The notes under the pieces are model-generated. The model had not been told where the DNA came from and did not search any database. It saw only the letters and a list, made by a program, of their open reading frames with translations. Both the position numbers and the translations under genes were made by a program. 64,000 nt of DNA, taken from assembly GCA_963698885.1 (NCBI GenBank), contig CAVOSJ010000002.1, positions 369,169 to 433,168 on the forward strand. The letters are read 5' to 3'. The DNA is from Nitrospirota bacterium (GTDB lineage Bacteria > Nitrospirota > JACRHJ01). This document shows, piece by piece, positions 1 to 64,000 of this stretch (within the stretch, counting starts at the first letter, position 1; each line of letters opens with the position of its first letter).

Positions 1-1068
1 TTAATCGGCCTTATCGAGGGCGTTGCGGAGTCCACCGCCAGCATCCTCAAAATTTTTTCCGGCTGGCTGTCGGACAGGTTAGGCAAGCGAAAGGGCCTGA
101 TGGCGGGCGGTTACGGCTTATCCACCTTGAGCCGCCCCATAATCGCGCTCGCTACCGGCTGGCATGTAGTGCTGGTGGGGAGGTTCCTGGACCGGGTCGG
201 CAAGGGAGTGCGCACCGCGCCCAGGGACGCCATCATAGCCGAGTCCACCGAAGCTTCCCGTTACGGCGCGGCCTTCGGCTTCCACCGCGCGATGGATACG
301 TTCGGAGCGGTTATCGGCCCCGCGACGGCGTTCTTCCTGCTGGAGGCCTTCTCAGGCGACTTCCGCAAGGTCTTCTGGGTCTCGATGATACCGGCTGTTA
401 TCGCGGTCGTCGTCATTATCCTTTTCATTAAGGAGAAAAAACTTAAGCCCAGGGGAAACGCAGCTCCGCCCAAGTTTTCCTGGAGCGTCTTAAGCGGCAG
501 GTTCAGGTTCTACGTCATAATCGTGACCATATTCTCCATCGGCAACTCAAGCGACGCCTTCCTTATCCTGCGCGCGCAGGGGGTGGGCATCAGGCCGCTG
601 ACAATCCCCATCGTGTATATGGTGTACAATACGATTTATTCGCTGACTTCGATGCCCGCCGGGATCGCGGCGGACAAGTTCGGCAGGAAGCGCATAATCC
701 TGATCGCGTTTTTCATGTTCGCGGCAATCTATTACGGGTTCGCGAGGTTCGCGGATATCCGGAGCGTATGGCTGCTCTTCGGCGCGTACGGCCTCTTCAT
801 GGGCATGACGGACGGCATACAGAAAGCCTATTTAGCGGAGGTGATACCGAAGGAGTTCAAGGCGACCGCCTTCGGGATATACAACATGGCGGTGGGCCTG
901 GCGCTTCTCCCGGCGAGCCTCATCGGCGGCTGGCTCTGGGACCACGTCTCCCCCGCCGCGACGTTCTATTACGGCGCGATAATGGCGCTCGTCTCGGCTG
1001 GCGCTGTTTATTATATATATAATTGTTTATGGGAAGGGGAACAGGAAAGCGGCTGTTTAAGGAAATAA
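1..1068 (+). CDS. MFS family transporter, 5' end outside the window
   Basis: Frame 1 is open from base 1 (LIGLIEGVAESTASILKIFSGWLSDRLGKRK...). Multiple hydrophobic helices and MFS-like loop motifs (GRFLDRVGKG, PRDAII). Stop at 1068, then a hairpin with T-run. Confidence 0.7.
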   Translation, partial: LIGLIEGVAESTASILKIFSGWLSDRLGKRKGLMAGGYGLSTLSRPIIALATGWHVVLVGRFLDRVGKGVRTAPRDAIIAESTEASRYGAAFGFHRAMDTFGAVIGPATAFFLLEAFSGDFRKVFWVSMIPAVIAVVVIILFIKEKKLKPRGNAAPPKFSWSVLSGRFRFYVIIVTIFSIGNSSDAFLILRAQGVGIRPLTIPIVYMVYNTIYSLTSMPAGIAADKFGRKRIILIAFFMFAAIYYGFARFADIRSVWLLFGAYGLFMGMTDGIQKAYLAEVIPKEFKATAFGIYNMAVGLALLPASLIGGWLWDHVSPAATFYYGAIMALVSAGAVYYIYNCLWEGEQESGCLRK

Positions 1069-1071
1069 AAA

Positions 1072-1100
1072 AAAGGCCGACCATTGGTCGGCCTTTTCTA
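1072..1100. terminator. Bidirectional rho-independent terminator between convergent genes
   Basis: aaaaaaaaGGCCGACCattgGTCGGCCttttct. GC stem flanked by an A-run and a T-run, between the + MFS gene and - folD. Confidence 0.6.
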
Positions 1101-1113
1101 ATCCTTCTCGATA

Positions 1114-2028
1114 TTACGCTATCCCGTGCTGTATCTTGCAGGCGCGGAGCGCGTTCTTCATAAGCATCATGTTCGTGACGGAGCCGACGCCGCCGGGTAC
1201 GGGGGAGATGGCGGATGCCACTTCTTTCACGTTCTCGAAGTCCACGTCGCCGACCGTCTTTGTCTTGGGCTTGCCTTTATCGTTTAATACCGGCTTGCCT
1301 TCGGCGTCCAGCACGTTAACTCGGTTTATGCCCACGTCTATCACTATCGCGCCGGGCTTGACCATGTCCTTCGTCACAAGGCCCGCCTTGCCCGCGGCTA
1401 CTATAAGTATGTCCGCGCCCAGCGTGTGCTTCTTCGTGTTGCCTTTCTGGGAGGTGAAGATATGGACGTTGGACGTGGTGGCGTTACGGTTCAGCGCGAT
1501 GAGCATCACGGGCTTGCCGACGATGTTGCTATGCCCGACCACGACTATCTCCGCGCCGGTAAAATCGACGCCAAGCCTGTCCAGCATCTCGATGCAGGCA
1601 GACGGAGTGGCGGGCGGGAAGGTAGGCTCGCCCAGGACCAGCTTGCCCATGTTGGACGGATGGAAGCAGTCGATGTCTTTATTGACGTCGATGGAGTTGA
1701 TGATGGACGAGTCGCTTATCTGCGCCGGGAAGGGCCGGAGCGGAAGGATGCCGGACACGGATTTATCCGCGTTGAGCTTTTTTACCGCTTCGACGACCTC
1801 CGCCTCCGAGGCCGTCTCGGCGGGGTTCGCGTTTATGTAATTGAAGCCCACCTCGGCGCAGTTCTTCTCGACCTGGCCCCGGTACATCTTCGCGCCGTAG
1901 TTGTCTCCCACTAAAAGCGTCGCGATGCCCGGCACGATACCCTTTGCCTTCAGGGCTTCGACTTCCTTGATTATCTCGAGCTTTATCTCCTCGCCGATCT
2001 TGTTCCCGTCAATAATTGTCGCAGACAT
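1114..2028 (-). CDS. folD: Bifunctional methylene-THF dehydrogenase / methenyl-THF cyclohydrolase FolD
   Basis: 304-aa ORF. Conserved FolD blocks (GIVPGIATLLVGDN, YxxxK, VVVGHSNIVGKP, PVPGGVGSVT). Confidence 0.9.
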   Translation of the reverse strand: MSATIIDGNKIGEEIKLEIIKEVEALKAKGIVPGIATLLVGDNYGAKMYRGQVEKNCAEVGFNYINANPAETASEAEVVEAVKKLNADKSVSGILPLRPFPAQISDSSIINSIDVNKDIDCFHPSNMGKLVLGEPTFPPATPSACIEMLDRLGVDFTGAEIVVVGHSNIVGKPVMLIALNRNATTSNVHIFTSQKGNTKKHTLGADILIVAAGKAGLVTKDMVKPGAIVIDVGINRVNVLDAEGKPVLNDKGKPKTKTVGDVDFENVKEVASAISPVPGGVGSVTNMMLMKNALRACKIQHGIA

Positions 2029-2038
2029 TCAAACCCCC

Positions 2039-2665
2039 CTATCCAATTTTATCGTACGTTATTTTTACTACCTTCTCTCTTAATTCCCCGGACTCCTTCA
2101 TCATCGAAAGCGTGGAGTCCCATTTCTCTTTCACGTATGCCGCATCCTTTATCGACACCAGGTTTATGCGCACGTTCATGGCGGCGGCCTGCACGGCGGC
2201 GTCCGCGAAAACTGCCGCGACCCCAGCGTCCGATACCGCGCCTTTATTCCCCTTTTCCCCCGCCGCGACACATAGCCTGGCCACTTCCAGAGAGCGCAGT
2301 CCTATCGAAAAAGGAGTCTCCGTCGCCGCCTTAAGCCCCTCCTGGATCTTTACGTCACGGAAGGCCTTCTGCTCGTCGGTATCCTTCGGCAGCTTATATG
2401 CTGCCCCAGCCGCCGCGAACGCCTCCGTATCCTCCTGAAGGAGCCGCATCAGGTCCGCACGGAGCCTCTCCGACTCGTCCTTTATCCCCTCGATCTCAGC
2501 CTGGACATCCGCGTACTTCTCCTTCCCCAGCGTGAGGTAGCACACCATCCCCACCAGCGCCGCCGCCTCCGAGCCTACAAGGGCCGCCGCGCTTCCGCCT
2601 CCGGGTTCAGGTGATTTGGACGACAGCTTGTCCAGAAAATGTCGCATCGGCATATCGACGTACAT
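2039..2665 (-). CDS. fchA: Cyclodeaminase/cyclohydrolase family protein (FtcD C-domain-like; methenyl-THF cyclohydrolase candidate)
   Basis: Start trimmed to MYVDMPMRHFLDKLSSKSPEPGGGSAAAL, the typical FtcD-like N-terminus. Sits directly downstream of folD on the same strand. Confidence 0.65.
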   Translation of the reverse strand: MYVDMPMRHFLDKLSSKSPEPGGGSAAALVGSEAAALVGMVCYLTLGKEKYADVQAEIEGIKDESERLRADLMRLLQEDTEAFAAAGAAYKLPKDTDEQKAFRDVKIQEGLKAATETPFSIGLRSLEVARLCVAAGEKGNKGAVSDAGVAAVFADAAVQAAAMNVRINLVSIKDAAYVKEKWDSTLSMMKESGELREKVVKITYDKIG

Positions 2666-2763
2666 CTTTACCCTCCATAAGGAAAATTCACTACTTGTAA
2701 CGTTTTTGGACTCGTAACGGATTTGATTTTTTAACATAATCGGTTTTCCGGGTCAAGACTAAT

Positions 2764-2791
2764 TTGACTCGGGGAGTGGGGCTGTTATAAT
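2764..2791 (+). promoter_or_regulatory. Near-consensus sigma-70 promoter (TTGACT-16 nt-TATAAT) for the secreted-paralog locus
   Basis: TTGACT at 2764-2769 and TATAAT at 2786-2791 with a 16-nt spacer. Predicted TSS ~2798, giving a ~170-nt leader. Confidence 0.5.
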
Positions 2792-2852
2792 AATTAAATA
2801 GGTATAAATATAAATTGACCCCCCTTTTTGAAGCAATAAGCCTCGCCAAACC

Positions 2853-2960
2853 GTTACTTTTCTTTCGAGAAAGAAAAGTAACACAAAAGAAAGCTGGATT
2901 GTTAAAAGCCCAAAAGTTTTTGGTGTTACCTTTTTCCCAAAAAGGTAACGGTTTACCGTT
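2853..2960 (+). promoter_or_regulatory. Cluster of perfect palindromes (GTTAC...GTAAC half-sites) in the leader just before the RBS
   Basis: P1 2853-2882 gttacttttctttc-ga-gaaagaaaagtaac (14-2-14, perfect). P2 2910-2923 ccaaaa-gt-ttttgg. P3 2925-2949 gttaccttttt-ccc-aaaaaggtaac. P4 2947-2960 aacggt-tt-accgtt. GGAGGAG RBS at 2961 and ATG at 2971. Confidence 0.45.
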
Positions 2961-2970
2961 GGAGGAGTTT

Positions 2971-3402
2971 ATGTCCGGCAAAACGGTTTTATTAGTCCTG
3001 GGTCTGCTGTTTTATTTCGCGGGCGAAGCTTACGCGGGGAACGCCTTTATAATAGAGCTGAAAAACGGGAACTGCATCGACGCGAACTCCTGCACTGTCG
3101 AAGGGGAAAAGCTGGTCCTGCGCTATCCGCTGGGCGAGGCGGAGATAGAGCTGGGTTCTGTAAAAAGGATTCTAATATCGGGGCCTTCGCCAATGGAGGG
3201 GCCTTTCCGGACTAAGGGGCAACCAGAATTTGGGCATCTTTTGCCCGTAAAAGGGCCGGCTAAATCAGCCGGGGGGATGACGGCGTCCGGCGAGCCGGTG
3301 GAGATATGGAATGCGGATGAGAAAGAGAAGGAACATGACAGGCTGATTGAGAAGCTGGCGGAGGCGGAGGCAAACGAAGAGGAACATGATGAAAGTAAAT
3401 GA
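2971..3402 (+). CDS. Small secreted protein, paralog A (signal peptide, acidic C-terminal tail)
   Basis: Start at MSGKTVLLVLGLLFYFAGEAYAG after a GGAGGAG RBS. Core LKNGNCIDANSCTVEGEKLVLRYPLGEAEIELGSVKRI is shared with the next ORF. Confidence 0.6.
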   Translation: MSGKTVLLVLGLLFYFAGEAYAGNAFIIELKNGNCIDANSCTVEGEKLVLRYPLGEAEIELGSVKRILISGPSPMEGPFRTKGQPEFGHLLPVKGPAKSAGGMTASGEPVEIWNADEKEKEHDRLIEKLAEAEANEEEHDESK

Positions 3403-3491
3403 TATGCGTTGATATTTGTTCTTGACTATTTCACAGGAGCGGTTATATTACACCAAACACGAATCATTCTTAATCCGCGGTAAAATTTGTC

Positions 3492-3959
3492 ATGCTGAAA
3501 TTTGTATTGCCTGTACTTTTTTCCCTGTTTTTTTTAGTGCCCCCCGCATTCGGACAGGAAAAATCCTGCGTCGTAACCCTGAAAAACGGGAACACTATAA
3601 ACGCCGATTCGTGCCGCGTCAAAGACGGCCGGATTTATTTGAAATACCACCTCGGCGAAGTATCTTTCGACCTGTCGAAGGTTAAATCCATAACTGGCGG
3701 AGACGGCAGTTCCAATTTTCTACAGGACAAGGGGAAAGACCAGCCCCTCCGGACTGCCCGATCAGCCTCTATGAACGCGCAGCCGCCCGAGGAAAACTCC
3801 CCGGCCCAGGTAGAAAAAGACCATAAATTCAATGACTTCTTTGACAAATACTGGCAGGCCGACGAGAAGGGGCAGGCGGAGATGGACAAGCAGATGGATA
3901 AAGTATTCTCCGATTATTTCGATGACTCGGACTCGGACCAGCCATCCCAAGACAATTGA
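3492..3959 (+). CDS. Small secreted protein, paralog B
   Basis: Signal peptide MLKFVLPVLFSLFFLVPPAFG. Core LKNGNTINADSCRVKDGRIYLKYHLGEVSFDLSKVKSI is homologous to paralog A. D/E-rich tail. Confidence 0.6.
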   Translation: MLKFVLPVLFSLFFLVPPAFGQEKSCVVTLKNGNTINADSCRVKDGRIYLKYHLGEVSFDLSKVKSITGGDGSSNFLQDKGKDQPLRTARSASMNAQPPEENSPAQVEKDHKFNDFFDKYWQADEKGQAEMDKQMDKVFSDYFDDSDSDQPSQDN

Positions 3960-4126
3960 AATATTTTAAGGCGGCAGAGAATCGATTTACCTGTCCAGAG
4001 CGACAGCGAAGACAGAAATGACTTACCGTCAGAGCGTAGCAGGAAAGGAAGGTGCAGGGAATATTTATTGGAATTTTGGTCGCATTGACTGCAAACATAG
4101 CATTATGTCGAAAGGAGAGTTCTAAA

Positions 4127-5797
4127 TGAAGAGATTTTTGATTTTATTTATACTTTAGCCGCTTTCCTGGCGATACCCGCCATATCCTCGGCTCGGGTAA
4201 CAACAGGCGCGGGAGTCGTCCCGACACTGACGATTCAGGCCAACTCTATCAATGGATCCGGTAATAACCAGTCCACAGTAATGACGACGCAAAACTTTGC
4301 CTATACGAAGGGCGCTTTATTTTTTAACGTGTCCTCCGTGGATAATTCCGACGGCGGCGACGCCGGCAAAATGCAGCAATTTAAAGCCCAGTGTCTCCTT
4401 CGCGGGTTCCGCGTCTTCCACAGACCTCAGGCAAAACCACCACCATAAGCAACGTGTTCATGAACATGAGCGGTCTGGTGCTTAGCGCCGATAATAAGCC
4501 ATCGGCCGCGTTAGGCTGCGGGACCGTCAACGGCACGTTAACCATTATGGACGGCGGCACAGAGGTCAATGGCAACCCCGACCCCGTTCAGAACATGAGC
4601 TTCACCGGCTCCTACAAAATGAATGTCGCCCTCGCCGGGTTTGTTACGGATGGTCAAGGAGGCATAATCCCACGTCGGGGACCGGCCACCTTTACCATTA
4701 TCATTGCCGGCGTCAACGGCCCGGTTATCGACCCGGATACCGGTCTCCAGACTGGCACTACGCCGGAGCCGGTGGTTGTGAACGTAACGCTCGGTGCCAC
4801 TCCATTTAAAATCGGAACCGGCGGCACTGTTCCCGTTCCCGCTGGGACGGCCAACGTCACACGGCACCTGGAACGCGAACATAGTAAAGAGCGATTACTC
4901 AGAAAATGACGCAGTGACCCTGAATCTGGTGCAAAACGGAACCTCCCTGACAGGAACCTTAGGGGCAGGGGATAAAGGCACCCAATCGCTGATAGGCTCT
5001 GTCGTCGGCAAGGTCGTTACTCTGCAGTTTACCGACAGCAGTAAAGGTGAAACAAATACCTTTACAGGCACTTTGAACGCCACCGACGGGACGCTGTCCG
5101 GCACCTACAGGAGTTCATTGGGCTCGAGCGGGAACCTGGGGCGCGTCGAAAAGTACCCCCGCAGGGATTACAGGCAGTTGGAACGCAATCCCTACGTCTT
5201 CAATGGGCAAAGATGCAGGCCCGAGCACCCTCGTCCTGAGCCAATACGGCAGCGTTATTTTAGGATACAACAGCGACGGAGGCCCGCTTGCCGGCACTAT
5301 CAGCGGCACGACCACCAAGACCGTATCGTTCTCCATGTCGGACGGCAACGGCGGCATTGTCAAATTGACGGGAACCGTCCCAAATGGCGGGACTACCGCG
5401 TCCGGCTCATACACGGACATAAAGGGCGGAGCCCTCGACGACAAAGGGACCTGGACCGCGACGAAGGGCACGCCGCTAGTCACCACCTGGGGCTTGTATC
5501 ATACGCCGGAGCGGCGGGTCGCCGGAAGGTCCAGCCGTCGTCACCCTGATCCAGAACGGCAGCAGTCTCACAGGAACGCTGAACGATGGCCAGCACCTCA
5601 ATACGATTAATAATGGAACAATCGACGGCGACGGCAATATTTCCGTGAGCTTTACCGACGACGGCGGCACCTCGACAACCATAACGAGCTCCGTAACGTC
5701 CGACACCTTCGGCACGAGCGGGGCCACCATGTCCGGCACATACGTTTCCACCGGCACGCAACCCGAAACGGGGACTTGGAACGCGACGGAGAACTAA
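4127..5797 (+). pseudogene. Large secreted Gly/Thr/Ser-rich repetitive protein, interrupted by at least 4 frameshifts
   Basis: Signal peptide MKRFLILFIL hits a stop after 10 codons. Coding then continues through frames 1, 2, 0, 1 and 0 (ORFs 4391-4909, 4794-5549, 5203-5610) to a stop near 5797. Internal repeats VTLNLVQNGTSLTGTLGAGDKGTQ and VTLIQNGSSLTGTLNDGQ. Confidence 0.5.
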
Positions 5798-5888
5798 GGT
5801 AACGGCCCTTAAATCCCATCATAGGGCGTGACGCCCCCGGCACGCCAGGGGTGTCGCGCACCGCAATAAGGGATGGGGGCGTTACTCA

Positions 5889-8299
5889 TCAAATCAAAAA
5901 GGCCGGCGAGGAATCGCCGGCCTTTCTTTTATAATTCGAGCGTGCCCCTCTTTTTAATCCACGTCCTGCAGCAGCTTCATCTGTTTTTCCTGGTCTATGA
6001 CCGCCTTCGCGGGAACAGGGGGCGGCGAAGAGGATACCGGCTGCGCCTCGGGCATTGCGGAAACGTACTGGGTGGGAGCCGTACCTTTTTTGAATACCTC
6101 GCTTATCACCTTCTCGACTCGCGCCGGTAGGTAAAAGCCCCGTGGCTGCGTCTATCTCCACGAAATCGATGCCGTCCGGGATGGTGAAGTTATCAGGCGG
6201 ATATGCCGCCACCGCCGGGGCCATGAACCGTACCCATATGGGAAGCGCGGCCCTTGCGCCCGATTCGCCGTGCCCCAGGCCCTTGTCGTCGTCATGGCCC
6301 ACCCATACCCCGGCTACGAGGTTGGGGGTGTATCCGACGAACCATGCATCCTTGTAATCGTTGGTCGTCCCGGTCTTCCCGGCCACCGGCCTGCCGAGCG
6401 ACGAAGCCAGCGTGCCCGTCCCGCGCTGCACCGCATCTTGAAGCATGCTGGTAACCTGATAAGTCGTCTCGGTGGACAGGACCTGATCGTGCGTCGATTC
6501 GTGTTCCTCCAGCACATGGCCGCTTCTGTCGGATACACGCAGGATAGTAACCGGGTTTATGTCGTAGCCGCCATTGGCGAATGAGCAATAGGCCGTGGTC
6601 AGCTCAAGGGGTGTGACGCTTCCGGAGCCCAGCGCGAGGGTGAGGTTCCGGGCGAACGGCCCAGTCATCCCGAGCTTTGTCGCCAGGTCGATGACCTTCT
6701 GTACGCCGACCTCATGGAGAAGCTCTATCGTAACGACGTTCCTGGAGTAAACCAGCGCGTCGCGCAGACGGGTAGGCCCGTAATATTCCCTGTCGTAGTT
6801 TGCGGGTTTCCAGGTGTCGTTGTCGTAACTTCGGGGCTCGTCGTTTATGATGCTCGCCGGGGTAAAGCCGTTTTCCATCGCGACGGCATAGACAAGCGGC
6901 TTGAAAGCCGAACCCGGCTGCCTGTGGGCCATCGTGGCATGGTTATACTCGCTCCTCTGGAAATCCACACCGCCGACCAGTGCCTTCACCTTGCCCTCCC
7001 AGGGGTCGATGGCGACCAGCGCGGCCTGACAGACCGGTTCCTGTTCCAGCGTAAACGCGAGGCGCTTCGCCTTATCGAACCCTTTGGGTTTAACCTCGAT
7101 AACGTAACCCGGCTGAAGTATATCCGAAGGCTTCTTCTTTTTCTGGTCTCTGCCGGCGGCCCATTTCATGTCCGCCCACGAAAGGTACCCTTTGCCGCTG
7201 CGCGTAAATATCACCGCGCCCTTGTCATCTAACTTTAAGACGGTTGCCGCCACGACCTCGCCCGGCTGGAAGGAGGATGCTTTCGCCTGCTTTGTTTCCA
7301 GAAGCTTCTCGACTTCGTTCAGGTCTTTCTTAGCGACAGGCCCGCGCCAGCCCTGCCGTTTTTCCAGGTCCCGCACTCCCGACTCCACGGCCCGGTTTGC
7401 CGCGACCTGCATGCGGTAATCGATCGCCGTCTTTACGGTCAGGCCTTCCACATAAACCTTGTCGGCCCCGTATTTCTTCTCCAGATATATCCTTATCTGC
7501 TCGACCAGGTACGGCGCGACCTCCTCGTTCGCCCGGAGGTTCTTCAGGACAAGCGGCTGGGCCATCGCCACGCTCGCCTGTCCGCGGGAGATAAGCCGTT
7601 CCTCGGCCATCCTCGTCAGCACCAGCTCCTGGCGTTTCTTCGCCGTCCCATATCGTTGTAAGGCGAATAGCCCTGGGGGGAGCGGATAAGGCCCGCTATC
7701 ATGGCGGATTCGGCAAGGCTCAGGTCGCCTACGTGCTTTCCGAAAAACGTCCGTGCCGCCATCTCGACGCCGTATGCGCCGTGGCCGAAATATATCTTGT
7801 TTAAATACAGCTCCAGTATCTCGTCCTTCGTCAGGCTCTGCTCGATTTTCCGGGCGAGCATCATCTCCTTGAGCTTTCGGCTGACGCTCTTTTCCGGCGT
7901 CAGGAAATAAACCTTGGCGAGCTGCTGCGTGATGGTGCTCCCGCCCTCCTTGAAGCTTAAAGAGATGACGTCCTTCACCATCGCGCGCGCGATGCCCTGG
8001 AAGTCCAGTCCGCCGTGCTCATAGAACCGGGCGTCCTCGATAGCCACCACGGCCTTCTTAAGGCTGTCCGGCATCTGCGAAAGCGGCACGAATATCCCCC
8101 GGTCAACCTTTATCCGGCCAATCAGGTGGTCGTCTTCGGAGAACACCTGCGTGCCGATGGGGGATTTATAGTTCTTCAGCGAGCTTATCTGGGGCAGGTC
8201 GTGTTTTACGGTATTTATCACCGCATAGCTTGCCCCGCCGGTAATGGCGATCAGGGCTATAACTACGAATACTATTATCTTTATCTTTCTTATTGTCAT
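5889..8299 (-). CDS. mrcA: Penicillin-binding protein 1A (GT51 transglycosylase + transpeptidase), apparent frameshift near 7616-7622
   Basis: N-terminal ORF 7616-8443 carries the GT51 motifs (EDARFYEHGG, GGSTITQQLAK); start trimmed to MTIRKIKIIVFVV (TM anchor). ORF 5889-7622 continues with the transpeptidase domain. The two overlap by 7 nt at a G6 run. Confidence 0.8.
5896..5930. terminator. Rho-independent terminator (bidirectional)
   Basis: aaaaaGGCCGGCGAggaaTCGCCGGCCtttctttt. The last codons of the minus-strand PBP1A gene lie inside the stem. Confidence 0.6.
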
Positions 8300-8405
8300 T
8301 CTGATTTCTCTTTCCTGTTGCCAAGTAAAAAAAGACGGTTCAAAATGATAGCACTGTAGGGAAATTAATGCAACAGGAAGAGAGAAATTGTAATCCCCGC
8401 CGACC

Positions 8406-9128
8406 TCACGGAGCAGGCCTGGCGCCCGTCGAATATGCCGCAAGCGCCCTGCGCGCGATGCGCGTCACGAAAACGGTCACGACAACCGTGGCGAGGAACC
8501 CGACGCCGTAAAGGACCCATTCGCCGGTCGTCCTGGCGCGTCCCCCGGCGCCGAGCTTTGCAAGGTCTCCCGCGAGGGAGCCGATATAGACATACATGAC
8601 CGTCACGGGCATCATCCCTATCCATGACGCGAAGAAATAGTCCCGGAGAGATACCTTCGTTAGCCCGTATGCGTAGTTAAGGAGGACGAACGGAAATACG
8701 GGCGACAGACGAGTAAGCCCGACTATCTTCCAGCCCTCTCTGGCTACCGCCTCGTCTATCGACTGAAACTTCCGGTTGCCCTCTATCTTCCTGGCAACCC
8801 AGTCCCGGGCCAGGTACCTCCCCACAAGGAACGCGGCGGTCGCGCCCAGCGTGGCCGATATGGACACTATGACAGAGCCCTCGACCACGCCGAAGATGGC
8901 GCCCGCCCCAAGTGTCAGGATCGCGGCGGGGAACAACAGAATGCAGGCGGCGATATAAATTATTATGAATATTACCGGCCCCCACATACCCAGGCCGGAG
9001 ACCCACTGAAGAGCGCCAGTCAGCAGTTCCTGGAAGTGGAGGTATTTCGAGCCCGCTACAAGCAGGGCGACGACTATGGCCGCCGCGGCCAGCCTGATTA
9101 TCAACCCCTTTTTCTCAGGTGCGCTCAT
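8406..9128 (-). CDS. TVP38/TMEM64 (DedA/SNARE-associated) family membrane protein
   Basis: 240 aa, multiple TM helices, family pattern (GxxxG helices, FPFVLLNYAYGLT-like block). Confidence 0.7.
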   Translation of the reverse strand: MSAPEKKGLIIRLAAAAIVVALLVAGSKYLHFQELLTGALQWVSGLGMWGPVIFIIIYIAACILLFPAAILTLGAGAIFGVVEGSVIVSISATLGATAAFLVGRYLARDWVARKIEGNRKFQSIDEAVAREGWKIVGLTRLSPVFPFVLLNYAYGLTKVSLRDYFFASWIGMMPVTVMYVYIGSLAGDLAKLGAGGRARTTGEWVLYGVGFLATVVVTVFVTRIARRALAAYSTGARPAP

Positions 9129-9136
9129 GACCTATT

Positions 9137-10210
9137 TCACTCGAAGAGTTTCAGGTACTTCCCGTACCCATCCTTTACGAGGTCCTCTTTCGGGATGAAC
9201 CTGAGCGCCGCCGAGTCCAGGCAGTAGCGTAGTCCCGTTGGCGGGGGGCCGTCATGGAACAAATCGCCGAGATGCGAGTCCGCGTGTTTGCTCCTTACCT
9301 CCGTCGTGGTCCTTAAGAAGCCCTCCTTTTTCTCCACGACGTTGCCGGGTTCGAGGGGTTTCGTGAAGCTCGGCCATCCGGTGCCGGAATCGAACTTGTC
9401 CAGCGAACTGAAAAGGGGCTCGCCCGATACGATATCGACGTAAATGCCGGGCCTCTTATTGTTCCAGTATTCGTTTCCAAATGCTGGCTCAGTGCCATTT
9501 TCCTGGGTTACCTCATACTGCATGGGAGTCAGCCTTTTTTTCAACTCTTCCCTGGACGGCTTGACATACGCGACCTCAGCCTTGGCGCTCCCGGCGTTAC
9601 TGGTGTGCATCGCCGCATCCTTTCCCCATACCTTCTCCAGATACTGGTCGCGGCCTGAGTTCCATCTGTAATACTTGTACCGTACCGGGTTTTTCTTCCA
9701 GTAGTCCTGGTGGTACTGCTCCGCGGGATAAAATGCCGAGGCCTTTATTATCTCCGTCACGATGGGCTTTTTGAACTTACCCGACGCCGCCAGTTCCGCC
9801 TTGGACTTCTCGGCAAGCTTCTTCTGTTCGTCGTTCAGGTAAAATATAGCCGAACGGTACTGCGGCCCGCGGTCCACGAACTGGCCGCCGCCGTCCGTCG
9901 GGTCTATCTGCCTCCAGAAGACATCGAGAAGCTTTGAGTAGCTTATTTTGGCCGGGTCGTAGGTTATCTCGACCACCTCGACGTGACCCCCTTCGGCGTA
10001 ATTCTCATAGGTCGGGTTCTTCGTATGTCCGCCGGTATATCCAGATACAACCTTGACGACCCCCGGGGTCTTCTCGAAAGGCGGCGTCATGCACCAGAAA
10101 CATCCGCCCGCGAATATGGCCGTCTCAAGGCGCGGGCCGCCTGCCGCATCGGCCCCCGTAACCATAAGAGGCAGAAGAAACAGTGTTCCAATCAATATTT
10201 TAGTCAGCAT
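9137..10210 (-). CDS. msrAB: Periplasmic bifunctional methionine sulfoxide reductase MsrA/MsrB fusion
   Basis: Signal peptide. MsrA motif GGCFWC. C-terminal MsrB domain with RYCLDSAAL-type active site. Confidence 0.85.
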
Positions 10211-10369
10211 GTCTTTCCTCCGGCTAAAACCTTTTTTGCTTGAATTTTAGTATCTTATAAAATTATATCACAACGATTTCTTCGTAATCGTTCCCATCGG
10301 CACCTTGCCAGGCCGGGATGTTATCAGCTATACTTGTAATATAAAGAAGCTTTTATCTGGGAGGACGCG

Positions 10370-10543
10370 ATGTCCATGAAATGGCTGGTCAGCGAACGTT
10401 GCAAAGGCTGCCCAAAGTGCGGGCCGATGGGCGCACGGGACCTCTACGGGCTCGGCCCGGGGGTGTATCCGGCGGACAGGTTCCCCAAGGAGCCGGCGCA
10501 CTTCGGCTGCAACTGCTCAAAGATAGTTCTGCCTGCCTGAACG
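10370..10543 (+). CDS. Small Cys-rich protein (58 aa), hypothetical
   Basis: GGGAGG RBS 5 nt upstream of ATG. Sequence MSMKWLVSERCKGCPKCGP...HFGCNCSKIVLPA. Below the ORF-track length cutoff; a longer overlapping frame (10381-10656) has no RBS. Confidence 0.35.
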
Positions 10544-11011
10544 GCTTCCGGAATGTCGATACCCGGCCCATGCCGCCTCCGAGTCCCCGGACTCGATTTT
10601 TCTGGCCTGCGGCCTGTAACGTAATCAGCGGGACCAATTTCCCCCCGTGCTATTAATAGCCCCTCCCGCTTTGCGTCGGAACCCGCCGCTAATTAATCTC
10701 TTTTTCATATATAAATGGCTTATTCGACGATTACTCGTCGGGTATCAATTTGAGCCGTTTTTACGACGTCAGGGGCGGTTTACGAGGGGTTAGAGAGGGG
10801 TTTACGAGCTATAGTTTTTTAAAGGGGAGGACTAAGGTTTTATCCTTATTAAACAAATCGTTACACCGCATATTTTCCTTTTTTCAGCGGCATGAAAATC
10901 CACGTATCGACACTTGCAAGTAATTGAAAAATATATGTTCTCTTTCGCCTCCTCGCGGAGTTTCCGCGTCCGGGCAGGCATTAATTAAAGAGTTATTTAT
11001 TCGTAAAGTAT

Positions 11012-11656
11012 TCATCTCCTCCACTGCCCTTGCGGCTCTTCCACCTGGAACGCGAAATCGCGGCTATCCCCGGCGCTGTCAGTCTCCACTATCGTCGTCA
11101 CCCTGTACCTGCCGGGCCTTGCGTTTTCAGGGATTTTCAGGGGCATGGAGCTTGTCCATGTCCCGCCTTCCCGGCGAATGGTTACCTCCGGCTTGCCGAT
11201 TATTTCCCCGGCGTCATTTCTCACTTCCCGGACCTCGTGGACCAATGCCAGGCGCCTGTACGGCGTGAGCACGGTAAATGTCGAAACAAGATTTACCGTA
11301 TCCCCCGGCACAACCGTCTTCGGGCTTGCGTATGCGTCCTCAATGCGTACAAGGTCCTGGCGCGCCTGCCCTTCGTTATAACTGTATTGCCTTGCCGCCA
11401 GCTCCTCGGAGCGCTGGAGGTGGTACTCGTTGTTGCCTATGGACGCGCCCGCTAACCCCCCGAATATGCTTCCGATTACCGCGCCTTCTCCGGCCCGGCC
11501 GCCAAAACTTCCGAGGATCGCGCCCAAAGCCGCTCCCGTTACCACCCCAATGCCCGTCCCGGTCGCGGTATATTCCGATTGCCTTTCAGTGGCGCATGCG
11601 CTAAAGAGAAATATAACGGCAACCACAGCGGCAGTCCCTGCGATGGTCTTCCTCAT
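11012..11656 (-). CDS. Glycine-zipper outer-membrane lipoprotein (17-kDa antigen-like) with C-terminal beta-rich domain
   Basis: Start trimmed to MRKTIAGTAAVVAVIFLFSAC (lipobox). Gly-zipper GIGVVTGAALGAILGSFGGRAGEGAVIGSIFGGLAGASIG. Confidence 0.6.
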   Translation of the reverse strand: MRKTIAGTAAVVAVIFLFSACATERQSEYTATGTGIGVVTGAALGAILGSFGGRAGEGAVIGSIFGGLAGASIGNNEYHLQRSEELAARQYSYNEGQARQDLVRIEDAYASPKTVVPGDTVNLVSTFTVLTPYRRLALVHEVREVRNDAGEIIGKPEVTIRREGGTWTSSMPLKIPENARPGRYRVTTIVETDSAGDSRDFAFQVEEPQGQWRR

Positions 11657-11726
11657 GGAAATACCTCTTTTCAGAAATTCATTATGATTAAGTTTAACTA
11701 AGTTTAACGCGGAAGGAGCTTCCGGG

Positions 11727-12767
11727 TCAAGATGCGGGGGGATTGTCCCTGGGCGGTTCCATGTCCGGCGCGGAGGTCTCCTGGACATTTTCAGGGCCCG
11801 GCGGCACCGTGGTCGAGGCCGGTTGACTGGCGTCAGGGAGAAACGGCGCGGCGGGCTCAGAGGGCAGAGCGGCCCTGTCCGCGTAGTAGACGACGAAGCA
11901 AGAGCGGGCTATAAGTCCCACGTACATCTGGAGAATCAGCCCCAGAAGTACCAGAGGCAGGAACCCGACAGCCGCCGCGGGGCTGGTATCTTTAGTGATG
12001 TTGAAAGGCATCGTCACCAAGTTTGAGATAATATTAGCGAAAAATACCAGCACGAACATCAGGAGCGCGAAGAGAAGTGCGTCCCAGAAGTGCTTCTTTA
12101 TAAAGCGGTAGGAAGCCTGAAGGGAAGAGAATGCTCCGTGCCTCTCCCCGACCAGTATTATCCCGGAGAAGGCCCATCCCGCATACAGGAAAAACACAAG
12201 CAATAGACCGGACAGGATCAGCGCGAGGATAAAGGGCACGCCAATCGTAAAGGCCAGGATACTCTTTCCCGCCTCCTTCAGCGGGCTGAGTATCGCCTCA
12301 TAACCGATGGCGGCAATGGCGACAAAGACGAACAGCGTGAAAAGGGCGATAAGCCCCCATATTATATACAGTCCAAGCATCGCCCATACCGAGCGGCCGC
12401 CGGTGGTGAAGAACTCCTTCGCGGTGAAGCCTCTGGCCTCTTTCCGCGCTGTCTGGATTATGCAGCCGAGGTTCCCGGAATGCACGAATGCGGTGATAAA
12501 AGCCGCAAGGAGCGCAAATAAAACGGCGAATAAGACGCCGGCGCCGATGAGGGTGAAGGACGTCTGCAAAAGTGCCGACAGGTTGTCCACGGAAAGCGTC
12601 TGAAGGCCCAGTTTAGGGATGGAGCCCAGCGCCATGAACACGAGTATCACCGCGAGCAGGAAGAATATGAACAGCATGATAAGCCCCGCCAGGAACTGCG
12701 TAAGCAGAACTGCAAGGTTCCTGTTCGCCGCCCTGAAACCCTCCTTTATGACATCGAAATATCTCAT
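11727..12767 (-). CDS. Polytopic membrane protein of unknown function with Pro-rich C-terminal tail
   Basis: 346 aa, ~7 predicted TM helices, no recognisable catalytic motif. Forms an operon with the downstream lipoprotein gene (4-nt overlap). Confidence 0.55.
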   Translation of the reverse strand: MRYFDVIKEGFRAANRNLAVLLTQFLAGLIMLFIFFLLAVILVFMALGSIPKLGLQTLSVDNLSALLQTSFTLIGAGVLFAVLFALLAAFITAFVHSGNLGCIIQTARKEARGFTAKEFFTTGGRSVWAMLGLYIIWGLIALFTLFVFVAIAAIGYEAILSPLKEAGKSILAFTIGVPFILALILSGLLLVFFLYAGWAFSGIILVGERHGAFSSLQASYRFIKKHFWDALLFALLMFVLVFFANIISNLVTMPFNITKDTSPAAAVGFLPLVLLGLILQMYVGLIARSCFVVYYADRAALPSEPAAPFLPDASQPASTTVPPGPENVQETSAPDMEPPRDNPPAS

Positions 12768-13090
12768 TCCTCTCCCGACCGTCCGGCCCTCGGGCCTGCA
12801 GTCTTCAGTCTTCTGTTAAGCGCCCTGTCCGCCGTAAGTATTTCGTCAACGTTACTGCCGTCTATCTCCCATGCATATTCGCCGTCTTTATCACGCTTCA
12901 GCTTTATCTTCAGCTCTTCGTTTTTCTTCCTGGCTGACATTATTTTGCCGGATACCGCTTCGGACGGCTCCGCTTTTATAGCCTCGAGCTTTGCTGGAGC
13001 GACAGAGGCCTGCTTATCGCACGCGCTTAAGGCCGTTACCGGCATAAGGGCGGCAAAGAACATTATTAAAATGTATGACTTAGCCCGCAT
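12764..13090 (-). CDS. Small lipoprotein, hypothetical
   Basis: Start trimmed to MRAKSYILIMFFAALMPVTALSAC (lipobox LSAC). Charged coiled-coil-like remainder. Confidence 0.5.
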   Translation of the reverse strand: MRAKSYILIMFFAALMPVTALSACDKQASVAPAKLEAIKAEPSEAVSGKIMSARKKNEELKIKLKRDKDGEYAWEIDGSNVDEILTADRALNRRLKTAGPRAGRSGEE

Positions 13091-13239
13091 TGTGTATGAC
13101 TTCTCCTTGGTGCGACATATCCGATAAAGATAATCTTGAGCGTCGGATTTGTCAATAATTTTCTTTTGCGATAGGGACTTATACCATTGACAAAAGGGCC
13201 GCAATGATATGATAATTAACACAGGCCAAAAGGACTCCG

Positions 13240-14280
13240 TTGAAACGAAACAATAAAATAACTATCGTCCTCATAATTGCCGCCATAATAGGCATCGCGG
13301 CCTATATCTTCCTTTATTCCGAAAGGGAGAAAGGGCCGGAGTCCGTCCGGACGACCGGAGCGGTGGAGGGGATAGAGACCAATATTTCCTCCAAGATCGC
13401 CGGGCGTATCACGTTTATCGGGGTTCGCGAAGGGGACGCGGTTAAAAAAGGCCAGCTCGTAGCCCGGATAGAGAACGAGGACCTCCAGGCGGCGCTTAAG
13501 GCGAGCCAGTCCGCTCTCCGTGCGGAGGAGCTTACGCAGACGTCGCTCGGGCAGGTGGTGGCAAACGCCGCCGACCAGGTAAAGGTGGAGCGGGCGGACG
13601 TGGAGAACCAGATCGCCCAGGCGCGCCGGGCACAGTCCCAGCTTGCCTTGGCGGAACTGAACCTCTCCCGCGAAAAAGAGCTGTATAAAAAGGGGATAGT
13701 GGCAAAAGCGGACCTGGATAACGCCCAGACGGCCCGCGATTCCGCAAAGGCGGATGTCGATGCGGCGGGCGCGTCGATAAACCTTGCGAAGTCCAAGCTC
13801 GCTGCGAACAAAGCGGGTCTTGACAAGGCGAAGGAGGACGTGGCGACTCAAAGGGCGCGCGTGAGCCAGGCGGGCGATAACGTAAAGTTAAGCGAGGCGC
13901 AGCTTTCATACTCCGATATATTCGCGCCGTCGGACGGTGTGGTGGAATACCGGCCAGTGGAAGAGGGCGAGGTCGTCGCGCCGGGGACGAGCATCCTGAC
14001 GGTCGTGGACCCCAGTATCCTCTGGGTGCGGTTTGACCTGGAGCAGAGGTTCATAACGAAGGTGCGCGTGGGGACAAAGGCGCGCGTATGGCTGGAGCAC
14101 CATCCGGATATGGTTTTCGACGCAGTGGTATTCGACGTAGGGCGCGAGGGCGAGTTCGCGGTAGAGAGAGACGTCACCCGCGGCCGCCAGGACATCAAGA
14201 CCTTCCGCACGAGGATAAAAATTAACGACCCGAAAGGGATACTCAAGCCCGGCATGACGGTGATGGTGGAGATACCGTGA
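13240..14280 (+). CDS. HlyD-family periplasmic adaptor (membrane fusion protein) of an ABC-type exporter
   Basis: N-terminal TM anchor, long coiled-coil (QAALKASQSALRAEE...), C-terminal beta-barrel motifs (GMTVMVEIP). Followed by ABC ATPase and ABC-2 permease genes. Confidence 0.8.
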   Translation: MKRNNKITIVLIIAAIIGIAAYIFLYSEREKGPESVRTTGAVEGIETNISSKIAGRITFIGVREGDAVKKGQLVARIENEDLQAALKASQSALRAEELTQTSLGQVVANAADQVKVERADVENQIAQARRAQSQLALAELNLSREKELYKKGIVAKADLDNAQTARDSAKADVDAAGASINLAKSKLAANKAGLDKAKEDVATQRARVSQAGDNVKLSEAQLSYSDIFAPSDGVVEYRPVEEGEVVAPGTSILTVVDPSILWVRFDLEQRFITKVRVGTKARVWLEHHPDMVFDAVVFDVGREGEFAVERDVTRGRQDIKTFRTRIKINDPKGILKPGMTVMVEIP

Positions 14281-15266
14281 AACCAGAACTTTCTATAATA
14301 ATCCCTCAATACAAGACCGAACAGTTCATCCGTTTGTGCTTGAGATCCTTGCGAAAATATTCTCGCAATCCTATACAGGTCATAGTTGTCGATAATAACT
14401 CATGCGATGGCTCGATCGACTATTTAAGAAGCGTCCCCTGGATTGACCTGATAGAGAACAAAAGTGATTTAGTCGGTATACGGGCACACAGGGAAGCCAT
14501 TGATTTAGGAGTTGAAAAGGCACGGGGAGACTGGATATGTCTTTTTCATAGTGACACAATAGTTTTAAAAGAGGCATGGGACGTGTCTCTTCTTGAAATT
14601 ATAAAAAAAGGAGGCGCGGTCGGCCTTTCTACTTATATTCGAGACGTAAATCAATTTGAAAATTTTTTTATTAAATGTTCGAGAAGGTTTTGCGAATTTA
14701 GGACTGGCATCAAAAGAAAAATCAACCCAAACAAGGGCAAAGATAAAATAATGTCTTATTGTTTCTTCATTAAAAGGACTATTTTATCGAACTCCGGTTT
14801 CGTTTTTTCTAAAGAAAAGATGGACGTAGGCTCGGAGTTATATCATGAGCATATTAAAGATAAGTATCCTTTCGTAATATTGGGATATAGAAAGCTGTCG
14901 CCTTTTTTTTGGCATACAAGTAATGTAACATCGATCATTACAGGACAGCTTGCTGGACAAAAGGATGTAAACAAATATAAAAAAGGGAAAAAAAAAAACA
15001 AAAAAACAAAAAAAAATTTGGGAGACAAAAAAGAGCTGGAGACCGAGGCGCGCAAGCTGGAGAAGGAGCGGGACATGTACCGCGCGAAGGACCCGTACTT
15101 CGACCTGGGCGAGGCGCTCCTGCAGATAGCAATCGTGCTTGCTTCCATATCCATACTCGCGTCGTCCGGTCCGGTATTCATCGGCTCGCTGGTCTCGGCG
15201 GTATTGGGGACGTTCCTTATGGTGAACGGTTATTTCATGTTTTTAAGTATTCCATTTTTTCATTAA
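14277..15266 (+). CDS. Chimeric ORF: low-GC GT2 glycosyltransferase N-domain fused in frame to a high-GC C-terminal 2-TM segment
   Basis: GT2 motifs SIIIPQYKTEQF and VIVVDNNSCDGS. DNA ~14285-15030 is ~38% GC against ~62% in the flanks. Poly-A/Lys tract at 14990-15020. Confidence 0.5.
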   Translation: MKPELSIIIPQYKTEQFIRLCLRSLRKYSRNPIQVIVVDNNSCDGSIDYLRSVPWIDLIENKSDLVGIRAHREAIDLGVEKARGDWICLFHSDTIVLKEAWDVSLLEIIKKGGAVGLSTYIRDVNQFENFFIKCSRRFCEFRTGIKRKINPNKGKDKIMSYCFFIKRTILSNSGFVFSKEKMDVGSELYHEHIKDKYPFVILGYRKLSPFFWHTSNVTSIITGQLAGQKDVNKYKKGKKKNKKTKKNLGDKKELETEARKLEKERDMYRAKDPYFDLGEALLQIAIVLASISILASSGPVFIGSLVSAVLGTFLMVNGYFMFLSIPFFH

Positions 15267-15284
15267 TCCGCGGTTACAAACCTA

Positions 15285-16290
15285 ATGCCTTCAGCAGTTG
15301 AGACTTTTGACATCCGTAAAAACTTCGGCGAACTGACTGCGGTCAAAGGCATCAGCATCCAGATTAACGAGGGCGAGTTCTTCGGGTTCCTGGGGCCGAA
15401 CGGCGCGGGAAAAAGTACGCTGATACGGATGCTGACGACGGTCCTGAAGCCCACTTCCGGTACGGCGAAGGTAGGGGGCTATGACATAATAAAGGAGCCG
15501 GATGATGGTGCGCCGCTCCATCGGCGTCGTCACGCAGAACATGGCCTCCGACCTGGACTTGACCGCCCGCGAGAACATGGACATTTTCGGGAAGTTCTAC
15601 GAGGTGCCCAAAAAAATCCGGCAGGAGAGGGTTGAGGAACTGCTGGAGCGGGTGGGCCTGACGAAGAAGGCGGACGAACTGGCCGCGACTTTCTCCGGCG
15701 GGATGAGGCGCAGGCTCGACATAGCGCGCGTGCTGGTGCACAGGCCCGCGATGCTTTTTCTTGACGAGCCGACGTCCGGCCTGGACCCGCAGAGCCGCCG
15801 CGTAGTGTGGGAAATGCTCCAGGGCTTCATGAAAGACTACAACATGACTGTCTTCCTCACTACGCACTACATGGACGAAGCGGAGTCGCTCTGCACGCGC
15901 GTCGCCATCATCGACTACGGGAGCATAATAACGATGGGGACGCCGGACGAACTGAAGGCGGGGATACCGGGTAACGACATCGTGGTAATGACTCTATCCG
16001 GAGACCCGGAGAAGGTGCGGGGGCTGGCGGAGGCGGAAGGCTACGTGCATAAGGCCCAGCTTGAGGATAACGACTTGCGCTGTTTTGTGGATAGCGGAAG
16101 TGAAAACGCGCCGAGGCTTATGAAGCTTGCCACGGAGGCGGGCGCGAAAGTTAAAGCCGTCTCCATAAAAAACCTCTCGCTGGAGGACGTTTTTATCCAT
16201 TACACCGGCCGCTCCATACGCGAGGAAGAGTCGAAGAAGGTGAACCTGTTCCTGGGCGCGGGCGTGCCGTCTAAACTGGGGAGGGGCTGA
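15285..16290 (+). CDS. ABC transporter ATP-binding protein, apparent frameshift near 15500
   Basis: Walker A GPNGAGKST in ORF 15285-15635. ABC signature FSGGMRRR, Walker B LLFLDEPTSGLD and H-loop in ORF 15502-16290 in another frame. Confidence 0.8.
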
Positions 16291-17405
16291 TGCGCCGGGT
16301 TTACGCGGTACTCGAGCGCGATATCCGCAAGTTCTCCCGGAACCCGGTCATCATGGTTATGGCCGTGGTCATGCCTATAGCGTACCTCATCATCCTCGGC
16401 AACTCCTTTCAAGGGAAGCTGAAGGGCCTGCCGGTGGCAGTGGTGAACCAGGACGACGGCTACTGGGGCCAAAGGCTGGACGAACGCTTGAAGGCAGTGA
16501 CGATCGGACCCAAGACGGTGACGATAACGTATCTGTCCGACCAGGGCGCGGCGGTGGACGGGGTGCGGGAAGGAAAATATAAAGGGGCGATAATCGTGCC
16601 CCCGGATTTCTCGCGCAGGATGGCGCTCGGCACGGGGCCGGAGGTCGGCATATTCGTGGACAACACGGACCAGATATCCGAGGGCGCCCTGACTGACGCG
16701 CTGACCCAGGCGGTGAACTCTATCCGCGAGACGCATGTGCCGATCCGTCCGGACAGGACGGTCGTGCAGGCCAGGCGGGTGGAGCTGTACAAGCAGGTGG
16801 ACTACGACCAGTCGCTGGTGCCTGGCGTCGTCGTGATGGCGATGTTCATGGGGACGATGATAACCGGCGTATTCAACCTGGTGATGGACCGGTTCCTGGG
16901 CGTGGACGAGGCGATACTGATGACCCCCGTGACGAAGATGGACATTGTCGGGGGCCTTGTAATCTCAGGGTTTGTAATCACGCTCATCATGGCTACGACG
17001 GTTTATATCGTCAGCGCATTGATAACCGGCATAACGATATTCGGCGGCGTCCTGAGGTTCATGGGAATACTCTCCGTGCTCGCGCTGACCACGCTGGGGC
17101 TTTTAAGCATGATGTTCCTGATGCTTGGCCGGGCGAACCATCCCAGGATAGTCGGAGTGTTTTCCGGGTTTATGAACGTGATATTCTTTTTCCCGTCGGG
17201 CGCGGTATATCCGGTGCAGAGTTTCCCCCGGTGGCTTCAGGTATTCGCGAAGGTGAACCCGGAATACTATGCCGTCCATGCGCTCAAGAGTATAATGTTT
17301 AAAGGAAACCTGCTGTCCGCCGTTTACGGCGACATTTTGTTCCTGTTTTGTTTTTTATGCGTTATGATGTCGCTGGCGGTGGTGACATTCAAAAGAACAT
17401 TATGA
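16290..17405 (+). CDS. ABC-2 family transporter permease
   Basis: 371 aa. N-terminal TM, large periplasmic loop, then 5 TM helices typical of ABC-2. Start overlaps the ATPase stop. Confidence 0.8.
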   Translation: MRRVYAVLERDIRKFSRNPVIMVMAVVMPIAYLIILGNSFQGKLKGLPVAVVNQDDGYWGQRLDERLKAVTIGPKTVTITYLSDQGAAVDGVREGKYKGAIIVPPDFSRRMALGTGPEVGIFVDNTDQISEGALTDALTQAVNSIRETHVPIRPDRTVVQARRVELYKQVDYDQSLVPGVVVMAMFMGTMITGVFNLVMDRFLGVDEAILMTPVTKMDIVGGLVISGFVITLIMATTVYIVSALITGITIFGGVLRFMGILSVLALTTLGLLSMMFLMLGRANHPRIVGVFSGFMNVIFFFPSGAVYPVQSFPRWLQVFAKVNPEYYAVHALKSIMFKGNLLSAVYGDILFLFCFLCVMMSLAVVTFKRTL

Positions 17406-17419
17406 AAGGAGAGTAATAG

Positions 17420-17959
17420 ATGCCATTCGATATCGTGGTGCTGGATGAAAGTTTCAAGTTTATCGGCGAGGTCCGCTTAGACCCGGGAGTCCACGGGATG
17501 CTCTGGCGCAAGATCGTGACACTGGAGGACTACCCGAACCTTGGAAAGGCCAGGGACGACAAAGAGGACGTAATCTTCGCGCCGGAAGAGGTGCCGGCGT
17601 TAATCCGGGAAGTAGAGAAACTGGAGGAGTACGTCGCCGGCGATAAGTTGATGTCGGAGGATGTGAAGGGAAAATGCCTGACGTTCGTCAGAAAGCTTAA
17701 AGAGCTTTGCCTTATCGCCGCAGAAGCAGAAGAGGAGCGTGGATTTCGTTTCGGGGGATTAGGCGGCTTTAGCGAGCGCCTTTTTAAGCTCTTCCGGGTC
17801 TTCGATAGGCGCGGCGCACGTGAAGCCTTTGCACAGATATGCCGCGGCCTTGCCGGCTGCTTTATAGCCCCGCCCGGCAATCTCGGCCTCGTCGCGCCCG
17901 AAGTCCATCAGCCGGATTACGCGCCTCGGGATAAAAGATTTTCCAGCGGCATCGGCTAA
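17420..17959 (+). CDS. Hypothetical protein; 3' ~200 nt overlap the convergent YyaL gene
   Basis: AAGGAG RBS before the ATG. The N-terminal ~110 aa look protein-like. The C-terminal part overlaps the minus-strand gene and may stem from a frameshift. Confidence 0.35.
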   Translation: MPFDIVVLDESFKFIGEVRLDPGVHGMLWRKIVTLEDYPNLGKARDDKEDVIFAPEEVPALIREVEKLEEYVAGDKLMSEDVKGKCLTFVRKLKELCLIAAEAEEERGFRFGGLGGFSERLFKLFRVFDRRGAREAFAQICRGLAGCFIAPPGNLGLVAPEVHQPDYAPRDKRFSSGIG

Positions 17960-19501
17960 GGCAGTCATATCGGGGTTCCCGGACTTGCCCGTGATATATA
18001 GTTCCAGCGCGGGCTGAATAAAGAAGTCGGATGCTAAAGCATAGTTGGCAGCCATATAGGAAAATTGTCTAAAACTCTCCGCGAAAGGCAGGAGGCAGGC
18101 TTCAGCCATCTTCAGGAACCGTTCCGTACCCGTCAGCACCCAGAGCGTCTTTAACGATACCGACATCTCCGAGTTCTCCGCCATCGGCTTCGCCCGGTCG
18201 GCCAGTGCACCCACTGCTTCATGGTCCTCCGGCAGGTCGAAAAACCCTTCGAATTCCGTGTCCCAGTGAGTCCTCTCCAGATAGTCGATGAAGAGCATCG
18301 CCTCAAGAATACGTTTTTCCTCGCCCGTAAGCTGGTACATGTAAAGGAGCGTCTTTATCGCGGCGGAGCAGTCTTGCAGAAGCCCCGGCCTCCGCGGGTA
18401 TTCGTCAATGTAATGGTATAGGCCGCCGTCCGGCGTTTTCATCTTCGAAAGGACGTAATCCACCGCACTCTCTGCCCGCTCCCTGTAGCGTATCTCGCCC
18501 AGCGTCTCCCATGCCGAAAGGAACGCGTAAGCCGCCTTCATGTTCAGGTTCGTATACAGGGTATGGTCCACATAGGGCGGCGTCCTCAATAGCCTTTCCG
18601 CAAGCGTCAGGCCATAGTATTCCTCGTCCGCGTCCTGGCTCCCGCAGAAGTAGCCGTCCTTGTCCCAGAGCCATTCCTCCACGTATTTCAGCGTATCCTC
18701 GGCAACCGTTTTCCACTTCTCGTTGCCCGTCAGCCGGAACGCGTTCAGATAATTTACGATCAGGGCCGCATTGGATTCCGTCATCTTCTCGAAATGCGGC
18801 ACAGTCCAGTCACGCGTCACCGAATACCTGAAGAACCCTCCCATGACGTGGTCATACATCCCGTGGGAGGACATCCCTTCGAGCGTCTTTTCGGCCATAT
18901 CGAGGTATTCTTTATTGCCCGTGTCCCTGTATGAGACAAGGAGCAGGTCGTTTGCATCCGCCATCGGGAACTTCGGCTCCGTCCCGAAACCGCCGTGGAC
19001 AGGCTCGAACTCCTTCTCTATCTCCTGAAGGACTTCCGCCGCCGCGCCCACGGACAGCGCGTCCGGTCTCTGCCGGCGACAGGCCAGAAGCTCCGTACGC
19101 TTTCCCTCCCGGACCTGGGCCGCCCTCTCCATCACGCGGCCTTTGTTCTCCTGATAGAACCTGTCCACCTCCTCCAGCGTCTCCAGGAGCTTATCCGGCG
19201 GCATGTACGTCGCGCCCAGGAGGACCTCGCCGGTCGGCGTCAGTATGGCCGTGGTAGGCCAGCCGCCCATGTTGTAGCGCTCGTTGACGTCCGGCATCTT
19301 GTCCGTATCCACGCGCACGGGAACATAGCGCATATTTATTATCGCGGAGGTATTTTTATCCGAGTAAGAAGTCTCGTCCATGACGTGGCACCAGTGGCAC
19401 CAGACGGCGGAGATATCCAGAAGGACAAGCTTCCCCTCACGCTCCGCCTCCGCGAACGCTTCACTGCCCCACTCGCGCCACTTGACTAAGTTAGGATGCA
19501 T
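17759..19501 (-). CDS. Thioredoxin-domain protein of the YyaL/DUF255 family
   Basis: N-terminal thioredoxin-like CHWCHVM motif and GGWP. Long alpha-helical C-terminal domain ending ...CKGFTCAAP. Confidence 0.85.
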   Translation of the reverse strand: MHPNLVKWREWGSEAFAEAEREGKLVLLDISAVWCHWCHVMDETSYSDKNTSAIINMRYVPVRVDTDKMPDVNERYNMGGWPTTAILTPTGEVLLGATYMPPDKLLETLEEVDRFYQENKGRVMERAAQVREGKRTELLACRRQRPDALSVGAAAEVLQEIEKEFEPVHGGFGTEPKFPMADANDLLLVSYRDTGNKEYLDMAEKTLEGMSSHGMYDHVMGGFFRYSVTRDWTVPHFEKMTESNAALIVNYLNAFRLTGNEKWKTVAEDTLKYVEEWLWDKDGYFCGSQDADEEYYGLTLAERLLRTPPYVDHTLYTNLNMKAAYAFLSAWETLGEIRYRERAESAVDYVLSKMKTPDGGLYHYIDEYPRRPGLLQDCSAAIKTLLYMYQLTGEEKRILEAMLFIDYLERTHWDTEFEGFFDLPEDHEAVGALADRAKPMAENSEMSVSLKTLWVLTGTERFLKMAEACLLPFAESFRQFSYMAANYALASDFFIQPALELYITGKSGNPDMTALADAAGKSFIPRRVIRLMDFGRDEAEIAGRGYKAAGKAAAYLCKGFTCAAPIEDPEELKKALAKAA

Positions 19502-19699
19502 CTATTGCTCGTAAGCAAGTACCCGGATGACCCCCTGGGTCTCGCCTTCCTCGGCTGTCAAGACCGCGTCGCTCACGGAGATAACCTTCGTTATCTTGTT
19601 GTCCTGGATGAACTTGTTAACTTCGTCGTCCAGGGCATGCAGCTCGCGCTGGGTCTCGAATATCTTAAGGACCTGGCCGAACGTCTTAACCTTTATCAT
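19502..19699 (-). CDS. Small hypothetical protein (65 aa)
   Basis: ORF abutting the YyaL start (stop/start adjacent), same strand. No recognisable motif. Confidence 0.4.
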   Translation of the reverse strand: MIKVKTFGQVLKIFETQRELHALDDEVNKFIQDNKITKVISVSDAVLTAEEGETQGVIRVLAYEQ

Positions 19700-19701
19700 T
19701 T

Positions 19702-19896
19702 TTAGTCCTCCTTCCAGGTGATAGCCTCGATCGGACAGGAATCTATCGCCTCCTGTATTACGTCCTCCGGGTCCCCCGTGGGGTTATAAACTTCCGCGAG
19801 GTCGTCGTTGTCCAGCTTTAACGTATTGGGGGCGATTTCCGTACAGAGCCCGCAGCTCGTGCAGAGCATTTTATCCACAACCGGCACTTTTGCCAT
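19702..19896 (-). CDS. Small [4Fe-4S] ferredoxin
   Basis: CTSCGLC...CP cysteine pattern in a 64-aa acidic protein. Confidence 0.7.
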   Translation of the reverse strand: MAKVPVVDKMLCTSCGLCTEIAPNTLKLDNDDLAEVYNPTGDPEDVIQEAIDSCPIEAITWKED

Positions 19897-19976
19897 TTTT
19901 CACCTCTCCTTGTTAGTCATAATCAAAGTATACCATCTCCCCGAACCTAAAGAAAATATTCCTGGAGCTGAAAATT

Positions 19977-21720
19977 TTACGTTAAACATACCCGGCAGGC
20001 CGACGGCTGGTCCGCACGGGACAGCACCTGCTCATTTTTGGAACCGTAACGGTAAACGGTTATGCCCTTGCACCCCAGTTTATACGCGAGGGAATAAATT
20101 TTTCCAACGTCCGAAGGCGTCGCATCCTCCGGCAGGTTGATCGTCTTGGACACGGCGTTATCCGTATATTTCTGGAACTCAGCCTGCATCATCACGTGCC
20201 GCTCCGGCGCTATCTCCAGAGCTGTTTTGAAAACCTCCTTCACCTTTTGCGGCACCCCTGGAAGACCCGACACGCCGCCCTGTCACGTCCAGGTCCTTGA
20301 GCAGGGCCTCCGAATAAAACCCTTCCTTTTTTGCCCTGTCGAAAAAAACGCGGTTGACCTCCCGAAGTTCCGAGCCGTCCAGGACCCTGCGGATGAACGA
20401 GAGCGCAAAAAGAGGCTCGATGCCGCTCGAAGTCCCGGCGATGATGCTTATGGTCCCGGTAGGCGCGACCGTGGTTACGGTGGCGTTCCGCATGTACTTA
20501 AGGCCCTTTTTCTCCCAGGCGCTTCCGGGGAAATTCGGAAAGTTGCCGCGTTCCCGGCCCAACTCGGAGGATTTTGCCACCGCCTCGTCATTGATAAATT
20601 TCATCACTTCCCCGCCTAACTTCAGAGCGTCGTCAGAGTCATACGGGATATCCAGCATTACCAGCATATCGGCAAAGCCCATGACCCCAAGTCCGACCTT
20701 GCGGTTGGCGCGCGTGATGCGCGTTATCTCCGGAAGGGGATAGACGCTTGAGTCTATTACGTTGTCCAGGAACTGCACGCCGTCTCTTACGGCATTTCGA
20801 AGGTCATCCCAGTCCATGCGTCCGTCTACGACGAACCGGCTTAAGTTGACGGAGCCCAGGTTGCAGGACTCGTACGGCAGAAGGGGCTGTTCCCCGCAGG
20901 GGTTGGTCGCCTCTATCACGCCTGCCGCCGGAGTCGGGTTCAGGGCATTTATCCTGTCTATGAAAATCACGCCGGGGTCGCCGGTCTTCCAGGCCATTAA
21001 AGCGATTAAATCCCACATCTCCCGCGCCTTTATTTTTTTTGTCCCCCTGCCGTCCCTGGGGTTTATAAGCGGGTATTCTCCGTCTTCGTCCAGCGCCCGC
21101 ATGAAGTAATCGGGGATGCTGACGGAGAGGTTGAAGTTCCGGAAAGCCCCGTCCTCCTTAGCCCTGACGAACGCCGCTATATCCGGGTGGTCGATGCGCA
21201 GTATCCCCATGTTCGCCCCGCGCCGCCTGCCGCCCTGCTTTATCACCTCCGTCGCCTGGTCGAAAACCCTCATGAAAGACACCGGGCCGGAAGCTACCTC
21301 GCCGGTGGATTTTACGATGTCGTCCTTTGGCCTGAGGCGCGAGAAGGAAAATCCGGTCCCGCCGCCGGACTGGTGGATCCGGGCCATCGCCGAGAGCGCC
21401 CCGAAGATTTTTTTTACGCTGTCTCCGACCGGTATGACAAAGCACGCGGAGTATTGTTTAATCGACGTGCCCGCGTTCATCAGGGTAGGGGAGTTCGGAA
21501 GAAACCTCAACTCAGACATCATACGGTAATAGATTTCGCCGCGTGTAGTTTTTGTGCCGGGCGAGTATCTCTCGTCCGCGACTGCGATAGTCTTTGCCAC
21601 CCTGCGGAAAAGCCCCTCCGGCGTCTCGATAACCCTGCCCGTACGGTTTTTTCTTAAGTACCTTCTCTCCAGCACGCGCAGGGCGTTGTCCGTAAGGCGA
21701 GTCTCGTTATTACCGCTCAA
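19977..21720 (-). CDS. nrdJ: Class II (adenosylcobalamin-dependent) ribonucleotide reductase NrdJ, apparent frameshift near 20180-20273
   Basis: ORF 20179-21720 carries RNR motifs (NPCGEQPL, SCNLGS, PTGT). ORF 19977-20273 holds the continuing C-terminal part (VSKTINLP...GCKGITVYRYGS) in another frame. Confidence 0.85.
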
Positions 21721-22724
21721 AGACCCTCTCCCGCTATACTAGCTCCGCATTCGCATGCGCCGTTTTTTGTATAATTGCCGGTCATCATGTTGCCGTAGCG
21801 GGTGATCAATATCTTGCCGCACCTGGGGCAAAGCGTATCCTCGCCGCCCTGGCCCGGCGCGTTCCCTTCGTAAACGTATTTCAGCCCTTCTTCTATCCCG
21901 ACCCTTCGCGCCATGGACAAGGTGGACAGTGGGGTAGGGGGCTGGTCGGTCAGCTTGTAAGTCGGATAAAAACGGGAGACGTGCCAGGGTATCTCCGGAT
22001 TAATCGAAACGATAAAACGGGCGATGGCGCGAAGCTCTTCCTCCGAATCGTTATGCCCCGGGATTACAAGGGTCGTAAGTTCTATCCATATCCCGGAGTC
22101 GTAGTAATTTTTTATGGACTCCAGTACCAGTTCGAGTTTGGCTCCGCAGACCTTCCTGTAGAACTCCCCGGTAAATCCTTTCAGGTCTATATTGGCCGCG
22201 TCGAGATACGGCCTTATAGTCTTGAGGGCTTCTGGCGTAATGTAGCCGTTCGTGACGAACACGTTCTTTATTCCGGCATCGAACGCGAGCTTTGCCGTAT
22301 CGTATGCCAGCTCGAAGAATACGGTAGGTTCGGTATAGGTATACGCGATGCTCTTGCAGCCGGATTTTAACGCCTCATCCACTATCGACTGAGGTGAGAC
22401 AGGATCTCCGGTTATCGTTTTAGTATCTCTGGGCATCTGGGCGATATCGGCGTTCTGGCAGAAGAGGCACTTGAAATTGCAGCCTGGGGTGGCTATGGAG
22501 TATGAACGGGAGCCTGGGTAGAAATGGAAGAGCGGTTTCTTTTCTATCGGGTCGATATGCCGGGCGATGACCTTGTCGTAAACGAGAGTATAGAGGGCGC
22601 CGTCCCTGTTTTCCCGGACCTGGCATACGCCCTTTGAGCCTTCAGGGATTTTGCACCGGTGTCCGCATAGAAAGCAGTAGACTTTTTTATCTTCGAGCGG
22701 CTCCCACAGAGAAGCCTGTTTCAT
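21717..22724 (-). CDS. Radical SAM enzyme (AmmeMemoRadiSam-system-like / PFL-activase-like)
   Basis: CNFKCLFCQN radical-SAM cluster motif. N-terminal Cys-rich stretch CFLCGHRC...GVCQVR and C-terminal CPRCG...CECG. 4-nt overlap with the nrdJ start. Confidence 0.7.
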   Translation of the reverse strand: MKQASLWEPLEDKKVYCFLCGHRCKIPEGSKGVCQVRENRDGALYTLVYDKVIARHIDPIEKKPLFHFYPGSRSYSIATPGCNFKCLFCQNADIAQMPRDTKTITGDPVSPQSIVDEALKSGCKSIAYTYTEPTVFFELAYDTAKLAFDAGIKNVFVTNGYITPEALKTIRPYLDAANIDLKGFTGEFYRKVCGAKLELVLESIKNYYDSGIWIELTTLVIPGHNDSEEELRAIARFIVSINPEIPWHVSRFYPTYKLTDQPPTPLSTLSMARRVGIEEGLKYVYEGNAPGQGGEDTLCPRCGKILITRYGNMMTGNYTKNGACECGASIAGEGL

Positions 22725-22743
22725 GAGAGGCCTCCCGGCCGCC

Positions 22744-23513
22744 TTATCCCATTACCCTTCCGCCGTCGACGGAGATGTTTGCGCCGGTAACGAAGCGGCC
22801 AAGGTCGGAGCAGAAAAAAAGGGCCGCCCCCGCTATGTCCTGGGGTTGGGCGAGCCTTCCAAGCGGCGTCGATTCCTTTATCGCCTGGAGCACTGATTCG
22901 TTGGTATAAGGGGCCTCCTCCGTCAGGACAAAGCCGGGCGAAACCATGTTGACTGTAATCCCCCACGGTCCCGCTTCAGCGGCCAGATTCCTTGTGAAGC
23001 CCAAAGAGCGACCCCATAGCCGAAGTGAGGGCGCTGTAGCCTTTTATGGGCTGCAGGAGCATGTTGTTCCCTATATTTACTATCCTGCCCCAGCCTCGCG
23101 ACTTCATCTTGCCGGTTACCCGCCTGGACAAGTAAAACGCGGGGCGCAGGATGCTGTCTATATGGTCCTGGTGCTCTTCCCAGGCAGACCTCGGGAAACA
23201 TGTTCCTGATAATGCGCCCATGGGCGTTGTTAACCAATATGTCCACGCCGCCGAAAGCATTTTCAGCTTCCGATATCAGCATATCGGCCCCTTCTTCGGC
23301 GGACACGTCCGCCTTGACTGAAATGGCCGAAGGGTTTATCTCCCTGAGCGCGGCGAGAGCGGTTACGCCCCTTTCCTCGTTAGAGAGGTAGTTGATGGCC
23401 ACGTTCGCCCCGGCTGCCGCCAGGGCCGATGCTATCGCAAAGCCTACCCCGCGCGAGGAGCCGGAGATTACGGCGTTTTTCCCGGCAAGCGAAAGACTAT
23501 AGCCTGATGTCAT
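22744..23513 (-). CDS. SDR family oxidoreductase (FabG-like), two apparent frameshifts
   Basis: Three consecutive ORF pieces: N-terminal GKNAVISGSSRGVGFAIA (Rossmann), a middle piece with the YxxxK region, and a C-terminal piece ...GANISVDGG. Confidence 0.65.
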
Positions 23514-24304
23514 GCCGCCGCGTCAACCTGCGAATATACAGTCTCGTTCTTAAACGCCCTTATCAGGCGCACGGTCCGCATCGTCTCCTTGTCCAGCGCG
23601 TCCACGTATGCAGACCACAACCCAAGGCCTGCCAGCATGGCGAGATAGGTGCTGTTTATCGCCGGACGCACACTCTTGTCCGACCCTGCGGAGATGTTCG
23701 AGAGCCAGCATGTGGTCCTGAGCGGCGGATCGACAAGCTCGCTTAAACCGTAAAGGGTCTGCTGTACCGCCACGGCCTGCTCCTGTCCGCGCACGTTTCC
23801 CGCTATGTGCAGGACCATCGGGTCCACGATAAGCCGATTGTTGGAAATCCCGACGGAATTGGCCTTCTCAATCAGGTCTTCGATTATCGCCAGCCGCTCG
23901 TCCGCGTCCGCGGGGATCCCTTTGCGGACAGGATAAATGACGAGGTCCGCGCCCGCCGTCTCCGCAAGACGCAGAATACCGTCCATCTCCTTTACCCGCT
24001 GGTAATCGGCGGAAAAGTAATTGACGATAATCTTTTTTCCCGCGGCGCCCGCGGCGATTTCCTGGGCTTTCGGGTTTCTGCTGTCTATGGAAAGCGGCAG
24101 GCCCGCGTCGCGCGCGCCGAGCACCGCCGTCTTCATGTATTTTTCGTCTCCGTCCCCGTCAAGGCTCAGGCTGATATTAAGCATATCCGCCCCCGCATCC
24201 TTCAGGGCAAGGGCCTGACCTGCTATCCAATCCGTATTGCCGGTCCTGGCGGCGGATATAAACTCGCGGTTTTTGAAGCTCAGGTTACTCGCTATAGCAA
24301 ACAT
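23510..24304 (-). CDS. Pterin-binding (DHPS-like) domain protein, possible methyl-THF:corrinoid methyltransferase
   Basis: 264 aa TIM-barrel-like pattern resembling dihydropteroate synthase / AcsE-MtrH pterin-binding proteins. Assignment is moderate. Confidence 0.5.
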   Translation of the reverse strand: MFAIASNLSFKNREFISAARTGNTDWIAGQALALKDAGADMLNISLSLDGDGDEKYMKTAVLGARDAGLPLSIDSRNPKAQEIAAGAAGKKIIVNYFSADYQRVKEMDGILRLAETAGADLVIYPVRKGIPADADERLAIIEDLIEKANSVGISNNRLIVDPMVLHIAGNVRGQEQAVAVQQTLYGLSELVDPPLRTTCWLSNISAGSDKSVRPAINSTYLAMLAGLGLWSAYVDALDKETMRTVRLIRAFKNETVYSQVDAAA

Positions 24305-24331
24305 AACCTGCCTCCTTTCAATTGGCGGCGG

Positions 24332-24550
24332 TCAAACGTTGATAACCTCCGTCACCTCAGGCAATTCTTCCTTTATTGCGCGCTCCACGCCCATTTTGAG
24401 CGTCATCTGGGACATCGGGCAGCTTCCGCAGGCCCCGACCAGGCGCACTTTCACTACGGTGCCCTCAACGCCTATAAGCTCCACGTTCCCACCGTCCGCC
24501 TGGAGATGAGGCCTTATTTTATCCAGTATCGCTTCCACTTTTTCTCTCAT
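24332..24550 (-). CDS. NifU-like (Nfu) Fe-S cluster scaffold domain protein
   Basis: GACGSCPMSQMTLK motif characteristic of the NifU C-terminal domain. Confidence 0.8.
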   Translation of the reverse strand: MREKVEAILDKIRPHLQADGGNVELIGVEGTVVKVRLVGACGSCPMSQMTLKMGVERAIKEELPEVTEVINV

Positions 24551-24570
24551 CGATATTTGCTCCTGTTCTT

Positions 24571-24687
24571 TTAGTCGATTTTAACCATCGGTTCGCCGCA
24601 GCAGACAAGCTCTCCTGCCCCGCTTTCAATCACCTTCACCACTTGTCCGCATATTTCGCACTTATACGTCTTTCCCCCTTCGGCCAT
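24571..24687 (-). CDS. Desulforedoxin (38 aa, not in the ORF track)
   Basis: Hand translation gives MAEGGKTYKCEICGQVVKVIESGAGELVCCGEPMVKID. The CxxC...CC pattern and length match desulforedoxin. Confidence 0.65.
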   Translation of the reverse strand: MAEGGKTYKCEICGQVVKVIESGAGELVCCGEPMVKID

Positions 24688-24767
24688 CTCGTTCCTCCTT
24701 TTAAAAATAGCGAGATATACACTACGTCTGTTTCAATTATATCATAAGCTATGGTTTTGGCGGGCTT

Positions 24768-25076
24768 TTAATCGGGCGTATCCAATACCTTAAGCGCCGC
24801 CTGGAGGCATTCTACTACGCCGTTTATGCCTGAAACGGGCAGGGGAGTGAGTATCGCCTCCAGTACCTCTTCCCGGCTAGCCCCGGCTTTAAGCGCCTGC
24901 GGGACGTGCGCGGCAACTCCCGGCGGGTAGTTCTGCGCCGTCATCGCGCCGATAAGTATCAGCTGCTTCGTCTTAACATCCAGCGCGGGCGCGTCGATGA
25001 CCGACTTGAAAAGGTCAAGATATGCCTTGCCGGCGTCGGGAAAATTAGTCAGGAAATCTTTAAATTCTTTGGACAT
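24768..25076 (-). CDS. Carboxymuconolactone decarboxylase (AhpD-like) family protein
   Basis: Start trimmed to MSKEFKDFL. CMD-family pattern. Coordinates follow the ORF track (my line count is off by one here). Confidence 0.65.
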   Translation of the reverse strand: MSKEFKDFLTNFPDAGKAYLDLFKSVIDAPALDVKTKQLILIGAMTAQNYPPGVAAHVPQALKAGASREEVLEAILTPLPVSGINGVVECLQAALKVLDTPD

Positions 25077-25083
25077 GAAAACC

Positions 25084-25767
25084 TCATAACGCCGCGCCAT
25101 GCTTCTGCATGAACTCCTCTACTATGGCCACGCCGGATGACGTCCCTATACGCTCCGCTCCGGCCTGTACCATCTTGCAAAGCGTATCGAGGTCCCGGAT
25201 GCCGCCCGACGCCTTTATCTTCGCCTTGCCGATTGCCCCGGCCTTCATTATCATGACGTCCGCGGGAGACGCGCCGCGTGAGCCGAATCCGGTAGAAGTC
25301 TTTACGAACTCCGCGCCGACCTCAGCCGAAAGCCTCGCCGCGCCGGCCTTCTCCGCGTCCGTGAGATAGCATGTCTCGATTATAACCTTATGCACCACGC
25401 CCGGAGTCAGGAGTATAAAATCCTTGAGCTGCCGCGCCACCGCCTCGAACTCCCCGGCCTTGAAAAGCCCCACGTTCATCACGACGTCCAGTTCCTGGGC
25501 GCCGGTGCGGACCGCCTCGACACCTTCCATTACCTTCATGGCCGTGGTGCCGGAGCCCAGGGGGAAGTCGATTACACAGCAGACAGTTACGCCCGTGCCC
25601 CGGAGCTTTTCCGCCGCGCGCGAGACGTAGCAGGGGTTTACGCAGACGGAATGAAACGAGTAATGCATGGCCTCGTCGCAAAGCCTGTCCACGTCCGCCG
25701 GGGCCGCTGTCGGGGAGAGCAGGGTATGGTCGATTATCTGGGCCAGCTCTATCGCGTTCTCAAACAA
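25084..25767 (-). CDS. deoC: Deoxyribose-phosphate aldolase
   Basis: 227 aa with DeoC motifs (VCVNP, active-site Lys in GAEFVKTSTGF, GGIR). Confidence 0.85.
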   Translation of the reverse strand: MFENAIELAQIIDHTLLSPTAAPADVDRLCDEAMHYSFHSVCVNPCYVSRAAEKLRGTGVTVCCVIDFPLGSGTTAMKVMEGVEAVRTGAQELDVVMNVGLFKAGEFEAVARQLKDFILLTPGVVHKVIIETCYLTDAEKAGAARLSAEVGAEFVKTSTGFGSRGASPADVMIMKAGAIGKAKIKASGGIRDLDTLCKMVQAGAERIGTSSGVAIVEEFMQKHGAAL

Positions 25768-26609
25768 CGGAGCACCTCTTGCTTGTACGCCTCCGAGAGC
25801 ATTTTCGTCACCTTGCCCGGAGGGCCGATTTCGTTACCGCCCACCTCCTTGACAGGCATTATCTCCATCGTGGTATTCGTTATGAAAACCTCGTCCGCCT
25901 CCCCGAGGGCCGCCTCCGTGAACAGCTCCTCGTAAACGGTGATGCCAAGAGTCTTCGCTAATCGAAGCACGAGGTCGCGCGTTACACCTTCGAGTATCCC
26001 CGCGATGAGGGGCGGGGTCGTCAGGACTCCGTCTTTTACCATGAATATGTTGGAGATGGTGCCCTCGGCTATAAAATTGGCGTGGTTCAGCATTATCCCC
26101 TCGAACGCCCCCGCGCGCTTGGCCTCCATCTTCGCGAAGATGTTGTTCAGGAAATTTGTGGACTTTATGGCCGGGTTAAGCGTCTCCGGGTGTATCCTCC
26201 GTGTTTCCACGACGGCAATTTTGACCCCATCCTGGTAGAACTCCCTCCGGTAGTCGAAGAACTGCTTCGCGATTATCACGAAAGTGGGGGTGGGGCAAAG
26301 CTCCGGGTCCAGGCCGATCTCGCCGGGGCCGCGCGATACGCTGACGCGGATATAGGCGTCTTTGAGGCCGTTTCTGGACAATGTATCGTATATCGCGCGC
26401 CTGATGCCGTCTTCGTCCATCAGCAGGGCCATCTCCATCATGTCCGCCGACTGCTTCAGCCGCGCCAGGTGCTCGATCAGCTTGAAGACCATGCCGTCGT
26501 ATGAGCGCAGGGTCTCGTAAATTCCGTCGCCATATAAATATCCGTGGTCGAATACGGAAACTTTTGCCTCTTCCTTAGGATAGAACGCGCCGTTTATGTA
26601 GATTTGCAT
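25749..26609 (-). CDS. pabC: Class IV aminotransferase; aminodeoxychorismate lyase candidate
   Basis: Fold-type IV PLP enzyme motifs (NGxF, GDGxYET, catalytic Lys region). Immediately downstream of a chorismate-utilising enzyme. Confidence 0.65.
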   Translation of the reverse strand: MQIYINGAFYPKEEAKVSVFDHGYLYGDGIYETLRSYDGMVFKLIEHLARLKQSADMMEMALLMDEDGIRRAIYDTLSRNGLKDAYIRVSVSRGPGEIGLDPELCPTPTFVIIAKQFFDYRREFYQDGVKIAVVETRRIHPETLNPAIKSTNFLNNIFAKMEAKRAGAFEGIMLNHANFIAEGTISNIFMVKDGVLTTPPLIAGILEGVTRDLVLRLAKTLGITVYEELFTEAALGEADEVFITNTTMEIMPVKEVGGNEIGPPGKVTKMLSEAYKQEVLRCLRTR

Positions 26610-28106
26610 TTATAGCCTCTCCAGCGTCTTTACCAGCGCCTCCGCCTTGTTTAGCGTCTCGTAGTACTCCCGCTCAGGGTCGGAATCGGCCACTATACCC
26701 GCGCCCACCTGGACATATGCCTTATTATCTTTTATCACAAAAGTGCGGATTATGATATTTAAGTCCATGTTGCCGTTATAGCCGATGTATCCCACCGAGC
26801 CGGTGTACGGGCCTCTTGCAACCGGCTCCAGCTCGTCTATTATTTCCATGCAGCGCACCTTTGGCACGCCCGTAATCGTTCCGCCGGGGAATGTCGCCCG
26901 TATGACGTCGAACGCGTCTTTGCCCTCAGCCAGCCTGCCCGTAACGTTTGAGACGATGTGTATGACGTGGGAGTAATCCTCCGTAACCATCAGCTCGTCC
27001 ACATGCACGGTCCCGTAATCGCAGACCCTGCCCATGTCGTTTCGCTCCAGGTCGATCAGCATTATATGCTCCGCGCGCTCCTTCTCGTTTAACAGAAGCT
27101 CCGAGCGCATGGCCTCGTCCCCGTCCATGTCCCGGCCCCTCGGCCTGGTCCCCGCGATGGGACGGGTATCCACTTTGCCGTTTTCCAGCCGGACGAGCCG
27201 CTCCGGAGACGAGCTTATTATCTTCACGTCCCGGAAGTCCAGGTAGCAGGCGAAAGGCGAGGGATTGACCTCCCTTAGCACCCGGTATATGTCATACGGG
27301 TGGATCCCTTCCACGTCCGCCGATAGCCGCTGAGAGAGGTTCGCCTGGAAAATGTCCCCGGCGGCGATATATTCCTTCGCGCGGCGTACCATCTGCTCGT
27401 AATCATTTTTGGACATCAGCGGCTCAGCGGGTCCCGCGCCGGGACGGGCGGACTTATCCGTCCTTTCAGGTGTCCCGCTCAGGATACGCTCCTCCAGTTC
27501 CCGCATCCTTACGACGGTTTTATCGTAGATTTCAGGCCACCGGCCGGCCTCCGGGCTTGCATATCCCAGGCCCCGTTCCGCCGCGCCGGGATTGGCGATT
27601 ATAAAGAATTTTCCTTCGACATGGTCGTATGCCGCGAGCAGGTCTATGAATATGAAATGCGCGTCGGGGATTTTAAGGTCGTCTTCCGCATGGGAAGGGA
27701 TATTTTCAAAGTTATGTACGAAGTCATAGGAAATAAACCCGACACAACCGCCGGTAAACGGCGGGAGGCCGGGGACTTGTTCAAGGCGGTAGCCGGACAT
27801 CAGTTCCCGAAGCTTCGCAAGCGGCGGACGGGAAGCGACGGAGCGCCTGCCGTCCCGGGTTATCTCCACCTGATTTCCCTTGCACCGGAATGACATGTAA
27901 GGGTTCGAGCCCATGAAGGAGTACCTGCCGGTGCCCTTGCTTATCCGCGCGGACTCGAGCAGATACGGCTCCCTGTCATCAAGCAGTGCACGGAAAGCGG
28001 AGGCGGGGTCGAAGCCTGGAAGCTCCCGCATAAAGTAAAGGGGCTTTATAAGCCCCTTGTCCGCGTCCTTCAGAAAATCGTCTTGAGATTGAAGGCTCGT
28101 CGTCAT
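26610..28106 (-). CDS. pabB: Aminodeoxychorismate synthase component I (chorismate-binding enzyme family)
   Basis: PIAGTRPRG, SPERLV and GGxxTGxPK-like chorismate-binding motifs. Adjacent to pabC. TrpE or MenF paralog not excluded. Confidence 0.65.
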   Translation of the reverse strand: MTTSLQSQDDFLKDADKGLIKPLYFMRELPGFDPASAFRALLDDREPYLLESARISKGTGRYSFMGSNPYMSFRCKGNQVEITRDGRRSVASRPPLAKLRELMSGYRLEQVPGLPPFTGGCVGFISYDFVHNFENIPSHAEDDLKIPDAHFIFIDLLAAYDHVEGKFFIIANPGAAERGLGYASPEAGRWPEIYDKTVVRMRELEERILSGTPERTDKSARPGAGPAEPLMSKNDYEQMVRRAKEYIAAGDIFQANLSQRLSADVEGIHPYDIYRVLREVNPSPFACYLDFRDVKIISSSPERLVRLENGKVDTRPIAGTRPRGRDMDGDEAMRSELLLNEKERAEHIMLIDLERNDMGRVCDYGTVHVDELMVTEDYSHVIHIVSNVTGRLAEGKDAFDVIRATFPGGTITGVPKVRCMEIIDELEPVARGPYTGSVGYIGYNGNMDLNIIIRTFVIKDNKAYVQVGAGIVADSDPEREYYETLNKAEALVKTLERL

Positions 28107-28693
28107 TTATTTTTTTTAAGGTCCCTGCTTCCGGGCTTTACAAACGGGATTCCCTGGGCGCAGAGCGGGCAGTCTTTGGGCTGGTGGATATCTATGGTGA
28201 GCGTGACCAGGGCCTTGTAAGCGACGTCCAGTTCCGCAGTCCCGCCGCTCCTGTCTATAATCGCACCCGCCGCCGCGACTATCCCGCCGGCTTCCCTGAC
28301 AACGCGAATCGTCTCACGCGTGGAGCCGCCGGTGGTAATAACGTCCTCCACCACAAGCGCCCTTTCGCCTTCTGCTATTGAGAAGCCGCGCCGCAAGGTA
28401 AGCTTCCCGTCCACCCTTTCCGCGAAAATGGCCCGAACTCCCAGCGACTTCGCCACTTCCTGCGCCACAATTATACCGCCAAGCGCCGGCGCGATTACAA
28501 AATCAATCTTCTCGGAACGGAAATTGCTCCCAAGCTTGAAGCACAGCTCGGTTGCGATGTCCGGGTACTGGAGAACCAGTGCGCACTGCAGGTACACTGG
28601 ACTGTGTATGCCCGACGAAAGCAGAAAATGCCCCTCCAACAGGGCGCCTTTCTGCCTGAATATCTGAAGAACTTCATCGTTTTGTCCGCTCAA
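28103..28693 (-). CDS. pyrE: Orotate phosphoribosyltransferase
   Basis: PRPP-binding motif VVEDVITTGGS in a 196-aa PyrE-like protein. Confidence 0.85.
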   Translation of the reverse strand: MSGQNDEVLQIFRQKGALLEGHFLLSSGIHSPVYLQCALVLQYPDIATELCFKLGSNFRSEKIDFVIAPALGGIIVAQEVAKSLGVRAIFAERVDGKLTLRRGFSIAEGERALVVEDVITTGGSTRETIRVVREAGGIVAAAGAIIDRSGGTAELDVAYKALVTLTIDIHQPKDCPLCAQGIPFVKPGSRDLKKNK

Positions 28694-29061
28694 ACTTTAG
28701 CCTCCGGTTTCCTTACCAGTTGGTCGATAGTATCCAGCATGTCCTTTATTTTTACGGGCTTTGACAATATTTTCTCAACCAGCCCCGTCAACGATTTATC
28801 TTCCATTCCAACGTCCCAGCCCGAAAGAAGCACTACCGGGACCTTAGGGTCCTTTTCCTTGATCGCCCGCGCCAGGTCCCAGCCCGAAGGGCCGGGCAGG
28901 CCCAGGTCGGTAATGACTATATCGGGCCTTTCCCGTTCGAATATCTTTATCCCTTCCGGCGCGTCAGCCGCCATCAGGACCTTATGTCCAAAATTTTCCA
29001 GTATCTTAACAAGGGCTTGCCTTACGCTCTCTTCATCTTCAACAATGAGGACCTTAGGCAC
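28690..29061 (-). CDS. Single-domain response regulator (CheY-like receiver)
   Basis: Acidic pocket DE...D (IVITDLGLPG) and conserved Lys. GTG start. Confidence 0.8.
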   Translation of the reverse strand: MPKVLIVEDEESVRQALVKILENFGHKVLMAADAPEGIKIFERERPDIVITDLGLPGPSGWDLARAIKEKDPKVPVVLLSGWDVGMEDKSLTGLVEKILSKPVKIKDMLDTIDQLVRKPEAKV

Positions 29062-29103
29062 TCGCTACCTCCAGGAAAAGTCGTTACCAGCCTGCTCCCT
29101 CCG

Positions 29104-29402
29104 CTATTTGAACCCCACCTCCATGTAAGGGCCTCCGACCCTTGCGGGCGTCCCCGTATAACGTGAACTGCGATATTACCATAAGCTCACCCTTCAAGTC
29201 CAGTAGGCTTAAGTTAAATTTTCCATCCTCGTCCTCGAATATCCGCAGATTTACCACCTTATCCAGAAGGTAAGCGGCATCCTCTTCGGTGTCGTCCTTG
29301 CCAACGCCAAGAAAGACGAGTAATCCCGCTTCGGTTTCGCCGGGCGACCTCAGAATTTACTTTAACTTTCGATTCCCTTATCCGCTGGACCACCGCCCGC
29401 AT
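29104..29402 (-). pseudogene. dtd: D-aminoacyl-tRNA deacylase, frameshifted and C-terminally truncated
   Basis: [20 protein letters not shown], then a frame change near 29330 (cccgg run), then [21 protein letters not shown]...[15 protein letters not shown]. Lacks the last ~35 aa including the (N)DGPVT motif. Confidence 0.5.
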
Positions 29403-29411
29403 AAATAGCCT

Positions 29412-30176
29412 TTAGTAGTATCTCTTGTCCATCAAATACTTTGGTTTTAAATTCCCCAGCGCCGCAAGGAGGTTGTCCTTTATACCGGGCTCCATCTCTT
29501 CCAGGGTGCCCAGAAGCGATTTTATCTTACGCCTTTTATGGCCGGAGCCCTGGCACACCGGACAGCCGCAGCCGATTACGGGTATTTCCGCCTCCTCCAC
29601 AAACGCAGACGTCTCTCTCTCGAATACGTAGCAGAGCGGCCTGATTACCACGTTCAACCCGTCTTCAGCCAGAAGCCTGGGCGGCATCGACCTAAGCTCC
29701 CCGTTATACAGCGCACTCATCAGGAGGGTCTCTATCAAGTCGTCGGCATGGTGGCCGAGGGCGATCTTCGTGCAGCCTTTCTCCTGGGCGATTCGATAAA
29801 GTACACCGCGCCGGAGCCTTGCGCAAAAAGAGCAGTAGCCTTCCTCCTGTTCGCCCTTTTTCTCCCTTATTACATTAAAGATATTGGACTTTTCGATATG
29901 ATACTGGAAACCCAGAGAGGACAGCCTCTCCTCGACCATGTCCGAGGAGAATCCCGGAAACCCCGGATTTATGCACACTGCCAGTAGCGAGAAATCTATA
30001 GGGGCCTTCTTGCGGAGCGCGTCCAGCGCATGCAGGAGCGTCCATGAGTCCTTGCCGCCCGACAGGGCGACCATGACGCGATCCCCGTCCGAAATCAGAC
30101 CGAAATCGCCGATGGCCCGGCCAGTTTTCCTGACGATATTTCTCCAAGTCCTGCTCAAGATGAATAAAATTAACAT
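29412..30176 (-). CDS. ttcA: tRNA 2-thiocytidine biosynthesis protein TtcA (PP-loop ATPase)
   Basis: SGGKDS PP-loop and CSFC...CGCPVC cysteine clusters. Start trimmed to the second Met. Confidence 0.8.
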   Translation of the reverse strand: MLILFILSRTWRNIVRKTGRAIGDFGLISDGDRVMVALSGGKDSWTLLHALDALRKKAPIDFSLLAVCINPGFPGFSSDMVEERLSSLGFQYHIEKSNIFNVIREKKGEQEEGYCSFCARLRRGVLYRIAQEKGCTKIALGHHADDLIETLLMSALYNGELRSMPPRLLAEDGLNVVIRPLCYVFERETSAFVEEAEIPVIGCGCPVCQGSGHKRRKIKSLLGTLEEMEPGIKDNLLAALGNLKPKYLMDKRYY

Positions 30177-30277
30177 TTTGGGACGCCTGTTGTCAAGAAA
30201 AGCACGCTCAATGTAAAAAATTTTTTTAAAAATCACTCAAAAATAAAAAAATTATATTATAATAAAATCAGGACTCT

Positions 30278-30955
30278 ATGAAAATCTATAAAACGACATA
30301 TCCGCTCCTATGCCTCTTTGTGGTCTTAACCCTGTGGGGTTGCGCCTCAATAAATAGAAAAGAGGTAATCGGAACGGTAAGCGGCAAGCCGTTTACGGCT
30401 CAGGACGTGGAGCGCGCGGCAGGCAAGCTGAAACCGTACGGAGGCGATGACGGAGATTGCCCGGCCGCCCCGGAAGAACTGGCATCGGAAAGAAGGGCAT
30501 TGCTGAGGATGGCCCTGAAGCTGAAAATCGACGAAGACCCCCGTTTCATAGAGGCGCTTGAGAGGTATTGGGAAAATGCCTTGATATCGGAGCTACTGGA
30601 TAAAAAGAAAGAGGAACTGAGTACGGTCGAGGCGGACGATAAGGAGGCCCGCGATTATGCAGATTATATGGGGACGGATATAAAATATATGGAAGATGGA
30701 AAAATTAAAGATGTTTGCTGTCAGGATATCGGGCCGAAGTTCGCTAAGGAACTTTGTGCGATGAGACCGGGCGAGGTGAAGCGTTTAAAAAAGGGGGGTA
30801 AATCCGTCGTCGTACGAATCATCGAGAGGAAGAAGGAGCCCCATCCTATTGAACTGCACTGGGATGAGCTGAAGGCGCTCGTAACGCAAAGGAAGCGGGC
30901 GGAAGCGCTTGAGGAATGGATAAATTCCGCGGCCGAGGAAGCGGCAGTTCAATGA
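30278..30955 (+). CDS. Lipoprotein, hypothetical (possible SurA-N-like chaperone fold)
   Basis: Lipobox LWGCAS. Charged helical protein with no catalytic motif. Confidence 0.45.
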   Translation: MKIYKTTYPLLCLFVVLTLWGCASINRKEVIGTVSGKPFTAQDVERAAGKLKPYGGDDGDCPAAPEELASERRALLRMALKLKIDEDPRFIEALERYWENALISELLDKKKEELSTVEADDKEARDYADYMGTDIKYMEDGKIKDVCCQDIGPKFAKELCAMRPGEVKRLKKGGKSVVVRIIERKKEPHPIELHWDELKALVTQRKRAEALEEWINSAAEEAAVQ

Positions 30956-31075
30956 AATAGCGGCGGAACATTCCATAATTTCTCAAAAGGAATACCACAG
31001 TCTGATGAATATACCCGGATTTTTCAGGACCAGCAATGCGTAACTCCGTAACTAACGTAAATTTAAGGGGCATCT

Positions 31076-31582
31076 GTGAAGGTCATCTCGGCCCTGACGG
31101 CATTTCTGCTCATCTTTTATTTGACACAGGCCTCCGGGGCTGAAACCTACCGGACTGCATATGCTTCAGTCAATTACGACTCCGTAGAAAAATTCGACGC
31201 TTTTGAACAGGCCATGTCGCCCGCGTTCCACAGGACGCGCGGCCCGGAGTCTCCCTTCCTTTCGCGGAAAATAGATAAAATAGTAGAGGACGTCGAGTCC
31301 TTCCTGGATATGTATCCGAAGAACTTCACAGTAAATATAGTCTTGCTTGTAAAACGAGGCGACCTGCAAAAAGAATATAATGCGGGCGGCGGAGACAAGA
31401 ATGTGCTTGGTTTTTTCCAGCAGAGTTCCATGACCATCTATGTAAGCGTGGACGACGTAACGCCCAAAATATTGACGCACGAGGTGGCGCACGCGATAAT
31501 AAGCGCCTATTTCAAAGGCGCGGTCCCGCCGAATACGCAGGAAATTCTGGCAATCTCCGCCGGCGAACAGTTGAAGGAATAA
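31076..31582 (+). CDS. Secreted protein with HExxH motif (putative small metallopeptidase-like)
   Basis: Signal peptide. HEVAHAI near the C-terminus. Confidence 0.4.
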   Translation: MKVISALTAFLLIFYLTQASGAETYRTAYASVNYDSVEKFDAFEQAMSPAFHRTRGPESPFLSRKIDKIVEDVESFLDMYPKNFTVNIVLLVKRGDLQKEYNAGGGDKNVLGFFQQSSMTIYVSVDDVTPKILTHEVAHAIISAYFKGAVPPNTQEILAISAGEQLKE

Positions 31583-31973
31583 TCAGCGCACTAATTCAAG
31601 GCCAAAAGGGGCGAAGATCGACACTTTGCGCTGGAATTCTCAAACTGACTCTTATTTATCCGTTACGAAGCCAAGTTTCAATCCCTTTCATCTTCATCCT
31701 CCATATGCTGAAAGTTGTCTTTGAAGTTTAGCCAAAAGCTGATACAGCTGATACACTTTAGTAACGATATCAGTAAAATTGAGGGGCTACATGATCTGCT
31801 CGATGATCGCCTCTATGTTTATTGGGGTATTTCTATCGATAGATCTCGCTGACATGGTTGCGTTGCTATTTGTGACCGCCATGTTTGTTTTCATAGGAAC
31901 CCTTCTTGCCTTCTTGCGTGAAATATTTATTGCGGCCAAGGCCCCGCGGATTGGGATGAAGTAGGATATATCC

Positions 31974-33078
31974 ATGAACGCAACTGTCTTTGACATAAAG
32001 AAAGGTGTCTTTCAAGTCTCGGGCGACGAGCTATCGCGGCTCCTCCCGGCAGATGGTTTTTTCTGGCTCGACATCGATGGCGCTTCGGAGGAGGAAATCC
32101 AGTCGGCAGCAACAGCTCTTCAACTTTCCGAACCGATGGGTTCCTGGCTTCCGCGCTTCGGGCAACGGGCCAGATTCGAGGTAGGCAGGCAGCAAACCCG
32201 GATATCCACATGGGGGGTCGGGGCTTCCGGACTGCCAGTCGAGGTACACATTCTTTTTACACAATCGTGGCTTCTCACAGTCCACGCCGGTGCCGGCAGT
32301 TCAATGGACCGGGCGCGCAGCATAAACCGGGTATATCGTCCAGTCAATTGAGGCACAGCACTTTTTGGGCCTTCTCATCATACTGGCCGAGCTGTTGACC
32401 AGTTTTGACCCTTTAATCGAGCATTTGGATGAATTGCTTTATGCCTTGGAGGAACAGGTAATCCAAACGCCAAAGGAAGCGCAGATAGACCAACTCGTGA
32501 AACTGCGTAAGCAGTTGTGGTCACTGCACAGGATTTGGGAGCCACAGCAAGGGGCGGCGAAACAACTCTCGTTCTATGTCAAGGGAAGGCCAGGAATCAG
32601 TGAGCAGGCAGATCGAGTCCGTGACTATGCAGAGCGCATCTCGGACCTCATGGACAGCATCGATGACCTGCGCCAGAGGGCCACTGAAGCGATGGAGAGC
32701 TACGGGACCAGTGTTTCCAATAGACAGTCTCAAGTCATCAACCGTTTGACAATCATCTCTGCTGTTTTTCTCCCGCTGACTTTTCTGGCCGGCTTCTTCG
32801 GAATGAATTTTCAATGGATGATCGACCGTCTGGATTCGCTTGGAGCCTTTCTTTTTCTTGGAGTCGGCCTGTTCGTTGCTATACTGGTTGCCACCTTGTC
32901 ACTCTTCAGGGGTAAGGGATGGCTGGGTGAAAATCAGGCGAGGAAACCTGAGGCAGTAACAGCTCCAACGGTATCCGGGCCGCAAGCAACGGATGTCAAA
33001 AAAGACAGACCAAGCAGCTGTCCACCTGCTAAAGATGAGTTATTTCATCCGTCAGAACCGCCCGGCCCGCAGAAATGA
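31974..33078 (+). CDS. corA: CorA-family Mg2+/Co2+ transporter, apparent frameshift near 32320-32365
   Basis: C-terminal ORF has the two TM helices and the GMNF signature. The N-terminal cytoplasmic domain lies in ORF 31974-32351 in another frame. Confidence 0.7.
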
Positions 33079-33090
33079 TATGGGGATACG

Positions 33091-34806
33091 ATGACAAAGG
33101 GCAAGATGGACGCACAGGGCATTCGGCTGCCTGTCTTACAGGGGATATTACCTATCAAGGGGGACCAGGCGCTGACAGATATCATTGCCGGCATCACGCT
33201 GGCCGCCCTTGCCATCCCTGAAGTGATGGGCTACACGAAGATCGCAGGCACACCGGTGATCACGGGCCTCTACACCATCTTAGTCCCTATGACTCTTTTC
33301 GCACTGTTCGGCTCCTCCCGGCACCTCGTCGTCGGTGCCGACTCTGCCACAGCGGCCATACTCGCTGGCGGGATTACCGGGATGGCCGCCTCCGGATCCG
33401 CTGAGTGGCTTGCACTGGCAGAAGTCCTCGCGCTCCTGTCGGCTGGTTTCCTGATCATCGCCCGTCTTATTCGCCTTGGATTCCTTGCGGATTTTCTGTC
33501 GCGAACAGTGCTCGTCGGGTTCCTGTCAGGCGTAGGCATCCAAGTCGCTCTCGGCGAGATCCCGGATATGTTAGGGCTTCCGGGAAGAGGACATGGCCCG
33601 ATCCTCAGTTTCATCAGCGGCCTACGCCAGATCGAAGAGACAAACCTCTACGCCCTGGTCGTCTCCGTGGCCGTGCTCGCTGTCATCGTCGGAACGAAAA
33701 GGATATCGAAAAAGATCCCCGGCGCGCTGATAGCAGTGATGGCTGCCATTGTCGCCAGCCGGGCGCTTGGTCTGGAAGCATACGGAGTACAGATGCTTGG
33801 CGCGGTTCCGGGTGGCCTGCCGGAGATCGGTCTGCCGGACATCCATTTGGACACGGGCCTCATCCTTAAGTTGCTTCCCACCGCGTTAGCAATGTTCGTG
33901 GTGATCCTGACCCAAAGCGCAGCGACGTCTCGCGCCTACGCGGCCCGTTATGACGAGCGCTTCAGCGAAAACGTGGATCTGGTGGGCCTGGGCCTTGCCA
34001 ATATTGGAGCTGCGTTGAGCGGAACTTTTGTCGTGAACGGAAGCCCGACCAAGACTCAGATGGTCGATAGCGCGGGTGGTAGAAGTCAACTCGCGCAGAT
34101 CACCACGAGCGCCGTTGTCTTACTGGTGCTGCTTTTCCTGACGGGTCCGCTGGCCAGCATGCCGACTGTTGTCCTCTCTGCAGTGGTATTCTTGATCGGC
34201 GTTGAATTGATAGACGTCAAAGGGATGCGGAAGATCTGGATCCAACGCCCGTCGGAATTCTGGGTGGCGTTGATTACGGCCATGGTGGTGGTGGTCGTCG
34301 GCGTCGAGCAGGGCATTATCCTTGCGATGGTACTGTCACTTGTAGAGCACGTGCGGCGAAGCTACCGAAGTAAGAACGTTGTGATCGCACACGACGAGGC
34401 GGGTAGCTGGCTGGCGTTGCCGGTGACTACCCCCAAGCAAATCCGGCCCGGCCTGCTGGTATATCGTTTCGCTCACACGATGTACTATGCAAACACCGAA
34501 CAGCTCTCGCGGGAGGTTATCGAACTCGCTAAAGGGGCAGAACCGCCTCTGGTCTGGTTCTGTATCGATGCATCCGCGGTAGCTGATGTTGATTTCTCGG
34601 CAGCCGCAACTCTACGCGAAATCTACGGCATTCTCAAGGGACAGAGTATCCGACTTGTGTTTTGTGATGTTATCGACCTCGTCAAAGCCGAGTTGGACAG
34701 GTACGAACTTACTGCTCTGATAGGGGAAGACGCCTTTTACGAAAGTATCAGTGCTGTAGTAAGCGCATATGCCAAAAAGTCACCTGGCGACATTACGAAA
34801 AACTAA
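33091..34806 (+). CDS. SulP-family sulfate/anion permease with C-terminal STAS domain
   Basis: 571 aa, ~11 TM helices, SulP N-terminal motif (GITLAALAIPEVMGYTKIAG), C-terminal STAS. Confidence 0.85.
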   Translation: MTKGKMDAQGIRLPVLQGILPIKGDQALTDIIAGITLAALAIPEVMGYTKIAGTPVITGLYTILVPMTLFALFGSSRHLVVGADSATAAILAGGITGMAASGSAEWLALAEVLALLSAGFLIIARLIRLGFLADFLSRTVLVGFLSGVGIQVALGEIPDMLGLPGRGHGPILSFISGLRQIEETNLYALVVSVAVLAVIVGTKRISKKIPGALIAVMAAIVASRALGLEAYGVQMLGAVPGGLPEIGLPDIHLDTGLILKLLPTALAMFVVILTQSAATSRAYAARYDERFSENVDLVGLGLANIGAALSGTFVVNGSPTKTQMVDSAGGRSQLAQITTSAVVLLVLLFLTGPLASMPTVVLSAVVFLIGVELIDVKGMRKIWIQRPSEFWVALITAMVVVVVGVEQGIILAMVLSLVEHVRRSYRSKNVVIAHDEAGSWLALPVTTPKQIRPGLLVYRFAHTMYYANTEQLSREVIELAKGAEPPLVWFCIDASAVADVDFSAAATLREIYGILKGQSIRLVFCDVIDLVKAELDRYELTALIGEDAFYESISAVVSAYAKKSPGDITKN

Positions 34807-34819
34807 CACCCTCTTCGAA

Positions 34820-34852
34820 ATTTAACACCCCTTTAATAAATTTGTAACTTCC
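34820..34852 (+). promoter_or_regulatory. Three tandem 11-bp direct repeats (ATTTAACACCC / CTTTAATAAAT / TTGTAACTTCC) upstream of the DUF3047 gene
   Basis: 11-bp periodicity with a conserved TTTAAC/TGTAAC core. The same architecture occurs at 37660-37692. Confidence 0.4.
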
Positions 34853-34870
34853 CGGCATTATGATTCGCGC

Positions 34871-35530
34871 ATGTTACTAAACCGATTGTTGCTGGCATTT
34901 GTTACGTTCATCACGCTTTTTACCATGACTGACACGCTGTTCGCAGGGGAGGAACTCTTCTGGGGCCCTGGCGTGGCCGGGAAGGGCGGCATAGCGCCAG
35001 ACTGGGAGCTACAGGTAAAGGACGGGAAGCCCATGTACGGCATCGTAGAGGACGAAGGCGTGAAGGCCTTTGAGATGAAAAGCTATAACTCGTCATTTGC
35101 GGTACAGAGACAGATAAAAGTTAACATTGGTGAGTACCCTTATATTTCCTGGCGCTGGAAGGCGATAGAACTACCGAAAGGCGGCGACTTCCGCAAAAGC
35201 GGCAAGGATGATCAGGCGGCGCAAGTTTTCGTTGCGTTCCCGGGCCGTAAATCGATAAGCTATATCTGGGACACCACCGCTCCGGTCGGATCGGTCGGAG
35301 CGTTCAGCATCCCGCTCGTTATGAATGTAAAAATAATCGTGGTAACCTCCGGCGAGGCCGACATTGGCAAATGGGTGACCGTCACCAGGAACGTGTACGA
35401 GGACTACAAAAGACTTTACGGCGAGGAGCCTCCCCCCGCTGAAGGTATTCGCTTTCAGATAAACTCACAGCACACAAAAACTACGGCGTGCGCCAGATTG
35501 GCGTGGCTTCAGTTCAAAAAGAACCCATAA
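34871..35530 (+). CDS. Secreted DUF3047-domain protein
   Basis: Signal peptide. Conserved W/G-rich DUF3047-like pattern (ISWRWKA...). Confidence 0.55.
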   Translation: MLLNRLLLAFVTFITLFTMTDTLFAGEELFWGPGVAGKGGIAPDWELQVKDGKPMYGIVEDEGVKAFEMKSYNSSFAVQRQIKVNIGEYPYISWRWKAIELPKGGDFRKSGKDDQAAQVFVAFPGRKSISYIWDTTAPVGSVGAFSIPLVMNVKIIVVTSGEADIGKWVTVTRNVYEDYKRLYGEEPPPAEGIRFQINSQHTKTTACARLAWLQFKKNP

Positions 35531-35731
35531 TCCGCCACATACCGCCTAACTGCCCGTGACGACAGCGTTTTTTAAGTTGCCGGTATCGCCCTTGCACTAT
35601 ATGCTCAGGTCAAGGTAGTATCCGGTACTTTCTGCGATAGGCGGGTAATGAAAAAATAGCGGGGGTGGGCCTTAAGAGCGTCGAGTTATGCTATATACTT
35701 AAGTAATAGGTCACATGATAAGGAGGGTGTT

Positions 35732-36334
35732 ATGGCAAGGGAAAAGGCGTTGAGTCATGGCGGGGAAGGGTTAGGAAGCGCGGGCACTACCGTAAAAGGA
35801 GAGATTGCATCCAGCCTGCGAGGACTGAACGAGATTGAGGCGGAGATTGTAAGCCTTGTCCGCGATACAGTTTCAAATACGCTCAAAGCGACCGGCGCGG
35901 TGGCGGATGAAGCCGTGAAGGTGACAGCGGATGTCCTGAAAGGCGCGATACAGGCTTCAGAGGAAGTGGGCGCGAACCTTATCAACAGCACGAGAAACGT
36001 CGCTAAAGGCGCTGTTATGGGGATAAGCGATGTAAGCGGCGACGTCATTACGGCTGCAAGCCAGACCGCAAAAGGAGCGGTTAAAGGAGCCGCCGATGTC
36101 GGAGCAGACGTTGCGGTTGTGGCAAAAAGTGCGGTAGACGGCGTTATCGAGGGTGCCAGTGAAATAGGCGGGAACGTGGTAGGCGTTGCTGTTTCGGCGG
36201 TGCGCGGCGCAATCGAGGCCGCGGGCTCGATCGGAAATACTGCCGTAGCCGCCGTACGGGACATACTCGTCGGAGTGGAGGGCAGCGTAAAAGAGGTAGC
36301 CAGCGCGGCGATTCCTAAGAGGAAAGTCGCATAA
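35732..36334 (+). CDS. Ala/Val/Gly-rich protein built from ~9 tandem 11-residue repeats (predicted amphipathic 11/3 helix)
   Basis: AAGGAGGG RBS. Repeats AKGAVMGISDV / SGDVITAASQT / AKGAVKGAADV / GADVAVVAKSA / VDGVIEGASEI ... Confidence 0.55.
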   Translation: MAREKALSHGGEGLGSAGTTVKGEIASSLRGLNEIEAEIVSLVRDTVSNTLKATGAVADEAVKVTADVLKGAIQASEEVGANLINSTRNVAKGAVMGISDVSGDVITAASQTAKGAVKGAADVGADVAVVAKSAVDGVIEGASEIGGNVVGVAVSAVRGAIEAAGSIGNTAVAAVRDILVGVEGSVKEVASAAIPKRKVA

Positions 36335-36348
36335 ACGGGACGCGGACA

Positions 36349-37122
36349 GTGCGGGTCATAGCCTTAGTGAACCTGAAGGGTGGTGTAGGTAAAACTACAA
36401 CCACGGTAAATATAGGCGCCGGGCTCAGGCAGTTGGGTAAAAAAATCCTTCTGGTCGACCTCGACCCGCAGGCGCAGCTGACCTATTCGCTTGGTATTCC
36501 GGCCCATGAGCTAAAACTGACTGTTTACGAGCTTTTGAAGGGCGAAACAAAACTGGATAAAGTGGTTTTTAAGCGTAAAATCCCGGATTCCAGTTCGTTT
36601 ATCGATGTTATCCCTTCAAGCATAAACCTCTCGGGGGCGGAAATAGAGCTATCCGGGATGGCGGGAAGGGAGTTTTTACTCAAAGAAATTCTGGAAGGGC
36701 TCGCTGGATACGATTACGTGCTTATGGACTGCCCCCCGAGCCTTGGCGTCCTCACGCTTAACGCCCTCACATCCGCGCAAGAAGCGTTCATCCCGTTGCA
36801 GACGGAGTACCTGGCGTTGCAGGGCATGGCCAAGCTGGTGGAAACGGTCCAGCTTGTAAAGCGGCGATTAAACCCGGGGCTTGATATAACAGGCATAATA
36901 GGTACGCGGTTCCATCGCCGTAAAAAACTAAACCAGGAAGTAGTGGAGAAAATCAAGGAGAGTTTCGGCAACAAGCTCTTTGGTACTCTCATAAGAGATA
37001 ATATAGCCTTGGCCGAGGCCCCGAGTTTCGGAAAGACTATATTTGAATACAGACCTGGAAGCGCCGGGGCGGAAGACTATATGAACCTTTGCAAGGAAAT
37101 TTTACAACGGGGTAAGCCATGA
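36349..37122 (+). CDS. Orphan ParA/MinD-family ATPase (no N-terminal HTH)
   Basis: Deviant Walker A KGGVGKTT at residues 10-17. 257 aa with ParA-like Walker A' and B regions. Confidence 0.85.
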   Translation: MRVIALVNLKGGVGKTTTTVNIGAGLRQLGKKILLVDLDPQAQLTYSLGIPAHELKLTVYELLKGETKLDKVVFKRKIPDSSSFIDVIPSSINLSGAEIELSGMAGREFLLKEILEGLAGYDYVLMDCPPSLGVLTLNALTSAQEAFIPLQTEYLALQGMAKLVETVQLVKRRLNPGLDITGIIGTRFHRRKKLNQEVVEKIKESFGNKLFGTLIRDNIALAEAPSFGKTIFEYRPGSAGAEDYMNLCKEILQRGKP

Positions 37123-37502
37123 CGGATAAAGCACGGTTGGGTAAGGACCCTTTCAAGGCTTCCGGTATTAATACACTCATCCAGGATACAAGGGAAGAGG
37201 GTGCTCATTTGATGATGAAGAGGTGGGAATATAAAGAGGTCCTGTCTTACGAGGGATTTATAAACATCGGAATGGGCGAGGAAGAATTCAGGAAGCTCGC
37301 GAAAGATGCATCCCACTGGATAACCAGCTCACGGAATATTGCAATCAAGGCCATCGGCAAATTCAAGGATAAAGGGCAGGTAAGCGAACTGCCGGATTAT
37401 ATTAACGCTCTCGGCGCGGAGGGATGGGAGCTTGTCAGCGTCATATACGAACCCAAAGGGGAGTTGTTAAAGCTGTTCTTTAAACGCCCAATTGCCGGAT
37501 AA
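37119..37502 (+). CDS. DUF4177-domain protein with basic N-terminal extension, translationally coupled to ParA
   Basis: 4-nt overlap with the ParA stop. DUF4177-like WEYKEV...GAEGWELVSV. N-terminus MTDKARLGKDPFKAS. Confidence 0.55.
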   Translation: MTDKARLGKDPFKASGINTLIQDTREEGAHLMMKRWEYKEVLSYEGFINIGMGEEEFRKLAKDASHWITSSRNIAIKAIGKFKDKGQVSELPDYINALGAEGWELVSVIYEPKGELLKLFFKRPIAG

Positions 37503-37659
37503 GCGCAACCGGAATGATTTCCGGCCTTCAACTGAACATGAGCGGCGTCGCTGTCCAAGCGATGCCCTGCCAAATTCCTCCAAGTCAAGCAACGCCACCA
37601 TTGAATTCAGGGTTGCGCCAACGAAACTCTCTCTTCCTTCCGTCTAAATCTTAAAGGTA

Positions 37660-37692
37660 TTTTAACTTCTCTTTAACTTATCTGTAACTTCC
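37660..37692 (+). promoter_or_regulatory. Three tandem 11-bp direct repeats (TTTTAACTTCT / CTTTAACTTAT / CTGTAACTTCC) upstream of the phosphoesterase gene
   Basis: Same periodicity and terminal TGTAACTTCC unit as at 34842-34852. A fourth TTTAAC lies at 37703. Confidence 0.4.
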
Positions 37693-37794
37693 GGGAATTA
37701 TACTTTAACCAATTCCGCGTACATATCAAATCCGGAAGGGAGCCTTATGTTATGGGAGCCTTATGTGCTATCACACAATCATAAGGAGGTAATC

Positions 37795-39841
37795 GTGAGG
37801 CTATTTAAGAAGACTTGTTTTGCCTTGGCCATTGCGGCAGTCTTTCAGGCCGCTTTTATCCAGGCCGGGTGCGCCGGGACGACTATGCCGACTGTAACGG
37901 CACAGCCTAATGTCGGGTCCGATGTTCAGCCTTATTTCATAAAGCCGACCGCGACCCCCAAACTTTCGAAGAAGCAGATTCAGGCCCTGTTGCGGGAAAA
38001 AATCAAGTATGTTTTTGTAATATTCAACGAGAACCACTCGTTTGACAACGAGTTCGGCACATTTCCGGGTGTCAACGGCATATACTCCGACGGCGTAAAA
38101 CCCCGTTCCGCCCAGAACACGCCCGGCTATTTCCAGAATTATACGGGCGCAAATGGGGTCGTTCAGGTTACGCCGTTCAGGATCGGGCCCGACCAGAACG
38201 CCACCGTCGTAGACAGCGTGGACCACTCGCACACCGGACTCGCGACCAAGATGCATATCGTAAAGGGCAAGCCCACGATGAATAAATACGCCTACCGCGA
38301 ATACAGCCGCTTCGCTTCGTTGGGCGGTGCGGCCAACATTGCCAAGGGCACACAGTTCGCCAGACTCGTGATGTCGCATATCGACGGCGACACTATTCCG
38401 TTCTTCTGGCAGTGGGCCAGCCGCTTCACGATATTCGACAACATCTTTGCGACGGAAGACACGCCCTCCACCCCGAACGCGGTGGCGATGATAGCGGGCC
38501 AGTCGGGTGAAACCCAGTGGGTCAAACACGGCCCGAACGGCCAAAAATATGTTATTGGCCAACACCTCCAGCTATTCTACCCAGGGGCCGCCGCTGGTGA
38601 ACGACCCGCAGCCCTTCTACGGTTCCCAGTTCGATAATACGACGGGCATTAACAGGCAGCCCGCCGGACCGAAAGAGAGTTACGCCAATAACAATATCGC
38701 CTCTAACCTGACCTTCGCCACTGTGCCGCTCACCTGTATGGGAAGCGATATTAACACCGCGGCGGGGGTGGCTGGGAACCTGAACCCTGCTTTCGACCTG
38801 CCCGACATCCAGCAGGACATCGCGTACATTGCCAAACTCGCGACTACGCCGGTCAACTGGCGCTGGTACCAGGAAGGTTACGACCTCGAATCCACCGATG
38901 CGGGCGGCGTCGACTCGCATAATTCTTACGTCAGCCATCACCAGGGGCCGCAGTACTTCGGTTATCTCGCAAACACTCCGCCGCTGCGCCAGCACTTACG
39001 CGGCATGACCGATTTCTTCACGGATATGGGGGCTGTAACTGCAGATAATCCATTGCCCGCGGGCGTGTACTACATCCGGGGCGGCTACACGAACCAGATG
39101 GGGCTGCTGCCTCCTATCACTAACCCCGCCACGCCAGCAGGCGAGATCACGGCAATTGACGCGGCCAAAGCCGGAGACGACGACCACCCCAGCTACTCCG
39201 ACCGGCAGTTAAGCGAGGCGATGGCCGCCCGCGCGATTAACATCATCGCAAGGAATCCGGAGATCTGGAGCCAGTGCGCAATCATCATCACCTATGATGA
39301 GTCGGACGGCTTCTACGACCACGTGCCGCCGCGCATCCTCTCGTACGGCCCAGACGGCCTTCCGCAGTCCCGAGGCGCGCGCGTGCCGCTGATATTGATC
39401 TCGCCCTTCGCGCGTACGCACGCCGTCTCGCACGCTGAAGGCGACCACAACTCCGTAATAGAAACCATCAATTCGATCTTCGGCCTGCCCGCTCTCGCCA
39501 GCCTGCCCGACGAGGCGCAGGCGCTCAAGGCCGGCAATTCCAAGGCGTTCAACCAGTTCGGCCCGAAAGGCTTCAAGCAGAAGTATCTCGGACCGCGCGA
39601 TATCAACTCGCCGATTACGGACAGTCTTTTGTCTGGTTTCGAGCCTGGACGCCTGACGGGCGATGAGCCGCTGCTGCCGTCCTTTCTTGCGACAATTCCC
39701 GACCAGTTCGTGAATTCGCTGCCGCACTACGGCGGACAAGGCAACTCCGTGGTCGGGATCGTCCCGACGGACCAGGGACTAAACGACACACCTCCCGCAG
39801 GCTTTAATCCGCTGCCGAGCACTTATCCCGCCGCAAACTGA
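37795..39841 (+). CDS. Phosphoesterase-family protein (phospholipase C / AcpA-like acid phosphatase), apparent frameshift near 38550
   Basis: AAGGAGG RBS plus GTG start. Signal peptide. Phosphoesterase motifs in ORF 37747-38637; coding continues in ORF 38507-39841 in another frame. Combined length ~680 aa. Confidence 0.7.
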
Positions 39842-39856
39842 GAACGTAAGGATTAA

Positions 39857-39887
39857 AGGGCGCGCCCGTGCGGCGCGCCCTGTTTTT
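39857..39887 (+). terminator. Rho-independent terminator
   Basis: AGGGCGCGCCcgtgCGGCGCGCCCTgttttt. Confidence 0.7.
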
Positions 39888-39905
39888 AATAATAGGAGGA
39901 TATTC

Positions 39906-40889
39906 ATGTTCATGCGTTTCCTGCCTGTCTTATTAATCCTGATGACATTATTTTCCTCGGTTTCGGATGCCTTGGCTGGTTCAGTCCTCGAACGCATTAA
40001 GGCGCGCGGCTTCATCCGTAGCGGCAGCGTAGAGAGGCCAGGGCTTGCGTATGCCAACGGCCACGGACACTGCAGCGGCCTCAATGTTGATATCTGCCGT
40101 GCAATTGCCGCCGCCGTGCTCGGCTCTCCCGATAAAATCGAATATCATCTATATAAGACGCCGAAGGATTTCGACGCCGTGCGCAGCCAACAGGACGACG
40201 TTTACTTTCTTGCAGGCTCAGAAATAGCCGAGCAGAAACTTGCAGGCAAGGTACTGCCCGGTCCCACGGTATTCGTGGAATCCCTTGCTGTCATGGTCCC
40301 GACCACTTCGGGTGCGCAACACCTTGGCGACCTTGCAGGTGACAGCATATGTTTCTTAATCGGCAGTCCGGAAGAGCGGAGTCTTGAGAATTATTTTGAG
40401 TGCCTGAATAAAAACTGGCTGCGCCGACCATTTTCCGAGGAGGGTGAGATGGCTGATGCCTATAACGCGCAGAATGCCCATGCAATCGCCGGTGAGCTCA
40501 CAAACCTCGCATTAATGCGCCTTAAGCCGGGTGTGAAGGGAATGTCGAGCCGTATCCTGCCGGAGCCGCTGGCGGCATTCCCGGTAATGGCCGCGACCGG
40601 GACCGAAGACGCGCAGTGGTCCGCAATAGTCGCGTGGACGGTGCACGCGCTGGTCAGCGCGGAAAGGCCGGAAACCCGGTGGTATGCGGGCGGCGTCCAG
40701 GCGATGCCAATCACTGCAAAGGAATTGGGTCTCGACAGGGATTGGCAGAGCCGGGTCATCGCTGCCGTCGGCAATTACGGAGACATCTTTGACCGCAATA
40801 TAGGAAAGAATTCCCCGCTCAAACTTGATCGCGGCCTTAACGCGAATCAGCTCAATGGTGGATTGTTCCTTAGCCCGTTCATCGAGTGA
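39906..40889 (+). CDS. Amino-acid ABC transporter periplasmic substrate-binding protein (family 3 SBP)
   Basis: Signal peptide and SBP_bac_3-like pattern (general L-amino-acid binding type). Confidence 0.65.
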   Translation: MFMRFLPVLLILMTLFSSVSDALAGSVLERIKARGFIRSGSVERPGLAYANGHGHCSGLNVDICRAIAAAVLGSPDKIEYHLYKTPKDFDAVRSQQDDVYFLAGSEIAEQKLAGKVLPGPTVFVESLAVMVPTTSGAQHLGDLAGDSICFLIGSPEERSLENYFECLNKNWLRRPFSEEGEMADAYNAQNAHAIAGELTNLALMRLKPGVKGMSSRILPEPLAAFPVMAATGTEDAQWSAIVAWTVHALVSAERPETRWYAGGVQAMPITAKELGLDRDWQSRVIAAVGNYGDIFDRNIGKNSPLKLDRGLNANQLNGGLFLSPFIE

Positions 40890-41042
40890 CGAAAAAAGAA
40901 AGGGCTCAGCAATGAATTTAATTAATATGAGGAGAGCTAACTCACTGAAAAGGTTTGGTGCCGGCGGCCGGGATCGCACCGGCACAAGGTTGACCTTACT
41001 GGATTTTGAGTACTAAAAAGTGTTCTAAGTGGTAATTCTAAA

Positions 41043-41095
41043 AGCCCTTGATTTCAAAGGATTTCTCTTTTGATTCAAGGGCTTTTCTTTTTATT
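41043..41095 (+). terminator. Rho-independent terminator
   Basis: aaaaGCCCTTGAtttcaaaggatttctcttttgaTTCAAGGGCttttcttttt. Confidence 0.55.
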
Positions 41096-41423
41096 CCTAT
41101 TGTTGCTACAGGTTGCTACTGATTGTTATTGATTGAAGGCGAGGGTTACAAAAAAGGTTACATGAATCTGAAAGTACGTCTATAGCCAGTGCCGTCACTA
41201 TGCTGCCTTTGAATAAATCAGCGAATCCTCATAACATGGAAAGGCATGGTGGTTTTGACAGCACATAAGTATCTGTTATGCTTTGATAAGTATATTTTGC
41301 AGCGGCGGCCGAAAGGAACCAGATACGAATCACTTGAAGAGTTGGAGTGCACATATCATCGAAGAAAAATTCGACGAGGCCCAGGAAAAACCGGACGCTC
41401 TACAGGTCCGTAAATCGGCACCC

Positions 41424-42899
41424 ATGCTGCGCGGCGGTTTGTCGACGTTGATCAGCTTGACCGTTATCTGCGTTGTTCTGTCCGCATGTTCAGTAGGACC
41501 TGATTATCGTCGCCCCGATCTCCCTGATGTGAAGCACTACACGCCGACCGAACTGCCGGAGACTACCGCTGCTTCCCCTGTAACGGGAGGCGAAGCACAG
41601 CGCTTCGTACTCGGACAGGAAATCCAAGCAGAGTGGTGGAATCTGTTCCATTCCGAAGCACTGGACGGTTTGATTCATCTGGCCCTGACGAAGAACCCTA
41701 CCCTTGAGGCTGCGAAGGCAAGGCTGAGAGAAGCGCAAGAGAATTGGCGAGCCGAAGCCGGATCGCTCTACCCGAGTGTTGACGCGAACGCATCGGCAGG
41801 GCGTCAAAAAATATCAGGTGCCTCGTTCGGTCAGCCCGGCGGCAGCTTCAGTCCCTTCAACCTTTTCAACGCCTCGGTAAATGTTACGTATTCGCTCGAT
41901 ATTTTCGGAGGCACGCGGCGGGAGTTGGAGGCCCTTCAGGCTCAGGTAGACTACGAGAGATTCCAGGTGGAGGCCGCCTATCTCTCGCTTACTGCCAATA
42001 TCGTCACTACCGCGGAGAAGGAGGCGTCGCTACGCGCGCAGATAAAGACGACTCAGGAGATAATGGCCATCCAGGAGAAAGAGCTTGAGCTTGTAAAAAA
42101 ACAGCATGAACTCGGAAGCGCGTCGCTTTCCGACGTGTACGCGCAGTACTCGCAACTCGCTCGCACAAAGACGACGCTCCCGCCTCTCGAAAAGGAGCTC
42201 GCATTCACACGCCACCAGTTGGCCGTGCTCGCGGGGCTGTTCCCCGAGAAGGCCGGCATGCTGCCCGAGTTCGACCTGGACTCCCAGCAGCTGCCGCGCG
42301 AGCTTCCCGTCAGCCTGCCTTCCACGCTGGCGCGGAACCGTCCGGACATCGCGGCGTCGGAGGCGCTCCTGCACGCGGCAAGCGCAAAGGTCGGCGTCGC
42401 GACGGCAGACCTCTACCCGAAGGTAACACTGACCGGGAGCTACGGGACGGAATCGGTGAAGCTGGAAAACCTTTTTTCTCCCGGGGCGGTGGTCTGGAGT
42501 ATCGGCGCGGGGCTTCTCCAGCCCGTGTTCCGGGGCGGCGAGCTCAGGGCAAAGAAGCGCTCAGCCGTGGCCGCGTATGACCAGGCGGAGGCGAACTACC
42601 GCGAGACCGTCTTCCAGTCGTTCAGGGAAGTGGCGGACGCACTCCGCGCGCTGGAGGACGACGCGCGCGCTCTCAAGGCGCAGTCGGAGGCAGAGACGGG
42701 GGCAAGACTGCTCCTCGACCTTACGCAAAGGCAGTTTAAGCTTGGCGCGGCAAACTACCTCTCGCTTTTGAACGCCCAGAGGGATTACCAGCTGGCGCGG
42801 ATGGGCCTCGTGCAGGCCGAGGCCGCGCGCTTCGCCGATACGGCCGCTCTTTTTCAGGCCATGGGCGGCGGGTGGCAGAAAGGAGCCGATCAGCCGTGA
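41424..42899 (+). CDS. RND efflux outer-membrane factor lipoprotein (NodT/OprM family)
   Basis: Start trimmed to MLRGGLSTLISLTVICVVLSACSVGPDYRRP (lipobox plus OMF N-terminal motif). Two coiled-coil/beta-barrel repeats. Confidence 0.85.
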   Translation: MLRGGLSTLISLTVICVVLSACSVGPDYRRPDLPDVKHYTPTELPETTAASPVTGGEAQRFVLGQEIQAEWWNLFHSEALDGLIHLALTKNPTLEAAKARLREAQENWRAEAGSLYPSVDANASAGRQKISGASFGQPGGSFSPFNLFNASVNVTYSLDIFGGTRRELEALQAQVDYERFQVEAAYLSLTANIVTTAEKEASLRAQIKTTQEIMAIQEKELELVKKQHELGSASLSDVYAQYSQLARTKTTLPPLEKELAFTRHQLAVLAGLFPEKAGMLPEFDLDSQQLPRELPVSLPSTLARNRPDIAASEALLHAASAKVGVATADLYPKVTLTGSYGTESVKLENLFSPGAVVWSIGAGLLQPVFRGGELRAKKRSAVAAYDQAEANYRETVFQSFREVADALRALEDDARALKAQSEAETGARLLLDLTQRQFKLGAANYLSLLNAQRDYQLARMGLVQAEAARFADTAALFQAMGGGWQKGADQP

Positions 42900-44011
42900 A
42901 GAAACGCATTATGTTCGCCATCCTGGGCCTGGCTGTCATCATCGCCGCGCTGGCGGTCATCAAGGCCTTGCAGATCCGGGCGATGGTCGAGCATGGCAAG
43001 CATTTCGTTCCTCCGCCCGAGACGGTAACAACGGCCAAGGCCAAGCCCGAATCTTGGGAGACGGCCCTGACAGCGGTCGGAACGTTGACCGCCGTCCAGG
43101 GGGTTAACGTTGCTGCGGAGCTGGCAGGGAAGGTCGTGGACATCGCCTTTAAGCCTGGATCGAGAGTGAAGAAGGGGGGCCTGTTGATTCGCCAGGACAC
43201 GAGTTCGGAAGAGGCTCAGCTCCCAGGCGCCGTGGCCCAGGTGAACCTTACGAAGACCGTTCTCGAACGCGACGGAAAGCTGCTGGCGGAGCAGATCATT
43301 TCTCAGGCCGACTACGACGCCGCTGTCGCCAGCCACAAGCAGGCTATTGCGCAGGCCGATTCTATACGCGCCACCATCGGCAAGAAGACAATCCGCGCCC
43401 CTTTCAGCGGCCGCATCGGCATCCGGCAGGTAAACCTCGGACAGACCCTGCGCGAAGGAGACCAGATCGTCACGCTGCAATCCCTCGATCCTATATATGT
43501 CAACTTCGCCCTTCCCCAGCAGCAGATTGCCAAATTGCGCCTTGGCCTGCCGACCCGGGTGACGTGCGATGCCCTGCCCGGGCTGGCGATTGAGGGACAA
43601 ATCACGTCCATAAATCCGCTGGTGGACGCCGACACTCGCAACATCCAGTTGCAGGCGACCGTGGCAAACCCGGCGGAGAAGCTCCTGCCCGGGATGTTCG
43701 TCAACGCGGCGGTCGGACTCCCGGTCCGGCAAGAGGTGCTTGTCATTCCTGCCACCTCCGTGCTTTACGCCCCCTACGGCGATTCAGTCTTCGTCGTCGA
43801 TGACGACAGGAAGGGAGGGAAGATGCTGCGGCAGCAGTTCGTGCGTCTGGGCGAGAATCGCGGCGACTTCATTGTCGTCGCCCACGGGCTGAAGGATGGG
43901 GAGAACGTTGTCAGCTCCGGCGTCTTCAAACTTCGAAACGGCCAGGCGGTGGTGGTCGATAACCGGCTCGTCCCGCAGTTCAAACAAAGCCCCAGACCCG
44001 AAAACAACTGA
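42896..44011 (+). CDS. RND efflux periplasmic adaptor (membrane fusion protein, AcrA-like)
   Basis: GTG start overlapping the OMF stop (gTGA); an ATG at 42872 is also possible. Biotinyl/lipoyl-like, beta-barrel and MP domains. Confidence 0.8.
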   Translation: MKKRIMFAILGLAVIIAALAVIKALQIRAMVEHGKHFVPPPETVTTAKAKPESWETALTAVGTLTAVQGVNVAAELAGKVVDIAFKPGSRVKKGGLLIRQDTSSEEAQLPGAVAQVNLTKTVLERDGKLLAEQIISQADYDAAVASHKQAIAQADSIRATIGKKTIRAPFSGRIGIRQVNLGQTLREGDQIVTLQSLDPIYVNFALPQQQIAKLRLGLPTRVTCDALPGLAIEGQITSINPLVDADTRNIQLQATVANPAEKLLPGMFVNAAVGLPVRQEVLVIPATSVLYAPYGDSVFVVDDDRKGGKMLRQQFVRLGENRGDFIVVAHGLKDGENVVSSGVFKLRNGQAVVVDNRLVPQFKQSPRPENN

Positions 44012-44014
44012 CCT

Positions 44015-47000
44015 ATGAAAATAACCGACCTGTTCATCCGCCGTCCCGTTCTGGCCCTCGTGGTCAACCTTCTTATCATCATCGGAGGTCTGCAAGCGAT
44101 CAGGACTATTAACGTCCGCCAGTACCCGCGCAGCGAAAACGCAGCGGTAACCGTCACGACCGTTTATACAGGTGCAAGCGCGGAGCTGGTGCGTGGATTC
44201 ATCACATCACCGCTTGAGCGAGCCATCGCCGCCGCCGACGGCATCGAGTACATGGAATCGCAGAGCACGCTCGGCCTCTCTACCATCAATGTGCGCCTCA
44301 GGCTCAACTATGATTCCACCAAGGCCCTGGCTGAAATCAGTTCCAAGGTAGATCAGGTGCGCCGCGACCTCCCCCCGGAAGCGGAGGTTCCGATCATCAA
44401 TATCGAATCAGCTGAAAGCCGGTTCGCCTCGGCCTATTTGAGCTTCAGTTCTGACCTGTTACAGCAGAACGAGATCACCGACTATTTGGTGCGCATCGTC
44501 CAGCCCCGCCTTTCCGCCATACCGGGTGTGCAGCGGGCCGACATTCTGGGTGCCCGCACTTTCGCTATGCGCGTCTGGCTCAAGCCCGACAGGATGGCGG
44601 CGCTCGACATCAGCCCGGCCCAGGTGCGCCAAGCCTTGGCCGCAAACAACTTCCTTGCCGCCCTTGGTAGAAGCAAGGGTGCGTTCATCCAAGTCAACCT
44701 CACCGCCGACACCGACCTCCACACAGTAGAAGAATTCAGACGCCTGGTGGTGCGCGAACGGAATGGGACAATCACCAGACTTGGCGACATAGCTGACGTG
44801 GTGTTAGGTGCCGAGGATTACGACGCCGAGGTACGTTTCTCCGGCCAGACCGCGGTCTTCATGGGGATCTGGCCGCTCCCCAACGCAAACTCCGTCGACG
44901 TCATCAAGAGGGTGAAGACGGAGATGGCCTCTATCCAGCGGGACCTGCCGGCAGGTCTCAAGGCCCGGGTAGCCTATGACGCCACAGACTACATTACGAC
45001 CGCCATCCGCGAGGTTCTCAAAACCCTCGGCGACACGCTGATAATCGTCATCATCGTCATATTCCTGTTCCTCGGTTCCTACCGTTCGGTCCTGATACCG
45101 GTGGTGGCGATCCCCTTGTCGCTAATCGGAGGCGTATTCCTGATGCAGGCCTTCGGTTTTACCCTGAACCTGCTTACCCTGTTGGCCATCGTCTTGTCGG
45201 TCGGACTGGTGGTCGACGACGCCATTGTGGTCGTGGAGAACGTGGAACGCCATATACGCGGAGGGCAAACGCCCTTAGAGGCGGCTCTGTCAGGCGCGAG
45301 GGAACTGGTCGGGCCTATCATTGCCATGACTGTCACCTTGGCGGCGGTCTACCTTCCCATCGGCCTGCAAGGAGGATTGACCGGCGCACTCTTCCGCGAG
45401 TTTGCCTTCACCTTAGCTGGAACGGTCGCCATTTCTGGAATCGTCGCACTGACACTTTCACCGGTCATGTCGGCCAGGCTGCTCAAGCCCGGCATCGAGG
45501 GGCGCGGCCTGGCCGGCCGCATCGCCCGTGACTTCGACCGCCTTAAAAACGGCTATGGCCGTCTTCTCGACTTCACCCTGGCGGCGCGTCCGGCGGTCTA
45601 CGCGGTCTGGATCGTGGCGTCCCTCGCAGCCGTGCCGATGTTCCTCATGTCCGCCAAGGAGCTGGCGCCGATGGAGGACCAGGGTGTTATCTTCGGCATT
45701 CTTGATGCTTCTGCCAACTCCACCCTCGACCAGAATAGCATCTTCGCCGCAGAGGTCAACCGGGTCTTTCAGAGTGTGCCGGAAACCGATTTCACGTTCC
45801 AGCTCACGTATCCCAACTCAGGTTTCGGCGGCATGGTCGTCAAACCGTGGGACAAACGCAAGCGCAACATCCTCCAGATCCTGCCCGAAGTCCAACAGAA
45901 GCTGCAGAAGATTCCCGGCATCCGGATCTTCCCGGTAACTCCGCCGGCCCTCCCTGGCGGCGGCGATTACCCGGTCGAATTCATCCTGGCATCTACGGCC
46001 GAATCAGGGCAGATACTGGAATTCGCCAACCAGTTACAGATGAAGGCTATGCAGAGCCACATGTTCGCCTTTCCCCCGGTTATCGATGTTAAGATAGACC
46101 AGCCCCAGTCCGAATATGTCATCGACCGCGACAAAGTGGCCTCGATGGGTCTCAACTTAGGGCAGGTCGGCGGCGACCTGAGCGCGCTAGTCGGAGGCGA
46201 CTACGTGAACCGTTTCGACATCTCGGGCCGCAGCTATAAGGTCATCCCGCAGATCCAGAGAGTTGGTCGCCTCAACCCCGAGCAGCTTAAGGACGTCTAT
46301 GTTTCAGGTCCGGGCGGCAACCTGGTCCCGCTCAGCACCGTGGCTACCCTGCGCGAATCGGTTGTCCCCCGGTCACTCAACCGGTTCCAGCAGCTGAACG
46401 CGGTCAAGATCAGCGGAGTGGCAGTCCGGCCGCTGGATGAGGTGTTGCGCTACATGGAAGACGAGTCGGCCAAGATTCTGCCCAAGGGCTATGTCATCGA
46501 CTATACCGGCGAGTCCCGTCAGCTGCGCACCGAGGGGCAAAAGTTTCTGCCTGCCTTCGCCCTGGCCATTGTCCTGATCTTCCTGGTGCTGGCGGCACAG
46601 TTCAATAGCTTCCGCGACCCGTTAGTCATTCTGGCAGGTTCGGTGCCGTTGGCCATGTTCGGCGCACTCATCTTCACCTTCCTGAAGATGCCCGACCCGA
46701 ACGTACATTTCTTCACCCATGGCTGGACCACGACACTCAACATCTACTCGCAGGTGGGGTTGGTGACCCTCGTAGGACTGGTGTCCAAAAATGGTATCTT
46801 GATCGTCGAATTTGCAAACAAGTTGCAGATTCAGGGTCTGTCGAAGATGGAGGCCGTGCGTCAGGCGGCCATGATTCGCCTGCGTCCGATCCTGATGGTC
46901 AGCGCCGCCACAATCGGTGGCCACTTCCCGCTGACGCTGGTCACCGGCGCCGGCGCCGCAGCCCGTAACTCGATTGGTCTGGTGCTGGTAGGCGGCATGT

Positions 47001-47128
47001 TCATCGGCACCTTATTTACCCTTTTTGTTATTCCGTCTATCTATATGCTTATCGCCCGCGATCACGGAAGAGACCGGGAGCAGGAGGCGAAGATTCAAAT
47101 AAAGGAGGAGTCGGGTACAAGCGGTTAG
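44015..47128 (+). CDS. RND multidrug efflux permease (HAE1, AcrB/MexB-like)
   Basis: 1037 aa, 12 TM helices, two large periplasmic loops, conserved AcrB blocks. Confidence 0.9.
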   Translation: MKITDLFIRRPVLALVVNLLIIIGGLQAIRTINVRQYPRSENAAVTVTTVYTGASAELVRGFITSPLERAIAAADGIEYMESQSTLGLSTINVRLRLNYDSTKALAEISSKVDQVRRDLPPEAEVPIINIESAESRFASAYLSFSSDLLQQNEITDYLVRIVQPRLSAIPGVQRADILGARTFAMRVWLKPDRMAALDISPAQVRQALAANNFLAALGRSKGAFIQVNLTADTDLHTVEEFRRLVVRERNGTITRLGDIADVVLGAEDYDAEVRFSGQTAVFMGIWPLPNANSVDVIKRVKTEMASIQRDLPAGLKARVAYDATDYITTAIREVLKTLGDTLIIVIIVIFLFLGSYRSVLIPVVAIPLSLIGGVFLMQAFGFTLNLLTLLAIVLSVGLVVDDAIVVVENVERHIRGGQTPLEAALSGARELVGPIIAMTVTLAAVYLPIGLQGGLTGALFREFAFTLAGTVAISGIVALTLSPVMSARLLKPGIEGRGLAGRIARDFDRLKNGYGRLLDFTLAARPAVYAVWIVASLAAVPMFLMSAKELAPMEDQGVIFGILDASANSTLDQNSIFAAEVNRVFQSVPETDFTFQLTYPNSGFGGMVVKPWDKRKRNILQILPEVQQKLQKIPGIRIFPVTPPALPGGGDYPVEFILASTAESGQILEFANQLQMKAMQSHMFAFPPVIDVKIDQPQSEYVIDRDKVASMGLNLGQVGGDLSALVGGDYVNRFDISGRSYKVIPQIQRVGRLNPEQLKDVYVSGPGGNLVPLSTVATLRESVVPRSLNRFQQLNAVKISGVAVRPLDEVLRYMEDESAKILPKGYVIDYTGESRQLRTEGQKFLPAFALAIVLIFLVLAAQFNSFRDPLVILAGSVPLAMFGALIFTFLKMPDPNVHFFTHGWTTTLNIYSQVGLVTLVGLVSKNGILIVEFANKLQIQGLSKMEAVRQAAMIRLRPILMVSAATIGGHFPLTLVTGAGAAARNSIGLVLVGGMFIGTLFTLFVIPSIYMLIARDHGRDREQEAKIQIKEESGTSG

Positions 47129-47398
47129 ACGCGGCCGTTTAGTCGGGTACCTAAAAATAGGCGAGAACATACATCATGAGCCACTGCAGGCAGTGCAGAG
47201 CTGACGCCTGCGGGACACTGGGACAGGACGGGGACATGGAGACCGAAGCCTTGATGGCGAGGATTGGGGCAGAGTACAAAGATGCGGTTTGTTAAGTATT
47301 TTTCAACGTCCGACGAGGGCCGCAAGGCCAGCCCTTGAATAATGAAATAAAAGGAGAAATTCGGAAAAGAGGTAAAGTTATCGTGCGCCGCTACATCC

Positions 47399-48262
47399 TC
47401 ACTTGTCCTTTATAGCCAGTGCCTGTTTGGCGACCGTCGAGACTTCTCCTATAGGCAGGATCACGGGCATCATGCCGAGCGCGTTCATTCCGCCGGATAA
47501 AAGTGAAACCATTCCGAACGACTTATCGTTAGTTTTCGTAAACCTAAGTAGAGAAAGGCCGACAACCTTCCCATCAAGGGAGAAAACAGGCGCCCCGAGC
47601 CCCGTTGCCAAAGTGCCGCTGTCGGCGACATAATACTTCCTCGGTATGGCGATTACGGCCTCAATGCGGCGCAGGGAAACGGTAGAGCTACGGCCGGCGG
47701 TCTTGTCAAGGCGACCCAGGACACATATTGTGTCAAGCACATCGGCCTTGCCGCTTCCCGAAATGTCGAGGGCGGCGATCGGATGGCTCAATGTTTCCGT
47801 CGGCCTTACAAATGCCAAGTCCAGGTCTGCGTCCCGTAGCACGATCTTGGCCGGTATTTCCCGTCCGTCTGGCAGGACCATCGTTATACTGGCGATACTG
47901 CTGTCTATATCCATCTGTGGGCCTTCCTTGGATGCCTTCAGTTTCTTTAAGAGCCCGCCGAATATCCTGGAGGGGTCTATGGAGGAGAAGGATAGTACGG
48001 ATAGCCCGGAGGGGTCTATAACGGTCGCCAGCGTTTCAACCTCGCTTTCCTCCTTTGACTGTTCGCTACCTCCTACTATAAAGCGCAACTTAATCGTTGC
48101 CTTTAACGCAATGACTGTGTCCGCATATTTACCAACAATAGCTTTTGCCGCCTCTTTTTCTTCAACTGCCTGCGCCGAGTGGGCTGTCAGGAACAAGGAA
48201 AATATGAAAATGAAGCAGACGGCCCGGACGGTGAAACAACCCCTGGCACTGGTATTATACAT
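47399..48262 (-). CDS. Secreted HtrA-like protease-domain homolog, predicted catalytically inactive
   Basis: Signal peptide. Trypsin-like fold. The catalytic Ser position GNSGGPL reads GLGAPVF, and there is no His in the TNxHV-equivalent block. Confidence 0.5.
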   Translation of the reverse strand: MYNTSARGCFTVRAVCFIFIFSLFLTAHSAQAVEEKEAAKAIVGKYADTVIALKATIKLRFIVGGSEQSKEESEVETLATVIDPSGLSVLSFSSIDPSRIFGGLLKKLKASKEGPQMDIDSSIASITMVLPDGREIPAKIVLRDADLDLAFVRPTETLSHPIAALDISGSGKADVLDTICVLGRLDKTAGRSSTVSLRRIEAVIAIPRKYYVADSGTLATGLGAPVFSLDGKVVGLSLLRFTKTNDKSFGMVSLLSGGMNALGMMPVILPIGEVSTVAKQALAIKDK

Positions 48263-48292
48263 TCCCGCTTCCTCCTTTTATTTTCAACAGGA

Positions 48293-50368
48293 TTACTCTG
48301 CGTCCGGCCACGCCGGTTCCATTTCGACAAACTGGGTATGGATGCCTCTCAGGATCTCGAACGAAGTGCTCTTAGGTTTACCGGCTGAAACTCGCTTCAT
48401 CTCTTTTTCAAATGAGACGGTGTCGGCAACAGGCCTGCCGTCTACGGCAAGGATAAGGTCGCCTATGGACAACCTGGCAAGCGAAGCCCAGCCCCCCTCG
48501 ATTACCGATTCGACCAGCACGCCTCCACTGTTGTTCTCCTGTATATCATCCAGGAAAGAGATGTCTCGTGCCGTGAATTCAAAGTTGTTGTCGGTATACC
48601 GCTTCATGTCCTTTGCCGACTTGGGAGATTGGACCAGGTGCGTTTCGACCGTTAACTTTTCTCTTCCTCTCAATATCTTGAGTTTGACCTTCGAACCGAT
48701 ACTGTATTGATGCAGCATTTCCTCCAGTACCTCCCCATCCTCCGCCGAGGACGGGCTTACGGACTCTTCGTTTACCGCGGTAATAATATCACCCACCAGC
48801 AGGCCGGTTTTTTCGGCAGTGCCCGAATAGACCCGGGTTATCCGCATACCCTGGACTTTGGGGTCGCCCAGACTCGTCGCGATATCTTTCGTCACTACCT
48901 GGGTTTCGATTGGAAGCCAGGACTTGCACGCGTCTACTCCCTGTTCTTCCGCAGCCTCCTTCTTCTTGAGATTTACAATAGTCAGGTAACGTCCTTTCTC
49001 CCTGTCGAAGGTTGCCAGGACCGGAACGGCCCCCACTTTGTTTCTCATAATCTCACGAGTCAGTTTTATGAGGGATTCGACGTTTCTGACGTCGGTATTG
49101 TTAACCCTGACGACCACGTCGCCCGCGGCAACCTTGGGTTCCGCCTCCCTGCATGAGCCACCCGGCCGGACACTAGTCACCAGTACACCATCCCGGCTCT
49201 CCCGTTCCATTTCTTTCGAGTCCATGTATGACAGGTTGCGGGCGGTCATCCCCCATTGAGACAGTTCGACACTCCTCGGCATGGTGTATTCTCTTTCCCG
49301 GGTGACCACGTGCAAGAGGAGTTCTTTCTCGCCACGTTGCACAACGGCCTCCACCGTCTCGCCTACGGGGATGTCCATTATGGTCTGGTTTAGGATAGGC
49401 ACTTCTTCCGGAAAGCGGGCGGTGACCTCCTTGCCGGCTATCGAGACCAGGATATCGCCCGGCAAAAAGCCCGCTTTTTCAGCCGGAGAGTCTTTCATAA
49501 CCCCGCTGATAAGGGCCCCTCTCTTCTGGTCCATATGCTTGAGGAGAGGCTGTATATCGAGACCGAGCCAGCTCCGGCTTACTTTCCCGGACCGTATAAG
49601 TTGATCAGCGACCTTTTTCGCCAGGTTGCCCGGTATGGCCCCGCTTATCCCGATGCTTATCTCATTAATCCCGACTATCTCTCCTCTCAGGTTGACGAGC
49701 GGCCCGCCGGAGTTCCCGCCGAAAATCTGCGCGTCGTGTCCTATCCAGCGCACTATGGAGCCGACGTCCTCGCCATCTAATATAAAACGGCTCCCCGTTG
49801 AGAAGTCCGGCATGACAACCTCGGCGTTGCTGACGATACCCATGGTCACGGACTGGGAAAGGGCAAAGGGGCTACCCATGGCCAGAACCCGGTCTCCCAC
49901 CCGGAGCATGGAAGAGTCACCGAATATCACGGCCGGGAACACCCTTTTATTATCGTTCCGCAATTTAATGACGGCTATGTCCGCAAGAGGATCGGTGCCA
50001 ATCAAGTCCGCAGCTATCTCGTCCTTATCCGATAATGTGCAGACTATCCGTCTGGCCTGCCCGGCAACATGATGGTTCGTAATCACGTAGCCGTCACTCG
50101 TAATGATGACGCCGCTGCCAAGGGTCCTGTACTTCACTTCGCGGCCGTTCTCGTATTTTACCGCCACGACCAATATCCGAACCAGCGAAGGTTTTACCCT
50201 CTGTATCGCGTCTCCAATCGCTTTTATCAGGACGCCAGGAGGGTTTTCTACATCAGGCGGCGAGAGGGTTCCCGATCCTTCGCTGTAGGCAAAAGAAGCG
50301 GCAAACAATGAAACGATGACGGTGCTTAAGCAGAAGATATATCTTATGAAGCGCCTGTTACTCGACAT
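48293..50368 (-). CDS. Periplasmic serine endoprotease of the DegP/HtrA family with extended multi-PDZ C-terminus
   Basis: Catalytic His in VITNHHVAG, Asp in DIAVIKL, Ser in GGNSGGPLVN. 691 aa, which implies 3-4 PDZ domains. Confidence 0.85.
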   Translation of the reverse strand: MSSNRRFIRYIFCLSTVIVSLFAASFAYSEGSGTLSPPDVENPPGVLIKAIGDAIQRVKPSLVRILVVAVKYENGREVKYRTLGSGVIITSDGYVITNHHVAGQARRIVCTLSDKDEIAADLIGTDPLADIAVIKLRNDNKRVFPAVIFGDSSMLRVGDRVLAMGSPFALSQSVTMGIVSNAEVVMPDFSTGSRFILDGEDVGSIVRWIGHDAQIFGGNSGGPLVNLRGEIVGINEISIGISGAIPGNLAKKVADQLIRSGKVSRSWLGLDIQPLLKHMDQKRGALISGVMKDSPAEKAGFLPGDILVSIAGKEVTARFPEEVPILNQTIMDIPVGETVEAVVQRGEKELLLHVVTREREYTMPRSVELSQWGMTARNLSYMDSKEMERESRDGVLVTSVRPGGSCREAEPKVAAGDVVVRVNNTDVRNVESLIKLTREIMRNKVGAVPVLATFDREKGRYLTIVNLKKKEAAEEQGVDACKSWLPIETQVVTKDIATSLGDPKVQGMRITRVYSGTAEKTGLLVGDIITAVNEESVSPSSAEDGEVLEEMLHQYSIGSKVKLKILRGREKLTVETHLVQSPKSAKDMKRYTDNNFEFTARDISFLDDIQENNSGGVLVESVIEGGWASLARLSIGDLILAVDGRPVADTVSFEKEMKRVSAGKPKSTSFEILRGIHTQFVEMEPAWPDAE

Positions 50369-50429
50369 AATTGTATAGTCCTTTTAAAACGCGCTGCTAA
50401 AGTTAATATCCGGTTCTTTCAACGTCTAT

Positions 50430-52514
50430 CTACGTTGCACTGGCCGGACTGGTGGTGTCGCCTGAGTGCGCCTCTATTTCCTTTTTCATACCAGGCTGTC
50501 TGCCAGTTATAATCTGAGACATATATGCTGATAACAAACCACCCACGCCGTCCCCGCCCTGCACAAGAAGGTCGGGGGTTATTTTTATATTGCCTGCTGA
50601 AATCTGCTTGGCTATCTCTATGGAAGTAACAGCCTGCTGGCCGAGGGCCTTGTTCTGCAACTCGTATGCCTCGGCTGTGGATTTGCCCACGGCCAGTATC
50701 CTGGTCGCCTCCGCTTCGCCTTTAGCCTTTATCCCGGCAGCTTCGCCTTGGGCCTTCAACCTTATGCTTTCCCCTTCGCCTTCCGCGTTCTTTATGGCCA
50801 TCTGTTTGTTCTGTTCGGCCACCTTGACGCCTATCTCGGCCGTGACGAGCGCGGTCTGCTGGTTGGCCTCGGCCCGGGTCTTTTCGGTCGCTATGCGCGT
50901 CTGCTCGGCCTGTTGCTCCGCCTCGTACATTGCGCGCTGCTGTTCGGCGATTATCTTCTTGGTTTGCGTGTCCATGAGTTCCTGCGGCAGGTTTATCTGG
51001 CATATAAGCACGGACACGCACTCCACATGGTACTTCGCAAGCTCCAGCTTTGTACGCTCCTCTGCCTTCCGCTGTTCCTCCTGGCGGTCCTGCATGAAGT
51101 TCATCGCGGACGTGGAAGATGCCTGGTTGCGGAAACTCGAATCTATCATAGGATGTATGACATGCAGTATCAGGTTGTCAATCGAGCCTATCTTTGAGAC
51201 CATGTATGGCGCCTGGTCTGGGCGGACCCTAACCACCACTTTGACCGAGACGTCTATCGGGAACCCGTCTTTAGATATTACCTTGAGAGGGTCGAACCGG
51301 GTCTCCTGCGAGTTGTCCCAGTCTATTGTGATGTTGGTTGTGTCCAGGATGTAGGCTATGTATGCCCGCCTGTTCAGGTAGTACCTCCCGGGGCCGGCCA
51401 CCTCTTGCTGTATGCCCCGAAATCCCTTGGGCACTACATAGCGCTCGAAGCCCTTGCGTAGACGAGTCTCTATCTTCTCCGCAGTCTCATCGCTGATCTG
51501 CTCGTCTTCTACCCGTACTTCAGCAGTTTCTGCTATCGCGGTTGGCTCTGCCCCGACGTTCGATACTAAGACAGCGACCTGCCCCCGCTCTATCACTGCC
51601 ACGTCATCAAGCTCTATTTTGAACATCAGCGGGTTGATGTAATAGGTGCCGGGTCTGAGTACATCGAACTGCGGGCCCCTCTCGCCTCCCTCGGCCAGAA
51701 AACTTGACGCATCTTGGTAATCGTTATGGTTTTTCACGGACTTCGCTACGTACTCGCTTTCCGGTAGGGGGTCGCCGTCGAGGGCGGTTACAAGCCCGAC
51801 TTTGTTTGCGGGTATTATGGTTGCATCATAGACCTCGACTTTGAAGAGAGCGGTGTTTATACGGTAAGTGCCGGGCAGGAGGATGTCTATCTGGGGGCCT
51901 TTCTGCCCCTGGTTGTTCAGGAAGGCCTGGCCGTCCTCGAATTTCGAGTGTCCCTCGACATGCTTGGCGAGCAGCCTGCCCACCGGTATAGGCTGCCCGT
52001 CCATTGAGGTCACCAGCCCTACCTTACCCTTGTCTATAATTATCGCGTTGCCCTTTATCATTTTGAAGAGTACAGGGTTGATCCTGTAAGTACCAGGCGG
52101 CAGCATCTGTATTTGTGGCCCCTTCTCGCCCCCGTGGGCCAGGAAGGCCTCTCCGTCCTGAAACGAGTTATGCCCCTCGACCACCCTGGCGAATATTTTT
52201 CCCGGAGGCACGGGGTTGCCGTCAATCGACTCCATCAGCCCTACCTCCAACTCCCCGATGGAGGTAAACGGGTACTTAGTCGCGCGGTACAGGAAAGGGA
52301 TAAGGATGTGAAGGCCCGGACCCAGGGTCTTCGCCTGGATGCCTACCTCGCCTTCCATGGCCACGACGCGCCCCTGCGGCATGCCCCGTCCGATGTATCT
52401 CCTCTCCAGCACCACCAGTTCCCTGCCGCCGACAACGACAACGGACATATAAATCAGGAATAATGCCGCAAGGCCGATCATTGCGCAAACTGCATACACA
52501 AAGTACGCTTCCAT
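50430..52514 (-). CDS. Flotillin-like SPFH/band-7 family protein with three ~55-aa tandem repeats and a long E/A/Q-rich coiled-coil
   Basis: N-terminal TM. SPFH N-terminal motif GPGLHILIPF. Repeats GNPVPPGKIFARVVEGHNSFQDGEAFL... (x3). C-terminal EA-rich flotillin-type region. Confidence 0.75.
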   Translation of the reverse strand: MEAYFVYAVCAMIGLAALFLIYMSVVVVGGRELVVLERRYIGRGMPQGRVVAMEGEVGIQAKTLGPGLHILIPFLYRATKYPFTSIGELEVGLMESIDGNPVPPGKIFARVVEGHNSFQDGEAFLAHGGEKGPQIQMLPPGTYRINPVLFKMIKGNAIIIDKGKVGLVTSMDGQPIPVGRLLAKHVEGHSKFEDGQAFLNNQGQKGPQIDILLPGTYRINTALFKVEVYDATIIPANKVGLVTALDGDPLPESEYVAKSVKNHNDYQDASSFLAEGGERGPQFDVLRPGTYYINPLMFKIELDDVAVIERGQVAVLVSNVGAEPTAIAETAEVRVEDEQISDETAEKIETRLRKGFERYVVPKGFRGIQQEVAGPGRYYLNRRAYIAYILDTTNITIDWDNSQETRFDPLKVISKDGFPIDVSVKVVVRVRPDQAPYMVSKIGSIDNLILHVIHPMIDSSFRNQASSTSAMNFMQDRQEEQRKAEERTKLELAKYHVECVSVLICQINLPQELMDTQTKKIIAEQQRAMYEAEQQAEQTRIATEKTRAEANQQTALVTAEIGVKVAEQNKQMAIKNAEGEGESIRLKAQGEAAGIKAKGEAEATRILAVGKSTAEAYELQNKALGQQAVTSIEIAKQISAGNIKITPDLLVQGGDGVGGLLSAYMSQIITGRQPGMKKEIEAHSGDTTSPASAT

Positions 52515-53004
52515 ATTTATCCCCTTTTATCGATATGATGGCCAGAAAAGCTTCTCTTTGATAAAATTTGGTTCCTGACAGTGCAAGACTACATCAAGTT
52601 ACTGTACCGGTCAATAATAATCCCCTGATTTCCAAGGGCAATTATCTGTTGACAGGCATGCAATAATGCCCACTTTTGCTGTTAGATTTCACTTGAGACC
52701 TTACGGGAAAAGAGATTTTCATTTGAACAGAACACATGCGTCTTTTCAAGAATTTACAGATGCGGGGGAGGCAAATTTGGCTCTAACTTTCTCTATTAGC
52801 TTAATAGAATTACACGTGGTTACAATGGTAGACTATGGATGTTCAATTTGAAAAACGCAAATTCTTTACATAGATAATTCAATGTGTTGTGAAGTTTATC
52901 AAATCAGAATTCCGAGGTTTATATTCTCCAATCACCACCTTTTCCCATGTGGTCCAAGGCTTCTCTCATCAACACGATAGTAAACGAATTCATATCTTTA
53001 TGCT

Positions 53005-54372
53005 TCACTGCGTCAGCCTTAGCAGCTGACTTGCTATCTCGTCAAAGGCCTGTTGGAGTTCCGAGTCATCCGCCGCAAAGGCATAAATCCCGGTCGGTTG
53101 GTCAGCGCCATGGTTGGGCGCCGAGGGGTCGTTGGCCATGTTCTTAAGGATGGCGTCGCCTGTTTCGTGGTTCCCCCAGCTTTTCTGTGAGGTCAGGAGT
53201 GCGTCCGGGCCGTTCAGGCCGAGCGTGTAGACGTATATGCCCGACGCTCTGGCGTTGTTCGCCATCTCTTCCGGGAGGTTCCTTGCCGCATTGTTCACGT
53301 CTTCAAAGCCTTTATTATTGTCATTCACGTAAGTTGCATTAACGGGCCTCGCGGCCATGCCCGTCCCCGACGGCGGGCCGAGCACGTGGTACAGGCCGTC
53401 GCCTACACCGGAGCCCAGGTTGAAATATGCAGGCAGCGTCGTTACATACGAGTAAATTGGGTTTTGGATGTACCCCGACAGCGTAGTGTCAAGTACGCCT
53501 GTCTTATAAAGGCCAAAGGGGTCTCCGGGGGTGCCGTCGACGGTACAAATAACCCCTGTTTTTTGTATAGACGGTTTCCATACGAAAGTGGACGAGAAGG
53601 AGTTTGGCGAGCCGTCGGAGAAGAACACTATGACCCTGCAGCTTGAACGGCTCGACGCGGGTATACTGTCAAGCTGGGCCCTGGCATCCCAGAAGGCCTC
53701 GGTGAAGTTGGTATGGCCGTTGAAGGTCATATTATTTATGTCGTTCACTATTTGAGTTTTATTAAACCCCCTTGTTGAGGTACTTATTGGGTCCTTGATA
53801 ATGGCGCCCTCGGCGAAGAGCACCAGGCCCACCCTGTCCGAGGTTGCATTGAATCTGTTGATGAACGATACAGCCGCCGCCTTCAGAGCCGGGTTGTCGT
53901 TGCCCGACCTGATCAGCGAGCTTGTGGTGTCGATGACAAAGACCATGTCGAGGTCCTTCTTGACTGCCTGCGCCGTGGAGCTCGCGTTCACCCTATTTAG
54001 ACCTACGATCTGCATGAAAAATGTTGGCGCCGTCGCGCTTGCGGACACGGTGACCTGTATCTGCCCCGGACCGGGGGTGTTGGGCGAGACGTTTATTGTC
54101 GGGGCGGAGGGGGTGGAATTGAGGTATCCTGCGGGGTAATTGGATTTAAAACGCGCCGTGCCAGCGGCTATTGCGGCTGCATAGCCACCGGAGCTGTCGC
54201 CAGTCGCGTTGGCGGCCGCCAGGGCGGCCGCGTCCATGGCGCTACTCAGCTTGGCCTTTACCCCGTAGGCGATCCCCCCGTCTATGGCTAATCCTGCAAT
54301 GGCCAAAAGAACTACCATTGACAGGGCTAAGAAGACTAATACCTGCCCATCTTCTCTTCCTTTTGTTTGCAT
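53005..54372 (-). CDS. TadE/TadG-like N-terminal domain + von Willebrand factor A domain protein (Flp-pilus-assembly TadG-like)
   Basis: N-terminal TM with TadE-like LALSMVVLLAIAGLAIDGG. vWA MIDAS DMVFVIDTTSSL...FFSDGSPN. Confidence 0.65.
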   Translation of the reverse strand: MQTKGREDGQVLVFLALSMVVLLAIAGLAIDGGIAYGVKAKLSSAMDAAALAAANATGDSSGGYAAAIAAGTARFKSNYPAGYLNSTPSAPTINVSPNTPGPGQIQVTVSASATAPTFFMQIVGLNRVNASSTAQAVKKDLDMVFVIDTTSSLIRSGNDNPALKAAAVSFINRFNATSDRVGLVLFAEGAIIKDPISTSTRGFNKTQIVNDINNMTFNGHTNFTEAFWDARAQLDSIPASSRSSCRVIVFFSDGSPNSFSSTFVWKPSIQKTGVICTVDGTPGDPFGLYKTGVLDTTLSGYIQNPIYSYVTTLPAYFNLGSGVGDGLYHVLGPPSGTGMAARPVNATYVNDNNKGFEDVNNAARNLPEEMANNARASGIYVYTLGLNGPDALLTSQKSWGNHETGDAILKNMANDPSAPNHGADQPTGIYAFAADDSELQQAFDEIASQLLRLTQ

Positions 54373-54767
54373 GGTTCTCCTTTTTGCACTTTAAAATCTC
54401 GCAACGGTATAAATCTTTCACTAATTTTTTTTGTTCATAATGTGCGGTCTTCCGATAATAAAATATCAGAGATAGTCATTATTGTCAAATTCACATTCCT
54501 ATATAATACTGGTTATTATGATGATTTGATAAGGTCCGAATGCGTAGTTATTATATGAGCTAACATCATAGCAATGCTAAATTGAATAAGACCCACCCGA
54601 GTAAGAACCATTTGAATCAGGACCATTTTGAATTAGCACCAGTCCAGCCTATCCTGGAAGCTTCAAAACACCCGGCGATTGCGCCGCTTTTCAGTTGACT
54701 TTACATGCCAGGGTTGTTACCATTTTACACGACTTCCCAATTGCCCGACCCCCTTTTCGGCGGCATT

Positions 54768-54947
54768 ATGAGACCGAAAGAACTCTGGATTTTCCTCTTT
54801 TTCACAGGGACATTGGCCCTTGGCTGGCCGTTTCTTGAGATATTTGCCTCAAAGCTCCCCATCTACCTTTTTACCGCCTGGATCTGCATAATAGCATTAA
54901 TCTATATTGTCGTAAAATACGCGGCAAAAGAGGAAGACGAGGGTTAA
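54768..54947 (+). CDS. DUF4212 small membrane protein (SSS-transporter accessory subunit-like)
   Basis: Start trimmed to MRPKELWIFLFF. Two TM helices. Lies immediately upstream of an SSS-domain protein, as DUF4212 typically does. Confidence 0.55.
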   Translation: MRPKELWIFLFFTGTLALGWPFLEIFASKLPIYLFTAWICIIALIYIVVKYAAKEEDEG

Positions 54948-57878
54948 TTGATCGGTTCCGGCATCCTCTTCGCAATAATCCTGGCCTATCTCATGTTGCT
55001 CTTCGTCCTGGCATATTTTGCCGAGACGATGGAAAAACAGGGTAAAAGCATCGCATCAAATCCATACGTCTATTCCCTCTCGTTCGCCGTTTACTGCACC
55101 TCCTGGACCTTCTACGGCAGCGTTGGAATGGCCGCGACTTCCGGCCTTTCATTCCTTACTATCTACCTTGGCCCCACCTTGATGGCTACGCTCTGGTGGC
55201 TGGTACTGCGCAAAATCGTCGTGATAGCCAAGGAACAGGGTATAACAACTATTTCAGACTTCATCGGTTCCCGGTACGGAAAATCACTGTCCCTGTCCGC
55301 GCTGGTAACGGTCGTCGCGGTGGTGGGCATAATGCCTTACCTGGGCCTCCAGATAAAGTCCATCATCAGCACCTACCAGATAATCTCCGGACAGACGGAG
55401 CCAAGCTTGACTGCGGGCTGGTTCATCGTCTTGTTCGTCGGGATATTTGCCATAATCTTCGGGGCGAGAAAACTGGACTCTTCCGAGCGGCACGAGGGGC
55501 TTATATTCGCCATAGCGTTTGAGTCCCTGATCAAGCTTGTCGCATTCGTGGCGGCGGGCGTATTCGTCACCTACGGGCTATTCGACGGCTTCGGCGATAT
55601 CTTCGGACACATCGGGAAAATTTATCCGCGCCTTCTTTCAATCGGCGCCGGCGGCTCCACAAGCCTCACGGAATGGACCTCGCTTACATTCATGTCCATG
55701 ATGGCGATAATGTTCCTGCCCAGGCAGTTCCACGTAGCCGTAGTGGAAAACTCAAGCAAAAAGCATATCCTGAAGGCGATGTGGCTGTTCCCGCTTTACC
55801 TCTTTATTATAAATATATTCGTACTGCCGGTCGCATTCGGCGGGCTCCTTCGGGGCGGGACGCCGGCTCAGGCGGACAGCTTCGTCCTGTCCTTGCCACT
55901 CTCCCAAGGGAAATCAGCCCTGGCGCTGCTGGTTTTCCTTGGCGGCTTCTCCGCCGCGACAGGGATGATAATAGTGGAGTCCCTGGCGCTATCCACGATG
56001 GTGATGAACAGCCTGGCCATGCCTTTTCTGATAAGGTTCAACCGCTTTCGCAGTTTCCCGTCCATAGTGCTGAATACAAAGCGTCTTGTCATCCTCGGGT
56101 GCGTATTCATCGGGTATCTCTTCGCCGTATCGATAGGCAGGATATATTCCCTGGCGGACATGGGCCTTAACTCATTTGAGGCCGCGACTCTATTCGCGCC
56201 GTCTCTGCTCATAGGGCTCTACTGGAAGGGAGGGAACAAAAAAGGCGCGGCTGCCGGATTTGTGGGCGGCTTTATCGTCTGGTTTTATACCCTTCTCCTG
56301 CCGGAGTTTCTGAAGGCGGGCGTAATCCACTCGGAGCAGTTAAAGCAATTATTCGCCACCTCGGCATTTAATCCCGCCGGCCTTTTCGGGCTTAAAGGCC
56401 TGGACCGCTGGAGCCACTCCCTTTTCTGGAGCATGTTCATAAATCTCGGTCTCTATTTCGGCGTATCGATATTCACGAAACAGTCGCAGGAGGAGGAGAA
56501 GCAGGCGCTGATATTCGTGGAGTCGGTAAAGATCGGAGGGGCGGAAGGCGGGCAGGCGCGCGGCCTCCAGACGGTGGACGAGATAAGGGACCTCCTGGGG
56601 CGCTATATAGGACGCACTGAAGCGGCGGCGGCGCTGGAAGGCTTCATTGTAAGCCGGGGCATAGACAAATCCGCCATGCAAAAAGAAGAGGTCCTGAAGC
56701 TGCGGGACGAGGCGGAGAGGATTCTCTCAGGGGCCCTGGGCTCCGCCATAGCCACGCTTATCCTCCGGAAAAAGCTTGTAATGACGGAAGAGCTGTCGAG
56801 TTCCATACGCCAGATAAGCCATACCCTGAAACTTTCGCGTGAGAAACTGGAGGAAGCTAACAGGGAGCTTAACTTCCTGAAGGAGTTCAGCCAGAATATA
56901 ATCGAAAGCGTGCCGCAGGGTATCGCCACTATGGACCGCGATTTCAAGATTACATCCTGGAACAGGGGGATGGAAAACCTGACGGATGTAAAAAGGGAAA
57001 ATGCGCTGGGAAGGAGCGTGCAGGAATTTCCCATATGCCTGGGGCCCGGAACACCCCCCGGGATGCAGGGAGGCGAGCATATATGCGACACAAAGCCCGG
57101 TTATACCTTGAAAGTATCGTCCTCTCCGTTCAAGGGCCCGCAAGGAGGCTACGTCCTGATGATAGAGGACATTACCGAGAAGAAGCGCCGGGAGAGCGAG
57201 CTTTTGCAGGCCAGCAAATTCGCCAGCATCGGAAAGCTTACCGCGGGGATCTCGCACGAGATAGGGAACCCGCTTGCCTCGATATCCTCGCTCGTGCAGG
57301 AGATACAGGAGGTGGGACAGCCCGAGTTCACCAGCGAGGCACTGGATATAATCAACCACCACATCGAGAGGATTGTCCGCATCGTGCGGAGCCTTGGCGA
57401 TTTCGCAAGGCTTTACAGCCCTGAGAAAATCCCGTCCAACATTGCCGAAGTGCTTGACAGCACCCTGAACCTTACCCGGTATGACAAGAAGTTCAAGAAG
57501 ATAGAGATAATGAAAGACATAGAATTAACCGGACAGATAAAGATGAACCCGGACCAGATACAGCAGGTCTTTTTAAACCTGATATTAAATGCTCTGGATG
57601 CGATGCCGGACGGCGGCAGGCTCACGATAACGGTGAAGGACGCGGGATCTGACGTAATCATAATATTCAGCGATACGGGGATCGGGATGGACAAGGATGC
57701 CGTGGACAGGATATTCGATCCGTTCTATACGACGAAATCGCCCGGAAAGGGCACCGGCCTCGGGATGAGCATCTGCTGGGGGATAATAAACGAGCACGGC
57801 GGCACAATCAGTGTCGAGAGCAAAAAGGGGCGCGGGAGCACCTTTACCATTAGGCTTCCGAAGAAAAAGGAGGAGTAA
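54948..57878 (+). CDS. Hybrid sensor: N-terminal sodium:solute symporter (SSS, ~13 TM) domain fused to PAS, HisKA and HATPase_c (CrbS/CbrA-type histidine kinase)
   Basis: TTG start. SSS-like TM core. PAS region MDRDFKITSWNRGMENLT. H-box ISHEIGNPL. N, G1 and G2 boxes (LNALDAMPDGG, DTGIGM, GTGLGMSI). Confidence 0.85.
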   Translation: MIGSGILFAIILAYLMLLFVLAYFAETMEKQGKSIASNPYVYSLSFAVYCTSWTFYGSVGMAATSGLSFLTIYLGPTLMATLWWLVLRKIVVIAKEQGITTISDFIGSRYGKSLSLSALVTVVAVVGIMPYLGLQIKSIISTYQIISGQTEPSLTAGWFIVLFVGIFAIIFGARKLDSSERHEGLIFAIAFESLIKLVAFVAAGVFVTYGLFDGFGDIFGHIGKIYPRLLSIGAGGSTSLTEWTSLTFMSMMAIMFLPRQFHVAVVENSSKKHILKAMWLFPLYLFIINIFVLPVAFGGLLRGGTPAQADSFVLSLPLSQGKSALALLVFLGGFSAATGMIIVESLALSTMVMNSLAMPFLIRFNRFRSFPSIVLNTKRLVILGCVFIGYLFAVSIGRIYSLADMGLNSFEAATLFAPSLLIGLYWKGGNKKGAAAGFVGGFIVWFYTLLLPEFLKAGVIHSEQLKQLFATSAFNPAGLFGLKGLDRWSHSLFWSMFINLGLYFGVSIFTKQSQEEEKQALIFVESVKIGGAEGGQARGLQTVDEIRDLLGRYIGRTEAAAALEGFIVSRGIDKSAMQKEEVLKLRDEAERILSGALGSAIATLILRKKLVMTEELSSSIRQISHTLKLSREKLEEANRELNFLKEFSQNIIESVPQGIATMDRDFKITSWNRGMENLTDVKRENALGRSVQEFPICLGPGTPPGMQGGEHICDTKPGYTLKVSSSPFKGPQGGYVLMIEDITEKKRRESELLQASKFASIGKLTAGISHEIGNPLASISSLVQEIQEVGQPEFTSEALDIINHHIERIVRIVRSLGDFARLYSPEKIPSNIAEVLDSTLNLTRYDKKFKKIEIMKDIELTGQIKMNPDQIQQVFLNLILNALDAMPDGGRLTITVKDAGSDVIIIFSDTGIGMDKDAVDRIFDPFYTTKSPGKGTGLGMSICWGIINEHGGTISVESKKGRGSTFTIRLPKKKEE

Positions 57879-59233
57879 TGGCGGGCACGATACTGATAGT
57901 TGACGACGAGGAGACCTTGCGGGAGTCCATGGCGCGGCTCCTTACGCGAGAGGGCTATTCGGTAAGCACGGCCGGCACGGGAGAAGAGGCCATGGAGGCG
58001 CTCAAAAATTCCGCGTTCGACCTGGTAATCTCGGACATCTTCCTGCCGGGGATAGACGGTATAGAGGTACTCCGCCGGCTAAGGGAAAAAAAACCCGACC
58101 AGCTGGTGATACTGATGACGGCCTATGCCTCCCTGGAGACGGCGGTGGATGCGCTGCGGGCCGGGGCATATGACTACATCATGAAGCCCATAATCCATGA
58201 GGAGGTGAAGCTCCTCATAAGGAGGGCGCTCAGGCAGCAATCGCTCATGTCGGAGAACAGCCTGCTCCGCAAACAGATAGAGAGAGAATACGACTTCAGC
58301 CACATCATCGGCGTCTCGCCCAGCACCAAAAAGGTACTGGAAGAGGTAACCAAAATCGCCGACGCCAGGAGCAGCGTGCTTATCCTTGGCGAGACGGGGA
58401 CAGGAAAGGAACTTATCGCACGCGCGATCCATTTCAACAGCCGCCGGAGAGAAAAGGCCTTTGTGCCGATAAACTGCTCCGCCATCCCGGACACGCTGCT
58501 CGAGTCCGAGTTGTTCGGGCATGTGAAAGGCGCCTTTACCGGGGCCATGACCGCAAAAAAAGGACTCTTCGAGGAGGCGGCGGGCGGCACGGTTTTCTTA
58601 GACGAGATAGGGGAGATGAGCGTGATGCTCCAGTCAAAGCTGCTTCGGGTACTGGAAGACCAGGAGGTCCGTCCCGTGGGCGGGATACAGTCCACAAAGG
58701 TGGACTTGAGGTTCATCATGGCTACTAACAAAGACCTCCAGAAGGCCGTGCGGACACGGACGTTCAGGGAAGACCTCTTCTACAGGATCAATACAATAAA
58801 TATCAGCCTCTTTCCTCTCCGGGAGCGGCAGGAGGACATACCGCTCCTCGCCAGGCATTTTCTGGCACGGCTTGGAGCGGAGTTTGGAAAGCCGGTCAAA
58901 GCCATCTCCGACGACACCATCGCCTTGTTACTTGACTACAGTTGGCCCGGCAATATCCGGGAGCTTAGAAATATAATAGAGCGGGCGGTGCTGATTGCCG
59001 ATTCCGATATCATAACCCCCGAACACCTGCCCGAGAACATGCGTCAGAAAAATCCAGCCATGCTGACTGACTCTGTGGACAGGGCACTCTCGATAGAGGA
59101 ATATATAAAGGCCGTCATAACGCGATACCAGGACAGGTTGAGCGAGCAGAAGATTGCGGAGCTTTTAGGTATTACCAGGAAATCTCTCTGGGAGAAGCGT
59201 AAGAGATGGGATATCCGCCGAAACCGTGAATAA
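57878..59233 (+). CDS. Sigma-54-dependent response regulator (NtrC family: receiver + AAA+ + HTH)
   Basis: Receiver DDEE...DLVISD. AAA+ Walker A GETGTGKE and GAFTGA motif. ESELFGH. C-terminal Fis-type HTH. 1-nt overlap with the kinase stop (TAATG). Confidence 0.9.
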   Translation: MAGTILIVDDEETLRESMARLLTREGYSVSTAGTGEEAMEALKNSAFDLVISDIFLPGIDGIEVLRRLREKKPDQLVILMTAYASLETAVDALRAGAYDYIMKPIIHEEVKLLIRRALRQQSLMSENSLLRKQIEREYDFSHIIGVSPSTKKVLEEVTKIADARSSVLILGETGTGKELIARAIHFNSRRREKAFVPINCSAIPDTLLESELFGHVKGAFTGAMTAKKGLFEEAAGGTVFLDEIGEMSVMLQSKLLRVLEDQEVRPVGGIQSTKVDLRFIMATNKDLQKAVRTRTFREDLFYRINTINISLFPLRERQEDIPLLARHFLARLGAEFGKPVKAISDDTIALLLDYSWPGNIRELRNIIERAVLIADSDIITPEHLPENMRQKNPAMLTDSVDRALSIEEYIKAVITRYQDRLSEQKIAELLGITRKSLWEKRKRWDIRRNRE

Positions 59234-59461
59234 ATGTAACGTTAAGTAACAATCAAGTTTAAACCTCTGTTACAATTCGTAATCGACATCTAACCTCCTG
59301 AATTAGCTAAATTTTTAAATCTCTCGCACTTTCCCTTGCGCTACTTTAAGTAACGCACGCTTTGACTGGTTAGCAAGCCGCTTACATCAACCCTCCCTTT
59401 CAAAAATAATATTAGCTAATTAAATCAAAGATTTCCATTAGTTAATATAACGCCGTTATAT

Positions 59462-59480
59462 TCTGGCATTCTTGTTGCTA
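59462..59480 (+). promoter_or_regulatory. Sigma-54 (-24/-12) promoter
   Basis: cTGGCATtcttgTTGCTa matches TGGCAC-N5-TTGC(A/T), ~70 nt upstream of the satP-like gene. Confidence 0.6.
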
Positions 59481-59548
59481 TCTGTATATTCAGAGGCGGT
59501 TTTTTTCTACAACCGCTGGGATTAATTTTTAAAAACAGGAGGAGCAAA

Positions 59549-60130
59549 ATGGCTGAAGAGGTGAAGCTTGGGAACCCCGCTGTTGTAGGACTCGCCGGTT
59601 TCGGCATGACTACGCTGATATTGCAATTTCATAATCTCGGGCTGGTGGGACTCGGCCCGGTCATCTGGATCGGCCTTCTGTTCGGGGGCAGCGCCCAAAT
59701 CGTTGCCGGTCTGCTTGAGTTTAAAACTGGGAATAATTTTGGATTCTGCGCATTTACCGGATACGGTGCGTTCTGGATTTCCCTATGCCTTTATTTGATA
59801 TTCGGCACGAATACCGAACTGGTGAAGGCCTATCCCGTCCTGCTGTTCGACGGCCACGGTCTGGGCATCTTCCTTCTGATGTGGACTTTTTTCACGTTTA
59901 TGCTGTTCATCGCCTCGATGAAGCATCACAACGCCCTGGCCCTGCTCTTCCTTACCCTGCTGCTTGGCTTCATAGGCCTCGACTTAAAAGAACTGGCTGG
60001 CAGCGAGATTGCCGGGACACTTGCGGCATTCGACTTAATCGTATGCGCACTTCTGGCGTGGTATCTCATGGCGGTTGCGGTATATGCGGAGTCGGGGATA
60101 AAGCTGCCGGTCGGCAAGCCCTGGTTTTAA
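59549..60130 (+). CDS. satP: GPR1/FUN34/YaaH-family acetate/succinate transporter
   Basis: Signature NPAVVGLAGFGMTT, six TM helices, 193 aa. Confidence 0.8.
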   Translation: MAEEVKLGNPAVVGLAGFGMTTLILQFHNLGLVGLGPVIWIGLLFGGSAQIVAGLLEFKTGNNFGFCAFTGYGAFWISLCLYLIFGTNTELVKAYPVLLFDGHGLGIFLLMWTFFTFMLFIASMKHHNALALLFLTLLLGFIGLDLKELAGSEIAGTLAAFDLIVCALLAWYLMAVAVYAESGIKLPVGKPWF

Positions 60131-60158
60131 TCGAGAACGAGAAAGGGAGGAAAATCTA

Positions 60159-61650
60159 ATGCGTTTCTTTTCAGCGGTAGGCAGCATATTGATTGCCCTG
60201 ACGGTCTTTGCCGCGCCGGCTATGGCGGCCGACCAGTCGGTAAGCGACGTTCTGGTCGAGGCCTTGCATTCAAAAGGGGTGCTGGACGATACCACTTACA
60301 CTGACATCAAGAACACGGAGGCGGCCGGGGGCCAGCAGGCTTTGGACAGGAAGCTGGTCGAGATCATGCACAACAAGGGGCTTATAGACGACGCCACCTA
60401 CGGCAAGCTCTCCGCACAGGCGGAGGCCGCCTGCCGCGGCACCTGCGCCAGTTCAGACGGCGGCCCCCGCCCCTGTCCAGGCCGCATCGGAACGTCCGTT
60501 TGACAAGAGCCTGTCCTCGCTTGAAGAAGGTTTCGCCCGCCTGGGCGGCGATACGGTAAAGCTTAAGATAGGGACCTGGTTCCAGGGCGGCTGGGCCTAC
60601 GACGACAGGAAGGGCGGTCATGCTGTAAGCCTCCCCTTCGACGACGTCAGCGCGCCCTCTGCAAACACGTCCAACTCGGCCTATATGCGTTTTGCCAGGC
60701 TGTACTTCAACGGCACACTGGACGACAAGGTCGGTTTCAGGATTATGGTCGACGGCGCGGGCGGTACTACTACGCTTAACGACGCCTATGTCTGGTTCGA
60801 CTATATACCGTACACCAGGGTGACATTCGGCCAGTTCCTCACCCCGTTCGGAGACGATTCCTGGCACGCGCCGTTCGAGCTGCCGATGATCAACTACGCC
60901 CTTATCACCGACTATATGCAGTTCGCCAATTTCCGCGATGTCGGCCTTATGGTTTCCAGCAAGTACGTGAGCACGGGGCCGTGGCCGGTCGGCGCCGGCA
61001 TAGCCACGGCTGTAATAAACGGCAGCAACAAAAACGTCATCGATACCAACGGCTACAAGGACTGGATCGGCCGCGCATGGATAAATCCGTTTGTCCCGGG
61101 TCTGTCCGTGGGCGGCTCCTGGTATTTGGGCAAAGTCGGCACCGCCAAGGACCGTGATTGGCAGCGTTGGGGCGCGGACTTCGATTACGCCCCGCCCTCC
61201 GGCCCGGCGAAAGGCCTGATGCTGCGCGGCGAGTACGCCTACCAGAGGAAATTTGTAGTGGCTAAGGCGGCGACGGAAGACACGGTCGGCATAGTGGGCG
61301 GGGTGCCAACAGTCATTCCCGGCACACCTGCCGTGGAAGGCATGACCCAGTCCAGGGGCTGGTACGTCGAAGGCGCGTACAGGCTGAACCCGTTGCCAGG
61401 TTTCCTGGCCAACTTCGAGCCGACTCTCCGCTACGAACAGCTAGAGGAACTGAACGTGTCATCCAGCAGGATACAGAGAACCACGTTCGGCCTCAACTAT
61501 TGGCTGAACAAGTACACTCGGCTTCTGGCCAACTACGAGATGTACGACACGGAAAGCGGCGTAAACGGCGACTTAAACGGTACGCATTTTGCCACAGGGA
61601 AAGCCGGTAACCACGACGTTACCACCGTCAACTTCCAGATATGGTTTTAA
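60159..61650 (+). CDS. Outer-membrane porin of the OprO/OprP (Porin_O_P) family, apparent frameshift between ~60400 and 60500
   Basis: Signal peptide in ORF 60159-60503. Beta-barrel body with a C-terminal Phe in ORF 60685-61650, whose frame is open back to ~60490. Confidence 0.6.
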
Positions 61651-61765
61651 AGGGAAGCCTGATGAGGAAATCATAATTTAGTTGTAAATGGGACGGCCTT
61701 GCGATAGTTTTTTTTGCAAGGCCGTCCTCCCGCGTTTAAACCTGTGAAGACTCATGGAGGTAGTG

Positions 61766-63742
<1,977 letters not shown>

Positions 63743-63743
63743 A

Positions 63744-63784
63744 CCGTTACCTTTTTGGAAAAAGGTAACACCAAAAACTTGTAA
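63744..63784. repeat. Inverted second copy of the ~40-bp GTTACC-T5...A5-GGTAAC palindromic element seen at 2920-2962
   Basis: Its reverse complement, acaagtttttggtgttacctttttccaaaaaggtaacggttt, matches 2916-2956 except for a 1-nt loop difference. Lies 2 nt after the acs stop. Confidence 0.45.
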
Positions 63785-64000
63785 ACCGTACGGCTTAGCG
63801 CCCGCAAACGCCGAAAAATCTGTTACGTTTCACAACAAAGGGGTTAGGCTGTTAAGCCTAACCCCTTAGGATATGGAATAAAATCCGCTACAATTTCGCT
63901 ACAGCGGCGGCATTTTAGGCAAGAAAATGGGGGGTTATGGCAAGCCCGTAACCCCGTGAATTTTAGGCGATACTGGGTTTGAGCCAGTGACCCTGCCGTG

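Follow-up and report, generated by a model that had tools for sequence, protein, structure and literature searches.

How did a predicted glycosyltransferase of very low GC content come to lie within a high-GC exporter operon of a Nitrospirota bacterium, and how did it come to run on, in a single reading frame, into half of another gene? The stretch of DNA in which we met this question (the window, as we call it from here on) is 64 kb long. A sequence-only reading had offered two answers: a recent horizontal insertion that made a chimeric gene, or an error of assembly. Comparison with related loci has led us to an answer in two steps. Two unrelated genes are joined in the hybrid ORF, which is probably a recent product of illegitimate recombination or deletion. 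The locus in which it sits is a real accessory-gene hotspot.

An HlyD adaptor, a DrrA-like ATPase and an ABC-2 permease make up the layout of the YbhGFSR/DevBCA-like exporters. Genes for all three are present here, in one operon, the ATPase with its DrrA C-terminal domain (Table 1), and their order agrees with that in the related loci L009, L013 and L014. What sets the operon apart from those systems is a DUF4337 gene and a variable slot between adaptor and ATPase, and an ATPase frame that is broken. The HlyD adaptor is 95–97% identical to its relatives P0121 and L009, and a promoter-like site 24 nt upstream of the HlyD start is a candidate, and a probable one, for the promoter of the operon. 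The adaptor and permease frames are intact, whereas at about 15503 an inserted nucleotide breaks the ATPase frame in two. This base is absent from four relatives, and without it the gene encodes 334 aa, the usual length in relatives. A second private 1-nt insertion, at 17718, lengthens a 113-aa gene, and its removal gives back a C terminus of the L009 type. Private indels are also present in the related loci L009 and L003. Together with the two insertions in the window, these make consensus indel error plausible, and such error is what the pattern of private indels suggests.

Table 1. Features of the exporter locus, in positions of the window.
Feature	Position	Strand	Description
Candidate operon promoter	13187..13216	+	TTGACA, 18-nt spacer, GATAAT; 11/12 matches; consensus match only
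HlyD-family membrane-fusion (periplasmic adaptor) gene	13240..14280	+	346 aa, intact; Pfam HlyD_D23, HlyD_3, Biotin_lipoyl_2
Hybrid ORF	14277..15266	+	329 codons plus stop; 3'-truncated GT2, A-rich filler, 5'-truncated DUF4337
GT2 part	14277..14980	+	Codons 1-234; GC 0.37, GC3 0.38; 94.6% nucleotide identity to L001 529-1232
A-rich filler	14981-15020	+	40 nt; A5 G3 A11 C A7 C A9 T3; encodes KGKKKNKKTKKNL
DUF4337 part	15021..15266	+	C-terminal 81 codons plus stop; GC 0.53, GC3 0.71; 95.5% nucleotide identity to L002 1077-1322
ABC transporter ATPase, DrrA-like	15285..16290	+	Split; ORFs 15285..15635 and 15502..16290; ABC_tran on both, DrrA1-3_C on the second
ABC-2 family permease	16290..17405	+	371 aa, intact; Pfam ABC2_membrane_3, 113 bits; equal length in L009 and L013

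The sequence-only reading had picked out a low-GC trough, an open frame with GT2 motifs passing through it, and a poly-A, lysine-rich tract at its end, and all of these are there. In 200-nt windows GC falls from 0.62 at 14000–14199 to 0.33–0.44 across 14200–15000, and climbs to 0.555 at 15000–15199. The lowest 700 nt anywhere in the 64 kb lie at 14333–15032, at 0.356 (mean 0.55, sd 0.045; next lowest 0.411), which makes the trough the strongest in the window, and GC3 in the GT2 part is 0.376 against 0.69–0.81 in HlyD, the DUF4337 part, the ATPase and the permease. One ORF runs through the trough and out of it. Its GTG start shares bases with the stop of HlyD (GTGA), and a Shine-Dalgarno-like GGTGGAG lies upstream. 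Some details of that reading needed redrawing. The left change in composition does fall at the HlyD stop; the right boundary is at 15020/15021, not at about 15030. What had been counted as 240 codons of GT2 is indeed an open GT2 frame, of 234 codons, followed by 14 codons of filler. The high-GC tail with two TM helices does have its hydrophobic helices, and turns out to be the C-terminal half of a DUF4337 gene.

We arrived at this three-part anatomy from BLASTP, from the points at which DNA homology breaks and from the lack of any source for the filler. The window can be aligned with L001, a locus with the GT2 gene, as far as 14980, and with L002, a locus with DUF4337, from 15020/21 onwards, which fixes both breakpoints. 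Among 5.8 billion proteins searched, relatives of the hybrid form two disjoint sets, stand-alone GT2 proteins of 255–260 aa and stand-alone DUF4337 proteins of 181–195 aa, and no protein in that search spans both halves.

By sequence, fold and motifs the first part belongs to the GT2/GT-A glycosyltransferases, and we predict that it is one. The Pfam family PF00535 (Glycos_transf_2) matches residues 6–160 of the hybrid at 62.3 bits (cut-off 23.3). The closest relative, P0001, is 89% identical in amino acid sequence and 24 residues longer; others are 44–58% identical over residues 1 to about 234. In a 26-member family alignment all 32 invariant columns are retained, among them D39-N40...D44 and, at the DXD position, H91-S92-D93. 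AlphaFold2 models a GT-A domain with pLDDT of about 86–98 for residues 1–210 (means of 10-residue blocks), dropping below 70 after about 220, and Foldseek gives probability 1.00 for SpsA, WrtF, RmlT and GtrB. The stand-alone subfamily (P0001–P0040, for example P0024, a 'glycosyltransferase family 2 protein' of Desulfobacca acetoxidans) is like the hybrid in its GT-A fold and invariant residues, and unlike it at the C terminus, which in the hybrid is foreign. Compared with the 258-aa relative it stops some 24 codons short and has no stop codon; gone too is the C-terminal helix, which ends in a near-invariant SLD motif, so the GT2 part is not a full-length member of its subfamily.

Nothing about the GT2 part looks worn. 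Its alignment to L001 is gapless over 704 nt and stops at 14980; the two copies differ at 5.4% of nucleotides (dS 0.18, dN 0.027, dN/dS 0.15). At those of the 13 amino acid differences that can be polarised, it is the window that more often has the residue of the family majority. The gene was under purifying selection before the fusion event and bears no sign of decay, which fits a young truncation.

The DUF4337 part is equally sound and equally incomplete. PF14235 matches at 73.9 bits (cut-off 27) over profile positions 73–161 of 161 only; the first 100 codons, which include an N-terminal hydrophobic helix, are gone. Residues 249–329 of the hybrid correspond to residues 101–181 of P0041 (181 aa) with two of the 81 positions differing, and comparison with L002 gives a dN/dS of 0.06, with no decay. 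What remains is the same as in the corresponding half of P0041: the end of a coiled coil and two hydrophobic helices. In the literature searched DUF4337 turns up twice, both times in passing, and without an assigned function. In more distant relatives that have a DUF4337 gene, HlyD and ABC genes are not adjacent to it.

Between the two lies the filler, AAAAAGGG-A11-C-A7-C-A9-TTT, about 80% A, from which the hybrid ORF takes its lysine-rich tract KKGKKKNKKTKKN. The only A/T homopolymers of at least 9 nt in the 64 kb are those inside it. It recurs neither in the rest of the window nor in any of the related loci that we fetched. We looked for its source in the missing GT2 tail and in the missing part of DUF4337, and found similarity no better than that of composition-matched shuffles. 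The idea that it is a diverged GT2 tail joined at an AGACAA microhomology fared no better, as 71% of such shuffles fit the L001 tail equally. Across all the loci compared, the window alone has the right junction. Whether the hybrid frame stays open depends on how long the runs A11, A7 and A9 are. A phase-variable contingency gene would toggle its frame through changes in the length of a homopolymer, and tracts of that sort are present here. Of the other two frames past the junction one meets a stop about 40 codons on and the other is an open nonsense frame, and a join in frame is a 1-in-3 outcome of chance. If the hybrid protein is made, peptides that span its junction would come, for example, from NLGDKKELETEAR.

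The locus makes more sense once its relatives are laid beside it. Six related Nitrospirota loci have the same HlyD, ATPase and ABC-2 permease genes and, between HlyD and ATPase, five layouts other than that of the window, so that seven loci whose flanks are 90–97% identical show six layouts. The simplest is HlyD-DUF4337-ABC (L003). Two loci, L002 and L013, have a methyltransferase gene (MT) in addition, giving HlyD-MT-DUF4337-ABC. To this L009 adds a gene X directly behind HlyD (HlyD-X-MT-DUF4337-ABC; about 204–214 aa, the start codon being uncertain, GC 0.33, without a family match). L014 has instead a gene Y (287 aa, GC 0.345, a weak TIR hit) and a second DUF4337 gene, in the order HlyD-Y-MT-DUF4337-DUF4337'-ABC. 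Finally, L001 reads HlyD-GT2-ABC, with a full GT2 gene of 258 aa and GC 0.36, and of DUF4337 only the last 12 nt or so are left. All the layouts diverge at one point, the HlyD stop codon. L009 is the GTDB representative 'Nitrospirota bacterium MFD00991.bin.2.105', syntenic with the window and about 96–97% identical to it over some 10.5 kb of aligned flanks. It was the one syntenic Nitrospirota MAG that scans of genomes and metagenomes with the hybrid brought up, together with L002. Neither those scans nor the protein search turned up a second copy of the fusion or an ancestor of the form HlyD-GT2-DUF4337(-ABC).

The sister loci are littered with scraps of genes. There are 5' fragments of DUF4337 between cargo and MT in L009 and L014, and the second DUF4337 of L014 is preceded by fragments of ABC (5'), HlyD and MT (3'). 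Illegitimate recombination has often left its scars at this exporter locus. Content varies between strains at one site, with cargo at GC 0.33–0.37 against flanks at about 0.57, and the slot behind the HlyD stop is a small hotspot of recombination, in which low-GC cargo has been taken up time and again and illegitimate joins have been left. Hotspots of horizontal transfer, or 'islets', between conserved core genes are a general concept in bacterial genome organisation. The slot resembles them in its conserved flanks, in its strain-variable low-GC cargo and in having no tRNA within 64 kb. It differs in its place within an operon, right at a stop codon, and in holding only one to three small genes, coupled to HlyD or close behind it. 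Looking for signs of a mobile element, we found no repeats flanking the segment, and no tRNA, Rfam family or reverse transcriptase motif in the 64 kb. PADLOC gave no hits that would point to a defence function for the hybrid or for X.

When and from where did the GT2 gene come? It is horizontally acquired cargo: five of the seven related loci lack it, its GC3 is extreme, and the wider family lives elsewhere. Outside Nitrospirota its stand-alone relatives follow a 206-aa methyltransferase of the RMNT_CmcI type in sugar clusters (L004–L008), unlike the window and L001, in which the gene follows HlyD. We considered whether the slot methyltransferase of L002 and L009 might be that CmcI-type partner, which would imply an MT-GT2 ancestor; the two have no significant similarity, and the slot methyltransferase has native GC3. 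A plasmid donor was also considered, and the best plasmid relatives are at most 36% identical. The window and L001 have exactly the same left junction, with the GT2 start overlapping the HlyD stop. As L001 is an independent Logan short-read assembly, that junction is real and predates the chimera. Nor is the arrival brand new, given the 5.4% nucleotide difference, dS of 0.18 and dN/dS of 0.15 between the two copies.

Set against L001, the flanks differ at 8–9.5% of nucleotides (dS 0.24–0.33). Of the informative sites, 34 of 35 in the left flank and 91 of 96 in the right one have alleles of the L009/L013 type, and this holds to within 33 nt of the left junction. A recent import from an L001-like donor, anchored by homology in HlyD, finds no support in view of the sites on the left. 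The GT2 gene may have reached the L009/L013-type clade by ancestral presence and repeated loss, or by exchange of a cassette with very short anchors.

Seen against this history, the proposal of a recent horizontal insertion that made a chimera is partly right. Comparing syntenic HlyD-ABC operons, as had been advised, shows that the site differs in every relative and that the GT2 gene of L001 is equally low in GC. The cargo is compositionally foreign and found in only some close relatives; it is not recent, and only the fusion on the right is young or private. The ORF does join two genes unrelated to each other, and the chimera comes from a second event that removed the GT2 tail and stop together with the first 100 codons of DUF4337. 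The GT2 segment is not an in-frame insertion inside another gene: it sits between the HlyD stop and a 5'-truncated DUF4337, with a left junction like that of L001.

The explanation we favour, and think reasonably likely, is of an accessory hotspot that took up a low-GC GT2 gene horizontally, followed by a deletion or illegitimate join specific to the window that gave an in-frame hybrid, likely a young scar. The hotspot behind the HlyD stop of an HlyD/DUF4337/ABC-ATPase/ABC-2-permease operon would first have received the GT2 gene by horizontal transfer. Then a second event would have stripped off the last 24 or so GT2 codons with their stop, whatever spacer there was, and DUF4337 up to its codon 100. 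It may have been the deletion of about 0.4 kb or more, or an illegitimate join made while strains recombined. The ends would have been joined through the 40-nt filler, in frame as assembled. The resulting 329-codon ORF would be transcribed together with the operon, and its translation would be coupled to that of HlyD. Illegitimate recombination facilitated by homology, and deletion joins that take up filler DNA, form a known class of mechanism. The case here is like them in having one clean side, one non-homologous join with filler, and scars in sister loci; it is unlike them in a filler that is unusually long and rich in A, and in showing no detectable donor-type anchor in the left flank. We infer that the fusion event was biological, whether illegitimate recombination or deletion, and that the hybrid is a young by-product and not a selected fusion, one in which the function of DUF4337 would be lost and the GT2 enzyme left without its conserved C-terminal motif.

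Several observations count against this explanation. The right junction is in the window alone, and a filler without a source is not what ordinary microhomology joins leave. An ancestor of the form HlyD-GT2-DUF4337-ABC was not found in the collections searched. The frame hangs on the lengths of A runs in a window that has two private gene-breaking insertions. Lastly, the flanks are of the L009/L013 type, yet the GT2 gene is otherwise found only in the more distant L001.

The first rival is that the right junction is an artefact of assembly or consensus. Two co-occurring strain haplotypes, one of GT2 type and one of DUF4337 type, or a chimeric read, would have been merged, and the A tract would be low-complexity noise; in the genomes themselves one would then expect a complete GT2 or a complete DUF4337. 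No protein or locus elsewhere matches the junction, and the filler, for which no source was found, holds the sole long A/T runs of the 64 kb. Two private single-base insertions lie within about 2.2 kb, the removal of either restores a full-length product, and the private indels of the MAGs L009 and L003 are typical of long-read consensus errors. The flanks, too, are L009/L013-like, around a GT2 that is otherwise only L001-like. Against this, the 3' end of GT2 and the middle of DUF4337 share no sequence at which an assembler could switch, and a haplotype of the L001 type runs from GT2 directly to the ATPase and so has nothing to pull in half a DUF4337 gene. L001 gives independent confirmation of the left junction, the GT2 alignment to that locus has no gap in its 704 nt, and other assemblies of the exporter locus contain real scars of recombination of this kind. 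Moreover, relatives have both of the fused genes at this very locus, which a random misjoin would not give, and an assembly chimera is the less likely for it. All told, we regard an artefact as unlikely.

The second rival accepts the fusion as real and makes it functional: an intact catalytic GT-A domain tethered to the inner membrane beside the exporter by a lysine-rich linker, a coiled coil and two TM helices, with slippage at the A runs perhaps tuning the proportions of fused and unfused protein. The GT-A domain is modelled with pLDDT above 90 to about residue 220 with its invariant residues kept, the join is in frame as assembled, and the operon tolerates a GT2 gene without DUF4337, as L001 shows. 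From the sequence, the ORF would be co-transcribed from the operon promoter with no intervening terminator and would start behind the Shine-Dalgarno-like GGTGGAG. Runs of at least nine A cause transcriptional slippage. Among the Foldseek matches is GtrB, and the hybrid recalls the polyprenyl-phosphate GT2 enzymes of that kind (PDB 5EKP, 9NYC) in layout only: an N-terminal GT-A domain, helices and two C-terminal TM helices. Identity to them is 15–16%, the rmsd over the tail is above 20 Å on a low-confidence model, and the TM helices of the hybrid come from an unrelated gene. Further points weigh against function. Chance alone would put one join in three in frame, the near-invariant SLD motif has been lost, the fusion is conserved nowhere among the 5.8 billion proteins, and the ATPase downstream is frameshifted in the same genome. 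A functional fusion therefore strikes us as very doubtful.

The most speculative form of that idea, in which an accidental join at the hotspot has given birth to a functional gene, with GtrB-like tethering to the membrane near the ABC-2 exporter and slippage on the A runs setting the ratio of fused to unfused product, we consider a long shot. A variant still more exotic would have the heteropolymeric filler copied from a bacterial poly(A)-like RNA tail in an RNA-templated join; no reverse transcriptase was found in the 64-kb window. Last, and highly improbable, is the suggestion that the low-GC segment is native to the operon, its AT bias being usual for glycan-modification genes, with no horizontal acquisition at all: GT2 relatives elsewhere also lie below their flanks in GC (0.39–0.47 against 0.49–0.60) and L001 has the same gene at the same site, but most of the related loci lack it, the wider family is not linked to HlyD/ABC operons and follows a CmcI-type methyltransferase, its GC3 (0.38) is far from the 0.69–0.81 around it, and other strains have at this site the low-GC genes X and Y, which are unrelated to it.

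What, then, does this small locus have to teach? It is a clean, strain-resolved case of cargo turnover in a hotspot of a few genes inside an operon. Such turnover leaves truncated and fused frames behind, and this one would pass in automatic annotation for a two-domain 'glycosyltransferase'. Should the right junction be an artefact, it would point to a problem with the consensus of the assembly, on top of the two frameshifts by single bases. In both cases the 329-aa protein ought not to be passed on as a genuine GT2-DUF4337 architecture. A join that is real and expressed would show us domain accretion caught at birth.

The slot directly 3′ of the HlyD stop codon holds two further, unrelated low-GC genes in sister genomes that share the HlyD/ABC operon. 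Cargo X (locus L009) has no Pfam, NCBIfam or PADLOC match, and the sole match for cargo Y (locus L014) is a weak one to a PADLOC TIR-effector (E 9e-4). The slot may gather defence-like cargo. Both loci also carry the scars of recombination. In L014, the 5′ end of DUF4337 recurs as a 42-nt copy, with ATAAAAAAATAG after it, between cargo Y and the methyltransferase gene. The first DUF4337 gene of this locus is followed by pieces of three genes (the 5′ end of the ABC ATPase, part of HlyD and the 3′ end of the methyltransferase) and then by a second, divergent DUF4337 of 227 aa. In L009, a degraded scrap of the DUF4337 5′ end separates X from the methyltransferase.

Features of the window and of related loci, with coordinates
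Feature	Location	Description
ABC ATPase	window 15285-16290	two ORFs; single extra base at about 15503
Small gene	window 17420-17959	179 aa; insertion at 17718
Cargo X	L009 4556-5200	about 204-214 aa (start codon uncertain); GC 0.33
Cargo Y	L014 6058-6921	287 aa; GC 0.345; GC3 0.24
Recombination scars	L014 6935-6990 and 8212-8430; L009 5200-5225	
MT-GT2 pair	L004 5381-6771; L005 5384-6777; L007 5375-6768	

No stretch of the window is lower in GC than the GT2 segment, all of which falls inside an ORF. The next-lowest 700-nt minima (52389-53088, 54281-54980 and 58937-59636; GC 0.41-0.43) fall mostly in gaps between long ORFs rather than in coding cargo. Upstream of the glycine-zipper lipoprotein gene, window 10381-11000 is apparently non-coding and has no Rfam match; compared with L009 it shows many small indels, one of them a 15-nt insertion at 10574.

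Single bases break two reading frames in the window. In the ABC ATPase the sequence is GGATGATGG, against GGAGATGG or GGATGAGG in relatives; the extra base is missing from all four of the related loci L001, L002, L003 and L009, and its removal yields a protein of 334 aa, as long as those of relatives. Either the gene became a pseudogene very recently or the consensus is in error here. The small gene at 17420-17959, whose counterpart in L009 and L013 encodes 113 aa, is extended because of one extra C, and in its longer form overlaps a convergent gene for a 580-aa thioredoxin-domain protein; taking out the C regains the L009-type C-terminus (...QKQKRSVDFVSGD). Related MAG contigs have frame-breaking indels of their own, which split HlyD in L003 (4851-6135) and, in L009, shift a lipoprotein (3169-3501) and the DUF4337 C-terminus (about 6440-6472). 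This points to long-read-type consensus errors running through these related assemblies and calls for caution over single-base features of the window.

Outside Nitrospirota, the 255-260-aa GT2 family consistently has a 206-aa RMNT_CmcI methyltransferase gene upstream, overlapping the GT2 gene by 1-4 nt in L004-L006 and ending 5 nt before it in L007 and L008. Near these MT-GT2 pairs are genes of the dTDP-sugar, C-methyltransferase or NeuB kind, and the conserved pair probably serves in the decoration of a deoxy-sugar glycan.

Follow-up and report, generated by a model that had tools for sequence, protein, structure and literature searches.

We describe a chromosomal three-gene operon of an uncultured Nitrospirota bacterium that encodes a ParA-type ATPase together with a new kind of partner. 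The core of this locus is probably a two-protein positioning module of the ParA/MinD type, formed by ParA and a dedicated activator/adaptor, a small DUF4177 protein with a distinctive N-terminal tail. Sequence comparisons support ParA and the tailed DUF4177 protein as a genuine and very rare ATPase/putative-activator pair found in two lineages, because the tail recurs at 36% identity and was found only in DUF4177 genes that follow parA. The remaining gene, rep, encodes a repeat protein, a candidate for the cargo or for a scaffold, whose link to ParA is confined to the Nitrospirota clade.

Organization and conservation of the operon

The window, as we call the whole 64-kb stretch of DNA that was analyzed, contains the three co-directional genes announced in a preliminary description made from the sequence, and all three were recovered as open reading frames (Table 1). 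The spacing between rep and parA is 14 nt, and, as had been claimed, the partner ATG overlaps the parA TGA by 4 nt. A promoter scan found a promoter-like site, TTAAGA-16-TATACT, at 35672-35699, and a strong ribosome-binding site, AAGGAGG, lies at 35720-35726. The TATACT box and its flanks were invariant in an alignment with contigs L007 and L001, and from 35619/35646 onward the DNA is homologous to that of other contigs carrying the trio. Judging from the sequence, rep, parA, and the partner gene have one conserved promoter in common and are predicted to be co-transcribed. All three genes are under purifying selection (dN/dS of 0.07-0.21 versus orthologues), and the trio is intact in at least six contigs with differing flanks (the window, L074, L001, L007, L002, and L051).

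A conserved non-coding element follows the operon, and in the window a P-type ATPase gene has been deleted exactly at its start codon, downstream of this element. The element had no Rfam match, weak predicted structure, and no covariation support; Rfam and tRNA scans of the 64-kb window likewise found nothing. An exact look-up of the window ParA in public assemblies returned no record.

Table 1. Features of the rep-parA-partner operon and its flanking DNA (window coordinates)
Feature	Position	Strand	Description
Conserved upstream region	35619..35731	+	Promoter-like site and strong ribosome-binding site
rep (repeat protein)	35732..36334	+	200-aa ORF
parA	36349..37122	+	257-aa ORF, GTG start
Partner gene (DUF4177)	37119..37502	+	127-aa ORF
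Partner N-terminal tail, residues 1-31	37119..37211	+	MTDKARLGKDPFKASGINTLIQDTREEGAHL; putative ParA-binding, ATPase-activating peptide
DUF4177-like alpha/beta domain, residues ~34-127	37212..37502	+	Span includes residues 32-33 plus the stop codon
Conserved non-coding element after the operon	37537..37619	+	In relatives, 5' leader of the gene for a P-type cation ATPase

A Soj-type ATPase with the ParB-peptide pocket but without two canonical DNA-binding arginines

The ATPase carries the deviant Walker A motif KGGVGKTT (within NLKGGVGKTT) and no extra N-terminal domain, in agreement with its first description as an HTH-less ParA. It matched the Pfam families AAA_31 (194 bits), CbiA (87 bits), and CBP_BcsQ (52.7 bits) and is of the Soj type with intact catalytic motifs, namely, KGGVGKTT at residues 10-17 with K10 and K15, and a DCPP Walker B. 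In Motif 2, D37 and D39 are aligned with residues D58 and D60 of the M. xanthus protein, and the Asn of this motif (M. xanthus N64) is Gln43 in the window ParA and Asn in contig L073. The deviant Walker A, the Motif 2 aspartates, and the Walker B, by which membership of the ParA/MinD family was judged, are thus all present. The closest solved relatives are chromosomal ParAs, those of M. xanthus (8RAY; 206 bits, 42% identity) and T. thermophilus (Soj; 194 bits), whereas McdA structures reached only 64 bits. At the site of two canonical DNA-binding arginines, discussed below, the ParA proteins of both lineages have R(D/E)NIALAEAP (RENIALAEAP in L050 and L073).

In M. xanthus ParA, mutagenesis and NMR have assigned the binding of the ParB peptide to V116, L150, L152, L155, L187, and L192 (PMC12462528). 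Alignment to this protein showed that the pocket is kept hydrophobic in the window ParA (I99, L132, V134, L137, L169, and L174) and that Y81, E82, and E117 are conserved as Y60, E61, and E100. The putative DNA-binding surface is a different matter. Non-specific DNA binding involves arginines R189, R215, and R218 in BsSoj and R238 in M. xanthus, where R238E abolishes DNA binding (PMC12462528, PMC6393308). D217 and A220 stand in place of the Soj R215/R218 equivalents in the window ParA, and the R189 equivalent is retained as R191, inside an extra basic cluster, RFHRRKK, at residues 187-193.

The loss of canonical DNA-binding arginines, together with the CBP_BcsQ match and the recurrent membrane-protein neighbors (P-type ATPase, CorA, and SulP; VTT/DedA in L073), would be in line with a ParA that serves as a localization or assembly factor for a membrane complex, like BcsQ or FlhG, with the adjacent P-type ATPase as a conceivable target. 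We consider this role improbable given that the protein ends in ...CKEILQRGKP, with no C-terminal amphipathic membrane-targeting helix, that its match to Soj/ParA is much stronger than those to MinD or BcsQ, and that the neighbor genes of the ParA pair differ between the two lineages.

A conserved, partly ParB-like tail on a DUF4177 domain

The partner protein starts MTDKARLGKDPFKAS. Its assignment to DUF4177 was borne out marginally, the Pfam PF13783 match scoring 27.3 bits versus a cut-off of 25 over residues 80-113 only. The DUF4177 signature (WEY, GWELV, and FFKRP) is present and its residues are invariant; the protein is atypical for the family in carrying a helical insertion of ~40-45 residues (around residues 45-90) and the 31-residue tail. 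Neither the partner profile nor its 35-residue tail retrieved anything meaningful from PDB sequences, and we found no description in the literature of the DUF4177 fold as an adaptor. The domain is presumed to be a cargo-binding or oligomerizing module.

The tail (residues 1-31) is predicted to be disordered (AF2 pLDDT <50), with a short helix at residues 17-22. Residues 1-25 are nearly all invariant in six homologues, with variation at positions 12, 14, 17, and 19. The motif RLGK-DPFKAS-GINTLIQDTR recurs in a 36-37% identical homologue (L050/L073), and the tail of the second lineage reads MKKKTSLG(T/M)DPLQPTGID(A/V)LIRDTR. The Lys/Arg-rich character first ascribed to the tail holds in part, since residues 1-15 are mildly basic (+4/-2), but the net charge over residues 1-32 is about -0.4. 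ParB's motif for binding ParA is L11-x-R13-x-L15-x-x-L18-I19 (PMC12462528). GINTLI of the partner tail resembles the second half of this motif, with I17, L20, and I21 fitting L15, L18, and I19. L7-G-K9 fits L11-x-R13 but is displaced by six residues (DPFKAS, Pro included), and the positive residue is out of the canonical register because LGK sits six residues upstream of GINTLI.

Each of the 10 contigs in which the partner gene follows an upstream gene carried the tail motif, this upstream gene being confirmed as parA in nine (L075 was left out), and the motif occurred in none of 54 generic DUF4177 loci, whose proteins mostly start 2-3 residues before WEY. In the second lineage, a tailed DUF4177 gene also lies directly after parA, and the ParA proteins are 58-62% identical. 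Tail and parA adjacency are thus exclusively linked in the loci sampled. The proposed co-occurrence of DUF4177 with ParA therefore holds for the tailed subfamily only: an adjacent parA accompanied 0/54 generic DUF4177 genes, with one weak ParA 4 kb away. The partner family is extremely rare (6 matches among 1.84 billion representative proteins), and its co-occurrence with ParA covers two independent lineages only. Tail conservation, parA adjacency, the kept pocket, and the absence of parB, parS, and a plasmid context all support the idea, put forward in the preliminary description, of a dedicated ATPase/partner pair acting through the N-terminal tail.

A ParA nearest to chromosomal and plasmid partition ParAs, paired with a tail resembling ParB's motif for ParA binding, could also belong to a DNA partition system, either chromosomal or the remnant of a mobile element, in which the DUF4177 protein would be a new centromere-binding protein. 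This reading appears very improbable. The absence of parS and parB noted earlier was confirmed, as the 64-kb window contains no parS within three mismatches, no second ParA, and no ParB-like motif, and no iterons, centromere-like repeats, or palindromes were found around the operon. Moreover, the partner had no match in 72,556 plasmids, the operon neighbors are transporters and phosphoesterases rather than mobile-element genes, and two DNA-binding arginines are missing from ParA.

A repeat protein predicted to form a helical solenoid

The product of rep had been described as an Ala/Val/Gly-rich protein made of ~9 tandem 11-residue repeats. The composition was accurate (Ala 38, Val 32, and Gly 26 of 200 residues) and the repeat count was not. 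Self-similarity was strongest at a lag of 22 residues (z 10.4), followed by 44 (z 7.6), with lag 11 reaching only z 3.0, and the protein therefore comprises approximately seven 22-residue units with the consensus VGxxVVxVAxxxxKGAIxGAxE. Of the proposed 11/3 amphipathic repeats, what stands is a hydrophobic period of 3.65 residues (=11/3) and hendecad periodicity inside the units; the unit itself is 22 residues, not 11. A long N-terminal helix followed by about seven helix-turn units is predicted, and the AF2 model (pLDDT 80.6, pTM 0.72) is a compact alpha-solenoid of 19-residue helices and Gly turns, most like designed soluble helical repeat proteins. A search of PDB sequences with the repeat-family profile likewise retrieved a designed protein only. 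All predicted helices are amphipathic (muH 0.35-0.48), and the protein is acidic (net -4.4), with basic interfacial residues absent. Orthologues are 88-92% identical (dN/dS ~0.11).

Several family assignments of the repeat protein were considered. The Senescence domain (PF06911) matched the window protein at 28.6 bits (cut-off, 24.6), but we do not rely on this homology, since just 2 of the 18 members of the family match at E <0.01; the match is probably compositional. Weak PHROGs tape-measure matches (E ~1e-3) were also judged compositional. Phasin and gas-vesicle models of Pfam and NCBIfam, an identity that had been named as one that would dissociate the protein from the ATPase, gave no match at E up to 1, and no family match to apolipoprotein or perilipin was found. 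With respect to the 11-mer lipid-binding class (synuclein, apolipoprotein, perilipin, and LEA), the repeat protein has the 3.65 period, but it matches no family of the class, and in the confident solenoid model Gly turns break its 19-residue helices.

These properties bear on the cargo first proposed for the system, in which the repeat protein would use 11/3 amphipathic helices to coat a membrane, lipid body, or inclusion, and the coated body would be positioned by ParA and its partner. The hydrophobic period and amphipathic helices are consistent with such a coat, as are the predicted co-transcription of rep with parA, its retention in six contexts, and the presence of membrane proteins (DUF5132, CoBaHMA with a YbaN-like hairpin, and P-type ATPases) next to rep homologues; cargos of ParA/MinD ATPases are often named by neighboring genes (PMC10241942). 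We nevertheless regard the coat as unlikely, since the model is compact and soluble-like, the protein is acidic and devoid of basic interfacial residues, no lipid-coat family matches it (Senescence in 2/18 only), the second ParA/partner lineage has no upstream rep on its short contig, and the five rep lineages sampled outside the clade have no nearby ParA.

Gene neighborhoods of rep homologues

Outside the clade, rep homologues usually occur without ParA in CoBaHMA/DUF5132/P-type-ATPase clusters. L003, L068-L071, and L072 share the gene order DUF5132, HMA_2, rep, (HMA_2), P-type ATPase, MetK, CorA, with ParA absent. No ParA was found near repeat-protein homologues in the five other lineages sampled, and the short contig L073 encodes ParA and the partner with no rep gene upstream of parA. 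In the loci sampled, the repeat protein is tied to the ParA module in the Nitrospirota clade only. Within the clade, a P-type ATPase gene follows the trio in L001, L002, and L007, and CorA is encoded upstream in the window and L007.

Such arrangements could mean that rep belongs to a cation-transport cluster (CoBaHMA, DUF5132, P-type ATPase, and CorA) and is unrelated in function to ParA and its partner because the pair was merely inserted between rep and the ATPase. The ParA-less rep clusters, the ATPase that follows the trio, the upstream CorA, and the rep-less pair of L073 all fit this scenario, which we hold to be possible, if somewhat unlikely. Against it stand the 14-nt spacing, the single promoter, and the persistence of the trio in contigs that have lost the ATPase or have another gene in its place (window, L074, and L051). 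Moreover, neither the window nor the surroundings of the trio in its clade contained a detected HMA_2 or DUF5132 gene. In addition, the rep-adjoining P-type ATPases of the ParA clade and of the other group are only ~29% identical, and their adjacency as proof of an ancestral rep-ATPase operon is weakened because of this divergence.

The clusters of relatives also parallel the neighborhood of the calcyanin gene (ccyA) of Microcystis. This gene occurs in cyanobacteria that form intracellular amorphous CaCO3. Both ccyA and rep homologues are flanked by members of the same uncommon families, namely, the DUF5132 membrane protein, a cation transporter of the Ca type, and CoBaHMA (Pfam HMA_2) bearing a YbaN/DUF454-like hairpin, and in both cases the central protein is repetitive and rich in small residues. 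Calcyanin contains (GlyZip)3, three ~50-residue apolar motifs with a Gly or small residue every four positions and a central Gly-Pro (PMC8890360). Compared with this published definition, which sets the repeat protein apart, the latter has four GxxxG and zero Gly-Pro, 22-residue units, a polar/acidic character with 20% charged residues, and no Gly periodicity at lag 4 (z 0.7); we rejected calcyanin membership. The trio-bearing clade further differs in having no nearby HMA_2 or DUF5132 gene, and ParA is not mentioned in the text of the one ccyA-neighborhood study examined. The conserved cluster of the relatives may mark an unrecognized ion-handling system outside cyanobacteria. It is a speculative and rather improbable extension that the trio connects a ParA positioning machine with an undescribed intracellular structure that handles cations in Nitrospirota/Desulfobacterota. 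The rep family, whose usual gene neighbors are CoBaHMA, DUF5132, and Ca/Mg-type P-type ATPases, would provide the scaffold or coat of a mineral or ion-storage inclusion, and in this clade ParA with the tailed DUF4177 protein would space and partition it; if true, a biomineral or ion-storage organelle would for the first time have a ParA system, one with a new adaptor fold.

A model for the ParA/DUF4177 module

Returning to the two-protein positioning module, we infer binding of the partner to ParA, stimulation of its ATPase, a matrix, and a cargo, which would operate as follows. ATP-bound ParA dimers would bind a matrix, for which the nucleoid is the default guess, an uncertain one because two canonical DNA-binding arginines are missing from ParA. 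The tail helix GINTLI would fit the ParA pocket, placing Lys9 or Lys13 near the Tyr60/Glu61/Glu100 patch, and this docking would stimulate ATP hydrolysis and release ParA. Because the DUF4177 domain of the partner would hold the cargo, the latter would be moved or spaced by ParA depletion (diffusion-ratchet). The repeat protein, which is predicted to be co-transcribed in the Nitrospirota clade and to form a helical solenoid that may self-assemble, would be the strongest candidate there for the cargo or for its scaffold.

Comparison with known systems

Roughly one in three bacteria has genes for several ParA/MinD ATPases, and in protein-cargo systems the N-terminus of the adaptor confers specificity (PMC10241942). 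Many of these ATPases have a cargo and an adaptor still to be found. McdAB, which positions carboxysomes, ParC/ParP, and PpfA/TlpT likewise consist of a small ParA lacking an HTH and a dedicated adaptor, also small, whose gene lies alongside. Membership of McdAB was rejected, the McdA match reaching 64 bits (versus 206 for ParA) and carboxysome, BMC, chemotaxis, and flagellar genes being absent nearby.

The ParABS system (Soj/Spo0J) is close in its ATPase, which shares 42% identity with M. xanthus ParA, has intact Walker A, Motif 2, and Walker B, and keeps the pocket and the Y/E patch, and in the disordered tail, whose GI-x-x-LI helix is like the L-x-x-LI half of the ParB motif. In contrast, the partner lacks the ParB/Srx CTPase, HTH, and dimerization domains, the window holds neither a ParB-motif ORF nor parS, an insert of six residues divides the tail motif, and ParA lacks the Soj R215/R218 equivalents. 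A Soj-like ParA with the ParB pocket kept and the putative DNA-binding surface changed provides a natural experiment on specificity.

The pom locus of M. xanthus consists of three genes, the central one encoding the ATPase; PomX and PomY act as scaffold/activator proteins of the ParA-like PomZ. We saw no relationship to PomXYZ in sequence or fold; PomX forms coiled-coil filaments, and its tail, MKKAFEQNVSRAKPRLRLGALT, is unrelated. By analogy, the logic would be the same, namely, a ParA-like ATPase, a partner with a short activating N-terminal peptide on an interaction domain, and a largely helical structural third protein from a neighboring gene (PMC7993993). Grafting a basic N-terminal peptide onto a domain for interaction yields an ATPase-activating protein (PMC7993993; PMC10241942). 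The tail predicted parA adjacency without exception in the loci sampled, and this link therefore gives a first functional handle on DUF4177. The locus would thus offer a clean example of a new adaptor origin, in which a ParB-like putative activating tail has been grafted onto the widespread small DUF4177 domain.

The trio behaves as a unit within a Nitrospirota clade

The genes for the repeat protein (rep), ParA and the DUF4177 protein (the partner) are co-directional in the window, with 14 nt between rep and parA and, as the preliminary description had claimed, a 4-nt overlap between the parA TGA and the partner ATG. A strong Shine-Dalgarno sequence (AAGGAGG) and, in a promoter scan, a promoter-like TTAAGA-16-TATACT lie just 5' of the trio, and this region, TATACT box included, is kept across orthologous loci. 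Against orthologues, rep had a pairwise dN/dS of 0.10-0.12, parA one of 0.07 and the partner one of 0.11-0.21, and all three are thus real, constrained genes; a 169-aa antisense ORF within rep is probably a side effect of its repetitive, GC-rich codons.

Near-identical loci came from uncultured Nitrospirota MAGs, the whole trio being present in the window and contigs L074, L001 (= L006), L007, L002 and L051, with partial copies in L052 and L075. Both the upstream flank (SulP/CorA, GlgP-like phosphorylase, or DUF3300/DUF2950) and the downstream flank (P-type ATPase, phosphoesterase, or ABC permease) vary, and DNA homology ends at most ~110 bp outside either operon end, which indicates that the trio is a unit within this clade. 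In the four other contigs that have it, the conserved element 3' of the operon precedes a P-type ATPase gene as its 5' leader; the window lacks the ATPase and EIIA-like genes after it, the loss beginning exactly at the start codon. Hairpins predicted in this element showed no covariation, and it had no Rfam match.

Coordinates of the trio, its surroundings and the conserved rep neighbourhoods
Feature	Location	Strand	Remarks
rep	window 35732-36334	+	200-aa ORF
parA	window 36349-37122	+	257-aa ORF, GTG start
partner	window 37119-37502	+	127-aa ORF, ATG start
Conserved element 3' of operon	window 37537-37619		~85 nt; common to L001, L002, L007, L052
CorA-like gene	window 31974-33078		split: ORFs 31974-32351 and 32365-33078, differing frames
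DUF3047 gene	window 34871-35530		between SulP and operon; also in L074
Phosphoesterase (PF04185) gene	window 37747-39841		split: two overlapping ORFs, differing frames
rep cluster	L003:7077-11416		conserved neighbourhood
rep cluster	L068:598-7490		conserved neighbourhood
rep cluster	L072:5647-13356		conserved neighbourhood

The DUF3047 gene is missing from L007, which is otherwise syntenic with the window. The split CorA-like gene reflects an apparent frameshift, from a pseudogene or an assembly error; the L074 orthologue of the split phosphoesterase is likewise fragmented and parA of L001 is frameshifted, a pattern suggestive of indel errors from long-read sequencing of the MAGs.

A ParB-like tail marks the DUF4177 proteins encoded next to parA

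The partner passed the Pfam DUF4177 cut-off (25 bits) only marginally, at 27.3 bits over residues 80-113. The family is extremely rare: its profile, searched against 1.84 billion representative proteins, returned 6 matches, and P0027 (~36-37% identical) is the only one of these from beyond the close clade that is a full-length relative. P0027 and its cluster mates (second-lineage loci L050 and L073) lie directly 3' of a ParA 58-62% identical to that of the window. Read from an upstream ATG, the L050/L073 partners begin MKKKTSLG(T/M)DPLQPTGID(A/V)LIRDTR, which aligns with the window partner tail MTDKARLGKDPFKASGINTLIQDTR.

We scanned all fetched loci for the tail motif G[IVL][NDE]xL[IVL]x[DE]T. 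It was found in 10 of 10 contigs, window included, with the gene closely 3' of another gene, whose parA identity was confirmed in nine (window, L001, L002, L007, L050, L051, L052, L073 and L074; the tenth contig was L075), an association that amounts phylogenetically to two independent lineages and should not be over-read. Among 54 generic DUF4177 loci, neither the motif nor an adjoining parA occurred, one locus had a 25%-identical ParA 4 kb off, and the proteins mostly start 2-3 residues ahead of the WEY strand. Co-occurrence of DUF4177 with ParA thus held for the tailed subfamily and not for DUF4177 proteins at large. This pattern is exactly what would be predicted by a modular model in which an activating peptide is grafted on an interaction domain (PMC7993993; PMC10241942). 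Compared with the ParB motif L11-x-R13-x-L15-x-x-L18-I19 (PMC12462528), the partner's G-I17-N-T-L20-I21 matches the second half, whereas L7-G-K9 matches the first half only with a displacement of six residues, one proline included, and we therefore call the tail ParB-like rather than a ParB motif. The comparisons robustly point to a new, rare pair of ParA and putative activator, the latter a DUF4177 domain that has acquired a ParB-like tail.

ParA retains the peptide pocket and has an altered DNA-binding surface

ParA proved to be the HTH-less protein originally described, short and Soj-type (Pfam AAA_31, 194 bits), with M. xanthus ParA 8RAY as its top solved relative (206 bits, 42% identity), followed by T. 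thermophilus Soj (194 bits), against 68-78 bits for MinD and 64 bits for McdA. The signature lysine, P-loop lysine, Motif 2 aspartates and Walker B are all intact. On the residue map from the Thanbichler group (PMC12462528), the ParB-peptide pocket of M. xanthus ParA (V116, L150, L152, L155, L187, L192) is conserved in kind at 6 of 6 positions (I99, L132, V134, L137, L169, L174). The patch receiving the Arg/Lys of the ParB motif is largely retained (Y60, E61, E100), with D110 replaced by N93.

The arginine pair of the canonical PRNVRL is lost in RDNIAL (D217, A220), at sites equivalent to B. subtilis Soj R215/R218, H. pylori K227/K230 and M. xanthus R238, where R238E abolished DNA binding (PMC12462528). 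The Soj R189 equivalent is retained as R191, inside an unusually basic RFHRRKK (residues 187-193). Second-lineage ParA matches both features (RENIALAEAP and RYDPRRR), so that R(D/E)NIAL at 216-221 and the RR(K/R) cluster gained in the preceding helix constitute a subfamily trait. Judged from these residues, the DNA-binding surface departs from the canonical form and is probably weakened, which argues against a DNA-partition system. Such a role is unlikely also given that no parS or iterons flank the operon, in agreement with the absence of a centromere first noted, that the partner has no predicted DNA-binding fold and no relatives on plasmids, and that the surroundings are chromosomal transporter genes. 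ParA could possibly be an assembly factor for a membrane complex, but no membrane-targeting sequence, C-terminal helix included, was found in it.

rep as possible cargo, and its cation-ATPase neighbourhoods

Self-similarity analysis gave rep a repeat length of 22 residues (lag 22, z 10.4; lag 44, z 7.6) and not the 11 first proposed (lag 11, z 3.0), with unit consensus VGxxVVxVAxxxxKGAIxGAxE and a hydrophobic period of 3.65 residues. The protein is acidic (charge -4.4). Pfam 'Senescence' scored 28.6 bits, a match recurring in only 2 of 18 relatives, and profile searches, Pfam included, gave no phasin, gas-vesicle or apolipoprotein match. Rather than a membrane-coating 11-mer protein, rep is better seen as a predicted solenoid of helical repeats whose family is usually associated with cation-ATPase clusters. 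The domain also occurs with a C-terminal CheY receiver domain (P0024, P0025) or MucR/Ros zinc-finger (Syntrophobacteraceae-like P0010, P0019, P0026). MucR/Ros proteins have an N-terminal oligomerisation domain, whose place rep presumably takes in the fusions, which suggests by analogy that rep self-associates.

It is possible that rep is the cargo of the ParA/partner pair, with which it is apparently co-transcribed (one promoter-like site, 14-nt gap) and kept in six contexts. However, the 2.9 kb 5' of the second-lineage parA hold genes for DedA/VTT and PGA_cap proteins but not rep, and in 5 of 5 other lineages sampled the rep homologues (50-63% identical) have no ParA nearby; incidental adjacency of rep to the pair is a serious alternative. 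Three of these five lineages have a common cluster of DUF5132 (a membrane protein), HMA_2/CoBaHMA with a YbaN/DUF454-like hairpin, rep, HMA_2, a P-type cation ATPase with N-terminal HMA_2, MetK, CorA and DUF3562. Apparent remnants of it are visible around the trio, as a P-type ATPase 3' in L001, L002 and L007 and CorA 5' in the window and L007, but the ATPases of the two groups are only ~29% identical, and HMA_2 and DUF5132 genes are not detectable in the window. Phosphate-related genes (PhoU/PHO4, phosphate-selective porin O_P, PstS-like, alkaline phosphatase, PsiE, phosphoesterases) recur near rep or trio loci (L003, L072, L074 and the window's PF04185 gene), a hint that these loci may be connected with phosphate or cation stress.

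The rep clusters hold the same unusual families that flank calcyanin (ccyA) in Microcystis, namely DUF5132, CoBaHMA-DUF454 and a Ca transporter (bioRxiv 10.1101/2024.07.07.602159). Intracellular amorphous CaCO3 has calcyanin, a glycine-zipper protein, as its marker (bioRxiv 10.1101/2024.07.07.602159; PMC8890360), and such inclusions have been reported from some Nitrospirota. rep does not fit the GlyZip definition and was rejected as a calcyanin; the parallel is one of gene context, not membership. In Nitrospirota and Desulfobacterota, the rep/CoBaHMA/DUF5132/P-type-ATPase cluster may represent an ion-handling system that has so far gone undescribed, and its calcyanin-like context, although a reading of low probability, would be of high value if true.

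Follow-up and report, generated by a model that had tools for sequence, protein, structure and literature searches.

Gene organization of the locus

The window (the whole 64,000-nucleotide stretch of Nitrospirota DNA that was analysed) carries, on its minus strand, four consecutive genes that encode a TadG-like vWA protein (455 aa; positions 53005–54372), a flotillin (694 aa; 50430–52514), an HtrA protease (691 aa; 48293–50368) and a catalytically dead HtrA homologue (287 aa; 47399–48262). In the ORF list, all four had exactly the coordinates given in a preliminary description of this DNA, which had spoken of four consecutive minus-strand genes with short gaps. Strand and order held, and the gaps are short between the dead HtrA and HtrA genes (30 bp) and between the HtrA and flotillin genes (61 bp), but not between the flotillin and vWA genes, where an AT-rich interval of 490 bp contained no ORF of ≥70 aa. 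Rfam identified no RNA family anywhere in the window, and PADLOC returned no defence-system match except generic protease similarity.

The 30-bp spacer (48263–48292, minus strand) contains a strong ribosome-binding site, AAAGGAGG, located 8 nt upstream of the dead-HtrA start codon (ATG), as read from the sequence. DNA alignment of the window with locus L172 delimited a 61-bp leader upstream of the HtrA gene (50369–50429, minus strand)—similarity begins immediately past the flotillin stop codon—and this leader is conserved in the closest relative despite different upstream genes. Judged by such alignment, the leader marks the 5′ boundary of a two-gene unit. No convincing sigma-70, sigma-54 or ECF spacing was visible in the leader by eye, and a consensus scan found none there.

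A protease with four PDZ domains

Pfam, TIGR02037, AF2 and Foldseek characterize the 691-aa protein (48293–50368; all features below lie on the minus strand) as an HtrA/DegQ-type serine protease with four PDZ domains, the putative catalytic subunit of the pair. A signal peptide or anchor (residues 1–29; 50282–50368), recognized from an AF2 hydrophobic helix (residues 6–26) and sequence reading and presumably cleaved, precedes the protease domain (residues 44–260; 49589–50239). The catalytic triad, located through orthologue columns with coordinates checked by translation, is intact (H100, 50069–50071; D130, 49979–49981; S220, 49709–49711), and its columns are invariant in every complete HtrA orthologue (83 loci). 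PDZ1 (residues 265–357) and PDZ2 (365–468), delimited by Pfam and AF2 (48965–49576), are joined by a disordered linker (residues 470–482) to PDZ3 (485–578) and PDZ4 (588–685), which were placed by a profile match, cross-matches and AF2 boundaries (48314–48916). The three to four PDZ domains previously anticipated from this long HtrA are thus four: Pfam detected Trypsin_2 (E = 8e-27) and four PDZ stretches, and the AF2 model (pLDDT 83) has four distinct PDZ-like domains.

The protease domain and triad are those of the HtrA/DegP/DegQ family (MEROPS S1C). We counted the S1C feature of one or two C-terminal PDZ domains as present in this protein, which has four, and its architecture thus goes beyond that of a canonical HtrA. 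It matched TIGR02037 (degP_htrA_DO) with E = 2e-111 and 373 bits, under the 416-bit cut-off, and scored under the curated cut-offs of all equivalog models as well. The best Foldseek matches were DegQ/DegP (29–31% identity, E = 1e-30), covering only the first ~440 residues. A PDZ3–PDZ4 profile gave full-length matches to the DegP/DegQ PDZ1–PDZ2 tandem (E = 4e-24 to 1e-17), and the PDZ1–2 and PDZ3–4 regions cross-matched with 26–30% identity; on these profile matches, PDZ3–PDZ4 is a second copy of the DegP-type PDZ1–PDZ2 tandem.

A PDZ-less pseudoprotease

The putative non-catalytic partner (47399–48262) is a predicted secreted, PDZ-less HtrA-fold pseudoprotease. Its signal peptide (residues 1–32, ending in AQA; 48167–48262) was recognized by sequence reading and is presumably cleaved; a hydrophobic N-terminal segment followed by AxA occurs throughout the family alignment. 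Pfam detected only Trypsin_2 (E = 6e-10), and since sequence-only searches of the PDB gave weak matches (E = 0.003–0.04), fold comparison was needed. The predicted fold (pLDDT 90) is an HtrA/chymotrypsin-type double β-barrel, with Deg5, DegQ and MamO as its best matches.

In BLASTP and hhalign alignments, Leu222 (47597–47599) occupies the catalytic serine position, with TGLGAP replacing the GNSGGP of the 691-aa HtrA; across 147 diverse representatives of the family this column holds L, M, I, V, P or F, and Ser in only two. The His-bearing strand of active HtrAs is replaced by a hallmark segment without His, TVIDPSGLSVLSFSS (residues 80–94; 47981–48025), the His-equivalent column being Leu in 130 and His in 3 of the 147 representatives. 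The single His of the mature protein, H160, is not conserved, the core is free of His in 52/147 representatives, and no column is His-rich. With Ser replaced by Leu and no His, the protein would be unable to act as a serine protease, and it has neither catalytic residue expected of an active S1C member. Column counts further revealed an acidic motif, D144-x-D146-L-D148 (47819–47833), in which the triad Asp survives as D148 and D146 is specific to the dead family; all three residues are kept in 101/101 loci and at least 138/147 representatives. The β-barrel cleft and an L1-like motif (G223-x-P225-x-F227) are also retained. Alignment to HtrA triads hence bears out the earlier reading of this protein as lacking the catalytic Ser and His, and no intact triad of the kind that corrected sequencing errors might have restored was seen. 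Across the alignments the loss is family-wide rather than a sequencing error, and the dead state is, on the same comparisons, ancestral and maintained. Mean pairwise identity is 0.47 for the dead protein versus 0.49–0.52 for the PDZ domains of its partner; by this measure, purifying selection on the dead protein equals that on functional PDZ domains.

Conservation of the pair

A synteny set anchored on the dead protein comprised 87 loci, 84 of them informative (three lacked upstream DNA). The four-PDZ HtrA gene lies directly upstream on the same strand in 82/87 loci, with reversed order in one, and the two genes are adjacent in 83 of the 84 informative loci. The estimated gap between them has a median of ~4 bp in the 87-locus set, and gene calls in five genomes gave −10 to 179 bp. 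In the reverse search, anchored on PDZ3–PDZ4, the dead partner was directly downstream of 16/16 four-PDZ HtrA orthologues and accompanied none of the ordinary two-PDZ DegP/Q matches. Pairwise identities of the two proteins are correlated (r = 0.87–0.90), as for domains of one protein. The preliminary suggestion of a functional tie between the dead homologue and the long HtrA is strengthened by this adjacency, near-universal in both directions, and by the family-wide Ser/His loss.

The closest relative has 79–84% identity. At least 514 species-level genomes, nearly all MAGs, from at least 8 phyla carry the pair; these carriers include Nitrospirota, Acidobacteriota, Verrucomicrobiota, Hydrogenedentota, Omnitrophota, Stahlbacteria/WOR-3, Armatimonadota and Desulfobacterota, among others. 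The spread amounts to 793 to 1565 clusters at 50% identity. Clustering of ORFs in the flanks of 101 loci revealed no third gene conserved across phyla, and neighbours were lineage-specific (MsrB in Acidobacteriota; DUF362, Rho and CoaE in Verrucomicrobia).

Candidate fusions of the two genes were also inspected. A 961-aa ORF (L073) was rejected—its HtrA part is frameshifted at the C terminus and an internal signal peptide, that of the partner, persists—and we take the read-through, from its sequence, as an assembly indel and not a fusion. In four long family members (P0242, P0301, P0314 and P0327), Trypsin_2 was the only domain, with no HtrA joined to a partner, and they were likewise rejected. 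No natural HtrA/dead-HtrA fusion was found.

Flotillin and vWA neighbours

Pfam identified a Band_7/SPFH domain in the 694-aa protein (residues 366–537, E = 1e-23), and more than 5,000 homologues are annotated SPFH/YqiK, which together place it among SPFH/flotillin (Band 7) proteins. As earlier described, it is repeat-bearing, with three 74-aa repeats of 46–56% mutual identity (z ~40 versus shuffles), and is devoid of an NfeD partner: no NfeD-like ORF adjoins the flotillin gene in the window, L091 or L174, and the gene is not part of an SPFH–NfeD operon at any of the three. The 455-aa protein contains Tad (E = 3e-8) and VWA (E = 5e-13) domains and a MIDAS-like D-T-T-S-S motif, a DxTxS variant, in agreement with its initial description as a TadE/G-like protein with a vWA MIDAS domain; the flanks that were examined contained no tad pilus genes.

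All four genes had been proposed to form one membrane-microdomain and quality-control module, in which the flotillin would scaffold the proteases at the membrane. The genes share one strand, and no terminator-like site is present on that strand in the 61-bp flotillin/HtrA gap, so read-through transcription may be possible in this genome. SPFH proteins are also known partners of membrane proteases, for example HflK/C with FtsH. Against such a module, no flotillin or vWA homologue occurs within 8 kb of the pair in any of the 87 loci, and the closest relative lacks both genes and has an alcohol dehydrogenase gene upstream of the pair. Orthologues of the flotillin (97% and 81% identity) adjoin kdp or sensor genes with no HtrA nearby, and contig L090 contains both the flotillin and the pair, not adjacent. 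The 490-bp distance to the vWA gene and the absence of a third gene kept across phyla also argue against it. Synteny has already largely refuted the four-gene module, which we regard as very improbable; by the same comparisons, both the flotillin and the vWA gene are unrelated neighbours of the pair, in this genome only.

Proposed mechanism and alternatives

The real unit is probably a two-gene periplasmic HtrA system, in which the dead protein would be a stoichiometric, non-catalytic subunit of the protease. We infer the periplasmic location, physical association, docking site and any regulatory effect, and a regulatory or adaptor subunit is the best-supported role for the dead protein. In this mechanism, gene 1 (48293–50368) would encode an active DegP/DegQ-type protease that carries an extra PDZ1–PDZ2-type tandem (PDZ3–PDZ4) after its own PDZ1–PDZ2, and gene 2 (47399–48262), 30 bp downstream, would be translated from its own strong ribosome-binding site. 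The dead protein would dock on PDZ3–PDZ4 and reconstitute there, in trans, a second DegP-like protomer that is inactive; it may also engage the trimer contacts usual for HtrAs. The resulting particle would hold live and dead protease domains in equal numbers, and the dead domains would scaffold or gate assembly and tune activation. More tentatively, and with the balance tilting against it, the pair could represent an undescribed, ancient class of obligate hetero-oligomeric HtrA machine, in which a dead-domain trimer held in trans by PDZ3–PDZ4 nucleates or gates a half-active cage. If so, it would correspond, in split and permuted bacterial form, to eukaryotic DEG7/Nma111, and might conceivably be linked to the origin of the latter.

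Some observations run against a subunit. The C terminus of the dead protein is variable and offers no obvious PDZ ligand; at L085, the sole informative exception to adjacency, the 8 kb upstream of the dead gene contain no HtrA; the dead gene is present twice in tandem at L080; and tight pairing also fits a dedicated substrate, inhibitor or hand-over chaperone. The dead HtrA might thus be tied to the protease without being a stable subunit, as a holdase that hands over clients or as a pseudo-substrate, inhibitor or pro-factor cleaved by HtrA. Tight pairing and co-inheritance would fit equally well, the β-barrel cleft and L1-like motif are retained, and HtrAs themselves possess chaperone activity (review PMC4877387). 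These roles are computationally inseparable from a subunit except that the strict co-occurrence of the PDZ3–4 tandem with the dead protein is more simply explained by docking, and we consider them rather unlikely.

Gain of another activity, such as metal or cation binding by an invariant acidic cluster (E135, D144, D146 and D148), is quite unlikely. The repurposed protease domain of MamO binds transition metals similarly, but the dead family has no di-histidine motif, with the core of many representatives free of His, and D144 and D148 are conserved in active HtrAs too, so that only D146 and E135 are new. Metal binding would also leave the strict pairing with a four-PDZ HtrA unexplained, although it could coexist with a subunit role. 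We give practically no credence to the 287-aa ORF being a decaying duplicate or sequencing artefact of an active protease, as its public annotation ('serine protease' or 'S1-C subfamily serine protease') could suggest: the same substitutions recur across hundreds of independent genomes and metagenomes, purifying selection matches that on functional PDZ domains, and the gene has a strong ribosome-binding site, a signal peptide and a confident fold prediction. Family-wide conservation has, on these alignments, already refuted decay or artefact.

Significance and comparison with known systems

Bacterial HtrA proteases are regarded as homo-oligomers. The literature searched contained no account of this HtrA/dead-HtrA pair, with only DEG7/Nma111 and MamO surfacing. 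A strictly conserved live/dead HtrA pair spread over many environmental phyla would be naturally suited to studies of the control that a pseudoprotease subunit exerts over an ATP-independent quality-control protease, and would offer a bacterial parallel to DEG7/Nma111 and Deg5/Deg8. Hundreds of the dead proteins are now annotated 'serine protease', and neither Pfam nor NCBIfam has a model that tells them apart from active enzymes.

DegP and DegQ (E. coli, Legionella), whose protease–PDZ1–PDZ2 units correspond in sequence and fold to the N-terminal ~440 residues of the 691-aa protein, form homo-oligomers, have two PDZ domains and lack a dedicated dead partner. In the Arabidopsis thylakoid lumen, Deg8 and the PDZ-less Deg5 form 1:1 hetero-oligomers (PMC4877387), but Deg5 retains its triad, Deg8 has one PDZ domain and the nuclear genes are unlinked. 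MamO, a dead protein of the HtrA family, activates MamE (PMC4794232). It is found only in magnetosome islands and has, besides a di-His metal site, a TauE transporter domain, whereas the 287-aa protein is small and soluble, is partnered with a four-PDZ HtrA and occurs in many non-magnetotactic phyla. With no conserved His, no extra domain and no mam genes nearby, it does not belong to the MamO family.

The same set of parts, by domain description, makes up DEG7 of plants and Nma111p/Ynm3p of fungi, which also combine one active and one degenerate protease domain with four PDZ domains, the latter derived from duplication of a protease–PDZ1–PDZ2 unit (PMC3194040). In DEG7, the degenerate protease domain mediates trimerization (PMC3194040). 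DEG7 is a single eukaryotic polypeptide (Prot-PDZ-PDZ-Prot*-PDZ-PDZ), whereas the bacterial pair consists of Prot-PDZ1-4 followed by a separate Prot* gene, whose product carries its own signal peptide, unlike the in-chain dead domain of DEG7; the catalytic Asp, lost in that domain, is invariant in the 287-aa family. With its domains split over two genes in a different order, and the apparent L073 fusion being an assembly frameshift, the pair is not a member of DEG7/Nma111, but by analogy it may work like DEG7.

Four minus-strand genes and their surroundings

The four minus-strand ORFs of the preliminary description were recovered at exactly the same coordinates, and the domain content proposed for them agrees with the Pfam calls: a 287-aa protein with Trypsin_2 only (47399–48262), a 691-aa HtrA with Trypsin_2 and four PDZ stretches (48293–50368), a 694-aa flotillin with a Band_7/SPFH domain at residues 366–537 (50430–52514) and a 455-aa TadG-like protein with Tad and VWA domains (53005–54372). 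The gaps, described as short throughout, are indeed so between the 287-aa protein and HtrA genes (30 bp) and between HtrA and flotillin (61 bp), but not between flotillin and the vWA gene (490 bp, AT-rich, with no ORF of ≥70 aa). A Ser/Pro/Arg-rich 354-aa ORF on the plus strand (47646–48710), antisense to the 287-aa protein and HtrA genes, is most likely a shadow ORF and not a gene. No RNA families were found in the window by Rfam search. Two plus-strand clusters flank these genes. An RND efflux operon (41283–47128; OEP outer-membrane factor, HlyD-type adaptor and AcrB-type pump) and the 287-aa protein gene are convergent, with 270 bp between their 3′ ends. Divergent from the vWA gene is a five-gene cluster (54705–63742) encoding a small membrane protein, a sensor kinase fused to a sodium:solute-symporter-like domain, an NtrC-type sigma-54 activator, a porin and acetyl-CoA synthetase, a set-up that resembles the regulation of acetate utilisation by CrbS/CrbR- or CbrA-type systems.

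An HtrA with four PDZ domains and a dead homologue

The 691-aa protein is, judging from its sequence, an active HtrA with four PDZ domains: catalytic H100, D130 and S220 are present, and they are invariant in all complete orthologues. An AF2 model (pLDDT 83) resolved five domains—protease (residues 44–260), PDZ1 (265–357), PDZ2 (365–468), PDZ3 (485–578) and PDZ4 (588–685)—and a disordered linker (470–482), so that the three or four PDZ domains implied earlier are four by both Pfam and AF2. Solved DegQ/DegP structures span only the first ~440 residues. The PDZ3–PDZ4 profile matches the DegP/DegQ PDZ1–PDZ2 tandem over its full length (E = 4e-24), indicating that the extra pair is a duplicate of the PDZ1–PDZ2 module. 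The protein scores under all curated NCBIfam cut-offs and is an HtrA family member of non-canonical architecture.

The 287-aa protein (hereafter, pseudoprotease) retains the fold and lacks the features that define active S1C proteases. Its TGLGAPVF pairs with GNSGGPLV of the neighbouring HtrA in BLASTP, which places Leu222 at the Ser position. Profile–profile alignment of both families gave the same register (hhalign probability 94.8%, E = 1e-8, 17% identity), with D148 opposite the catalytic Asp and no counterpart of the His. Among 101 family members from genomic loci, the six commonest residues at the Ser-equivalent column are led by L (66) and M (17) and also include a few T, I, V and K; D144, D146 and D148 do not vary, and half of the members lack His altogether in the mature region. 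Across 147 representatives (≤50% mutual identity), Ser occurs at its equivalent column in 2 and His in 3. The loss of Ser and His claimed for this one protein is thus family-wide, which excludes an intact triad masked by sequencing errors. The AF2 model (pLDDT 90, pTM 0.85) has HtrA protease domains as its best Foldseek matches (DegP, DegS and DegQ at E ~5e-12). A strong ribosome-binding site precedes the gene, whose product carries a signal peptide ending in AQA.

Several members of the dead family (P0040, P0043, P0050, P0004 and others) are labelled 'serine protease' or 'S1-C subfamily serine protease' by NCBI and JGI, and no Pfam or NCBIfam model tells the family from active enzymes. One homologue, P0242, is 615 aa long, double the family norm; it contains two Trypsin_2 stretches, matches the pseudoprotease profile four times and may combine two dead domains in a tandem fusion.

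Conservation of the pair

Comparative genomics strongly supports the proposed tie between the dead and the active HtrA. By tblastn, a four-PDZ HtrA lies directly upstream of the pseudoprotease on the same strand in 82 of 87 loci (3 of the 87 lack upstream DNA), with an estimated median gap of ~4 bp; gene calls in public assemblies give gaps of 37, 2, 179, 11 and −10 bp. In the reverse test, a metagenome scan anchored on PDZ3–PDZ4, the pseudoprotease was directly downstream of the true four-PDZ orthologue in 16/16 loci, and ordinary two-PDZ DegP/Q matches had no such partner. Over 79 complete pairs, mean pairwise identity was 0.66 (protease domain), 0.49–0.52 (PDZ pairs) and 0.47 (pseudoprotease); the dead protein thus matches functional domains of the HtrA in constraint. 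Its pairwise identities correlate with those of the HtrA domains (r = 0.87–0.90) as strongly as the HtrA domains do among themselves.

The family is widespread. With one genome taken for each species, a scan using the pseudoprotease alignment gave relatives in at least 514 genomes, the best 80 of which belong to Nitrospirota, Omnitrophota, Verrucomicrobiota, Acidobacteriota, Hydrogenedentota, Stahlbacteria, Armatimonadota, Hebobacteria and some Proteobacteria and Desulfobacterota; the closest among the matches listed was from Nitrospirota (66%). When an exhaustive profile search was clustered at 50% identity, the family numbered 793 clusters with a threshold of E ≤ 1e-30 and 1565 with one of E ≤ 1e-10.

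Three loci are exceptions to this arrangement: a Desulfosudis MAG has reversed gene order (L086, 112–2956), a Verrucomicrobiia locus carries the pseudoprotease without an HtrA in the 8 kb upstream (L085, 8001–8786), and one Armatimonadota locus has two tandem pseudoprotease copies 3′ of HtrA (L080, 7259–7918 and 8001–8780). An apparent 961-aa HtrA–pseudoprotease fusion in a long-read Acidobacteriota MAG (L073, 5862–8747) is most likely an assembly indel, given that a frameshift affects the HtrA C terminus and that the signal peptide of the partner lies in the middle of the protein. In ~25 Acidobacteriota loci (for example, L033, 3292–3703; L054, 8739–9141; L074, 8812–9211; L042, 10534–10948) and one Hydrogenedentota locus, a gene for MsrB, a cytoplasmic-type methionine-R-sulfoxide reductase, lies directly downstream of the pair (gaps −1 to 132 bp) or one gene further; the arrangement reflects lineage synteny or else points to a possible connection with oxidative protein damage.

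Independent neighbours: the flotillin and vWA genes

The preliminary description had joined all four genes in one membrane-microdomain and protein-quality-control module, a view that we reject: no flotillin or vWA homologue occurs within 8 kb of the pseudoprotease in any of the 87 loci, and both genes are bystanders of the pair. In the closest relative (L172 and L173; pair 79–84% identical), an alcohol dehydrogenase gene takes the upstream position, at a distance of 490 bp. Elsewhere, a 97%-identical flotillin follows kdp genes with no HtrA nearby (L174), an 81%-identical one lies amid sensor genes (L091), and contig L090 carries flotillin and the pair, not as neighbours. Clustering of all flanking ORFs from 101 loci revealed no third gene common to several phyla. 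Similarity between the window and L172 starts directly after the flotillin stop codon, marking the 5′ edge of a mobile unit; the 61 bp before the HtrA start codon (50369–50429; ~7835–7896 in L172) are conserved although the upstream genes differ, and could not be matched to the spacing of a sigma-70, sigma-54 or ECF promoter.

The flotillin contains three 74-aa repeats (residues 90–163, 164–237 and 238–311; minus strand, 52026–52247, 51804–52025 and 51582–51803) with 46–56% mutual identity (z ~40 versus shuffles), each resembling an additional copy of the N-terminal SPFH hairpin (G-P-Q..L.PGTY.IN). Its family comprises >5000 homologues, SPFH proteins of ~687 aa, and is 72–75% identical between Nitrospirota, Ignavibacteria, Bacteroidales, Geobacter and a betaproteobacterium, unusually high across phyla. 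No NfeD partner adjoins it in the window or at two other loci.

A possible split protomer and known systems

The dead protease domain and the additional PDZ tandem always go together, and we infer that in combination they make up a second DegP-like protomer divided between two polypeptides. In the simplest model, the dead domain would dock on PDZ3–PDZ4 or join through the usual trimer contacts, giving a hetero-oligomer with live and dead protease domains in equal numbers, the latter scaffolding or gating assembly. Three precedents support this reading: a degenerate domain mediates trimerisation of DEG7 (PMC3194040), dead MamO activates MamE (PMC4794232) and PDZ-less Deg5 pairs 1:1 with Deg8 (PMC4877387). 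The pseudoprotease could instead be a hand-over chaperone, or a pseudo-substrate or inhibitor, and its invariant acidic cluster (E135, D144, D146 and D148) could represent a new binding activity.

Neither a bacterial HtrA with four PDZ domains nor its pairing with a dead HtrA was described in the literature searched, and the tie between the two is worth experimental follow-up. The 287-aa protein is not a member of the MamO family, lacking the di-His site and the TauE domain, nor of the DEG7 family, which is a single polypeptide. According to one preprint, all known bacterial HtrAs form homo-oligomers.
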